Shown here one piece after another: positions 1-64,000 of a DNA stretch of 64,000 nucleotides; position 1 is the stretch's first letter; each line of letters begins with the position of its first letter. The position numbers and the translations under genes were made by a program. The DNA is from Phoronis australis (taxonomy: Eukaryota; Animalia; Phoronida). The notes under the pieces are model-generated. The model saw only the letters and a list, made by a program, of their open reading frames with translations, was not told where the DNA came from and made no database searches. Location of the stretch: assembly GCA_002633005.1 (NCBI GenBank), contig NMRA01000275.1:333827-397826 (forward strand), in the 5' to 3' direction.

Positions 1-882
1 CATACACGCCAATTTTCACAATTATCCTGAAAGCGGTTTGGTTGATAGACGAGTGGACGCCAAAAAACATACTTGAAAACAGTAAAAGTGGCCATTAGGT
101 GGAGCAAACTAGGTCGAATCCATCTGAAAACAGAGAGATAGCGTAATCTCATTAACAGATGCCTGTACGTCAATTTTTATGAAAATACGTTGAGGACCTT
201 TGAACATATAGAGGTAAACATAAACAAATGAAATTGTCACTAGGTGGCACACCAGTAATCAGATCCGTCCGAAAGTCGTTGTTGTTCGTTTTCAACATCA
301 TATAAATACACTTACTAAACTTAGTAAAGATCCTTTTAGCGGTTTAGAAGATACAGCCATAGGTGCAAAAAAAAACAAAACTGCCACTAGGAGGCGTCAC
401 AGTAGTCGAAATCATCGGAAAATCATCGTCAGCCGTCCACTTCATAATCAAAACATACTTGCCAATTTTCCCAATCATCCTTTGAGGGATTTGCTTAATA
501 GAGAGGTGGACGCAAAAAAAGATCCGAAAACAGTAAAAATGGTCACTAGGTGATGCAAGCTACGTTCAATCCATCCAAAAACGGGAAGACAGCGTCATTT
601 GACTAAGAGATGCCTATATACCAAATTTTATGAAAATCCATTCAGGACTTTTGACGATACAGAGGTAAACATAAAAAACTAAAATTGCCACTAGGAGACA
701 CACCCCTAGTCTAATCCGTCCGAAAGTTTGCTCATGCCGTCCCATCCACGGAAGGAACACATGTGAAAAATTTCATGAAGATACGTCAAGGGGTTTTAGA
801 AATAGAGCAGCGGACGCCGGCCGGCCGGAGATTACGGCATAATGCGTCCACATATAAATATGTGCCAGTGGGCGCATAAAAA
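1..882 (-). mobile_element. Non-autonomous Helentron/HINE-like element with internal ~145-160 bp satellite-like repeats (continues off the left edge)
   Basis: The monomer core CCACTAGGTGGC-like recurs at ~91, 238, 383, 543 and 687, and 1-300 resembles 451-750. The terminus at 770-882 is the reverse complement of 18367-18500 (TTTATGC.CCCAC head, CCGT/CCGG microsatellite, ATGAAATTT motif). Confidence 0.6.
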
Positions 883-1907
883 TGGACTGCAATGTTGGGA
901 GATTCTTCACATCTACATGACAGGAATACAGCCAGAGATTACATGCTGACTGCAAGTGAATTTCATGTGCATAACAAAGGTATAGCCAAACCATATTACA
1001 ACCTGCTTTCTAACCTTCAGTCTAATTGTTCCATTCCACAAGCATCCAAAGCAACTGATGATTGTTTACACATTGATTTCGCAACAACAAACATTTTAGA
1101 CTCCCTGTAATGTGGTTCAACTGCACTTGAATGATCTTGGGTATTGTACTGTGCACAGCTTTCAAGACAACATTTGCTTACATGGCGATACAAGTTCAAG
1201 CAAAAATTTCTTTGCAACAGATGCACACTCTTACAAGACTAGATTTTGCCCTAGCCACTATTCAGCTCAGAGATAGACATGAATCAGAAGAATAAGGGAA
1301 AAATACTTGTTGAGTGTGCTAATACTATTAACCAAATCAAATTCCCTTTATGGATATCTAGGAAACCAAAACAGTCTTATCCGGTTACATTTCACCTCTT
1401 TTAACCCATCTCTCACAACGACAAATCAAATCGTCTGCCATCTTGTACTGTCAGATTTTGACTTAATGACATATTATAATTAATGGTGACCCGAATGCTA
1501 GTCAATAAGCCAAGTAAATGCTTTAGTTCATGAGTTCACCAATAGGAGGAAAATGCAAATGGCAGAATGAAAAGCAAATAGCAAAACATTGAATGTTCGA
1601 GTGAACAAGTTCTGTTGAAAGGCTTGATTTGCCAGCAGTTGTATTCGCCACATTATTTCGGCAGATAAATATTCTCATGCGATCAGAATTTCGACATGAA
1701 CAGGCTAATAATTGATGTGCAATTCCAGTGAGTTATGTATATGACACCAAATTCTACACTTACACTGTACAAGACTTCTAACCCTGCCTAAGGTTTTGTT
1801 CACAGACTTGCCCATGAACATATAACAGCACTTCAAGTGATTAACCACAGGTCTGGGTCTGCCCATGTGTGAAAAAAAGCTGCTAAAGAATTAGCTTGAC
1901 AACTTAC

Positions 1908-4900
1908 CTCATTCGGTGATACATAGTGTGGATTTTCGAAAAGCGTTTCACCTCGAAAACTGCCTTCAAATATTTTGATGGGGTTTAACACGAATCTAGG
2001 ACCTGAAAGATGCCAGAAGTGCTAAGAATTAAATATGAAAAGCCACATTCAAAATATTTTGTTTCCTCTCAGGCCTCGCCACACAGACTTCTCTGAGTTG
2101 AGTAGGTTGGTATCCAGTTTTCATTGTTAGACTGAGCTCGTTATGTAGCCAAAATATTTTTTAATTTGAAAGGTTTTTTGTCAGACTGAATAGTTTACTT
2201 AAAGTTGTTTGCATATCTTACAGTGGCTTGCACAAGAGGAAACAAACTTAAGTTTTACTGACAGAGGCTTTTAAAATCATGAAAACTTATTAACATAACA
2301 TTCGGAAATGATGCACAAATCTTATCAGTTTAGGGTCCACGGACAACAGCGTCTTACATTGTGTGCTAAAAGGCATAGACCCGGACTTTTGCATAGTTTA
2401 CATACTTTTTCAACATACAACACATCTTAAAACTTTGTTCTGGGATTTAAGTGCACCCCAACAGATCCCCGCTGTTATCGTCACTTCAGTTCGCTAGTAT
2501 CAGACACTACAGTCAGATGCAGACTAAGCTGAACTCAACACAGAATTGTACGGACTGTAGCCACAGCTGTCACAGAAACACATCAACTAAACAAGGCTGT
2601 TTGTTCATGATGTCATGTGGCGTGAACCTACATTAGGTTGTCTATTCACAAAATGCGTGGCTGATGAGCATTGGACTCAAGAAGTATGTCAAAGTTTAAG
2701 GAATGTCCAAACATTATCCTACTCCTTTAAACCCCCATGCAGCACCATCTTTAAAAACCATGATTGTTTTTGTATATGTCTGGGTGGAACCCTGTGTATT
2801 GGTTTGTATATGTCTGGGTGGAACCCTGTGTATTGGTTTGTATATGTCTGGGTGGAACCCTGTGTATTGGTTTATTAAAATGGCAAATTAGCAATTTTAA
2901 ATACACATACTGTAACACCAAGGACTAAATGGAGTGTGAAGATTCGTTGTCACTAATTTGATTTTTTATTTATTCGAGCTTGAAGTTTGAAAGTCAGTTT
3001 GTCCTAATTAATACTGCATGTGACTTTAAATACATTTGAGAATCCGTTCCATACATTACTTTGAATGAAACAATTTAGATCAGGTCCACAACTAAAAGTG
3101 TTAACATATTTAATTAATAGATGACAAGAGATCACCGATCCTACATAAACCACTGATCTAATGTTTGTGAAAGTATTTCACTGCCAAAGCCATGTAACTT
3201 ACCTATTTCTGCCAACGAGCCATCCTCCTCAATGATCTGGTAGTTCCTAAACCAGATCCTGTTGTCGAGGACCGAAAATGTGAACACGTGATCTACAAAT
3301 GGCTGACTCTTTGGGTGATACTCGGGTGTGCCAAATATCTAAAACAGTGGAAGAAAGCTATTGCTAATGGCGCACCAGTCCGGAAATATTAAAAGTTAGT
3401 CAAAATGCTACCAAAATATTGAATGCGAGGAAGTAGCAAACCTGTCAACCAAGAGTGCCATCAAGTTAAACCATATCACATATTGCATACACGTCTAACG
3501 GTACATAAAACGTCAGTAGAGTTCATTTCTTTCCAGTCAAACATGATGGATCCTACGATTGGATATCTCAATATTTGGTATAGCAGAGCAGGGCAGGACA
3601 CAGAGCACATTTTTTCAACTCTTCTGAGTATCCTTAATGCTCAACTTATCATGTCAGAGAAGCAGCTTTAAACTGATTTTCAGGTTGCTGTAACTCAATT
3701 GCGGACATGAAAACCTGTTACAGTTACGTCGGTCATAAATCTTGACATACCTCATCTTTACCTCACAGCACACTGAGTTAGTCCAGGCCAATGACCAACA
3801 AAGTCAAACAATACCTATGCCTCAATGTTCCATAAAGGGATTTTGCCGAGCAAATATTGACTTCAACTCTATTCTAATTTCAATTCATAAAATAATTCTC
3901 TTTCTCTCATACGTCATTGCAGGAGTAATCTCACCTGAGTGAACAATTCCTTCAGTAATGCCCATTGAGGCTGCTCATCAAATGTTGGGTCAAAGGACAA
4001 CAGAGGTCGTGAACTCTTCAAACAGTTTCCCGTCATCTTCAGCTCATCCATGGTATGAACTGGAACATGATGCAAACCAAAGTTTTGATTTTTCACAACC
4101 TGAGTGAAAGCCAGTGATAAATCTGTTTCCAAAAAGAATACAGCTACCCTCCATTAACTTAGGAGGCATTTTGTAATGTCGTAACAAACTGAAAATAAAT
4201 TTTGCCTATCTTCTCTTTAAAGTCAACCTACGTATTCCGGAATGTAGAGGCAATGCACTCCTGCAGACACCTCATATGAAGTTAATTAACGCACCTGCTT
4301 TTGAACAAGATTATTTTACACAAATGGGGGATTCTCAGATTTAACTATTGAAGATCTGAAATGGTTATAAAAAATTTAAAACAAATAGCAACTTCCACGG
4401 AGTTGACTGTATGTGAAAATTGCCACAACTTCACTAACAAAGCAGCACCCTTATTGGGAATCTTTATATTAAAATAAATGTTATGTGGACGGCAAAATTA
4501 AACAATATTTGACAAGAGAATAAAGAACAGGTAAGTACAGCTCAAATTGAATCAGTCTGCAATCCAGGATTCGCCAGTGTTGCGCATCATTTAATCAAGT
4601 TACTTAGAACAGAATTAATCAAATGTCTTGGTTCTTCCACAAGTGGTTAGTTTTTATAATACCATCCACAGCAGAATAAATGTAAATAAAAAACAAGACT
4701 TACTATTTTCAACTAGAAATTTTGCAGAGGGTCCTTCTGGAAGGTTTGAAACCCTAAAATAGAAATAACATGTTAAGTCTTGGATCTCACTTCCAGTAAG
4801 GAGCTGTATTTACTTGGAGGCTAAAGGGTTGCCATTACACTCTTTTCTATTTTTTAGTTTAATGAAGAATGCAAATATATTCACAGTTACAGCCTATTCT

Positions 4901-7900
4901 GAAGTCCAACGTTCAGTCTTTATTTTCTGCACAGCAGATTCAAACTGTAAAATCGAAGTTAACCTTTTTTTAAAAATAAACAAAACATTTTGAAATTTTA
5001 AAGAAATAATGCAAATTTCCCAGTTTCCTGATGACATAAGTGAAACACAGGATTGCCATCAATCCTTGCACATCACAGTGCCAAGTGATTAATGGTGCTT
5101 CTTGCAACTGAGATGGGGATGGAAATGTTGAAAATATAGCCACCTCCAAGTGATAACGGGAAATGAAATCAATATAGATATATTAATAATTTCGGCTAAA
5201 ACTTTTTGATACTTCAGAACTTGATGTTAATCTCACACAGAATGGCGGCCAATTGAGGAATCAAGGTGTAACCTTGAATTTTAGCAATATGCACCAATGA
5301 AATACTTGACTGCCTTTTACAATGCGAGACTTGCAAAAAAATAACGTAACACGGAAAGTTCACAAACCAGAAGTAAAAAGAATTCAGAACATCTTTACAG
5401 CTACAATTACATATTAATTACTTGGCTGGAAGTTCAGAGAATCACCTTCAAATTCTATTTTTCTTTCATTTATCACATACTATGAATTAAACAACCAATG
5501 CACAAACCACATGTACAAATCTTGTTTCTTTTTGGCTTCGAAATACAAGCACTTGTTGCAGTTCTTCATCTCTGCAATCTGCATGAAAACAACGCACACG
5601 AGTTCATACACATAAACAGCTTCAATACTACTCCATCTTAAGGTTAATAATGTAAGGTTAACAATGTCAAGGTCATGTAGAACATCATTGATAAGTCTGC
5701 GTATGCGTACAAATATGTACACAAATTTTGGAGAACAGAAAGCGTAGTATTTGAAAGTTACATTTGAATCCAATCAGCAATTTCTGAGATACGAGGTCCT
5801 GACGTTAGCCAAATGTGGACATTTTTCTCGAGTCCTACATATCAAACCAGTTCTAAGCTATGGAATTACGTTTTTAGTCAACTCCTGTTAGAAGGTAAGC
5901 GAGGTCTTCAAGGTTCAAGACTCACAAGCTTACATATGCACTGAAGATTTCTGGACGAACCTGCCCACCAAAAACGTGCAAAAAGGCTATTTACCAAATT
6001 TCAGATTTTGAAGTCAAGTATTCAATTATGGAAAAATGAATTAGCCAAACCAGATCATGACTGAAAAGACATCTTCAATAAACAAATTTATACAAAATAA
6101 GTACAAAAAAGATATTACCTCATTGATTATGAAAATCTTGTCTTTCCGATCCATTTTGGTTTCTGAAAAGACGAAAAATAAGAACAGTTCTAAAATTCAA
6201 TGTAAGTTATAGTGCATCCTTGACTTTTGATTAACTTGCATCAAAATCAACTTATTATCGTATTCGCTGTAATAACCGCCCAGGGCGCTTAGAAAGTTCG
6301 TTTCAGGGGGGGCGCTTATTATAACCCAAGGCCGTTGAAGCTCGGTCTCCGAAACGGGTGAAATCGGAAGCTAAGATTCATCACATTTACGCTCTGTGAC
6401 GTATCTGTAATCTATGAAAGACTTACTACAAAACGGCAGTGCATTGCTATCAAACTTTGCTGCTAAATTACTATAATTTTACAGAAAATTGTGCAGAAAT
6501 CCCAGGGTGAAAACTGGCCGACTGACTGCCTCACAACTGTCGATATGGCAACTTGAATGCTTGAATAAAAATACAGTTTCGACTCGAGCAAATTACCTGA
6601 AATCCTCCTTAAGTTTTCCAAGTAACGCCCCTAAGATTTTTAAGTTCTCGTGGAGTCGGGATTAACGGCAGGTTTAAGTACAAATCTGCGCTACATCGTG
6701 CGATCTACATGTATGATCGGCAACATGAGAAAAATGTCTGGACGAACACACGTTGTTGTTACGTGACGTTTGTTTTGACGTTCGTCTGTGTTGAGTAAGC
6801 CAGCGTGTGCATGTCACCAGAGTTCATTTGCCAAAGCAGAGACCGTTTTTTGGCCAGAGCCACATAATCTAACAAGCTGCTAGATGTGCATTGTATCTAA
6901 AGAAATTTGCACAAGCAGTAAGCCTAAACCAGAGCGTGTTTCATTCAGCACTTGCCGGTCTCATGTGCTAAAAATGTTCGGCAAGGCCCATATTAGTCGC
7001 CGTGTGGCTGGATGCGTACGTTACAGTTATTTTTCAGTGTAAGGGTGTGTAAGCATTTTATCGGATATTTGGATTAGAAACACCAATTATGGTTAATAAA
7101 ACAAGTCATCTCAAAAATAACGCAAACATTTTTTATAGTTATTAGAAACTGTCGGAAATTAGTGCCAATATTCATTTCTTGCCGATGCTATGCTACCCAT
7201 TTCATGAATGGATAGTACTCGACTAATGTCTTTGATGACAGGTTCATGTATGTAGCGCGCGCTTTCTGACCATGTGCTTTTAACACTGGCCAAGCTTTTT
7301 ATTAATATTCGATTTGCAGTTTTCACGTGTACAAAGAAATTTGGATTCCTGTTGAAAGCGGGAAATATCTACAAAGCAATCCCATAGTCATTGTCTACTT
7401 CTGTTCTGAAAGGCCAGACCATTGGTCCTCGCAAGATCAGCAAAACTTTTGTGTTCGTTTTGAGGCATGGTGGAAGTTTGAATTGTATAGTCACAGCTAA
7501 ATACCGACATAGCAGCAAGGCTTGTGGTCTACAAATTCTGCACACAATGATTTTTTTCAGGACTGTCGGATATTATTGATAAATTGACGACGTTGTTGTA
7601 AAATTTTAGGACTGTAGGTAAGGCATTTTTCGCACGTACACGTTCATAGACTGGGCGCTTATTTTAGCAAAGTCTGAAAACGCGTGGGGAAGCGCTTATA
7701 CAAGCATGGGCGGTTATTACGGCGAATACGGTAGCCTACATAATGACCATGTTCACCTAAATACCCAACCCCTAATTTTCCACATTTCAACAACCTTGTA
7801 AATGAGCCCACAGTATTTATAGTTACCATTTATTCAAGACTGTTCATTTCAGTGTCCAAATCATACACAATTTCCTTGCTTTTTACTCAGGAGCATCACA

Positions 7901-10900
7901 CTGTCTGCATTTCATCTATCTTTTCTAGCTCTTGCGCCTAATGTGGCATATGTAAAAGTAATGGCAGTTCCGATGCTTTCAAATGTCCAAGCTGGTTTGA
8001 ACANAGACAATGATAGCAGTCTTTGTTACCGGGCTTTGAGTGAGGCATAAGAGCCCTCAGGTCTGTCATCAGATGTCTTGCCCTGTGTGCTATCCCTCGA
8101 GAAGCAAACACTAAAACTCGCTGTTTGTTGGTCCACTTGCCCTAAAGATACAGATTTATTTTACAAATTAGTAATCAATCCAATTGTTAAAAATGTGCAA
8201 TAAAATGGTTGTAGTCCTAACTCCTTGCTGCACTCCAAACATACGGCACTAATTCTCAGGATATTTTCCCACACATGAATCAGAATTACTTCGAAATAAA
8301 TGTTGCTATTTCTTATGTATATTTGGTAGTCTCAATAAGAGCAACTTGCACAACAGGCGCACCATGTTTGACAATAAAGTCATGACAAAAAATGAGCATG
8401 CGCATTAGTTGATGCCAATTGGAACATTTCAGGATCTACATTTTGCTGTGAATGTTGCCGATTGAACTAGGAAAATCTGGAGGTATTTATGTTATTTATT
8501 TGATGTCAATAAATGTAACTAGTGAACTTGCTGCAGTCGCATAAAAAATATAACTCAAATTACTCCCAGATTTGACATGCTTTGAGTTATTCTGGAAATG
8601 CCTGGCAGCCGGCCATATTGAATAGCAGTTGTATACCTTATACCTTCTCATTATAGTATATCGTCAAGGGTTGATTAAAGGTGCCTGTGGTCCAGGCAAT
8701 TACATCGCCGTGAATGCCACAGGCATACAGGGGTGATAGTACATTCACATAAAAAGTTACGCATTTTAAAAAACAGCAAATAACATCGGATGAAACATGC
8801 ATATATGCTCATAGAGTTATAATTAACACATACCATTACTCTGGATACAATTTAGTCAACATAACTTGAACATAAATTTACACAAAACAGGGTTTCAACA
8901 AACCATTAGCAATTGTTCTTACTTACAGTGTACTGGTCCAGCGAGTTCGCAAAAAATTCGTGGTCAAAGCACAAAAATGATCCCAAAAAGCCCATGCATA
9001 CTTCCTCATTTGACAATTCGAGGTCAAGGACAGTACAAAATTATCATGACATCAATAACTACACACTTAGCCAGAAGATTTCGTAACCTTCCCTGATGAA
9101 CCAGCAATTGCTGTCCATCCGTAACTCATCGGATAATTCCATACATTCCTTGACCTCAAACCGTTAAAGGAGGAAGTGCACATGGGCTTTTTTAAACATT
9201 TTTGTGCTTTGACCGCGAATTTTTTGCGAACTCCCTAGAGCAGGATACCATGGCATGGCGTGAATGGTAGACACTGGTGACCTAAAGTCATGAATATAAG
9301 CATAATAAGCAACTGATTGTCATACTACCCAATGTCCGATAGCAATTGGTCATGTGATGTCATGGACATATATCAGCCTTCCCAAATATACGTGTTTTAC
9401 CAATCCCAACCCTTGTTTGTCTCCGTAGGTAGAGTTTTGAAATGGTCGCTGATATCGCTGGCCATTTTGAAAGAGGCCCTAAATTCGTGACCATTTCGTT
9501 TAGATGGAAATACACGAAGTAAGACCACACACATCAACTACAGTGCTTACAGTTACTCTAGACGGCATAAAAACGCATTGCACTGCTTATTAATTCAGCT
9601 TCAATTGCAGTAAATTATGTCTTTTGCACCCAAATTCGATGTTCACAGACATTTTCAATAAGGTTGTTTACGTAACACGCTAAGAATCCAGCATCAATGT
9701 ATCTCTCTGTATTATATTGCTTTGGCCTTACAAAACTTGATCGACCCTGGCCGGGACATTTTGATACATTGTTCAAGCTAATCCTGGACCGCGTGTATGA
9801 GAAAATTTGAACGATGCATGTTTTCGAAAATATATTCGAAAAAAGAAGCCACTCACTCACTGTTTTATTGAGAATAATCAACACGTCCGGGTATACTTTG
9901 GACGTTCGTAAGCAGACGAACACTGGAAACTTCAACACTAGATGTCGTGGGAACACGCAGAAGAGGATTTAAGATCATTCATGACTTTAGGGCACTCACG
10001 AATTTAGGACCTCTGAAGGTATTAAAAGAACAAAATGGTTTGTTGAAACCGTTTTGTGCAAATATATTGAGTTTTGTGTTTAATATGGACGGCTGAAGTG
10101 AAGCACCCGTGGAATTCCTTGTCCCAAGTGTCATACTTTGTAGTATTATATATGATGTATTGGGGTCGATCAGAAGCTGAAGTGTGCCTGTGCCTGTGCC
10201 TATGCCATAGCCTAGATATGGCATCATGACATAGGGTGATAGGCTATACACTCCGAAACCCTATAGTCGTCCGCCTAAGCATAAAACCGGCTTGTTGTCT
10301 TACTCACCCAATTATTCCACTTCAAAGTTATGATCTGAATAGGACTTGATTTAACTCTCACAAATATATAGTATTCGTTGATTCAAACGTTTTCTTTTAC
10401 TTAAGCCGAGTTGTTCAACTGTGCATTGGTTTTCGGCAGCCATTTTATAATGACACCTATGGTCGTCATGTGCTGCCGCCTTTTGAAAGGACAGAAAACC
10501 ACACAGAAAAAGGCCAAGAAAATAGTGGAAAGTGGTTTACAGCAACTCTACTTCAACCACAAACTGTTTTACTGGTATGATATCGATTTTTAAATCGATT
10601 AAAATTGATTTAGAATTTCAGTTCTGGAAAATAAATCACAATTGTTTTATTCCAGGCAGACCTTACTTATTTTGTATTTGTGACCTCTTTATTTGACTTT
10701 TTGCTCTTGTTGTTCTTAACATCACTTATCTCTGCTGTCCTTCTTTTTCTTTTCAGTTTCTCTTCATTCTCTGTTAACACCTTGTCAGCCAAAACAGAAC
10801 TGTAAGCCTTTGAGACTTGGTAGGCGGAAGTTGATCATTGAACCTCGATACAATTGTTCTAATAAATTACCCATAATTGTATTGTTTGATTTTTTCTCAT

Positions 10901-11970
10901 CTTTAACAGGCTTCTGCATTCATAAATAAATAAATAAATACCCAAGTTGCATTTGAATTTTATTGCTCAATCTCTTCTTTTATTTTTGATTATGTCATGC
11001 TGTGTTGTATGTAACAAATGCAATATAGTGAAATAAAGTCAATGTTTTACTTTATTGGTGGCCATTCTCTATCAATTCAAGTATTTTAATTTTCTTCAAA
11101 TAAATTCAAAATGCTTTAACCAAAATTTTCAACATAAATGTTGAGTTCAGTACTGTGTTTTGCAATAAAAAAACAAGTGAACAATATTTTGATGACCAAG
11201 GCGTGGGCCGAAACTGTTAAGCACCCAGCGTGTTCCATTTGTCTGCTGCGTTTTTCCTTTGGCCTAACAGATGTCGGTTAGTGCCTGGGACAAATAGATA
11301 CATTGCATAAACAATCCCTGGGTTGCTTTTTGTTCCGTCTGAAGAAAATTTAATTTTGAAAATATCTTCTGAAAATGAACAAAAAAGTGCATTAGTAAAA
11401 TCAACAAGTTTTTAAGTGGTCTCAAAAAAACAGTCGGTAAATGCATTAATTTTAGTCTCAGTTCTTCCACGCGTGTTTCTCCCGAGAAGTTAGTACCTAA
11501 CGTGCAGACGAGCGTTCCAAATTGGAACGCTAAGTCCCGCGTGGCAGCGCTGCACGCGAAACAAGATGGAGGACGACCTTTGGAGACTGACGACGAGAGG
11601 TAATCGGACTATAATTTGTCGCGTATCTTCTCAAATATTGTAGATTTCACGAAAAAGTGAGAGTGGAGTGGCGCGCGTGATCCATGAGAGTGGGCAATTG
11701 TATATTGCGACACTTCATTTTATTTTTTAAATATTCCTGACAGAATTTGAAATGGGACCAAGTTATCCGACTATTACCGATGTGATAGGCTATGCCTATG
11801 CTATGGCGTCGCCCAGCATACGCATACGCGATCTTGTTACATACAGAATCACTAACCCGTTTTGCCAAAGGTTGTATATCGTCCGATGTCCTAGCGGGAG
11901 GAATTACGACATCCGAGGTAGAGGGATTTTTTTCTCTGACATTTTCAACACGCTTTCGTTTCTTCCCCAT
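1908..11970 (-). CDS. BRIX1: Ribosome biogenesis protein BRX1 homolog (Brix domain); 3' exon(s) lie beyond the left edge
   Basis: GT-AG exons in consistent phase: 11970-11857 (MGKKRKR...PLAKR), 8141-8030 (GKWTNKQRVLVFASRGIAHRARHLMTDLRALMPHSKP), 6162-6119 (ETKMDRKDKIFIINE), 5578-5508 (IAEMKNCNKCLYFEAKKKQDLYMW), 4753-4704 (VSNLPEGPSAKFLVEN), 4059-3935 (IHTMDELKMTGNCLKSSRPLLSFDP), 3338-3203 (IFGTPEYHPKSQPFVDHVFTFSVLDNRIWFRNYQI), 2002-1908 (GPRFVLNPIKIFEGSFRGETLFENPHYVSPNE). These peptides match known BRX1 motifs. Confidence 0.97.
2769..2873. repeat. 34-bp minisatellite, ~3 copies, in a BRIX1 intron
   Basis: TTTGTATATGTCTGGGTGGAACCCTGTGTATTGG is repeated at a period of 34 (2772, 2806, 2840). Confidence 0.95.
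6258..7731 (+). mobile_element. Non-autonomous Tc1/mariner (pogo-like) TIR element with HIRAN-like coding remnant
   Basis: TA|TCGTATTCGCTGTAATAACCGCCC ... GGGCGGTTATTACGGCGAATACGG|TA gives ~24-bp TIRs with a TA TSD. The first ~450 bp are the reverse complement of 16200-16648. Confidence 0.8.
8933..9244. mobile_element. Foldback MITE with ~100-bp inverted arms
   Basis: GAGTTCGCAAAAAATTCGTGGTCAAAGCACAAAAATG...GAGGTCAAGGA pairs with TCCTTGACCTC...CATTTTTGTGCTTTGACCGCGAATTTTTTGCGAACTC. Confidence 0.8.
10244..10328. repeat. End of a young dispersed repeat, an exact inverted copy of 23113-23197
   Basis: 85 bp identical by eye to the reverse complement of 23113-23197. Confidence 0.85.
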
Positions 11971-12140
11971 CGTGTTCACAACCACGCTTCGCACCTGGAT
12001 AACCGGAAGTCGCGTCCAAGACCTGCGACCTGCGCCATCTGGAGACTGATAGTTATCCAGCACAGGTGGCGCTGGATCTTGTTCATGTCCTGTTTGCTGG
12101 GTTCGTTGACAAATTATACATAGCCTAATTCCGTCAAAGG
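11971..12140. promoter_or_regulatory. Probable bidirectional promoter of BRIX1 and PARS2
   Basis: CpG-rich stretch directly upstream of the BRIX1 ATG, between divergent genes. It has an ETS/GABP-type ACCGGAAGT at ~12002 and a YY1-like CGCCATCT at ~12033. TSSs cannot be determined from sequence. Confidence 0.55.
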
Positions 12141-13389
12141 TGATCTTGCATTTTAAACTTCGTGATTTTCCAAAAGTGTGCACCATAGACCTTCTAAATG
12201 CTTCGATTAAGGGTTCATTCTAAGAGGTTTACTCGTCTCGCATGATGAGTGCAGATGGCCGGCACCGGCATGTGGTGTGCTGTATTATTAGTGAAAATGT
12301 TGTGGTTGTCTACTCTAATTCATTGTGAGTGTGATTGTTAGTGTGTGCTGCTGTATAGCCAGCTAGCAGTATGAAGATTAAATTATTTGTTCAGTTTTCA
12401 CCAAGGCTAGTGTTTCTGTCACTGTAAATGGTAAAAGTTTTGCCAGTTTGTGTATCGAAATGGGGGTTTTTAATCAGGCATTGAAATGAGTGTATATTTC
12501 AAGAATTTTGCTTGGGACTTCTTTACTGGTATTGATGTCTGTGCCTGTGGCTCTTTTCACCCCATCATTGGAAGTAACAGCATGGTTCTCAAATCATTTC
12601 AGTCATTATCAAAGACCCCTTATTTGACAATTACCGAAATGTTAAGGTAATAAATTCTGATATTATTCACCTACAGGATTATTGGCTCTTTATTATAATT
12701 GTCATTTCAACTTGATATCGTTACTGATTTTACTCATTGTGTCATATGGTAATAGTCAGATAACTGTGTTTCTGATTGCCTGTGATTTGTGTGCCTGTTA
12801 CTCTCAATAAATAATGCCTGTTCTCGAGTCACTAATTTTAAATCAGGGACCCACCCAAAATGGATGATTTGAATAAATTAATCTTTTCACTGCAAAAACC
12901 TTAAGGACATCAGGTATTAGTATTCTCTGTTAATGCAACTAGATAATTACAATGAATGTGTTGCAATGGTTGGTATTATTAGAGTATCGCACGTCATGCC
13001 TGCAGATGATACGCCTTTTCATATGAACTCATCAGGACAACATGCAATTTATGCGCAACATAGTTGAAGACTATAGTCATTATGAACACTACAGTACCTC
13101 ATTAACAACATGACCAAATTACATTCATTTAATGTTAACATCCAAGATGTCACCTAGATTCAAGTTGAGGGGAAACCATTGGACAAGAGTGATTCGATTT
13201 TTCAAAGTATTACCTGCTGATAGTTGGGTACCATAAAACATCATTTTACGTGTAGCATTTATGGAAAATATAACGAAATGAGATTTCACCTTTCATATTG
13301 TGTCCTTAATTGGTGAATTTTTATTGGTCCTACTCTCTAGGGAGATGCTTAGTTGTGTACTAACTTAGGTCTTCAAACGTTTTATTTAG

Positions 13390-16300
13390 ATGACTGAGTA
13401 CGCCCTTCATCATGTAGTATCGTCATCCCAGAGAGTTCAACGGCTGCTTGTTTCTAGGATGTTTCCTGGCATTCTTCAAAAACCACCAGAGCAAAGTGGA
13501 ATGAGTTGTAAGAGTCAAAAGGTAAGTTGACTACTTGAGGAAAAATAATTCTAGTTGGAAGCCTTTTACCCTTGTTCGTTTAGTATATTTAAATTCAACT
13601 TGAAAGCATGGCTTGACATTAACAGTAGCTCGACAGCATGTACCTTTTGTAATAGGGCTTGTGAAATTTTATATTCCCATGTCAACAAGCTAGTTCATTT
13701 CACACACAACAGAAGTTGAATAATGGTGACAGGGCCCTCACTCACCTGAGGGGAAAGGTGTCTGTACCTCTAAAGGTTGAATTTTTGCGGGATTTTTTTA
13801 TAAGAGGGGTATTTTCGTGTCATTTTGTTATTGTACTGCTTTTTATGACAGTGATCTAATGTTTTCACAAGTATCAAAATACACTGTATGTCACTGTTAC
13901 ATTCACTGTGAAGAAGACCTATTGTCACATAGCTGATTCATCAGCCTACCTACGCGATGTATTACCACTGTCACACTGGTTGGCTTCTGAAGACCGTGGT
14001 TCATATTCGCACAAGCACAGAACAATGAGTTGTTAGTAAACGTCTATCGGGGATAATAACTTTGACAACTACTAAATATGCCACCACTAATAACACCTGA
14101 AAGTAAGTTAAGGTTTTCTAGGACCTTAATAAATGACTCTAATTCAAATATCGAAAAAAAAACTATGCTTTGTCAACCATTAAAAGCATATTTTCTGAAC
14201 GGAGGAAGATCCTTGACAATCATAAAGGCACAGTAGTAAGAAGCATATTTCTAAATTCTTGATAGTTTACCTTTCGGAAAATAATATACTTTCATTGGTT
14301 GATAAAGCATATTTAGACTAGAGTTTATGGTCATTTATCAAGGTCCTAGATATCCTTAAGTAGTGTCGGTTGTTCCACAGTACCCACTTTGCTGGCACAG
14401 TAATGAAGTGCTTTAGCTAAAGGTTTTTAATCTCTCACAACAGTCCTCAAATTTGACCATTCAATCATTGTTCCACCTCAGTGAATAGTCAAGAAGAGCA
14501 ATGCTGACTTTTTCTTTACTGACTGTGTTATTGACCACAGTGAATAATCCTGATAGCTACAAGTAACTGTTCAAATGTGGTTTGCTTGAGACTGCTTCTG
14601 AGGAGTGAAGAGCAAGTTCATCAGTGGAACAGTAGTAGCCTATTGTGGTAAAGGTCCTGTGACTAGAAGTGGCTGGGGGTGCTGTAAGCTGCTCTAAAAG
14701 GTTTGGGTACATTGTATTTGAGCTGTTGACTCACTTTGTCCTGGAAATAAACTGTTGCAATGGACCCAGAGAAACCATGCATGTCACAATGTGAAGAGGC
14801 ACTGTAAAAGTTCACAGTCAGGTACACTGCTGCCACTCCAAGAAGACTGTCTCAATCGTGAGAAATTCATCACAACAGTTTGGTCTATACACTGCTGTAT
14901 GGGGCAAGTTGTTATCACTCAGAGCCAGACACCATTCATGAAAGACCCTATGATTATTGGACAGATTACAAACAGTGCATTAAAACACCAAGTTGGTCAG
15001 CGCCATGCAATCTTAGCTTTTGTTTTTTACTGGAAAAGTCTTTGTTTAAAAATCTTCTGAAATCTCACTCTAAACTCTTGACCTTGTTGGTTGAATATTC
15101 TGCTGTTGATATCTTTTATGAGTGTATAACAGAATAAAAGTGCAACCATTAAGAAGACGGTGTTTCGGCACAATTTTTCAGGGCTACATTTTCTTTGGGT
15201 GGGCTCCATTATTAATTTTTGCTGTTAAACTTATCTCTCATAGTTTGCATAGTTGTTCTTGAGTTCAAATGGAATTTAAAGTGCCTAAAACTGTCATTAC
15301 CATATTCACCCTAATAGGCGCCCATGCCCCTATACGCTCCCCCTATGCGTTTTTAGACTTTTCTAAAATAAGCACCCAGTCCATGAATGCCATGCCATGT
15401 ACATGTGAAAAATGCCTTACCCACAGTCCTAAAATTCTACAGTAACGTCTTCAATTTATCAATAATATCCCACAGTCCTGAAAAAAAAATTGTGCGCAGC
15501 ATTTGTAGACCACGAACCTCGCCGCTATGTTGGTATTTAGATGTGACTATACACTTCAAACTTCCTTCATGCTTCAAAAGGAACGCAAGCGCGAATCGAA
15601 GACTAATAAAAACTTGACCTTTCTTTGGTTAAAAGCACGTGGTCAGGAAGCGCACACTACATTCAAGTACCTGTCATCGAAGATTAGTCTTCAGGAACTA
15701 TCTATTCGTGAAACGGGTAGCATAGCATCGGCAGGAAATAAATACTGGCACTTATTTCAGAAAGTTTCTAATACAACCGTAAAAACATTTGCGTTATTTT
15801 GTAAGGGGGAATTATCAAATTAGTCGTAATCGATGTTTTTAAAGTCAAAATGGCCCACTGTAGTGAACACTTCCGCATCCTTACACCCTCCGAATCTCCC
15901 GAAAAATATCTGTTAGACTGTCACGCATCCAGTCATCCAACAACACAATGACATCGGCCTTACCGAGACAATTCTTGAACGTAGCAGATGAGATCAACAA
16001 GTGCTAAATAAAACACGCTGTGCTTTACTGCTTGTGTTCATTTCCTTAGTTACAATGAACACCTAGATCATTACATCACATTTACTCTTTGACTGGCAAA
16101 TGAACTCTGATGATACGCACGCGCTCACTCACTCACACATACGCAGACGAACTTTAAAACCAACATCACGTGACAACGTTTGTTTGTCCTGAGATTTTTC
16201 TCGTGTTGTGGAGTACGATCTAGCACAGATTTGGACTTAATATGCTGTTAATTCCGACTCCACAGGAACTTAAAAATCCTAGGGATGCTATTTTGAAAAC

Positions 16301-19300
16301 TTAAGGAGGACTTTAGGTAGTATGTTGAATTGAAACTACAGTTTTGCTAAAAAATTCAAGTTGACCTATCGGCGATCGCAACGCATCAGTCGGCGAGTTT
16401 TCGCACTGGGATTTTCTGAAAAATGCTTGTTATTTAACAACAAAGTTTGATAGTAGTGCACTACAATTTTGTAGAAACCCCTTCATAGGTTGCAGATGAG
16501 TCACAGCATAAATTTGATGACTTCTAGCGTACGATTTCACCTGTTATGGAGACCGGGTTTCAACCACTTTTGGGCTATAATAAGTGCCCCCCCCCCTTCC
16601 TGAAGCGAATTTTCTAAGTGCCTTGGGCATTTATTAGGGCGAATACGGTAGCTTTGTTTTGGTAGGAAACTTTATGTCAATGTCTTCAAGCCATCCTAAA
16701 GTTGACTTCATCTCAAAAAGGTACTTGAAATCACCCACAGAGGGTACCAGGTCACTATCTAAGAACTGGATAAAAATTGGATTAGACATTATCATCATAT
16801 GCAATGATTACCTGCAAAATTTCATTTACCTGAATGTGTCAAGAGGTCTCCAAGATATGGCACTTTAAATTATTGGGTGCCACACTAACTTTTTTTTCTT
16901 TTGGTAGGCTTCTGACTTCAGAATTGAGTATTGTATTGTACTGAAAATATCTGTATGGATTAACAGGATGCCAAGCTGCCAGCATTCACTCAACAAATGT
17001 CATACCTGAACTGAGGGGATCCAAAATGCCAAAAAATGTGATTGCGAATCCTGAATTTAACTTTTGATTGGTACCAGAATATTAAATAAAAATAATCAAG
17101 GCACTTTAAATGCTAGTAATGCTGTTAACTTTAAAAAGTAAAATCCATAAATAAATTTATTTTGGTGGTTTGAGGTAATCTTAAAGTCTAGTTCATTCTG
17201 TTTTTGTTCCAGCTGATGCTATACTTTGGCCTTATCCAGCAGTCATGCCCTGGCACATTTCATCTCCTGCCCATGGCGGTACGTGCGTTCGAGAAGCTGG
17301 TCCGGCTTATAGACCGGCAGATGGACAGTGTTGGTGCACAGAAGCTTGTTATGCCGTGTCTTACCTCGGGAGAGTTGTGGAAATCTTCAGGTGGGTTTAT
17401 TTGAGTGTCTGATTCCGGGAGAGTTGTGGAAAACATCAGATGGATTTATTTATGTATCTCGGCAAATAGGTTTCTATTAAGGAGAAGACAACGCCTTCCC
17501 ATTTTCGGACAGGTTGGATGTTTCCTGCGCCACCTGGTGGCCATTTAAACATTTTTGCATAAGTTTTTATGCCTGCCTCTCTATCTGCCAAAGCACTCAA
17601 AGGACGATTATGAAAATTGACGGTTGTGTTCCTGATGTGGAGACCTTGGCTGATGTTGATTTTCAGATGTTTTTGACTATTCTGGTGCCTCTTAGGGGTA
17701 ATTTTGCTTTTTTGCATATACGACTGGAACGTGCACGCAAATTTCTTAACTCTGTGATTGCTTGGTCAAATTAGTTAGAAACACAACATATAGCGATAAG
17801 GCAGGTTGAAAATTGACAGTTTTTTACAAACGATTTGTGTGTTGAAAATCATCTGCGGCCATAAATCACTCAGCCATGTCTTGTAAGTGTGGTGATGTGG
17901 TGTTGGGGAATAACACTGATGCGGGTTATGTGAGCCTTCAAGGTACATTATTAGTGCTAAGGTCTCCTATTTGTAGAATTCTTTTTGTTCACACACTTAC
18001 AAGTTCTCAATGATGACAACTGCACTTTCTTTAGGGTATATGATGTTCAAGTAGCATTGTTGTTTAGTTCCTGCTGTACATTAGCATAGTTAGGTGCATG
18101 CAAATACATCTTTAATCCTTTGAAGGATCTTTGCAAAGTTTGGCAGATCAGGTTCTGTAGAGATGGCAACTGATGACGATGAGTTTCAGACCAATCGGAC
18201 TGTATCTGTCCCTATAGTGTCAATTGTTCTTTACATCTTCCTCTATATCTTAAGAGTTCCTTGGCTTATTTTTATGAAATTTAGCTATGAGTTGTATTTT
18301 ACAGAGACTACACCACCTTTTCAATTTGAATGGGTTTGACGCATCCTGCACGATCTAATGGACATGTTTATGCACCCACATATTTATATGTGGACGCATT
18401 ATGCCGTCATCTCCATCCGTCCGGCGTCCGTTCGGCGTCCGGCATCCGCTGCTCTAACTCCAAAACCCTTTGACATATGTTCATGAAATTTGGCACATAT
18501 GTTCCATTCATTAATGGAACGGCATGAGCGAAATTTCGGAGGGATCCAACTACCGGTGTGCTCCCTAGTGGCAATTTTAGTTTGTATCTTCAAAAGTCCT
18601 GAACTGATTTTCATAAAATTTGGCAAATAGGTATCTGTTAGTGAGATGATGTTACCTTCCTTTTGCGCCACCTAGTGGCATTTTTTACAGTTTTCGAGTC
18701 TGCTATGCGTTGATCTTGTACTAGTTTCTTACATCGGGAGAATTGTGGAATACTTTGTGTAGTTTTATGTGGGATGATCATGATATAGTGATTGGTCGTT
18801 TCATTGTAATGTGCATAAACTCTTCCCAAGTTCAAATAGACAAGGGAAGTTAAATGTTGATCTGTTGGATAGTTGATGTTAGCTTTATACAAACAATCGC
18901 TCACAAAGCATTTGCTTATATCCGTTTTTTGTTTGGTTGACTTCATTCAATGATTTATTGCAGTCACTTAGTTTAATATATGACATGGGTTAAATGTTTT
19001 TCAGAGTGTCTCATTTCTTCCTTTCTTTTTGTTGCTGAGTCAACTTCAAGTTTGGTTTTTGTATGCTGTTGATGTAAGAAAATGTTAGAATGTTGTGTTT
19101 CCTATGTCACATCAAAATTTTGAAGAGGTAAAAATTACAAAAACATTGTGTAGATACCCATTAGTGTCTAAGCATTGGAGTATTAACTATTAAATTCCTG
19201 TTTCATGTTGGGAGATTTTAAGTGTTACCTCTGAGGTACGTTTATGGTTTTGGCTCAAATGTGGTAAATGCAAAATACCTTTCTGTTTTTCAGGTCGCTG

Positions 19301-22300
19301 GAACACCACTGGAGCTGAGTTATTCACACTCCAAGACAGACACGATATAGACCACTGTTTGGGCCCTGTAAGTGGCTCCTGCTTATAGAAATTTCTTTTT
19401 CTTGTAATTGGCATGTGTTTACTTCCATCACTGGTAAATAAAATGCAAGACTTGTAAATGATAAAGTATGGCTGCATTCATTACCAACCTCGAGTAAGGT
19501 TTTGACAATCTATTGATTTGAATATCTACAAAATTAATGCATAGTTATAAGGCCCTTTCATACTGGCTTAACTCCTGTGTGAGCGCTGCATTGATGTAAA
19601 CTGCGAAGTTAACTGAACCGTTCATACCGGCTTTGGTAGTTAATGGACATTGAAGTAAACGGTAGTTGACGCTGTTGTCATCGAAGTAATTGCAAGGTAG
19701 CGCTGGTGCATCACCTGCAAGCTAGTAAGATTTTTTTAATGTGACAATTTGAAAACATTTACATATGCTAATTTATATAAAACTTATTTCTAATTGAATT
19801 GGTGATTATTCAAGAAAAATATAAGCAACTATTAGCGTTCACACTGCCCTTTAATTGTTGATGAAAACAGTGGCCCCTGGTGATAACTTCGATGGGACCG
19901 AAGTTGACAGTTCATACTGCACAGCAGCATTGTCGCTTCGCTGTTAAATCCACCTGACTGAGTATTTACTGCGAAGTTAACTGGTGCTGTTAACTTCGAT
20001 CCAGGACCGAAGTTAACCATTCATACTGACCGTAACTCCCCAAAACATCAACGTGGATGTTAGTATGAAAAGGCCAATAACACTCAAAGCTATGGTATAT
20101 CTAGTGGTGCTTAGGTAATATGACTTGTCACCTTCGGACATCCTGTTTCACATAATAGCGAGTGTCGAATATTTTCATTCAATTTTTGACGGTCACAAAA
20201 AAGTCGAGTGAGTTAAGCTTCTTGTTTTCTATAGATCTTCTGTGGTCGAATTGAAGTTTTCTAGTATTTTGCTCAATATAACTTTCTTGTATTTACTAGG
20301 ATTTGTGCATAAATAGACAAACAGTTTTCAAAATAGTTGACAGGTTTTTGTTAAAGTTATAGTAAAATACCTACAAGGAAACGAGATGAGAAATAAGTAA
20401 ACACATTTTGAAGTTAGCTGGAAACATTTGCTTCCAATGTCTCCAATTGTCAATGAGAAGAAAGTTAGTCAACTTTTTAAAAAAGTACTTTATTTCCATT
20501 GGAAAATGTAATTGTTACAGTATTTTGAACTTTGGTGTTTCGTAAGGTAAAAACTTATTAAATAACTTTTTTGAAATGAAATTTGAAGAAATATGACCTT
20601 GGCAATAAAGATGGTCGGTTACATGTAAGCGCCGAGAGTTACTCAAGTGTGGAAGTATGGCCTGTGTCTATTCCAGCTTGCATCTCTTTTTGTCAAGTTC
20701 ATAATGTATTACTCAGGAGTTACCTTTCTGTGTTACAGACCCACGAAGAGCCTGTCACCTCTCTGTTGGCTGCTCAGTTTCCACTGTCTTATAAAAAGCT
20801 ACCTATACGCTTGTATCAGGTATGTGTTTGAGCTTTTATGTCTGGTTCGTTGAACAATTGTAACACTGAGTTGAACTGAAGCACCTGGAAAAAGCCATGG
20901 TGTCTCTTAACTTTTCTCATGCATTGTACGATTGCCTAGTTTTGGAAAAGGAAGGCCACTGTCATACTTCTAAGCTCAATCGGTGAAGCCACGAAATGAC
21001 ACACTGCACCCCACCACCTTGTCAAATCTCTCAGTGTCGGCATTGCAACTTTGCTGGCCTTAGACTGTTGAATGTCAAAATAATTTTAGTGTAGAATGGA
21101 ATAATAAGTACTTCAGATATGTCAATCAATCCATTAATTTTAGCCAATCAGGGTGTGGGAAAGTGTAAGCAAAACAGTCGTCTTCCATCTCTGTCCCGCA
21201 AACTTTTGTTGCTAGCAGTGGTTTTTTCAATGAGTTTGGGACTCTTGTAGTGCAGATAAATAATAATGAATATTTGGTTTTTCAGATATCCAGAAAGTTC
21301 CGTGATGAGATGCATCCCAGGTTTGGTTTGTTACGCAGTAGAGAATTTGACATGAAAGGTACTCTCAGGAAATCGGATAAAATGTTATTAGAAGTTTGGG
21401 ATTGAAGTTAAAAAGTAAGGTTTTCTTGTTGTCACTTATTGATAGAAAAAGTAATTAACATACAGCTGCATTAGCTATGGACACTACTATTGTTTTCTTT
21501 GAAGTGACATTATCGGTGAGAAAAGAGATTTGCTGAAGTCTGCCTAAGTGCGGAATTGAACCTGCAACCCCTGCCGCCGCAGTCTAATGCTCTGGCGATA
21601 GAGTTAAATCCCTCTCAATAGATGGCAAAGTATTTTTTGCATATTCAACTGGTAATAAAAGTCACTGACCTTGATTTCAATGAGTGAAAATTTTTTCAGC
21701 CATAAAACTGATACTGTCCTTTTTAAGCCACAAAACACTCATTCTTGACATTTCTCTATGCTAAAAACACCTCCATTTTAGATAAAACACTTACTGCTTA
21801 AAACTGATCTAACTTGTTTTTTTTCATAGACAAAAATTCTGCATCAGCCTTAGAATGTCACTTCATGAAATTGAACTTAGTAAGTTGGACTGCTGAAGCT
21901 GCCATATATATGGTGACAACAATGTAACTGTTAGTAAGACTGCCAATACCTTATTTTCTACCTGAACAATGAATGAATGTATTTTCTACTTCATCCTTGA
22001 TATGTTGTGGCTCTAAACCATCTTCATGACAGTTCCCTGCTGTGAGAACAAGCATAAGATGTGACAACGCACCTCGTAAAAGACATTAATTCACTCGAAA
22101 TGTTCTACAGTTGTTTGAGACTGAGTAATGGAAACCTGAGTGTCCATAAATGTCCTTTCAATTGAAATTTTATGACTGTTTGCCTCCTTTTGTTTGGGTG
22201 TTGAGAGAATAGTGGTGTTGTAAGGGTTAGTACAGCTTGCACTGTGCTGTAATTGCGATAGACACAACTTAGGTTACTGAAAACCTTCATGCAATGTTTG

Positions 22301-25300
22301 AAGATGTCATTGTTATGGAAACCCATGAAACTTAAAATCCGTAATGATTACAAATTCTGTCTCCAATAATAATGCACAGAGATTTGAAATCACATGCGAG
22401 ACCATTTTTTTAATTTTGATTTTCTGTGGAGTTTGTACTAATTTCTGCACACAAGAAATCTTTCTCTCAAAGCTTACAAATTCTGTTCCTGTGTTCTATA
22501 ACCTGCATTAGTAATATGATTGTGTGGATTTTTGGTGATCCTTTTAAATTTCCAAACTTAAGATTGTTGATGTCTCCAATTTTAACATCCTAGCTCTCTG
22601 CTCAAGGGACCTTTATAGAAAATCCCAGGATTTTGTAGCCAATATTATAAATAAACAGAATTCACAACTTCTGTGTAAACAATTTCGTTTCGGTTTTGAA
22701 TTACAGAACTGAGAAGTTGTTTTTTATAAAAAAATGGCACCATTAGAGGCTAAACTTCAGTCAAGCATCATCAGTCACTATACAACCAATAAATGGTTCC
22801 ACAGCACACTATTATAGTACAGCACACTATTATAGTACAGCAATGATGTATATATGTTAATGTGTATATCGAGGTATAAATGTTCTCCAGAAAATTTTTA
22901 TTTGTTTTATTTCTATTAATGGTACATTTTATTCTTGGCCATTTTCAGATCTCTACACTTTTGATAGTTCTGAAGACACAGCCAGGGAAACGTATACTGA
23001 TGTTTGTGATGCTTACTGTAGGTTGTTTGATCAACTTCATGTGAAGTACTATAAAGGTAACAGTGCTTTGGCTAGAGCCTGGACTATGGTTTTAGGTGTT
23101 TTGGACCAGTCNACTTTGAAGTGGAATAATTGGGTGAGTAAGACAACAAGCCGGTTTTATGCTTAGGCGGACGACTATAGGGTTTCGGAGTGTATAGTAC
23201 AGCACACTATTATAGTACAGTACACTGTTATAGTACAGCACACTGTTATAGTACAGCACACTATTATAGTACAGCACACTATTATAGTACAGCAATGATG
23301 TTTATATGTTAATGTGTATACTGAAGTATAAACGTTCTCCACAAAAATTTTATTTGTTTTATTTCTATTAATGGTACATTTTATTCTTGGCCATTTTCAG
23401 ATCTCTACACTTTTGATAGTTCTGAAGACACAGCCAGGGAAACGTATACTGATGTTTGTGATGCTTACTGTAGGTTGTTTGATCAACTTCATGTGAAGTA
23501 CTATAAAGGTAACAGTGCTTTGACTAGGGCCTGGACTATGATTTTAGGTGTTTTGGACAGGTCTTCCTAGACCAACAAATTTGACCATAAATTTGGAGAA
23601 TTTCTTATTCCCTAAATTTGAGAAAAAAGATATGGCAAGTTCAGTATCAAAGAATGGGACCAGCAAATTAGCATTGTGTAGGACTTCAAAAAGTCACTGG
23701 ACTTCTGGTCCACACGTGTGATGACAAATATTCCTTGCGAAAGGTGCAAATAAAAGTTTATATGAACAAAAAATATTGCAGCATTTTCTAACAAGGCTTC
23801 TATGTGTGTTTCACTGTGTTCTCAGTTATATGCAATTTGGGCCCGCTCAACAATCTTCCTACTTCTCTCGTGTGCATGTTTATGGTGGGTAGCAGAAATT
23901 ATCCAGGTCAAGTATTACCTCGCTACTCTTGTAAATATCAACACATTTGACTAAAAATTATTGTCTTTAATGTCAATAGTCATTCACTTTAACTGAGAAT
24001 TATTTTTCTTTCAGTTGAAGGCTCAACAGGGAACATTGGTGGGTCGTTATCACATGAGTTCCACTTCCCAGCTGATATTGGTGAAGACACAATACTTGTC
24101 TGTAAAAAGTGTGTACTTCATATTACGTTCTGTCTTACAAAATCTTACAAAATTAATGTGTTTAAATGGGGTATTCGATTCCCAAAAAGTGTAGAAATCG
24201 ATGAGCAGAGAAATATTTTTTGCAGTCCTTAATAAATTATTTCGCTCCCCTCATTCTGCTGTCTAAGGTGTAAAGGTCTGTGAATTTTCTCCACCTTTCT
24301 TAAGTGGGGCATGATACTTTTTATGCAACATTAAACGAGATTTTATTTTTGTGTTCGGTTGCTCAAAACAAAACTCAGTTTTAGTTTCTGCCTCTCTTAT
24401 AAAAAGCATTTACTTTTTATAGAAAGCATTAATTTTGCCCTCTGACGAATCCATCTCTTTGGGTCAGTACTTTTTTCAAGTATTGCTTTTTGTTCAAGAA
24501 CTTTGGCTTGAGTCAGTGCTTCGAGTTTGAGTGTAATACTGCTTCTTTTCTATGGTTAGTGGGACTTTGTATTTCATGATCATACCTGTGCTTAACATAA
24601 CTTTGGTATTGTTTCTGGTTTCTCAAGTTCTTCATTTCTTGGTTTCCTAATACCTGTTTAAGTATGGACTTCCTATGGAAAGTTCCGTAAACCATCATTT
24701 TTCAGTTTCAAACTTTCAACAGTAACATTTATGAGTTTCTCCTATTCATACTGTTGATTTTTTTATTTCACTTAGGTGTGGAAAAAACTGGAACAAGGAA
24801 CTAAGCTCAGGTGAGGATTCACTCGGTCACTGTTGTTTCGTGTTGTTTGTCATCCCATAACACTGTCTAGAAGCTAATACCATACTCGTTCTGGTTACCG
24901 CTCAAGGGCGCTTAAATTGGGAATCTAAAAAACAAGGGGTGGGTGGTAAGCCAAGCATGTGCGGTTAAAATTGAAATTTTTGAAAAGTCTGAAGTGGGTG
25001 CTTACTGCACAAAGGACTGATTTTACCCTCGCTGAGCTACACTGACATTGGACTTCAAACATGTCAATTAAAATATACGTCGGCGGATCGAAGTAATGAA
25101 CTTCGACTGGCTGAAGTGGAGTAGGGCACATGATACAGTGGCGCCGTGATCCCGAGCGTGATTGGGTTTTTACGTACCTTGGTTGCTGCCCGTCATGTCG
25201 TGGAACTAAGGTATTTACAGATGAACGTGCCTTCAGTAGGGCAAGTTTTTTGATAGAATAGCAAGGTCACGCAAGACTACACTAGATCATCATGTATTGC

Positions 25301-28300
25301 TGCGGGAAGCAGGTGATTTAAATATGCTGCCGCTAGTTACTTTGGCAACCATACATGTGCTAATGATTGACATCTGGTTTTTCTTCTAAATACTTTGAAC
25401 CTAGTTTGAACAATGTAACATTTTATATAGTATACATTGTATATTTTTTATGTGTTGAACGCCGACACCAACCTCCCAGAATTTGTTCAAAGCACATGCT
25501 CAACAATCAGACGATACTACTTTTAGGCAATAGGGGTGGTCAGTCGGCTGTGAAAATAATGAAGCAAAAACACATGATGTAAAAGTCAACAGGCAAATCA
25601 AGAGTTGAAAAAAATAAGTTTTCGACCAGGTAGATGTGGATAATATGTTCGACTTGCGCTTAATTACAAGTTGATTTCTTGCGCTGTTGCTTTTGGTTGG
25701 GCGCTTCCATGTTGGTGTTACGAGTGAGTCATTAAAAACATGCGTTTAACGAAGACACGGAACAATGGCCAATATCTGCTTCTATTCAAAACAATGCATC
25801 CAAAATAATGTTGATGGAGTTTCCAAAATCGTTGTTCATGTATTAGCCGAGTGTGCTCGTGTTTTTTATTTCATTGCTCAGGGTGGTGATGTTTCGTGTA
25901 CTGTCATAGGGAATCCACAAAGGTAGGCCATGGACTTGAAATTCTTGTCAAGTACCGCTTTGTTGGTTCTTCCACGGCAATGAAATACATTCGACATGTG
26001 CTGTCTCAATGGTCAGTGCATGCTGACACGAGTTCCCCGCGTGAGCCAAAGGAAACAATTGTGTCTCCTTCAGCAAAGAGCATGAGAATACAGGTATTTT
26101 ACTGCCATAGTAAGGCAAGTTCCTGGTTTTGCTAAAACTGATTGATTGTCATTGAAAGGTAAGCGAGTTGCGCACGTTCTGGAATCTTCGTTTTTGCGAG
26201 ACGAACGTTCACAAAAGCACACACTCTTTTACTGAGGTCTCGATCATAAAAATTTTGGGAGTGGGCGGTAAGCCGAGCATGGGCGGTAACCCGTACAAGT
26301 ATGGTAAATGTCAACTGCTCTGAATACTGCCTTGGTGGAAATAAATTTTCCGATTAATTGGTTGAATGCAACATTTCGCTGATTAAGTGTGTTAGAAGAG
26401 ACAGGAGGTAATTTAAAAGAATCCATAAATATCAGCACACAGTGCCCTCTCTTGAACTGGGACCAAGGTCTACACTTACCTCCTATGTATTCGAACATAC
26501 TTAATCAGCAAAAGGTGGGAAACTCCTCACTCATCGAAAAAGGCCTGACGGACCAGGACGAAACGTCTGCGTCGAACCTGAATCGTCTCTAAGTAATTTA
26601 TTATCTTCTATTCCAACTTTTCTTTGGACACTGAGAATCATCAGCGTCAGTTGACAAGCTGCTAGTTTAACAAACTTACGGCACAGGTCATAGTAAGAGA
26701 TAATGGAATTTTGGGAATGGCATCATCTGCGGGGGGGTATTATAGCAACAGTTCAAGGAGGTCTGAAAGGTTTAGAAAGGTATCGTCATAGCTCATACTT
26801 AAAGAAAATGAGAAATGCTGATTAACAAAATGAAATGCAAGTATTGTTTTTTACTTTTCAGCTGATGGATACCATCCCACATGCAAAGAGTCGAACTGTG
26901 ATACTATAGAACTCACTGGGATTGAGGTGTGCTTTGTATTACTTTTGAACATATCAATATGGTGTTTCACTATTGATAAAGCAGTTCTGTTAGACTAATA
27001 AGTGTTACAAATTAATAGTAACAGTAAGTAGATGCTGCAGTACTACAGTAGTAGTGACTGTAACAATAGCAGTAGGAGGACAAATCTTTCTAGTACAGTT
27101 GGTATTAACCGATTTTCCAGGATTAACGAATGGTTACTGCTACTACTATAACTGGTGGTAGAAGTAAGTTTCAATTTGCCCTTCATACATATGTTGTAGG
27201 TATGGTCCAAACATTGCTGAAATTCTGGTATTACAACCATGACAATTTTGAGACATCCAGTTGAGAAAACAGATAAAGTCTGAGTCTAATACTGGAATAA
27301 AAACTTACAAAAGTTAGCGACGTTACGCATTGAGAGTTCCTCTTTAAATAAAAGAGGTGGTTTAAGATTCGATTTGTCACACGTATGGGATGGTGTTCTG
27401 ACGTCAATGCCACGCCGTCTGGTCAAAACGCCACCAATTGGCCAGAATAATGATAACGTAACAAGCCAAGCTGAAGTTCGAGATGCAGACGCAACGTTGC
27501 TAATGTTTGTAAGTTTTTATTCCAGTGTTAAACTCAAACTTTATCTGTTACATTTAATACTCTTTTCTGTTAAGAGTGCACTTTCAACACATAGCCTCAG
27601 CAGGATGGTATGCCACAATGCAACATGAATGGCCTAATAGCCTCCAGTGTCTCCTCAGATCAAGAGTGATCCATGCATAGAGTGGGTTTATCTATGGGTG
27701 TTATTTGGTCATAAGCAATGGGGAACAATTTGGGAGTTACATGAAGTTTAGAGGAAAATCTTTTGGGACATGTATTTCTACAAGACAAGCTAATGCAGAT
27801 GGGACTTTTAATTGAGCTCGAAATGGTGTTGGATTGCTGTAACTGTAGAGTTCTCGCAAACAAAAATGATTTAATGAAGCCCTAAGGTTAACGTTCATAA
27901 TTTAACTGTATAAGGAACCAACTACACTGTGAACTCTTTGTGTAAGTGCATTCGTAATTTTTCATGGTCGTGTAGCATACTCCACTCCTGTTTATGAACT
28001 GGGGATTAATCGTATTTTTCTTTCAACAGGTGGGTCATTCTTTTTTACTGGGCACAAAGTATTCATCTGTGTTCAGAGCTCAGTTCTTACAAGAAAACGG
28101 AAAACCTGAGTAAGTCTTAAGTGCTGTCTTTATTATCCCATTTCACAGAAAACTGAAAAGCTGAGTATTAAGGACAACAATTAAAATTGTTGTCCTTATA
28201 CCACATTTCACTGAACTGTGATTGTTCTATGCTTTCCTTGTTCTTACAATCTGTAATGAATAATAGAGAGGATAAAACAAAACTTTTAAAAGGTATTGGA

Positions 28301-30270
28301 ATCTGTAATAACCACTGTGTCACAGTGGTTCCTTTGGCCCTGCTTGAAAGAAGGTCAGCAAAAATTCCATGATCAGGAGACAGCAAAGTGCATTCCCATC
28401 GAAACGGAAGCAGTGATTGTCTGAAATGAAGTACAGTATAAGAGACTAGAAGAAATTAATGTTTTTATTTTATTTTTACATGGTAAGAATTTTCGAAAAA
28501 CTACTGCACTTCAAGATGTTGTCTTTCCTAGGTTACTTCAGATGGGTTGCTACGGGCTAGGTGTATCTCGAATACTGGCTGCGTGTATTGAGGTACTCTC
28601 CTTTGACGATCAGATAAGGTGGCCTGCGCTGATAGCACCATATCAAATCTGTGTTATACCCCAGAAGGTAGGTGGAAATTAATATTGATCTATGTACTTC
28701 CAGATTACCCTTAGTGTTTGAAGTGGAACTTGCAAGCTAATTCCTTACTCCTGTAATTGCTTGATCAAATTAGATGGAAACTCAACATATAGCGATGATG
28801 TGAATATGAAATAGGTTGAAAATTGCCAAATGTTTTTAAGAACAAGTTTTATGCCTTGGTGAAAATTGTCTGCCGCAAATCACTAAACCATGTTGTCTAG
28901 TTAAGTATTGTGACGTGGTGCTGGGCAACAGCACTGCAAGATGCGGGCTATGTGAGCTCGCGAGGTGCATCATAAGTTCAAAGGTCACCCATTTGCACAT
29001 TTTTTTGTTTTCACATTCACAAGTTGACATTGTGCACTTTGTTTAACGTAGATTATGTTAAAAAGCATTGCCATTTTAAATTAGTTCCTGCTATACATTA
29101 GCATAGTTAGGAGCATGCAAATAAATCTTTAAACAGACAACTCGTGTAAACCTAGTTAAAGGCATTAGTTGCTAGCAAGTTACAGGAACTTACTCCAATT
29201 TTTATGTAACGCGATGCTTAGCTGTATTTTGAAACAAGTTTGAAACAACTGGCTGTACTAGAAACCAATCTTTGCCATTACAGGCTGGGTACAAAGCTGA
29301 CATTACTTATCAGCTGTGTGTACAGCTTCAGGATGCCCTGTCTTCACATTCTGCTCTCTCTGACGAGGTTGTACTCGACGATCGTCTTCAGCTCTCCATT
29401 GGCAAACGAATGTTTGAAGCTAAGAAGATGGGATATCCGTTCATAATAGTAGCAGGAAAGAAGGTAAAAGATGATTAGACGGATGTATTGTTGGACTATA
29501 GAGTTGTGGAAGGCAAGAGCCATTGTCTAAGAACTCAAGGAAAATGTTGGAACATGAGTGGTTTTCACAAAACTTTTTTCTTTAAATTTTATGTTAAATA
29601 GTAAAACTAGTAAAACTAAAATGACGTGCTACACCCTTGAGAAAGAGCGCATCGCTCGATACGAGGGGATATTTTAATAGATTTTAGTACCAACGCTCAT
29701 CATTTTAATTTTACTAGTTTTACTATTTTGTAGTTTATTTGTCGGTAACTGCACGGCATTGCAACATCTATTTGATTTAAATTTAAATCACTATCCTTAA
29801 CTGATCCCCAGTTGTTCATTACACATATTAGAAATGATTTCTAGGCTTTGAAGGAACCTGCAGTTTGTTATTGCTTGAGACCAACCAGATAAGCAGTAAG
29901 TCTTTTTATGCACTGATGCTGTTTTCATTAACCAACATTTGTCACAGTATTAGTACTTTGTTCTCTGTCACCCAAGTATGCATTGATCATGATGCCATAA
30001 TTTTAAGTGGCACAGAGAAGTTGCAAGAATCTTTTATACTAGTTGAGTACGGTGACATCACACTTTTTGTTCCAATGCTGTAAATTACAGAAAAATTCAG
30101 AGACATTTGCTGATTAGATGGTCTGATTATCTGTTATTTTTCATTCCTGGTCATTACAGGCGTTAGAAGATCCTCCGCTGTTTGAACTCCTGGACCTTCA
30201 CGATGAGTCTGTGCAATTCTTGACAAAAGAGCAGTTGTGTCAGAAGTTGTCCACGGTAGAGACAGTATAG
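13390..30270 (+). CDS. PARS2: Mitochondrial proline--tRNA ligase, ~448 aa
   Basis: GT-AG exons in consistent phase: 13390-13521 (M...RLLVSRMF...SCKSQK), 17213-17390 ([20 protein letters not shown]), 19294-19367 ([11 protein letters not shown]...CLGP), 20739-20819 (THEEPVT...LYQ), 21286-21358 ([24 protein letters not shown]), 22949-23056 or identical 23401-23508 (DLYTFDSSE), 24015-24108 ([12 protein letters not shown]), 24776-24810, 26862-26926 (TGIE), 28030-28109 ([15 protein letters not shown]), 28532-28667 ([15 protein letters not shown]...WPALIAPYQ), 29284-29463 (LDDR...[11 protein letters not shown]), 30160-30270 (stop TAG). Class II ProRS motifs and the anticodon-binding domain are present. 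Confidence 0.96.
14112..14355. mobile_element. MITE with TTAA TSD (Kolobok-like)
   Basis: TTAA|GGTTTTCTAGGACCTTAATAAATGAC ... GTCATTTATCAAGGTCCTAGATATCC|TTAA. Confidence 0.7.
15300..16648 (-). mobile_element. Non-autonomous pogo-like TIR element related to 6258-7731, in opposite orientation
   Basis: TA|CCATATTCACCCTAATAGGCGCCC ... GGGCATTTATTAGGGCGAATACGG|TA. Subterminal sequence is shared with the 6258 element. Confidence 0.8.
17775..18113 (+). repeat. ~340-bp dispersed repeat, copy 1 (others at ~28775-29131 and ~59950-60579)
   Basis: Shared blocks GAAACACAACATATAGCGA, GTTGAAAATTG, GATGCGGG.TATGTGAGC and GCATGCAAATA.ATCTTTA. Confidence 0.75.
18367..18700 (+). mobile_element. Truncated copy of the Helentron/HINE-like element seen at 1-882
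   Basis: CATATTTATATGTGGACGCATTATGCCGT...GCGTCCG..CCGCTGCTCTA...ATGAAATTT is the reverse complement of 770-860, followed by CTAGTGGCA monomers. Confidence 0.7.
19551..20075. mobile_element. PIF/Harbinger-type MITE
   Basis: TIR GGCCCTTTCATACT ... AGTATGAAAAGGCC, with internal repeats of TTCATACT and GAAGTTAAC. Confidence 0.6.
21501..21865. mobile_element. MITE (TIR TGAAGTGACATT) enclosing a tRNA/SINE-like segment
   Basis: TGAAGTGACATT ... AATGTCACTTCA termini. Minus-strand 21540-21612 reads CAGAGCATTAGACTGCGG...GCAGGTTCAATTCCGCAC, which is B-box-like. Confidence 0.5.
22801..23560 (+). repeat. Direct duplication of PARS2 exon 6 plus flanks across a single-N gap, with an 18-bp tandem repeat (ACAGCACACTATTATAGT)
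   Basis: 22801-23110 resembles 23253-23560. The exon copies are identical and the flanks differ by a few SNPs/indels. There is an N at 23112. The 18-mer occurs x2.5 in one copy and x5.5 in the other. Confidence 0.9.
24880..26304 (+). mobile_element. Non-autonomous pogo-like TIR element with HIRAN-like remnant
   Basis: TA|CCATACTCGTTCTGGTTACCGCTCA ... TGGGCGGTAACCCGTACAAGTATGG|TA. Internal decayed frame: [42 protein letters not shown]. Confidence 0.75.
26310..26645 (+). mobile_element. Penelope-like retroelement 3' fragment (GIY-YIG C-terminus plus hammerhead-like motif)
   Basis: ORF 26389-26592 [29 protein letters not shown] fits the Penelope KE.I.I...P.LNRD.G..LP.IY tail. It is followed by GAAAAAG-GCCTG-loop-CAGG-ACGAAACGTC. 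Confidence 0.7.
27265..27549. mobile_element. Foldback MITE
   Basis: ACAGATAAAGTCTGAGTCTAATACTGGAATAAAAACTTACAAA pairs with TTTGTAAGTTTTTATTCCAGTGTTAAACTCAAACTTTATCTGT. Confidence 0.75.
28775..29131 (+). repeat. ~340-bp dispersed repeat, copy 2
   Basis: Colinear similarity to 17775-18113. Confidence 0.75.
29597..29729. mobile_element. Small palindromic MITE
   Basis: AAATAGTAAAACTAGTAAAACTAAAATGA pairs with TCATTTTAATTTTACTAGTTTTACTATTT. Confidence 0.65.
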
Positions 30271-30944
30271 TTGCCGATGTTAGAATTTTCATCCAGCCTG
30301 AGGACCTCTGCTGTACAAGTAACTGTGACTTACCATTAGTTTATAGTGGGTTGACAGGCCAAATATTTGTAGGGTACTCTTATTATCATTTGTTGTCATG
30401 TCATTCTAAGTAGGGTCACTCTGTTCGAGCAGAATGTTAATGGTAGAGTCCATGCTTGTCCAAAGCTACTGGTAAGGTGTCCCATGTTGCATGGCCTGTA
30501 ATTCACAAACATTGCTTTTCCACAATTCCCTGTTTCCATGTCAGTGAGCTTCCTCATCTGATAATTTAGAAAAGGCACATTTCACGAGTATGTTTTTCAA
30601 TAAGCTCAAACATGTGACTTTCTGCTGATAATAATTACACAAACATCAGGGCACACTTATCAGTCCTGAAAGTGTGGCATGATGGCATATTCATAAACTA
30701 ATTAGCAAACAACGACCGAACTTATAACAACCGAGATAGAACAATAACTGACTCGGCAGCTCTCACAGTCAGACTATATGAAAAGAAATTAGCACGAAAT
30801 TCTTGCCTCCCAAAACATCACTTCCGGAGTAGAGAAGGAATAATTAATTAAATTATGAAAAGCTTTAATTAAGTTGAATATATGTCTGGGATAGCCAACG
30901 AACCTTATTTTTGCTAAAAAAGATATGAAAAAAGGTTGCCTTTA

Positions 30945-31280
30945 CCTTTAATGCAAGTTCTCTGAGCTGTAACGATGTCTCCTGCTGTTAAGGAAAAACC
31001 TCTCGCTAGCCACAGATGTGGCGGACATGCAAAACAGTTTCAGTCAAGATAGATGCGGATAAATTAGTCTGCTTTCATTCTACCAAACAAGTGGCTCACC
31101 ATCCAAGCATAAACTCTTGGCAGGATTGTAGTTTGGTATTTTTTGTTTGACATCTGAAACAATATTTGGCGCTTCATCTTTGACCACAAACACTTCCCCA
31201 AATAGGTTCTCCATAAAGATTTTTGCTTTTTTTGGAAACTGGTTCACTTGTCTGAGTTGAAGTTTCCTTAAGGTCACTGT
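30945..31280 (-). pseudogene. hAT (ZBED1-like) transposase relic, C-terminal dimerisation domain
   Basis: PLVW*...YPHLS*..LFCMSATSVASERF/..TAGDIVTAQRTCIK corresponds to the hAT PATS..SER.FS.AG motif, with stops and a frameshift. Confidence 0.8.
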
Positions 31281-31939
31281 CAGTCATAGCAACATTGTCA
31301 ACCTGTGACATGGCATCACTCCTAGTGGGCTCATTCTCAGTCTTCACAACACTGCAAACCTGTATTTTTTCTATTATTTTTTAATTCAGAAAAGATAGTG
31401 TAGAATTTTGGAAAAACTTCTAGTCCCGACCATCAACAGCCTTTGATAACACTCGAGGTAATTGAGCATAATATCACTATAGGCAACCGTTGGCCACTTC
31501 CGCATATCATTCATAAGCTGCACTCCTTATGACATACCTTGTATTTCCATATGCTTATCTTATTCTTGATTCATCGAAGAAGACATTTATTTGATAAACT
31601 GTACACAAAGATTGGAATTTATATTATAGCGAGTCTGATGGAAAATTGATAGGATTTTACACTGTCACATATGACTGACGCAAAGTTGAGTAAGCACTGC
31701 AATAGAGTCGACGCTACTCGACGGGAATGGCACACTATTGTGACTGATACTGTGCGCTAACCGTGAATATTCCAGGATATGAGGATATTTTACGTTTGGC
31801 TTTCCCAAAATGTCTGCCTACCTTTTTGATTTGGTGGAAGTTATAGTTGACCAATCTGGCTCATAGAGCTTTTTTAACTCTCACCCTGCTTTAAGCTTGT
31901 TTTTCAATGATGCTTAACCTGAAATTAGTCAACATGAAT

Positions 31940-32450
31940 ACCACATAAACAATTTCACTGGCAATTGCTTTCTCAGAATCTGAAAAGATTTTGTATAGCC
32001 AATGTCTCACCGCATGTGAATTTGTTTAGAGGCAAAACATCTGTCCTTTAGTACTGTTTGACTATCAAGTTGATTCTTGCCCTTCATGGTACATTTACTG
32101 TGACATCCTGAGCTGAAAACAAATCTTTCACTGTGATACCTTTTTCTACCAAGTTAGAATCCCTAGCATCAAACAAATCTCTGATTTTCACCAATTCATT
32201 GCACTCAATAATCTGGTGATCACTGCCCGAACCTCTGTAAGCTGGACTGACATAAGTGACAAGTGTGCCCTTGACCTTATTCTGATCATGATCTTCAGTG
32301 TGCTGCACTTCTTGTATGTTCACCACATAATTGAATTGGAATATCTGGCATTGAGTATGACCCTGGTGTTTGTGAACAGATGGTGGACATGGAAATGTAA
32401 ATCAATGACTTCTCTGCTAGGCCTACTTCAAGCTCCTTCATTTCAAGGTA
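31940..32450 (-). pseudogene. ISL2EU/PIF-Harbinger-superfamily (DDE_Tnp_4) transposase relic
   Basis: PSREVID...NTRVIL, then YVSPAYRGSGSDHQII...RDSNLVEKGITVKDLF..QDVTVNVP, then KGKNQL...FASKQIHMR*DIGYTKSFQIL. These are degenerate G..SD, ADKGF and R.HIER.IG motifs. Confidence 0.7.
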
Positions 32451-33765
32451 TATTATGGTTATTTTCTTGCCTGTCGTATCAAGTCAACCTCTACAAATTT
32501 GTTGACTCTGAGGTACATTGGCTGTGATTTGATTAGTTTGCACTTTGAACATGTTTTACCTATTCGTTAGGTATTGAAAAAAACCTATTGGAAATAATTC
32601 ACAGCTGTTGGTGTATTTGTCTGAGTTGCAAGGATTTAAAGACATCAACAGCCTCCAAAGGACGGTGTCCCTCTATGCTTGAAGAGTACTTAATAGCAAT
32701 GTGGCTGTGCTGGTAATGCCAACCAAAATGTTCACCACTGAACAAATGTCTCAGTTAACTCTTAAAGTACTGTCATAAGCCAGTCGTCAACATCTCATAC
32801 AGAATGACGCAATTAACTGTACAATGATGGATGGTTTTCTTTTGACGTTCACCATGTATGTACAACACTGCATTTTATTCTTAAACAATTATATGAGTAA
32901 TTATGTATATCATGCATATTTAAAATTATTTTTATCAAAATGAAAATTCCACAAAAATTGCTCGATTTTAGGAGCCTTTCAGGAATTGACTTTAATGTCT
33001 AAATTGTCATCCAAATTCATTTGATTGCACACAACCATTCACAGATCTTTGCATTGTTTTTTGGTACACAATATGCTCGCTCATGGTCAGTTTGGTTTTG
33101 AAAATTTTATACTAACATGTTTTGCCCTAAGTATAATGAACTTAGCAGCCATGACTGAATATTTAGCTACTTTAGCTCTCATATTGTATTTGTGAAGGCG
33201 TTGAAGCCTTGCTTAGAATTCCAACATTTGGGCACAAAGCAACACACATGCCATTTTGCACTTTTGACATTAAATTCACCCAGTGTCGTCAGTGGGAAAA
33301 ATGCCATCTCTATCCAGACTGAGCTGAGAGAGTGTCTTATGTACAGCGGTAGGGTATTTAAGATGAAGGGGACCATTTGGAGACTCCAGTGATAGTGTTG
33401 GGGCCCGTATTGGAATCCGGTCTGAATGGAATATTTCGATTAGGGGAGTTACCGTATCTGGATGCTGATACGGGCAGCCCGTATAGGATATATTTTATGA
33501 TTTAAATTTGAAATGTTAAATTGAGTACAAATCATTGTAATTTGGTATATTTTCAATACAATCGACACAATATATAATTATTATAGTTTTCAGTTTATGA
33601 CAGGTACTCACAATGTCGTCCAAGAATAGTTAGCTACAGCAATATTTTGACATATTCAAGCAGGGAAATAATAATCATATTTATTACAGATGGGAAATGG
33701 TTCCTGTTTTTGAATGATAATCTTAGAGGATTATAGTATATTACTCACACTGACATAGAGCTTAG

Positions 33766-34342
33766 CCCTTATCCTGCGCTAGGCGAGGTCAGCCAACATG
33801 CCAATTATCCTATTAAAATTCGTTGGGTGTACTCAATCGACTATAATAAGTTACAGCTGGGCTGCACTAGGAGAGTGCACTCACCCCAGGACACTAGTGA
33901 TTTTCATTCAGAAATTGTAAGAGCCCTGGAATGTTGTTTAGATATGTGACCACAAGCATTCCATACTTCACAGTTTCCTCTACAGTTCTCCAATTTAAAC
34001 CATATGGCTGTGATTACTTGTTTGGGAGATATTGGCAGGTTTATGTAAGTGTAGACACTAGTTTCATTACATGGCTGGAGCCATACGGGAGAGGATGACA
34101 GTGGATCAGTTTGCTTTCACCAAGGCTATGATAAAGACTTACACATGGTGAAAATCTGCACAAGTTTTGTATTGACTTCCTTTCTGTTAATTTAATATTT
34201 CCCCTTCAAAATTCCAATTTAAAATTGTTAGGTCATTAGTCTGGGTGACCTCCATAACAGCTTAGTGCACAGCAGTAGTGGTGACCTACTTAGCTCAGCA
34301 CACAGGGAAAGTAGTCTGAATAGAGGCTCAGCAGGATAAGGG
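33766..34342. mobile_element. piggyBac-type MITE with TTAG target duplication
   Basis: TTAG|CCCTTATCCTGC ... GCAGGATAAGGG|TTAG. Confidence 0.7.
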
Positions 34343-34419
34343 TTAGAGTAGCAACATATTTGGATGACCAATACCCAAAAGCTACAACTTTCAATACACT
34401 CTCCGTCTTTTCCTTGAAT

Positions 34420-34570
34420 GCTTCAAAAACTGTTCACATGTCTTGCTGATCTACGTCTGCCATTGATCTTCCGGGATGGTTTTCTTAAAGTGTACGCAAT
34501 CTCTTCACATTCTGTGCATTCTGTCCTTGGCTTCTTCTGATCAGGTAAGCGGCAGACGCAATGCGCTAGT
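34420..34570 (-). pseudogene. Decayed PHD-finger coding fragment, probably transposon-derived
   Basis: HCVCRLPDQKKPRTECTECEE/..CVH.KKTIPEDQWQ has PHD-like Cys spacing with frameshifts. Confidence 0.45.
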
Positions 34571-34798
34571 ATTGTGTTCAACGACAGTGTGACTCAATGG
34601 CGCATGTTGGTTTCAGCTTACCTGTTTTCACACATTAAGTACATGCTCAATCTCAATAGCTTAGGCCTGCTCTGCTTGTTCTTGCATGTGCAAGCTCTGC
34701 CTTTTCCAGCTCTTGTTTATGGGTGCGCTCTGCCTGTTCCAGTTCCCGTTTATGGGCACGCTCTTCACGCTCCAAGGCCTGCTGCAAGAGCTCCTCTG

Positions 34799-37700
34799 TG
34801 TAGTATATTACTAATAATTACTAAGAAAAGAGTATATTTCTACTTAACTAAAAACACGTGATCCCCGGAAGCCCCGCTACCAGAGACTTCTCGTGGTGAT
34901 CTCACAAACTAGTGAGCAGGGTATACCACACTCCTCCCTTCTAGATGAGACTAACAAATTGCTTAAATGTCCTTAAAATAAAGTTCCATCACCATTAACA
35001 CTAAAGTTCCATGGAGAACTACAAATACACTAAACTAATGTTCAGCTAAGTCACAAATCACAAATCCAATCTGTCCGGTGCCTTAGTAACACGAGTGGAC
35101 CTGCGCAATGACACCTGTTCAGGTGACACAGGTGCAGAGTATGAAAATCCCGAGTCCGAATGCGTGTTTGAATCACTGACTGGTTCAGCTGGTGAATCGC
35201 TAGCCACAACTGATGCCTGGTCCGCAGATATCTGCTCTGAATTAAGTTCAACGCATTCAGGCATAGAAGAATCGTCCGCAATAAGGTGATCAGCATGTAC
35301 GAAACCATAATTGTTTCCATACACTTGCGCTACATATGTCAATGATCCAGTAACCTTGGTGACAACACCTGGAATCCATTTCTCCTTCCTACCGCGTGTT
35401 TGCCGAACGCGCACATGTTGATAATGATTGTACTGTCGCAGTTTAGGTGTTTGACCATCATGAGTGGATTTCTGGCAACTTTGCTTCCTTTCCACAGATT
35501 CCTGTAAGTTCGGTTTCAGCAGGGTGAGCTTAGTGTGTGGAGCACGTTTCAGAAATAGTTCGGCTGGAGTTTTGTCAGTGACAGAATGTGGCGTGTTGCG
35601 ATATGAGAACAACAAGTTCGATAAGCGATGCGACAATGGCAAGCGTGTATTAGATTTGTCCAACATGTCGTTGAAAATCTGCACATATCGTTCCGCCTGT
35701 CCATTACTAGCAGGATGATAAATGGGACTGAACGTGTGCTTGACACCATTCAAGAGCGTAGAAATGTCTCAAATTCTGCGGATCGAAACTGTGGGCCATT
35801 ATCTGACACAAGCTCATAGGGCAAGCCATAAGACGCAAACAGCTGACGTAATTTCACAATCGTGTGAGTTGAAGCCGTTCCCAACATGGGAAACACCTCT
35901 AACAACTTGGAGTGGCTATCCACAACAATAAGATAATCCTTACCATCCTTTTCAGCATAATCGATGAGTACTCGCTGCCAGGGCCTGGTTGTCCATGGCC
36001 ACGGAATCAATGGCGAAGGTTTTTGCATGTTACAAAATCGAGCACAATAACCACATGAACGCACTAAATCCTCAATGTCCTTATCCAGGCCAGGCTACCA
36101 AAAGTAACCCCTGGCGAACGATTTCATCCGCACCATACCGGTATGCAAATCATGGAAATCCAACATAAGTTTAGCTTGAAACTTTTTTTGGTTGGTATAA
36201 TAACTCGATGGCCCCACAAAAAGCAACCATCTTCAAGTGACACTTCATCTCTGCGCACAAAATACGGTTGCAGTTCAATACTATCGACATGATCAGGCCA
36301 GCCATGCGACACAAAATCATATACCCTAGAAAGAATCTGGTCCTTAAGGGTAGAATCATGGATCTCAGATGCCGTTACCGGAATAGAGTCCTCAGTAACA
36401 AAAGTGAATCGAGTAAGTCTCCACTTTAGACGCAGTTTCGGGCTGATCCACGGGAAGACGACTCAATGCATCAGCATTTGCATTCAGAGGTGATCGTTTG
36501 TGCACTATCTCAAAATGGTAACCGGATAACACCAGTGCCCAGCGTTGTAAACGAGCAGCTCCGATCGTTGGAATTCCAGCCTTAGGCCCAAAAATGCGAA
36601 TAAGCGACTCGTGGTCAGTAACAAGAGTGAACATACGACCAAATAAGTACATGTGAAAACGCTTCACACCAAAAATCGTAGCTTTTAAGTCCCTCTTTCT
36701 CCACTTGTGCATAGTTCTTCTCTGCAGAACTAAGTGTTCGCGAAGCGAATGCAGTCGGTTTATCCGAACCATCAGGCATCTTGTGGCTTAAAACCGCTCC
36801 CACGCCATAGGAACAGCTTAGAACAAACGGTCTTCTGGGATCGTAGTGCACTAACTCATGATCACTTAACAGCTGGCGCTTACATTCAACAAACGACTTC
36901 TCGCAGGCATCACTTCAATGCCATTCGACATCCCCATGCAGCAGTGCATGCAAAGGGTGTAACAGAGTAGACAAATTACGAATGAACTTGCCATAATAGT
37001 TCATCATTGCGAGAAACGATTTTAGTTCATCCACATTTTTAGGTCGAGGAACCTGTGAGATAGCCTCCACTTTGTCGGCTGAGGGTCGCACGCCATCCAC
37101 CGACAAGGAGTGTTCGAGAAACTGGATCTCCGACATAGCAAATTTACACTTTGATCTGTACAGCTTTACGTTATATTTGCTGAGACGTGCAAACACCAGT
37201 TCGAGAGTGCGAAGGTGTTGCTCTAGGGAATGGCCTATCACCAAAATGTCGTCGATGAAACATATAACGTTATCAATACCAGACAAAATTTTATCCATTG
37301 TAGCCTGGAAAATGGATGGTGCCGTATTTACTGCAAATGTTAGATGGCGTGGTCGCAACAAATACTTGTGAGTGTTCAAGGTGAGTAAGTCGGAAGAATG
37401 GTCATCTAATCGCAACTGATTAAATGCACCCACCAAATCAAGCGAAGAGAACAAACATGGCGTAGAATCGTCATGTGCCAACTTGGCAAACAAGTCTTGA
37501 GTATTAGGTAACGGATATTTGTCATCCTCCAACTGAGTGTTCAATAATTTGTAATCGCCACAGACGCGAATAATGGGACCGGAGGACTTCACTTTCCTGA
37601 CGTTCACAGTGGGCGACGCCCACTTACTATCTTCCACACGCTCACAACACCACTTTGTTCCATGCAACTGAGCTTGGCCTCCACCGACTCCTGAATTGAA

Positions 37701-38155
37701 TATGGAACGGGACGAGCTTTTTGAAATGTGGCTTTTGCATTAGGTTTAAGCCTGATAGACGCAGTGAAGTCTCGGATTCCCTCACCATTATCAATAAACA
37801 GGTTTTTGTACTTTGCGATAAGATCAATATTTTGCGGTTCACAAGATAACTTGAAGAGGGAATTCCAGTTAACTCTCAATTCTCGTTTCCAATTCCTACC
37901 AAAAAGGGAAGGACGGTTTCCTTTAACCACAACGAGAGGGAATTTTCTCGAGGGCTGCTCTTTAAATGTGACTGGCACCTCAATAACACCAAGCAAGGGC
38001 ACGTTTACTTGATCATACCCGAAAAGAGTAACATTTGGAGGCTCCAGATGAAACTGCGAAAAACTTGCCTTGTAAAGGTCTCCACTGATGGTGGTACGTG
38101 CAGCGCCAGAGTCTACTTCCATAGAAATGTCATGGCCAGCAACATTTACAGTTTA
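34799..38155 (-). mobile_element. Ty3/Gypsy (Mag/K02A2.6-like) element A: PR-RT-RH-INT and 3' LTR, 5'-truncated, frameshifted
   Basis: PR MEVDSGA (38122), RT FIDDILV, RH ADALSRLP, INT VSDNGPQF/YHPASNGQAER. PPT AGAAGGGAGGAG at 34931-34942. LTR 34799-34930 has TG..CA ends. It abuts a gag-like coiled-coil fragment (34660-34798, EREERAHKRELE). Confidence 0.92.
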
Positions 38156-38179
38156 GAACTAATAGTCCGCACATGAAGT

Positions 38180-39350
38180 ATACTAAGCTGCAACATAGTC
38201 CTTTAAGTAGGACGGTGGTCGTTGGTGACGAACAGGTATGTTGGGAACATGTGTTGTAGAATCACAATACATCAACGCGGGTTGGTGCCGAAGACAGAGG
38301 ATTGCCCGATACAGTGGATGGAGGCTCATAGGACTTGTGGAGGTGCACTCTATTGCGTGACGTAGCATCCGTTAGGGGTTTGCACTTCATAAGATTAGTC
38401 ACCAAGTCACTTTGTCACAAATCCTTTCTTCCACTCGTTGATGCCAAGTTGACTTGGTTGAATTCACACTGAGTCACCTTCCAGAAACTAATTAGGTAGG
38501 TCCTTGGCGTGTTGATTGCAACGTTGAGCTAATTGTAAACGGGCCATTTCATCCATTTTGTAACTGTCGCTGTAATACGAGTGTGATGCCTCACCACGTG
38601 GAGCTTAGACAGTCTGGCTGTGACAGGCACCAGAGATCGTGTGCGACGACCAAGTAAGCGTTGAGCTGGGCTACTACCCACATCTAATATTACGTGACTC
38701 CAGAAATAGGAATTCGTCTGAGATCTCTTACACTTGCGAAGTAAAGTCTTGGCTGCCTTGACCGCTGACTCGATCTTTCCGTTTAACTGTGAGTGTTTTG
38801 GGGAATTCATGTTGGGTACAATCCCACTTGTGTATGAAAGGTCGGAATTCCATGCTTTTTTCCTGGATCTGACATGATCACAGAAAGAATTCCATAACTA
38901 GCAAAATGTGGTTTTATCTTCTTAATGATGGCAGACACAGAAAATGAAGGAAGACGATCCACTTCCCAGAAGTTAAAAGTAGTAATCAACAAGAATGTGA
39001 TAGTCCTCACCATCAAGGGAAAATATATCCATGCACACCTTTTCCCAGTGACGAGAAAGGGTATCGAGTGAGTGCAGGAATCCCTTTGGCTGTGCCCTCT
39101 CGTAAGTTCTGTATGCATCACACTGTTGAATGAGCTGTTTTATTTCGACAGTCATCCCAGGCCAGTATAAGCATTCTCGTGCTCTATGTAAAGTACTTTC
39201 AACATCGAAGTGTGGCTCATGAAGGAGATTCTTCATTTCAGCCCGCATGCAGAAGGGACATTAACTCTCTCACCCCGGAAAATCAGTCCATCACTCAGAG
39301 AGTACCCATAGGTGGCAGCACCTTACAGACCGTACAACACCACTCTGTTA
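38180..39350 (-). mobile_element. Ty3/Gypsy element B, integrase fragment
   Basis: RARECLYWPGM...WEKVCMDIF...VDYY, SQLNGKIESAVK, C-terminal RPPSYLKDYV. Confidence 0.85.
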
Positions 39351-39494
39351 GATTTAAAATCTTCCAAGTGTTCCTTCAATATTAAAGAATTATCGCATTT
39401 AGCAAATCTTGATGCAAGATTTCAGCATGCAAGTGACATCAAAACCGTGGAAATATATGTTGAGATCTGTCATTGACGATTGGGTGTTTTTCAT

Positions 39495-42400
39495 TGTTAA
39501 CATTGATAATCCCAGATTAGATTCAAGTCAGTTTTTCAAAGACAAACAACTGCCATTTTTGAGGAAGTCACTTGAAATCTATTTTTCAGACAATAGAGAG
39601 CGTACATCAAACAACACGCCATCTAGCGGTCGCAATACATAATCTATTACACCCTTCCCCTCAAGCTTGGAAAACTTAACTAAAGGAACAACACACAGTT
39701 TTACAAGTTCAACCTGTCCGGGGGCTTAACATTTCTGAGCGAACGTCTAGGAGCCGGTACTGGCAGAGCTTCCGGAACAGGCACAGATGCTGAGGGTGAT
39801 TCCACGACATCCCTGTTAGATTCGGGAACAATGGGTGAACTCAACATATCATCAGGGCTTGTCGCTGAATCAGGCTCATTAACATTAGGCACAGGTTCAA
39901 TGTTACAATATCATTACCAGAAGACAAATCATCAGTTACTTTAATCTACACTTCTATCATGCAAACTGGGAGATGTACAATCTAGCTGCATCTGGTCAAC
40001 ATGACGTCTAAATATTCGTCATTGTCAGATTTCACCAAATACATGCGAGACCCTAAACTTTCCATAATGATACCTGGCAACTTATTAGGGCCAACACCAA
40101 AGTTTTGAAACAGAACCTTATCACCAATCTCAAATACACGTAATTTACCAGATTTGTGATTTTCACATTGAACAGCTTTAGTTTTGACTCGGCTAGTAAA
40201 ATCAGGTTTCACTCTGCTTAAAGCAGTCGTTAATCTACGATTCATAAGCAACTCTGCGGGTGTAACTCCCGTCACAGAATGTGGTCTTGTCCTGTTGCTC
40301 AGTAAAACCCGTGACAAACGTGTTTCGAGCAACCCTTCAGTGACACGTTTCAAACCGTTCTTGATAATCTGCACTGCCCTTTCTGCAGCGCCGTTCGATG
40401 CAGGCTAGTGACATGCTTACAAGAAAACCTTGGAATGTCTTACTAATAAATGCACTACCATTATCTGAAACAATGGTATCGGGCAAACCATTGTTTGCAA
40501 AAATACGACGTAATTTCTCAATGGTTAACTCAGCAGTAATGCTGCTCATGGTACATGACTCAATCCATTTAGAGTAGGCATCAATGACTATGAGAAAATA
40601 TGTACCCAAAAATGGTCCAGCAAAATCAATATGAAGCCTTTCCCAAGGTGCGGTAGGGAACTGCCACATATACAATGGTGCCTCAGCAGGTTTCTTACTC
40701 AACATTTGACAAGTTTTATATTTCTTAACAACATCACTCAATGCTGAATCAAAACCAGGCAACCAAACATAGTTTCTACTCAAAGATTTCATAGCACAAA
40801 TACCAGGATGTGCGTCATGTAACTCATCTAAAATCCTAACACAACCTTGCGGAGGAATAGTCACACGTGATCCCCACAAAACTAAGTTGTCTTGTACACT
40901 TAGTTCAAGCTTCCTGCTTACATATGGTGTCAAATCATCAAGTAACTCAGTAGATAACACAGGGTCACGACTTGTCCAAAGTCTCAATTGCGATGCAGAT
41001 ACAGGAGATTCACTCTTTTGCAATGTTTGCATCAACAAAACCAGATCACCAGGGGTAGGAGTGTTTACCTCCTGAAACGGCAATGGCAATCTACTGAGAG
41101 CATCTGCAACACAATTGGTTGATCCCTTACGATTACGAATACAATAATCATAACCTGACGACGTCAAGGCCCAACGCTGCATTCTGGCTGACGCCATAGG
41201 AGGTATAGATTTTGTGTCATGTAAAAGGGTTAGAAGGGGTTTGTGATCTATTTCTAGTGTGAATTTACAACCCCAAACATACTGGTGCATTTTCTTAACA
41301 GCAAAAACACAAGCTAGACCCTCCTTGTCAACCATCCCATAGTTTCGTTAGGCCTTGTCAAGAGATCTAGATGCATAGGCAATAGGCGATTCAGTTCCAT
41401 CAGGGTTTATGTGAGACAAAGTGCAACTTAAACCATACGAAGACGCATCGCACGACAGTAGTAATGGTTTATCAGGGTCATAATGAACTTACAATGGAGA
41501 TGAAAACAACAGTTCCTTCGCACCATCTGGCTCATCACCAGTGAATACTTAGGGTTAGCCGCAATATAATCACGGATTGACTCTGTGGGCTTTTGTATCT
41601 TTTTCATGAATCGGAAATGTTCCATAATCACCACCGGTTTTGGGGAGTAATGTTCTTTCAGTGCAGCGACGCATTGTTGAAACGTTTTGTCCTTAGGGGC
41701 TGCCAGAGACACCAATGAGTTCAACAGATCATAAGCCGTTTCACTGATAACGGCTAAAAAACAAGTAACATGTTTTCCGGAGGGCAAATCATTTGCCTCG
41801 AAATACGCCTCCAATTGTTCAATGTATGAATCAAAGTTAGTTGGTTCTGTTAATGGAGATATTGATCCTATTAAAGACGACATTTTTCGACTTCGTCGCC
41901 TACTGTTAACGTTGATGAACCCAGATTCAATTCGAGTCAGTTCTTCAAAGACAAACAACTGTAAGGTGTTCTGTTATACCAATAAAGTCATATATCCAGT
42001 ATATTAATACGTTTATTATGGAGAGCACAAATACACTACTTATCAGATCGAGCTGTAGCCATTAGCGGAAGTAGGTCAAGTTCAATGTTACTTCCAAATA
42101 ACAACATTACTTAACTAACACATGACATCTCCCGTCTTCAAAAGAAAAACAAAAGAATATTCAACTACACTAAACTAATTGAAAAGTTTACGAAATAACA
42201 AAGTCCTTGAAGCATCTGGGTAGCTTGATTTGTCGTTTAGGTGTGCCACCTGTAGACTCGGGCTGCAGTGGTTGGTTGGTTTGTTGAATAAGGCGTCCGC
42301 CGGGGGTTTCCAAGTTTCAATCGGGTGGCAACGTTGGTGGTGGGAGTTTTGGTTCACTAGATGAAGTCTCCGGCTGTGGGGACGGCTTTGATGCAGGACA

Positions 42401-42667
42401 ATCTTTCGAGTCTGGATCCAGACGCTGGGGTATCAGGCTTGGCTTTATATGCACGCGGTTTATTGAGTACTTAATACCGGCAGTGTCTTTGACAGTATAC
42501 GACCGTTTATCAAGTTCAATGTGGCTTCCAAATAACAACATTACTTAACTAACACATGACAACAACATCCGTTTTTGAGGAAGTCACTTGAAATCTATTT
42601 TTCAGACAATAGAGAGCGTACATCAAACAACTCGCCATCTAGTGGTCGCAATACATAATCTATTACA
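39495..42667 (-). mobile_element. Ty3/Gypsy element C with both LTRs and TTCAT TSD; PR and RT deleted
   Basis: LTRs 39495-39651 and 41904-41959 plus 42567-42667 (~8% diverged by eye). PBS TAGGCGACGAAG at 41891-41902, PPT at 39652-39662. gag (FDSYIEQLEAYFEAND) is joined directly to RH and INT (HIDFAGPF, VSDNGSAF). Confidence 0.92.
41960..42561 (-). mobile_element. LTR element D, ~600-bp deletion derivative inserted into the 5' LTR of element C, ACAAC TSD
   Basis: ACAAC|TGTAAGG...CATGACA|ACAAC. LTR segment 42077-42127 is repeated at 42511-42561. PPT at 42128-42139. Integrase tail RSYTVK..G..Y..NRVHIKP. Confidence 0.88.
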
Positions 42668-43000
42668 TTCATTAAATGTGAATTGTGAGAGTCTTAGACG
42701 TCCTCCTACCCAGAGCAGTCCATCTGGGTCAATGTAGAAATCCAATTTCTGCAGAGGACAGTTTCTTGGTTGTTTCTTGCCTTCCGGGAGTGCAGATATC
42801 TTATTTCCGTAACAGGCCTGTTGAGCCGCTTTGATGACGATTGTCTTGGCCTGCGAGAGACTGTCGACATCTGGGATACATAAGTGCCATCCTTTTGCAT
42901 TACAAGGGTTGCCCTTGTCGCGTCTGTAGCATGAGCTAACCTGTATCAGTAAGGCCATCGCCTTCGTTAAAGACTTCCAACTGGTTAAGCGTGTGAATCT

Positions 43001-44165
43001 TGTTGAAATATGTCACTTTTGGTTGCAAAAATGAAACCACAACACATCATGAGAATGACCTAGTCTATTGTGAAAAAGAGACTAACTACAACGAAACAAC
43101 TAATAATGCGGTCGATGTAACGTAGAAGGAACTTAAACTTTCAACATTCCTCAGTTGTTAGTGTTTAAGTTCAAACATAACCAATAAAATAGTTTCTCTA
43201 AGTTCTCAATGCTGGTATGATAAAGTATCCGGACAGTACCGTTGGCCTTTTATACTCCTTCTCAAGTCCAAATATGTACTCATCAAACACAACATCACGA
43301 GTAAGAATGGCTCGATCACGAGTTATATCATACACACGATATGCCTTACTATCAGGTGCATAACCCTGAAAGATGGTCTTTCTAGATTTTGAATCAAACT
43401 TAGAATGTTCGTCCTTAGGGACATGTGTATATGCTCTGCAGCCAAAAACACATAGAGTATCAACACTCAGTTTTTCACCCATCAAGGCCTCAAATGGAGT
43501 TTGACCATTTGCTGCCTTCGTAGGACTTCAGTTTCGCAAATAGGTAGCAGTGGAGATTGCCTCTGCCCAAAATTTCTGGGGCAAAAGCAATTCAGCAAGC
43601 ATTGAGCGTGCAGTTTCGACAAGGGTGCGATTCATTCTTTCGGCAACTTCGTTTTGCTCTGGTGTTTTCGGAACAGTAATTTGGTGTCTGATTCCCTCTC
43701 GATTGTCTGAGGTACTGTTCAAACTGCTTTGAAATGTACTCTCCTCCATTGTCAGATCTAAGAGTTTTGAGTTTCTTGTTGAGGATGAGGCCATTGTGTT
43801 CGGATTTGCTGTGGATTTATTTGCCAGTATAAAGAAGTGAATACAACACCTCTCGTGGGTTAATAGGAAGTGTCCTTCTTAATTATCTCCAAAACAAAAG
43901 AGAACATACAATCAACTACACTAGAGAACAATAGATGGCACCACATGACAGACACAGCTCATCATCTGACCAGTAAGATTCTCAGCCATAGCCTTCCATT
44001 CTAAAAAGGTATCGAATACCTGATCCTTACGCTTGGTGATGTACACCCAAGTATACCAGGAATAATCATCGACAAATGTCAGAAAGTATTCACAACCACT
44101 GAGGGAAGCTGTGCACATTTTACCACAAACATCAGTGTGCACAAGTCCCAGAGGGACATTACTAC
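43001..44165 (-). mobile_element. Ty1/Copia element fragment (integrase plus 3' LTR)
   Basis: LVHTDVCG, YFLTFVDDYS, LRSDNGGEY, PKTPEQNEVAERMNRTLVE, FGCRAYTHVP. LTR TGTTGAAA...TTTCAACA at 43001-43146. Confidence 0.92.
43777..43964 (-). mobile_element. Solo LTR inserted in the Copia integrase
   Basis: TGTTGAG...CTCATCA termini interrupt LTGQ|KLKTLRSDNGG. AATAAA is on the minus strand. TSD not clean. Confidence 0.6.
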
Positions 44166-45429
44166 GATGGGCCTTGTCAGCAAAGTCTGTACGAAATGTG
44201 AGTGTATCATTATTGACATCCCAGCTCACACCAAGACTGCACTGTACTGGCATGGAGTTGCTGCTTAAGTCGAGATTCTTGGGGTCTTTGGCCAAATCTT
44301 TTGTAGGAAAGGCCTTCAACACGTCTTCACTGTTTGAGGCGGTCTTATGGAGGTGAAGTTTCCCTTCCGTGATTAGAGCTTACTGTGTCCTTTTAAGCAA
44401 GCTGACTGTTGCCTGGGGTGTCGGAAGTGACACTAATCCGTCGTCAACGTAGAAGTTGTGATCGACGAACTTCTTTATGTCAGATTCATACAAAGATTCG
44501 GCTCTCTGTGCCGTGAGCCTCAGCCCATAAGTCGCAATAGCAGGAGATGGAGTGTTACCGAAAACGTGGGCACTCATGCATACTCTATGAGGTCTTTAAA
44601 TAGATCACCGTCCCTGTACCAGAAGAAATGTAGGAGGTTTCTGTGTTGTTCATTTACTTAAAAATTGTAAAACATTTGCTGTATGTCAGCTGTCATTGCT
44701 GCGGCTTGCTGTCAGAATCTCAGTAGTACACCAAGTAGGCTGTTGGTGAAGTCGGGGCTTTTGAGGAGGACATCGTTTAAAGACATGCCGTTATGCCATG
44801 CAGACGAATCAAAAACACCTCGTATTTGGTCTGGCTTCTTTGGATGGTAAGCGCCAAACAATGGCAGGTACCAACATTCTTCATTCTCTAACAGAGGTGG
44901 TGCAACTTCGGCATGACCTGCTCCAATGACAGTTTTCATAGACGTCACAAAGTGTTCTCTTTTCTTCAGGTCTTTGCGAAGGCTGTGATCAAGGACCTTG
45001 GCAAGTTTCCAGGCCTGTGATCTATTTTTCGGTAGAGTGGGTCACTGAGTCTTGAAGGGAGGGGAGCTATCCAGTGACCATCTCCATTCTTCCTGAAGTT
45101 TGTGCTTACAGTGCTCAGGAATTCGCGATCCTCAACTGATTTTCCCGGCTTCTCGTCCTGTGTCGTTGTCTCGAAAACATTCCTTCCAAGTAAACCATCC
45201 GATATCATGGGAGCTTCCACAGCCTGTTTTTTGATGGTGAACGCATTTGGGCATGGTTAAGACAACGACGGACGCCGGTTGCTTAAGATGAATGTCTTGT
45301 TGGCCACAATATTTTCTCAAGCAGCTCGGCACTCTTTGTCCTTGCCAGGAACTCCAACAGGGCGTCTGTTACTGAGTCGTATCTATTGACAAGTACATTT
45401 ATAGCATTTTGGATTTCTTGAAGCTTAGT

Positions 45430-46448
45430 CATGCGAATGTGTCCGGTTTTCGAGCATTTGTGGCACTTCGCGTCCTTGAACGGACAATTATCTTTTGTGT
45501 GATTGTCTCTAAAGCAACGCAAGCGAGGCGATTTCTCTGAATTGTTCATATGCAGGTTTCCAGCCTTTGTGACGAATAGAATGCGCAGTTTCTCCATTTG
45601 GGGTAGAAGCTTGCAGGGTTTTGCTGTCAATATTGTCTTGTTCCTGTGCCAGTGCAAGTTTACAAGCCGTTTCCCAATTGAGTGAATCTCCCTTTACGAG
45701 CAACTTGGCCTGCATAGTTTGTTCATTCAACCCTGACACAAATGTGTCCCTGAGACTGTTCTCTAGTTCATCACCATAGGAATAATTTTTAGATAATTTT
45801 TGTAGTGCCAAATATAGTCACTAATGGTCTCACCTTTCATATGTTTACGATTTCAAAATTTGATGCGATAAGCGACAACACTCTTAGTTGTTTCGTAGTA
45901 TTTCGTCAGAATGGCCATAATATGTCCACAAAACTTTTGTCCGTTGGATGTCTTGGAAGGCATTGATTGTAAACAATTTCAAAAGCTGCGGGACCGATCA
46001 GCATGAGAAAGACATTCACCTTCTTGTCATGGGCAATGTCATTGGCCAACATATAAATCTCAGTTCTCTGTAGGTACATGGACCATTTCCCCGTTAAAGG
46101 GTCAAACTCTCCAATGTCAAAGTGTCCAATGTAATTTCTGGTGGCGTTGCCAGCCGCCATATTGGATTTATATGAGGTCAAATTTTATGCTTCTTTATCG
46201 AATATTTTGCTAACTGCAAGTCCTTTCACTGGAATTCACCATCCTGGTTAATCCTGAATGTATTTTTAACATATCTTCGCAAAAACAGTCCTTGTCTCCA
46301 AATTGTGACGTTTTTAACGACGAGCCAGAGAACAAAGAAACACACCTCGTTCAGCAAACAACTAACTTTATTCTAAACCAGTAGGTTTCACCACTGTACG
46401 GTGTATACATATGAGAATGGCAATATCCCACATTGACTTAGTAGTAGC
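45430..46448 (-). mobile_element. Ty3/Gypsy element E: 5' LTR, PBS and gag with zinc knuckle
   Basis: PBS-like TGGAGACAAGG at 46290-46300. WSMYLQRTEIYMLANDI, LRDTFVSGL, CHKCSKTGH. Confidence 0.8.
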
Positions 46449-46449
46449 A

Positions 46450-47292
46450 TTGTGTTTGTGGACGCAGTCCACCATATTTTCTCTCAAGAGTGTCTTTCGC
46501 TGCTTCATAAGCCAACGCTGAATGGCCTAGGCTTTCGATGATTTTCAGTGGATCCCCAGACAGGTACTTTTTGAGCTGCAACAGCTTGAAATCAGCGGTC
46601 TGTGGCGCTCTGTCTACACAAGCCATGAACGCTGCCTTCCAGCCACCACATGTTTTGTTGTCGCCATTAAAAGTCAGGATGGACACCCTTGTCAGTTGGT
46701 TCCACATATCTCTACCTATTTCATCGTCAGCGAGACCGTCATACAGTTGGGTACCTTCAGTAGCTGTAAAAGGGCCTTGGTATAGACGGGATGAAACCTC
46801 CGGCAAGGGGGAGATGTGTTGTGTTTTGCTTTATTTTCAACTTTAACAGCGTTTTGTGGGGACTGGGAATCATAATGTTCTGCTTTGTCAACAACCGATC
46901 TAGTTTCACTAGCGCATGTCTTGAACTGGCTCTCCGCCCTGTCAAATTCTTCTTCAATTTTTTCAGTCTCTTTGCTTATTTTGTCTACGTTTGCATGATC
47001 ACCGCTTTTGGCATACAAGTCTGACAGGCGGGCCAGGACGTCTGTTACGCTCTCATATGTGTCTAGGAGATGATTTTTCAGTGTTTTGAGTTCACTAAAG
47101 TTTGTCTCGGTGTCATACAAAGAGTCTAACAACTGATAGCGGCATCTGGTAAATAGTGATTAACATTTGGCTTTCGCCATTTTTAGCTGGGTGATCTCTT
47201 CGTCGGAATCTGCCGGAACATAGGTCTGGTGCTTACGACCCATCTTAATTCGTCCACAGTTCTTTTAACGTTGTAACCTTGCTCTGCTACCA
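46450..47292 (-). mobile_element. BEL/Pao gag region (DUF1759-like) with PBS
   Basis: PBS TGGTAGCAGAGC at 47281-47292. LTRVSILTFNGD...WKAAFMACVD...KLLQLKKYLSG...LERKYGG. Confidence 0.85.
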
Positions 47293-47294
47293 AT

Positions 47295-48860
47295 TCTCTG
47301 GCCTCACGATGATCAAAGACAACAATAATAAGCTATTTCAATGATATATTTTCCGACAAAAGTTCGATCAAACTATGACAATATGGCGGGAACAACTACG
47401 CCCCCAGCCGCTAGAGGCAGCAGTAAAATACTTCTATACAACAAAGAACACTGGGAATAACGGCGATAGCGTGACTAGACTTAATAAAGTTGAATAAGCG
47501 AACTAAAATGAAGTAAATAAAGATATAATGAAGTAATACTTGTACTAATTTAACTAAAGTCTGTATAACAAGATCCATCACAATGTAAACAACAGATCCA
47601 TCACAACAGTTACTTATAGTGCCAAATAGAATTTTTAGCATTATACCAAATAATTATCTTCTCCAGGTATTTTTTCCTAATACCAGTTATCACAACACAC
47701 AAAATAACACCATTAATCAGCTTCCAGCAATAAACACAATTTGGTGACTGGTATTTCATACTGCGAATTTTGTGTTTGCACTGTAGCAATACGCACTAAA
47801 CCTTTGTTGTCAGGTTTGACATCAATAATTTTGCCCATGGGCCACACATTTCTTGGTGAAATATCAAACACAAGCACTATATCACCAATTTTCAAATTTC
47901 TCCTTTGCTTAAGCTATTTCTGCTTTTCTTGAAGACACAGGACATATTCTTTCTTCCACTTTGACCAAAATATGTTGCTCAAATACTGAACTTGTCTCCA
48001 TCGGCGTTTCACTTACATGTCGTTTTTCACAAACACGCCTTGTGCAAACTGTTCACCAGACTTAAATGTAGACATCAACATATGATTAGGAGTCAAGGGT
48101 ACTGGATCTCTGGGATCAGATGACAAAACTGTAAGTGGTCTACTGTTAAGAATGGACTCCACTTCGCAAAACAAGGTTTGAAGGCCTTCGGCGTCTAGTT
48201 TCACTGACTGCTCTTTGGTTAAACCATACAAAATTTTACGGACTGACCTTATCTGCCGTTCCCACAGTCCACCATGGTGACTTGCAGTAGGGGTGTTGAA
48301 TGCCCCCTGTATGCTTTCTTGTTGCAACTCAGCGTGACAAGTCTGTCTTCATTCCATTCTCTGATGGCTGTCGCAACTCTCTGTCTGCACCCACTAAGTT
48401 TGTCCCATTGTCTGACTTCATCCATTTGACAGGACCTCTCCTGAAAATGAATCTTCTAATAGCATTAAAACATGAGTCAAGATCTAATAAGTTTGCTAGC
48501 TCCAAATGACAGGCACGAGATTCAAAACAAGTAAATAGAACCTCGTAACGCTTGTAAACAGATCGACCTCGCTTGATTTCAAGAGGACCAAAGTAGTTGA
48601 CTCCACAGGTGGTGAATGGTTTGTGATCACCAGTGACTCTTTGAACAGGTAAGTCCACCATTTGTTGCTCTCCCAGTCTTCCGAGGTATCTTCTACAATG
48701 AACACATCTTGACAAAGTCTTGCTTGGTTTCAGAATCCAAAATCTTTCACGAAGCTTGGTAAGCACTATATTTTTTCCAGCATGGCCTAATCTTCTGTGC
48801 ATGTCTTGAACTAGAAGGGGCACAACAGGATTGACACCAGGAATAACAATGGGATGCAAT
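47295..48860 (-). mobile_element. BEL/Pao integrase, C-terminal domain and 3' LTR
   Basis: HPIVIP, GVNYFGPL, SDNGTNLVGA, SHHGGLWERQIRSVR, KIGDIVLV..PRNVWPMG..GLVR...PVTKLCLLLE. PPT-like GGGGGCG at ~47400. Confidence 0.88.
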
Positions 48861-49069
48861 TGGCTGTTACAGTTTGTTCCCAGAATTTTCTAGAATCTCT
48901 GGAGTACTTTGACCCCAGAACCCAAAGTTGTAAACACCATCTAAAAATAGATTTTGACGTTTAAGTACATGTCAACAAGTCTAACCTCATGATTTAAAAA
49001 TGCGCAAATTTTGGGCAACTTAAAATGGATCTATTCTTACTAATTACTTAATCAATATTTATTCCCTAC

Positions 49070-52000
49070 ACTCGGCCACCAAACTTTCGATTGTGCATGT
49101 GCCTTCATTTTAACAATTCCTGGGTGCCCTTCATGAGCTAACTATGCGACCTGGTTTCTCAAACTTTGCACCCTCTCAAAACTAGTTTGGAATAATTCCG
49201 TTGCTGTTGATAACAAAAAAGTCCTTTGTGACAGGAGAATGTCGTTATTCCCTCGATTTCTCGTCCATTTCGATTGGATGGAACCCACTCTTCAAATCCA
49301 ATTTGCTAAATACTATGCTGCCATTTATACAGTGAAGGACCTTGGATATCGTGTTCTGATAACAGCTGTGTTTGCCATATGCATGCCGATGCATACACGG
49401 ATCTCATTACCAGACTGTTTCGGAATAACAACAAGCGGTGATACTGTCGATACTGTCGGTTCGATTATGTCTGCTGCCAACATTTCCGCGAGTTTTGCAT
49501 CCAATTTGCGTCTCATCACAAACGAAATGCGGTGTTGGGCTTGTGCAATGTGTTTGACTGATTCATCTATGTAAATTTTTGCTTGATAGTCACATAATTT
49601 TCCAATACCTCTGCAAGCATAACTATTGAACTTTGATATCCTCCTTGGTCAGTTTTGAGTCACCATTAATCGCATTCACATTAACGCCGATTTTTATATT
49701 CATTGCAGTTTCGCGACTCATGAGGGAACGTCCCTCTCCTTTTGTCACCATGAACTACGCTTCTACCTCATGATCACCAATTTTCACTGTTGCCGCAAAG
49801 CGTCCCAGTAAATTCAGCGGGGTAGATGCACCATATGGGCACAGTCGTTTGGTGCTTCTCGATGTAACGCACTTTATCCTCTGATTTTTCAAGTAAGACC
49901 CTGTTTTACTTCCGCCAATATTTGCGATACATCCAGAGTCCATTAACATAGGGACTAACACACCCGCTACATTAAAGTTAATGGTAGCTTCCATGTCAAT
50001 TTGATCAGTTCCGACAGAAAATGTATAAGTCAGACTCGTCAGATTCCTCAGCACAGTAATCCACGTTCCTAGGCTTGGAACGTTGACCAGTTTTTCGTTT
50101 CACGCCCCCTGAACGAGCCTGAGATTTTCCTTTGTCACGTTTCACATTCTCAGTACGACATACATTAAATAAGTGGCCCTTCAAATTGCATTTGTCACAC
50201 AATGCGTCACGAGCAGGGCATAACGCGTCCTTGGCATAATGCCCGAATTGACCACATTTGAAACATGCTCCCTTTGCTTTTTGGGGTTTATTTTTCACCC
50301 GATTCACTTCAGACTGACCAGATGCTTTTCCATCGCTTTGGTTTGCTCGTTTACGACCTCAAGGGCTCTGGCAATGTCTAATAGTTTACTCAATGTTAAT
50401 GTGTGACCCTGTTGTGACAGTTTTCGCTTCAACTGACCAGATTTGCAACAATCTATTACCTGATCTCGAATTCGTTCATCCCTTTCCGCTTCTGAACTAA
50501 ATTCGCAATTTAAAGCTTGTCGCTTTAACCTTGCAGCATACTGATCAATGGTCTCTGAACCTTGTTTCATCGTACGAAAAACGTAGCTCTTTGTACGGAG
50601 AGTCAGTTTAGGCAAAAAGTAGGCATCTAGTCTGTGCAGGGTGTTATATCGTGCATTTATCTGCAGATTCAACCGGATTTAACCACACCATTTAAGGTAC
50701 AATAAAATATATTCAATTCCATAACCCTGCCGACTACAAGTAGTGACCTCTCACGTCAAGAATGTCTCCAAGATATATATAACTAACATCTGGTGTTACA
50801 TAAACACTACAACTCCCCTCATTCTAAATAAACATATACCAAGAAAATAAAACTGAACACGCTAAATACAGACACAGGTCTGATGTACAGACAAAGAATT
50901 CAAAATACAGCGAATATAAGCCTTCAATTAAAAGTCACTAAAGTCTGTCAACAGTATGTCAATTCAGTTCTGTCACTATGTAATGTCATCGTTTATGTGC
51001 ATACATATAGTCTTTCAGATGTTCCGGTGGTCTCCTTTCATGACCAGATCGAAGTTCTAAACCCCTATCACACAATTCAGACGATCCGTCAATGACTTCT
51101 ACATCATCATCTTCTGGCACTTCAGGTTTAACAATTTTTTACAAAAGTGCTATTACAATCATAAGATACCCCATCCTTATTCTGCATTGTGCATTTATTT
51201 CCGTGTTTTGCTCTGGTTCGTAAGTAGTGGACAGTTTGTCCTTGTGTTTTTGTCTGATCAAGACTTCATCACCAATCTCCAAATCCAATGGCTGCACATT
51301 GCGTTTCGTGTCCGTACACCACTTTTTTCAGCTTTTGTTCCGCGTCACTTAATCACGAACATTTTCGAATTCGTCACCGTCTCTATGATTCATAGTACCC
51401 TGTAGTTGAGATAATTTCGTTCGCGATTTTCTCCCAAACATTAACTCTCCCAGTGAAACACCAGTGGTCACGTGCGGTTTGGACCGATATTGCAGAAGGA
51501 ACGTCTGGATTTCCCTTTTCCAGTCTTTCGACTGGGCATGTGCGATTTTAATCCATTTCAGTAGGGATCGAATTTGTCTCTTGACTTCACCGTTTGCAGC
51601 AGGGTAAAGAGGCGTTACCCCCTGTGTGCGATATCATTCGATTCCATAAACAATCGAAATTCCTCAGACGCAAATTGAGGGCAATTATCTGATGTCACAC
51701 ATGTGGTAGCCCGAAGTGAGTGAACATATGGTTTAACATGTTGATAACATTATTCGTCGATATTTCCTTATCAATCTCATAATAACCAGTAAAATAATCT
51801 ACGCATACAAATACCTACTGCCCCCGTGAATAGGTCCCATGAGGTCGATGGCCACCACCAGCCACAGTCCCGTTGGCAAAGACGTAGGCATTAATGCTTC
51901 AGGCGGTGATGGTCTCGAAACCAATTGACAGCCTAAACATGATTTAACATGATTATCAGCGTCCTTGTCCATGCCTGGCCACCACACTTTCGTTCGCAGT

Positions 52001-54825
52001 TGCTGCTTCGTGCCAATTATACCTAAATTTCCCAGATGAGCCAACTCGATGCACTTCGACCGCAATACTTTAGGCATTACCAGGCGCACTCCACGTATCA
52101 CCAAATATCCTAAAATAGTCTACTCATCCCTAATCGATGCATAAGTCGGTAATTTAGCTTTTTCCCACTTGTTTAACCAAATACACTCATGTAACTTGCT
52201 CAACTCCTCATCTGTTTTCATGCACTCTTCAACTTCACGAATCAATACCGTGCTGGGTGCGTATGTTTCGCCACAAAACGAATAAGCGATTCTGTTTCCT
52301 GTTCAATCACGGTCTCTTGTCCGTCACCTTTCCGTATTTGTACAAGACAAGACAGAACATCAGCAATGTTCTTTTCACCAGGTTCATATTTCACGGTTAT
52401 GAGCACAATACCGATATCACGTGTCCAAAGAAGACAATTTTGTCCGTTGTGAAATCACATTTCTGCTTGTTTAACATGAGTTTCTTTTCCCGCATTTGCT
52501 GCAACACCTTTTCTAATCCCGCATCATGTTCCTGTTTGTTTTTGCCGAACACAATGATGTCATCCGAAATGTTAATAACTCCTTCGCAGTCACTAAAAAC
52601 CTGCAAAATCACATGTTGGTATTGGTGCAGCGCACTACTCACTTCAAAATTCAGTCGTTTGTATCTGAAAGGTCCATTGTGCGTAACAAAGGTTGTGATG
52701 TCGCATGATTCCTCGTCCAATTCAATTTGGTGGTAACCATATTTCAAGTCCAGCTTGCTAAAAACAGCACTCCCGTTTATTTTGTGCATAATCTCGTCAA
52801 CCGTGGGTATCAGTTGTCGTGCTCTCTTGATCGCGGTATTTGTACGCCTCATCTACACATAACCGAATGTCCTCATTTGACTTCGGCACAATAATTGGGC
52901 TCACCCACTGCGTTGGCTTATCAATAGGGTCAATTATATCCTGTTCCTGCAGCTCATTAATTTCATCATTCACTTTGTCTCTCGGTCTATACGGAACCCT
53001 GTACATAGACTGAGCGACCGGCGTCACATCTCCATCAACATGAAGGTGTAATTGGAAACCATCCAGTTTGTCAGTGCCATCAAAACAATCAGGATATTTA
53101 TCAACCACACTTGTCGAGATTGAATTCGCAATCTTGAACAGACTCAACTGCGTGGCGGTTTCACGACTCAATAATGATTCACCGACACAATCCAGCACCG
53201 CAAAATCTGCTTTAACAGCTTTGTCGCCTACTGAGATCTCTGCATTAAATTTTCCGATCACGCGTAACGGTTCCTGAGCACCGTTCAGCCACAAATTTTC
53301 AGAAAATTTGGTCGAATGACAACAAATCTTCTCACTTTTCAACCGCTCCCATGTTTCTTTGCTTACACTGTTCTTTGACGTTCCAGAATCGATTATCATC
53401 TCCAGATTCACATCACCAACTACAGCCTTCACATGCTTCATTCCGTGGCTGTCATTGTAAAACGCATAACCATCAGAGTCCGACGCACACTGATTTGATT
53501 TACTTGTTTCTGCGATTTATGCCTTCCATTATCACTCCTGCATTTTGCTTCAAAGTGATCAAATTTCCCACACTTCCTGCATTTTTTCCCTTAGCAGGAC
53601 GGGGTCTGTGCGGATATGACCATAATATCCAAAACTATAGCATTCCAATCCCTTGTTAGATTTATTTGACTGAGGTCGCTGTTCTCGTTTTGGTCTGAAC
53701 CTGATTTTATTGGTCCCACTGACTCTGCTGAAATGACCAGTATCCTAGGGATTTTCTATCGCTTTCACTTGCTGATCGACAGCTTCTAATGCTCGTGAGA
53801 TGTCCAACACTTTGGACAACGTTAGCCCCGCCCCTTCTTGGAGCAATTTACGTCTCAGCCTGGACGATCTGCATTGATCAATTACTTGATCACAAATTTG
53901 CTCTTCTGTTGCCTTGGCTGTGCCAAAGTCACAATCTGCCGCCAGAGTTTTCAATTTTGCAACAAATTGGTAAACCGTTTCCTCCTCCGTTTGTTTTAAA
54001 CTACGAAATTTATGGCGCTCATAGGGTACGTTCAGCTTTGAGGTAAAATACGCATTAAGCTTCCTTACCACCATTTTGTATATGTTGTCAGTCTCGCCGT
54101 CTAGTCACGCCACATCGGCCAAAGTGTCGCAACGATTGTTTTTGGGTATTGTTCGTTATTCCTTTTCCCACGGCAAAGTATTCAAACGATTTCATCCACC
54201 GTTTCCACCGCGCACCAACATTGGCTGCATCTGTGTGACAATCGAAATTTTGCAGTCCATTTAAAGCCACGGCAACAGCCATCATGCGAATATATCATAG
54301 AAATTCACACACGAAAAAAAGCTTCTAAAATGTTCTCCCCGTCGCCACTAATGTTATTTTGCGCATTTATCTGCAGAATCAACCGGATTTAACCACACCA
54401 TTTAGGGTACAATAAAATATATTCTATTCCATAACCATCAGGGTTTCCTTCGAAGATGTCCTGTAGATCCATGCCCACCATATGCAACAACAGAGAGCAT
54501 TTTTGGTTTACATTTGTAATACCTTTCCCTTTAACAAAGAAGGTGAACACTTTCCTCCATCGTTTCCAATGCGAGCCCACGGCGGATGCCTCCCTGGACT
54601 TATCGAATTGAGGCAATGGATTTAATTCAAAGCATCCATTGTCCAACAAATTCTCACCACACAATAAACCTAAACCACTAAACATAAAAGTTTCGTATCC
54701 TCGTTGCCAGGTTGTACTGTTTTATCTACTTATTAACCAGATTAAAATGCCAGATTGAAATAACAGTGAACTATTATAGTTTATTGGATTCCACTCCCTA
54801 GTGCCACCCAGTGAGTAGCTACAAC
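49070..54825 (-). mobile_element. Ty3/Gypsy element F (host): 5' part 54437-54825, 3' part 49070-50641, heavily deleted
   Basis: PBS TGGCAACGAGG at 54699-54709. gag WKRWRKVF...LLLHMVG continues as LDAYFLPK...CFKCGQFGH. PR LMDSGC, RT fragment, INT HEGHPGI..KVWWP. Confidence 0.82.
50642..54436 (-). mobile_element. Ty3/Gypsy element G nested in the gag of element F; RNase H largely deleted
   Basis: LTR segments 50642-50726 and 54352-54436 (~7% diverged by eye). PBS TGGCGACGGGG at 54337-54347, PPT at 50812-50820. gag, PR IIDSGT, RT FSKLDLKYGYHQ/NISDDIIV, INT. Confidence 0.9.
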
Positions 54826-54999
54826 ACTACTCATCTTAAGTCTTATTTACTAGTAGAAAAGTCCGACAGCACAACTGAACAGCATGAAATATCCTTTCTC
54901 CTTTAAAGAAAACTAAGTCCTACGTCCTTGATCTAGTATCCACTAAATAGTATCATAAAACTATTACTATAAAGCAAAATAATGTGCTTCGTGTGGTAT

Positions 55000-56085
55000 A
55001 GCTATCCATGTAGGCAGGGCATTTTACTTGTCTTCATGTGGTTTGGCCAGTAGTTGTGGGTTGGGTTTCACATCCTTTGTCGCAGTTGGCTTCAACAATG
55101 TTGTTGGTGTAGTGCCTACATTTCGGTGTGGTCTATGTAGCAAAGGAGCATGTTCCGAGGTGCATTTTAAATCTACTCGATTTCACCTGTAGCTGCCCTC
55201 TTGTGTGTCCGCAATGTAGGAGCAATCACTTAAAGCTTTTGTAACTATGGCTTTACTCTTCTCCTTCTTTCCTTTAAGCACAGGTCGCATTCTGACAACG
55301 TCACCCTCTTCAAGTGGCTGTGGGTCTTTGGCTGCACAATCATGGTACAAGTTTTGGCGTGTTTTCTGTTTTTCGCTCAGCTTCAATGTCGACAGTGCAT
55401 GGCTTGAGGAGACTGGTTGTCATGAGCAACAGTGTACGGGCTCTCCGATTGTTGAGCCGCTGCATATAGAACTGCTTGTTAGCCCTTGCGTTGGAGTGTT
55501 ACATACCTCCAGCAGTTTGCAATGCCAATAACCATCCTGTAAGTCGAAATGACTAAAAATTTTGGCCTTCGCCAAGTCAGGGACCATGTTGTTAAGGACT
55601 GGCATTGTGTAGTGCTCGCTTTTTATTGCCTTGTTGAGGGGTCTAGGATCAATACAGATCCGAAGGTCACCAGACTTCTTTATTGTAACTGCCATTTGGC
55701 TTACCCAGTTGCCAGGCTGATCGACCTTTTCTGTGACCCCCCTCTCTCTCATCTTTGCCAACTTGGCCTCCACTTTGGCTGTGATGGATACAGGTACTTT
55801 TCGGGGTGGACACACAACTGGTGAGGCAAAATCCTTAACCTCGATATGGACACTGTCTGGCAATGAGCCCAGGTCGCCGTCTAAAGGGTTAGGGTGCTGA
55901 GTGGTGATGTCTGAGGTCACCGTGTTAACCATTTTGAACGATTCATAGTTAATTGTAACTAGACCCATCTTCTCCACACAAAGCCAACTCAGTAGGGGAG
56001 TGAGGTGATTGTCAACGACAGTGAAAAGGACCTCATGCTTCTTGCCCGTCTGGGTTTTTCAACTTTAGCACGCATGTCTGTAGAT
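55000..56085 (-). mobile_element. Ty3/Gypsy fragment H (RT N-terminus fused by deletion to integrase tail)
   Basis: LRICIDPRPLNKAI..FSHFDLQDGYWH is joined to NTPTQGL..YHDCAAKD..LEEGDVVRMRP. Confidence 0.85.
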
Positions 56086-56089
56086 ACGG

Positions 56090-57370
56090 GATGATTTGGT
56101 GCAGTTGGTGGAGATTGAGCTCTGTCAGGTGCGGCTGGACAAGGCTCAATGATCTTGGTTGTAGGGTTCTCTACTCTAGATATGTTGTTCTATGCAAGAA
56201 ACGACCTGTTCGACTACATTGGATAGAATATGATCTTGGTTCTGGGCCAATTCCAGTTACGATGCCAATGATCCAATCCTTCTTGGCTACATCTTGATAG
56301 TAGATGAGTTGGTTTGTTGACAATTCTGGAAGTTCTCGCCCAACAATGGTAGCTGCTGGAGGTCTTGGGCTGTTTGGGTTGGTGTACTTGGGGAGGCTTC
56401 CGCCAAGTTTGCGTCCAAAAAGTAGTTCAGCAGGTGATGGAGAGTTTGCACCTTGGGGAGTTGTTCGATACTGAAGAAGGCTATTGTCGATGTCGTTATA
56501 ACAGCGCTTTCACCACGCCCACCATCCTTTCAATGAACCCATGGGAACGTGGATGGTGTGGGGATGATGTAACGTGGGTGATCCCATATCTGGCCATGAG
56601 TTCTTTAAATAGTTTGCCTATAAACTGGGGGCCATTGTCAGTGATGATGGAATTTGGAATTCCAAACATTTCAAGGGTTTCCATCATCAGTTTGCTGATG
56701 GTATGGCTTAACGTGTTGGATGCAAGCTTGTGGAGAACAGGATAGCGTGTTGAATAGTCAGCGATGAGCAAGTATTCGCAGCCATCCAGGTGGAACTAGT
56801 CAGCATTGAGGGTGTGCTATGGCACATTTGGTACGTCTTGGCTTATTGAGTCGAAGGGCTCCTTCGACTGCGATCGCTGATATTGTTGGCAAGTTTCACA
56901 ACTACCCACCAAGATGGTTATATCGTCGGAAATCCCACACCAGAAAACAGTATCTTTGGCAAGCTGTTGACACCGTGTGATGCCTTGATGTCCTTCATGT
57001 ATCTTTGCCAGATAAAGTTGTTGAAGGGTGGCTGGAATTATGACGCGTTTCCCTTTCAGGATGAGGCCGTCTTCCAGGCTCAGTTTGTCTCTGACACTCC
57101 AGTATGGCCTGAGACTTGCTGGGAGTTCTGTAATTGTACTTAGGAAACCAGTGCTTATGAAGTCGCTCAACAATGAAAGTTGGACATCTTTTTGTGTCTC
57201 GGAACGTATTTCAATCAGTCTCTCGGATGAGAACTGAACAAAACAGACTTTTAGATCAAGGTGGATTTCACGATCTGTGGATGTCTTTGGTAGACGTGAC
57301 AGGCTGTCTGCTAATACCATTTCTTTACCTGGTCGATATTTAATGGTATAGTCATACCTCTGTAGCCGTT
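56090..57370 (-). mobile_element. Ty3/Gypsy fragment I (RH end plus integrase)
   Basis: LQRYDYTIKYRPGKEMVLADSLSRLP, HEGHQGIT, ITDNGPQF, SSPHHPRSHGFIERMV. Confidence 0.9.
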
Positions 57371-57371
57371 G

Positions 57372-57782
57372 ATGGCGAAAGTTCAGGGGGAGTTGCCCCC
57401 TCAGTACCACTTACTGGGGGACTCTGCCTATCCCTTGTCTACCTTCGTCATTGTACCGTTTAAGGACAATGGCCACTTAACACCAGAGCAGAAGTCGTTT
57501 AATTATAAGCACAGTGCTACGAGAGTGGACATTGAAAGATGCTTCGGCCGTCTGAAAGGAAAATTTAGGAAACTGAAGTTCTTGGACATGAGAAAAACAG
57601 AGGACATGCCTTCAGTCATTGTTGCATGTTGTGTGCTTCATAATCTCATAATTAATGAAGATATGGAAGAGGATGACGACGATGATGAGTTGGAAAATGA
57701 TGATGGACATCAGCCCACTAATGGTGCCCCAGAGTTAAGAGCGGTTACCAAGAGGCAGGAGATCATGCTTTTACTGGCTTGA
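57372..57782 (+). mobile_element. PIF/Harbinger (HARBI1-like) DDE transposase, C-terminal part only
   Basis: HLLGDSAYPL..VPFKDNGHL..FNYKHSATRVDIERCFGRLKGKFR..ACCVLHN. The N-terminal part is lost at the junction with Gypsy I. Confidence 0.9.
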
Positions 57783-58947
57783 AATCACATAGGAACTGGT
57801 TAATTGTATTTACTTATGACATAATAACACATTAAGCATTACATGAGCTGTGGCTGGCTCTGGCTCCAACATTATGGAAGAGTTTTTTGATGACTGCTAA
57901 TATGAAGTTACTTGTTTGATACTTTACTGTATAACCTAATACTGCACTCGTTTTAGCGACCTCAGATTGTGTTTGACAACCTGGAAAAAAATCCACATCG
58001 CGGATAGGTCACCACTGCGAATACCAAAGTCAGACAATAATTCCCTCTAAATTAGTTTCAAGTATCGCGTTTACACTTTCACACTGTAAATTAACCTTTT
58101 AGTCACAACTGCTCTGCCTGTTTCATGAATGTAGCGCATTTGCCATCATGTTTAAATTACAACAGGAAGTACAACAGAAGTTTTTTTCTGGAAACTTCAC
58201 ACTTCATTTGGTGACTTAGCATTAACCTAAGGTTCGAGAGCTGTAATACAAGGAATGTTCATGGCTCAGATTTAGTACGAATTATTTGCAGTTTCTTTGT
58301 TTATTAAGGAGTCGGTTCTCAACATTACATAGTACATAATTATGTTTACACTTGACACTATAGTTTTAAATAAAAATCTGTAAATACTTAATTGCAATTT
58401 TCCTTGTTGAGTTTCAATTCCTAACCAGTGAAATTATTTGTAGTGAGACAGACGGCCTTTGACAAATTGCAGGTATGACAATTAGTACCACTACTGAAAT
58501 ACATTTTGCTGCAGTATGGAAAACATCCTTCTGCAACAGAAATGGACATCGAAAATTTAGTCACGATAAATTGCTTTACAACTTCGCACATCACACACAG
58601 TTTTTGGAAGCAATACTGAAATTTTATTAAACTGATTCAGGAAATGAATATAAGGTAAAACAGAGAGCGACAACTGCAGTGCCACTCCATAGAATGAGCG
58701 ACCTCTAGGAAGGGAGGGCAAGTTAATGGAGTTCCAGTCACTGGTTCAAGTTTGACAATCACCACTATGTCAATTAAACAAGAAAAGCAGAGGTAGCTTC
58801 AGAGTATAGTCATTACTCGTACAACGTTTCAAAATATAAACCACAAGAATCTTCAATGAATAAAAATGTTTCCAAAATAAGCAATATTTTTACTATACCT
58901 TTCTCTTTAATGAGTTTATATATACCACGATTTCAATAGAACAAGAT

Positions 58948-59242
58948 TATGCAAGCACCATAGTGTGCAACACTGACTAAAGATAAATAAAACACCAGCC
59001 TCCTCAAGGAAGGGAGGCCAAACCCTTTCATTGACCATGACAATGGAGTACCTGTAACTACTTTAAAAATAAACAATATGTATCTATATATAATATATAT
59101 ATATATATAGATATATATATATCAAAATAAACAATGCAAGCACCAGAGATTGTGATACAAACTAATACTGTTAAAAAACGACAGCGTCCTCAAGGAAGGG
59201 GGGCCAAACCCTTTCATTGACAATGAGTCAATGGAGTACCTT
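58948..59242. repeat. Imperfect ~185-bp tandem duplication with an (AT)n tract between the convergent Harbinger genes
   Basis: CCTCAAGGAAGGG.GGCCAAACCCTTTCATTGAC...AATGGAGTACCT occurs at ~59002 and ~59188. Confidence 0.75.
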
Positions 59243-59253
59243 TGCACCATACT

Positions 59254-62200
59254 TCACTTTTGGGTTTTTATCCAGTCAACTAGACTCTCCAGTGCCACCA
59301 CACGTCGCTCTTCAATGTCAGCGCGTCTCTTTTCAACCTCCAAATGTTCTTTATGCATGGCACTAAGGTCTGCTTTGTAAGAGGAAACCCACTGAGGCTC
59401 CTCATTTCTTTTGCGTTTTTTGGGGCGTGCTGGAGTACTAGCCACGAGCGGCACAGCATCAGACTCGATGGTATCATTTAACGGAGGCTCTGGCTCCACT
59501 GTGTTCACTAAAGAGGACACGGAAGCCACTGGAACCACAGCTGGGTCGCTTCCAAACATCTCTTCCATGGATTGGTAGTACGTCCATGTTGTGCGACTCT
59601 GACCAGTCTGGCTGTTTTTGTCTTTAATAATCTTAAATCTGTAACAAAATAGTAATGGAAAATAATGATGCACATAACTGTGTACACACGAGGTTTAAAC
59701 CCTTTTTCCTGTTGTTGTCGCGAGAAAAGAAGGCAGTTTAGTGACTAATAAAAAATATCAAACTGGACACATGAATTTCACATTCAATATAAATATTTAT
59801 TATTGCATTGCTATTTTCAACTGAGTCAACATGAAGACTTGCAAAAATTTACAAAATTTATCTTAAACAGGCCCAGGTATCCCAAAGAAACATTTTAACT
59901 GGATCTTGCACCCTAATTCCTTAGCTCACTGATTTTTAGGACATATAAGTTAGAAACACAACATATAGCGAAGATATGATTATGAAGTATGTTGAAAATT
60001 GCCAAATGTTTAAGAACAAGTTTTGTGTCGAAAATGATCTGCTGTAAATCACTGTGTCCAGAAAGTATTTTGATGTGAATATTGGAATGTGTTTGTGACA
60101 GGTTTTCTTGGTTTATTTAGCTTAGGTACTTCCTGTACATGTTCAGTTCAAGTTATTAATTGTTACCTCTTGACATATATTTAGCTTAGGTATTTCCTGT
60201 ATATGTTCAGTTTAAAGTTATTAATTGCTACCTCTTGACATATATTTACAAATCATCCCAGCCCAAGCTTATCTTTATACTATCACATCATACCGCAAAC
60301 AATTATTTTTCTCTACGAACCACCTCGGGTTTTATCTTTGTACAATATAAACCCACAGTGATGTTGGGGAATAACGCTGCATGATGCAGTCTATATGAGC
60401 CCCCAAGGTCGGTCGTTAGTGCAAGGGTCACCTACTTGCAGATATTTTTTGTTTTCACATGAATACAAGTTGTCAGTGAATACAAAACACATTGTTTGGC
60501 ATAAATGATTTTCCAGTAGCATTGTCGTATAGTTCCTACTATACATCACCATATTTGGGAGCCTGCTAATACATCTCTAACAATATCATCTGATGGAAAA
60601 TATACAAGAGTGTAAACTTTTGATGTCACTAACTTTTGCTAAACTGCCAGGTTCAAAGGTTTTCGAACATTGAGAGGAAAAAGACAAATGAATATGTTTT
60701 ACCTATTCCTCATGCTTCGGAACTTCTTTTCGCAATCCGCCCCAGAGTAGTTATGGCCTTTTTCTTTGAGGCGCTCAGCCACTTTGCACCATGCTTGTTT
60801 TTTGGTTATGGTGTTTTTTAAGAAATCTGAGTCCATTTCTTTTCTTGTACACAACAGCATCATCACTGCCTGGTGATTCCAGCTTGTCCTGTCTGAAGAA
60901 ATGAAAATAAGTAATTATAAGGAACAGGATACTGTGTACAAAAATCAGTATAGAAATATTTCTTTACAAGATTTTGATATGACTGCTGTAATGTCAAACA
61001 TTAGGGTGTTATTACGAAACGCCAGTCTCGAACAAGTGAGAGGTCAAAACCGTATCAAAAAACACCATTCTAAAGTAATTGAGAGAGTGGTTTACATGAA
61101 CTCATGATAAAGGAAGTGTTCTACTATAACTGGTTCAGGTGCTTACTTTCATCATCAGCACGGGGTTGAGTCTGCGAAAGTGACTCGCCAACAGGCTCTT
61201 CATAAGCCTCACTGCTGCCTCCTACTAAGCTGCTACTGCTTCCACTGGCACTGTCGCCACCCCTGCTGCTGCTGTTACTGTCACGACTTGTGGATGGGGT
61301 GAACAACTGATGCTGTATGAAGAACTCCATGGATTCAGCAAAGGCTGAAAAGACGATTGTTAAACCGTCTATATTTTGAAAGTTCTATACTAGAAAAGTA
61401 ACTCATGTTAATAAATTCATATGGTATAGGAATTAAGAAATCTATAAACAAAAGCTACAGTGAGTAAAACTCAGATATATGTGCGTTTAACTACTAGCAA
61501 GTTCATGTTCCACCTTATGTTATGATAAGACATTTTGAAGAGAAATTGCCACACAAAAATTATTCAAAAATATCCAACACCTTTTGGGAAAAAGAAGCGA
61601 AGTTTGTTCCGCACATAACAACGGCGTCAAATCCAAAACTAAGTTGCTACAGTAGACTATGTTAATACTCACTTAAGGTCTTGTGTCCTGATGGACAAGG
61701 AAAAGCTCTCTCTAGCTTGCTGTATACAAACTCAGCCAAGTCATTCTCTGAAAGAACAATGACGTTGAAGTTATCAGCAAAGCAGGATTTCAAATTAGGA
61801 TTCTGTGCCCAGTTGCAATGAAACTGTCCCAAATAGGGACTCAACCAAGTTCCCTAAATCTACTGTGTATTTGTGGGCTTGTGAAAACACTGATTGTCCT
61901 TATGTATGCTATTTGAGTCTCATTACTAAGTCAATTTTTGGCTTTGATAGAAGTCAAGAGAAAAACTCTACCTTGAATTCTCAATATTATGGAAAATAAG
62001 TAGGGATCTTTTCATGCACCGTCTCTAATTTAAGGACTAAGTCCCTTACTGTTATGACTGAATTAAGAACTAAAGATCATATGCTCGTGAGTCATAATCA
62101 GATTTCAGAGAATTGTTTTGCACAACTTACACAATCTATAATTCTAACAATCAGCGCCATATAAGACTCTGTTTTGAACTCTGCAATTCTAGTGAAAACC

Positions 62201-63130
62201 ACGAACTTAACATCCTCCCTTTTCTGAAAGTTCTTACTCATCATGCAATGTTTATTTCTAAATTTAAGTTCTCCAGTCAGTCTTCAGCTACCTTACATGT
62301 CATCCAGTGGTGTCCAGTTTACTCAATACAAAACAGATGTCTTTAGTTTGTCATAAGACACAACTTCCAGCATAGTAACAAATTAGTGTAAACAGTTCAG
62401 TTAAGGGGAATTGTCAGAATTATATAATCAAAACAAGCACAAGCTCCTAAGGGATCTTCTAGTTAACAGTAGTAAATAGCTTCTAAGGGTCATCCAGTCA
62501 ACTCTGGGTGGACTATGAGAGTGACAAAAACAATGAGTGATTGGTGTTATTCTGACCAATTTCCTCAATGTGTATATCTCACAGGTGGTCACAAATGCAA
62601 TCGTACAATCTATAATTCTAGCTATCAGAGCCATAAAAGGTTGTGTTTTGAACTCAGCAATTCTAGTGAAAACCACGAACATGGCACATTGCTTGTATTC
62701 AACTCAATTACTCAAATCCAATGCCTGGCAATGGGCCCTCATTTTTGAGAAATTTTGCATTAACAACGAGCCCCTTATTCAAAATATGGATCTGATCCAC
62801 GAAATGAAGGACCACTACAATTGGAAAGTACCAAAAATGGAATAATCAACTGTAAATAAAGGTAAAAAAACAAAAACGCGCCTGTGTGTTGCATGCCATT
62901 GTACATGTATGATGACCGACAGTCGGGATTCCGACAAGCACTTCAACTGTTAATTAGGACCTAAATGATTGCCAATTTACAAGAAATCGTGAGTTCAATA
63001 AAGCAAACATACCCTCAACAATCCTGTCATACGTTGACTTGGGTAATTGTATTGTAAATTTCTTCGTATCCTCTTCGTTACTCAGCGTCAGTGACGTGAA
63101 GCCTTCGCAGGACGCTAATTCTTGGAAATC
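59254..63130 (-). CDS. Myb/SANT-like DNA-binding protein of the Harbinger element (spliced, open frame)
   Basis: Phase-compatible GT-AG exons ~63130-63013, 61344-61147, 60892-60703 (WNHQAVMMLL...KKQAWCKVAERLKEKG...CEKKFRSMRN) and 59638-59254 (FKIIKDKNSQTG..TWTYYQSMEEMF...coiled coil). The first in-frame ATG seen is at 61330 (252 aa). Confidence 0.75.
59950..60579 (+). repeat. Dispersed repeat copy 3, interrupted by an insert containing a ~62-bp tandem duplication
   Basis: Shares blocks with 17775 and 28775. TATTTAGCTTAGGTA.TTCCTGTA is duplicated at ~60114 and ~60178. Confidence 0.65.
62130..62680 (+). repeat. ~75-bp direct repeat pair in the Myb-gene intron
   Basis: ACAATCTATAATTCTA...TGTTTTGAACTC.GCAATTCTAGTGAAAACCACGAAC at ~62130 and ~62605. 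Confidence 0.75.
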
Positions 63131-63149
63131 TAAGTGAACATGCTCTCGA

Positions 63150-63250
63150 GGTTGTTTGCGAGCGCTCACGAGCGCTAACGTGAACACAGCTGTTCAGGAC
63201 GAGGGCGCTCAAATTGCTAGCGGGCGCTCACTCTATTGAACACGCTTCTG
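63150..63250. mobile_element. Probable right terminus/subterminal repeats of the Harbinger element
   Basis: Clustered GAGCGCT/GGGCGCTC repeats end in TATTGAACACGCTT|CTG upstream of the Myb gene. No matching left TIR was found. Confidence 0.4.
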
Positions 63251-64000
63251 GTCACAGCTGCCACTGGCACTGTTGGTTGCTGGTTGCACAATAAATGTGT
63301 TGAATTCTCCACTGGAGGTAAATGTCCTTTAAATTGCCATGTCTCTGGGTTCTTTGATGTGTTTCACACATGCTGCCACCATGTTATATTATGGATGGTT
63401 GTAGTAGACATTAGATAAACATAGATGAACTAAGAATGTGGTCGCGAAAATCGTTAGAGCCACGTGGAGAACTCGATCATAAGTTGCGTTGACAAACTTT
63501 ATTTGTTTCTTTCTTATAGTTACTCGGTTCAACTGTAACATACAAAAAAAACGTTCTATGAGACAATTGAACAATACGTTGGTCGTTTACAAAGTTACAA
63601 TACTAATATTAAACATTGCATATATTCTTATTCGGACAACGTCAAACTACTTCAGGCAACGCTAATTAAAGTTACAGAGTACGCGTTACAATTACGTTGA
63701 AGTACTGACTGTATACTGTAACAAAACTAAGTACAAAATACTTACACCAATTTGCGGCATATATCACGACTAAACTCAAAGCTCAAGATACATGTAAGGA
63801 CGTTGAAGCACGAATGAGCTAAGCTGGCGCGCGTTACAGCTATAAACTATGGTGCGCCGAGCAGTTTTTCATATGCAAAATTCTATTGAAGAATTAGTCA
63901 CGTGGAAAATATACGCGGTAGAAGCTGGAGAGCAAACACATAAACCANCCAACGGAATAAAGACTGTGAACAATGACAAGTGTCATGCATTTAACAAATT

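What the first reader, a model, noticed from the sequence alone, without database searches (positions are those of the whole stretch)
34660..57370. Candidate flamenco-like unistrand piRNA cluster: ~23 kb of Gypsy, BEL/Pao and Copia fragments, all in one orientation
Seen: at least 14 separable LTR insertions from three superfamilies and apparently all different families, packed with almost no spacer. Every ORF, PBS and PPT is on the minus strand. For 14 independent insertions the chance of uniform orientation is 2 x 0.5^14 (~1e-4). The neighbouring 30 kb of genic DNA has no recognisable LTR elements, and its DNA-type repeats occur in both orientations. Established: Drosophila flamenco and similar unistrand clusters are LTR-dense, fragmented, nested and antisense-biased relative to one long precursor. 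Inference: a plus-strand transcript here would be a multi-family antisense library, i.e. an anti-retrotransposon memory locus in a probable non-arthropod invertebrate, where such loci are poorly described.
Basis: partly seen in the sequence, partly recalled or inferred. Interest (0 to 1): 0.9.

Follow-up and report, generated by a model that had tools for sequence, protein, structure and literature searches.

The report
One-way retrotransposon pile behind PARS2 gene
A 23-kb pile of broken retrotransposons from about a dozen unrelated families, all pointing backwards, sits just behind an ordinary animal gene whose RNA runs on towards it, so it likely serves as a read-through source of transposon-silencing piRNAs, although no small-RNA data were available to show this.

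Summary
34.4-57.4 kb holds at least 11 (likely 14) separate, decayed Gypsy, BEL/Pao and Copia-type pieces of different families; all 2,565 protein matches are on the minus strand, none in the flanks. Three nested insertions keep 5-bp target-site duplications, so they are independent co-oriented events (p about 1e-3 to 1e-4 before allowing for the scan's search). Neighbours of related Gypsy elements elsewhere split about evenly. Stranded RNA-seq shows plus-strand RNA running 3 kb past the PARS2 stop over an antisense hAT remnant, with no AATAAA before the pile, but a single-copy part inside the pile had no reads and most pile reads come from other copies. The right half could not be tested with RNA; no small RNA was available. 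It is not a flamenco member (too small, not Gypsy-only, no env). It fits better a piRNA cluster downstream of a gene (piC-DoG, described in mammals); one-strand clusters are already known in slug and planarian. The scan noted similar co-oriented piles in two other genomes. Verdict: likely a new member of a known kind; piRNA output unproven.

The parts
12000..30270 (+). Host gene, mitochondrial-type prolyl-tRNA synthetase (PARS2; name inferred from domains and recalled motifs); stop codon 30,268-30,270; start approximate
   Evidence: PF00587 and PF03129 on plus-strand exons; exon reading; reads over its last exons all first-mate-minus
30271..33337 (+). Transcribed 3' extension of PARS2 (long 3' UTR or read-through); no AATAAA, ATTAAA at 30,847 and 33,269
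   Evidence: Plus-strand RNA in single-copy bins 31,337-33,337 in X5-X7; motif count
30903..32400 (-). Decayed hAT transposase remnant, antisense to the PARS2 extension (extent above 31.2 kb by eye)
   Evidence: PF05699 E=3.2e-4
33762..34345 (.). High-copy MITE-like repeat with terminal inverted repeats
   Evidence: Loose read ends at 33,762 and 34,345 and DNA depth 4,500-6,100; TIR read from sequence
34350..34796 (-). Gag-like remnant (E/R-rich coiled coil); assignment by eye only
   Evidence: Sequence; no retroelement Pfam hit
34797..38152 (-). Gypsy piece: protease-RT-RNase H-integrase, PPT, 3' LTR 34,797-34,930
38180..39350 (-). Gypsy integrase piece of another family
   Evidence: PF17921, tblastn
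39495..42667 (-). Gypsy element with both LTRs (95% and 88% alike), internally deleted, inserted into a BEL piece with target-site duplication ATGAA
41960..42561 (-). Near-empty Gypsy element (LTRs 96% alike, PPT) inserted into the 5' LTR of the previous one, target-site duplication GTTGT
42668..43060 (-). BEL/Pao piece upstream of integrase, continued at 39,390-39,494
   Evidence: tblastn; sequence
43200..44171 (-). Copia-type integrase piece, split by a 191-bp high-copy solo-LTR-like insert (43,774-43,964)
   Evidence: PF25597 E=3.6e-26, rve; empty-site contig at depth 91; Copia call rests on recalled motifs
44172..45424 (-). BEL/Pao RT piece; single-copy in the DNA run; both junctions spanned by one contig
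   Evidence: tblastn; contig 44,125-45,469 at depth 39
45425..46432 (-). Gypsy 5' LTR (46,304-46,432), degenerate PBS and gag
46433..47299 (-). BEL/Pao PBS (TGGTAGCAGAG at 47,292) and gag (DUF1759)
47300..48885 (-). BEL/Pao integrase, DUF5641, 3' UTR and LTR
49062..54800 (-). Gypsy element (PBS at 54,714; gag split in two; protease, RT and integrase remnants) that hosts the next element
50642..54438 (-). Gypsy element with 3' LTR (50,642-50,811), truncated 5' LTR (93% alike), inserted into the gag above with target-site duplication CCCTG
54800..56059 (-). Gypsy piece: RT start, deletion, integrase tail, LTR remnant
56060..57365 (-). Gypsy RNase H end and integrase, fused without an LTR to the Harbinger transposase
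57366..57782 (+). 3' third of a PIF/Harbinger transposase; first plus-strand AATAAA beyond it at 58,369; possible end of a plus-strand precursor
   Evidence: PF13359 E=4.7e-21
59254..63400 (-). Spliced, partly broken Myb/SANT gene, the usual Harbinger partner, pointing towards the pile (upper end approximate)
   Evidence: PF13837 E=2.7e-9; frames

Best explanation
This is a pile of independently inserted, then deleted and decayed LTR retrotransposons, all antisense to PARS2, that likely acts as a one-strand piRNA source fed by transcription that would leak past the weak PARS2 poly(A) signal. Shown: independent co-oriented insertions; plus-strand RNA to about 33.3 kb; close relatives of several pieces elsewhere in the genome, one of them expressed in sense. 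Inferred: RNA polymerase II continues through the pile, perhaps to the Harbinger transposase's poly(A) signal near 58.4 kb; the transcript is cut into antisense piRNAs that silence the living copies; antisense insertions were kept because they add immunity, and sense insertions were lost because they add none and their LTR poly(A) signals would cut the precursor short.
For: Orientation 11-14 of 11-14, plus the hAT remnant; three 5-bp target-site duplications; neighbours of related Gypsy elements elsewhere split 4 same, 5 opposite. Strand-calibrated RNA past the PARS2 stop in single-copy DNA: about 25 reads first-mate-minus versus under 1 first-mate-plus in 31,337-33,337 over three runs. No plus-strand AATAAA between the stop and the pile (0 versus 2.4-2.7 expected, P about 0.08); CpG o/e there 0.40, lower than the PARS2 body (0.55), promoter 0.95. 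Pile bins mostly have 2-6 times single-copy DNA depth, so targets exist; sense RNA of one family in all three runs (40,675-41,341). The elements point towards the end of an essential gene, the direction expected to interfere with it, so protection of PARS2 alone does not predict it (inference). Same layout as mammalian piC-DoGs (PMC11615739) and the 3'-UTR route in flies (PMC13226689).
Against: No small RNA examined. Zero RNA reads in 44,010-45,343 (single-copy) and 38,674-39,340 in all three runs, where about 9 reads per run were expected at the level of the PARS2 extension in X5 and X6. Coverage falls in 32,671-33,337, next to an ATTAAA at 33,269, so the extension may be a plain long 3' UTR. 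Most reads on the pile carry letters of other copies and lie on both strands (antisense share 0.74, 0.68, 0.43). Plus-strand AATAAA is not depleted inside the pile (13 versus 12-14). A Myb gene points into the pile from the other side and its transcription was not tested. No genome was held, so whether such piles are common here is unknown; the window was picked from a very large scan.
Confidence: 0.48

Rival explanations
1. One-strand piRNA cluster with its own promoter (between 33.3 and 34.7 kb, or left over from the Harbinger transposase gene it abuts), independent of PARS2.
For: Same orientation statistics; RNA drops before the pile; the pile is fused to a plus-strand transposase 3' end; flam-like clusters are canonical transcription units (PMC10643416).
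Against: No CpG-rich, promoter-like stretch in 30.3-34.7 kb (o/e 0.40); no 5' part of the transposase found among 109 short ORFs there; antisense orientation already starts at the hAT remnant inside the PARS2 extension.
Confidence: 0.17
2. Silent, methylated transposon nest in a tolerated gap between genes; the shared orientation is chance or a local integration bias (for example replication-fork direction or insertion into existing LTRs), with no defence role.
For: No RNA on the single-copy part; CpG decay inside LTR pairs, 6 of 20 CpG positions versus 5 of 84 others, P=0.006, and some invertebrates methylate intergenic elements (PMC11292947); one proven and two probable insertions sit in another element's LTR; look-elsewhere effect.
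Against: Three superfamilies with unrelated integrases would need the same strong bias; neighbours elsewhere split about evenly; families are too unlike for selection against inverted repeats; p 1e-3 to 1e-4.
Confidence: 0.2
3. The pile lies in the intron or tail of a plus-strand transcript (long PARS2 isoform or lncRNA); sense insertions were purged because they truncate it, and no piRNAs are made.
For: Plus-strand RNA upstream; antisense bias of LTR elements inside transcription units is established for mammalian introns (recalled).
Against: No downstream plus-strand exon found; purging does not explain why a dozen families accumulated here and none in 18 kb of PARS2 introns.
Confidence: 0.12
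4. Assembly artefact joining repeat contigs.
For: Short-read-era data, N gaps elsewhere in the window.
Against: Target-site duplications; one read-derived contig at single-copy depth spans two mid-gene junctions; no N in the pile; misjoins would not impose one strand.
Confidence: 0.03

Closest known systems
piC-DoG: piRNA clusters downstream of genes in mouse, human and hamster (PMC11615739; passages read)
   Same: Dense antisense transposon fragments just downstream of a coding gene; RNA beyond the stop on the gene's strand; size within the >10-kb range described.
   Different: Host is a non-mammalian animal; cargo is Gypsy/BEL/Copia rather than LINE-1/ERV; read-through across the pile and piRNAs are not shown.
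Drosophila flamenco and flam-like clusters (PMC10643416; passages read)
   Same: LTR-dense, fragmented, nested, one orientation.
   Different: 23 kb versus 227-1,085 kb; bias there is Gypsy-only with other LTRs depleted and env-bearing targets, here BEL and Copia share it and no env domain was found.
One-strand clusters of slug and planarian (PMC11615739); Gypsy-rich mollusc clusters (PMC6128900; passages)
   Same: Non-arthropod invertebrate; the slug's example makes piRNAs antisense to densely packed fragments on one strand.
   Different: No link to an upstream gene was reported in the passages read.
Antisense Tirant insertions in host 3' UTRs (PMC13226689; abstract and outline)
   Same: Host-gene transcription turns antisense insertions into piRNA sources.
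   Different: Single insertions there; a multi-family pile beyond the detected UTR here.

Membership tests
flamenco-like cluster | LTR enrichment with strong strand bias | tested here: met
   73% coding coverage, all minus
flamenco-like cluster | Hundreds of kb long | tested here: not met
   23 kb, both ends inside the window; published range 227-1,085 kb
flamenco-like cluster | Bias confined to env-bearing Gypsy, other LTRs depleted | tested here: not met
   BEL and Copia-type pieces co-oriented; no env family among 107 ORFs
flamenco-like cluster | Abundant one-strand piRNAs in ovarian somatic cells | not testable with these tools
   No small-RNA run was listed
piC-DoG | Lies downstream of an expressed gene | tested here: met
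   4.1-4.5 kb behind the PARS2 stop; exon reads in three runs
piC-DoG | Transposon content antisense to that gene | tested here: met
piC-DoG | Read-through transcript crossing the cluster | tested here: inconclusive
   Plus RNA to 33.3 kb; none in 44.0-45.3 kb; right half untested
piC-DoG | piRNAs from the cluster and from host exons | not testable with these tools
   No small RNA
Ty3/Gypsy | gag-PR-RT-RH-IN order, LTR/PBS/PPT | tested here: met
   Colinear matches to full-length polyproteins; PPT-TG junctions
BEL/Pao | DUF1759 gag, BEL-type RT and integrase, DUF5641 | tested here: met
Ty1/Copia | Integrase upstream of RT; Copia-type integrase and SH3 tail | tested here: inconclusive
   Only integrase and SH3 survive (PF25597); motifs recalled; domain order cannot be read

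The most novel reading that the evidence does not exclude
An essential housekeeping gene of a non-arthropod invertebrate donates its read-through transcript to a multi-superfamily retrotransposon trap: a piC-DoG outside mammals, which would make gene read-through a bilaterian-wide route for founding piRNA clusters.
Probability: 0.4. Interest if true: 0.7.

Novelty: new member of a known kind. Interest (0 to 1): 0.5.

Why it matters
How piRNA clusters are founded is open. Read-through from ordinary genes has been shown in mammals, and 3'-UTR capture in flies; my search for piC-DoG wording found only mammalian papers (3 listed). This locus is small, has both ends defined, a named candidate promoter and living target families, so one small-RNA library and one long-read library would test the model in another animal lineage. 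If no piRNAs are found, it becomes a clean counter-example to calling clusters from strand bias alone.

Tried and rejected
No genome held, so no genome-wide LTR density or synteny test. No RNA holder was listed by index; the RNA runs came by species label. RNA on 46-64 kb was not obtained. The protein atlas did not complete. Host lineage: a PARS2 exon found nothing; BRX1 exons score almost equally against molluscs, nemerteans and vertebrates (67-77% for most), so only 'slow-evolving bilaterian, probably not an arthropod' is supported. Rfam: 0 matches. Plus-strand PPT-like strings (7) were rejected: those in the pile fall inside minus-strand coding pieces. A 35-nt inverted match at 43,080/45,873 gave no plus-strand domain. 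Poly(A)-signal depletion inside the pile: none. Whole-block duplication rejected: one part is single-copy and other copies of the Copia piece lack its insert. Two papers on nesting gave no usable orientation statistic (PMC6911290, PMC2672092; passages); the Nematostella paper's passages did not address strand bias (PMC5731801). Searches returned nothing relevant. Supplements were not read.
Full report
Setting. The window is animal DNA, about 38% G+C, rising to 43% in the pile. Left: BRX1 on minus (Brix domain) head to head with a class II tRNA synthetase on plus, read as PARS2 (name from recalled motifs), stop at 30,270. BRX1 exons are about equally close to molluscs, nemerteans and vertebrates; the host is a bilaterian, probably not an arthropod, and not placed further. 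No genome was held.

Observation. 24 of 107 minus ORFs carry retroelement domains, 0 of 125 plus ORFs and 0 of 238 flank ORFs. 120 Gypsy and 150 BEL proteins give 2,565 HSPs, all minus, all in 35,061-57,404, covering 73% of the finding; a reversed window gives 0. 78 unrelated loci (715 kb) match only the pile by tblastx. PBS motifs at 54,714 and 47,292 and PPT-TG junctions at 50,825, 42,139, 39,662 and 34,942 are on minus. Not covered: 119 plus ORFs of 30-44 aa, and Copia by tblastn.

Independence. Internal regions share no more than 76% DNA identity over short stretches and 27-56% protein identity. Three elements keep LTR pairs (88-96% alike) and 5-bp target-site duplications: ATGAA, GTTGT, CCCTG. 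Other joints are mid-gene deletions; two are spanned by one contig at single-copy depth. Eleven pieces have distinct integrase or integrase-tail regions (two tails judged by eye); about 14 insertions is the likeliest parse. Chance of one orientation: 1e-3 for 11, 1.2e-4 for 14, not corrected for the size of the scan.

Background. I fetched 78 loci with related Gypsy elements and examined the 31 longer ones: 4 same-strand and 5 opposite-strand neighbour segments (two of the five are probably one element). A position-based count adds one same and one or two opposite, and shows four loci with what look like head-to-tail repeats of one element, left out as non-independent. 22 of the 25 loci of 10 kb or more share one assembly prefix, so this is a small control from another species.

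RNA and DNA reads (26,001-46,000 only; 18-19% of three RNA runs, tissue unknown). Bins with PARS2 exons have first mates only on minus, so plus-strand RNA equals first-mate-minus. Single-copy bins 31,337-33,337 keep that strand at depth about 1 in X5 and X6 and 0.2 in X7, falling in the last bin. This stretch holds an antisense hAT remnant and no AATAAA. In the pile, reads lie on both strands and, at the listed sites, mostly carry the letters of other copies; near 35.4-35.5 kb one or two plus-strand reads of X6 do not, too few to count. 38,674-39,340 and 44,010-45,343 have no reads. DNA depth is about 40-48 in single-copy flanks and 105-250 in most pile bins; the majority contigs differ from the window by 1.5-3% plus small indels, so dispersed relatives exist; one family shows sense RNA in all three runs. 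The right half was not obtained.

Methylation trace. CpG o/e: promoter 0.95, PARS2 body 0.55, stop-to-pile 0.40, pile 0.73. Transitions hit 6 of 20 CpG positions versus 5 of 84 others in LTR pairs (P=0.006) and 5 of 12 listed transitions against other copies (P=0.03; 22 of the 40 rows shown lie in the pile, 402 rows were not shown). The region is methylated in the germ line; this fits gene-body-type methylation but also element silencing, which occurs in some annelids (PMC11292947).

Mechanism. Shown: successive independent insertions, one orientation, heavy deletion, plus-strand RNA up to 1.0-1.5 kb before the pile, living relatives. Inferred: leaky termination at non-canonical signals, a precursor through the pile, processing into antisense piRNAs, selection keeping antisense copies. 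Rapid processing or gonad-limited expression would explain the empty bins, but so would silence. I put a piRNA source at about 0.65 overall, PARS2-driven at 0.48.

Comparison. Not a flamenco member: size, family make-up and env fail. It matches the piC-DoG layout of mammals on position and antisense content; read-through and piRNAs are open. One-strand transposon-antisense clusters are published for slug and planarian, and two unchecked notes of this scan describe similar piles in other genomes, so the kind is known. What would be new is the link to a housekeeping gene's read-through outside mammals (search 73 listed three papers, all mammalian in subject; one search listed only insect loci).

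Noticed in passing
window 57,366-63,400: Decayed PIF/Harbinger pair: transposase 3' end on plus and a spliced Myb/SANT gene on minus, tail to tail; the transposase 5' part is missing and the pile is fused to it without an LTR.
   Followed up: partly
window 41,960-42,561; about 47,300-47,400; about 54,720-54,890: One proven and two probable cases of an element sitting in the 5' LTR of another, giving 'integrase tail-LTR-PBS-gag' joints between families.
   Followed up: partly
window 22,801-23,552: 452-bp tandem duplication (97% over 300 nt) that includes a PARS2 exon, with an N at 23,112; may be an assembly artefact or a duplicated exon.
   Followed up: no
window 9,600-12,300: CpG-rich (o/e 0.95) region between head-to-head BRX1 and PARS2, likely a bidirectional promoter.
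   Followed up: partly
window 43,060-43,200 (-): Short stretch with an RYID motif that recalls a Penelope-like RT; no Pfam support.
   Followed up: partly
window 30,670-31,336 and 33,762-34,345: Very high-copy repeats (summed DNA depth 97,000 and about 5,000) inside or just behind the PARS2 extension.
   Followed up: no
window 6,394-7,689 and 15,341-16,506: Two 80-90% alike copies of a 1.3-kb non-coding repeat in opposite orientations, in introns of BRX1 and PARS2.
   Followed up: no
window 48,885-49,060: About 180 bp inside the pile that match no LTR element; orientation unknown.
   Followed up: no
L027, L050, L003, L047: Gypsy domains repeat head to tail at 4.2-4.5 kb spacing: tandem copies or circular assembly.
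   Followed up: no
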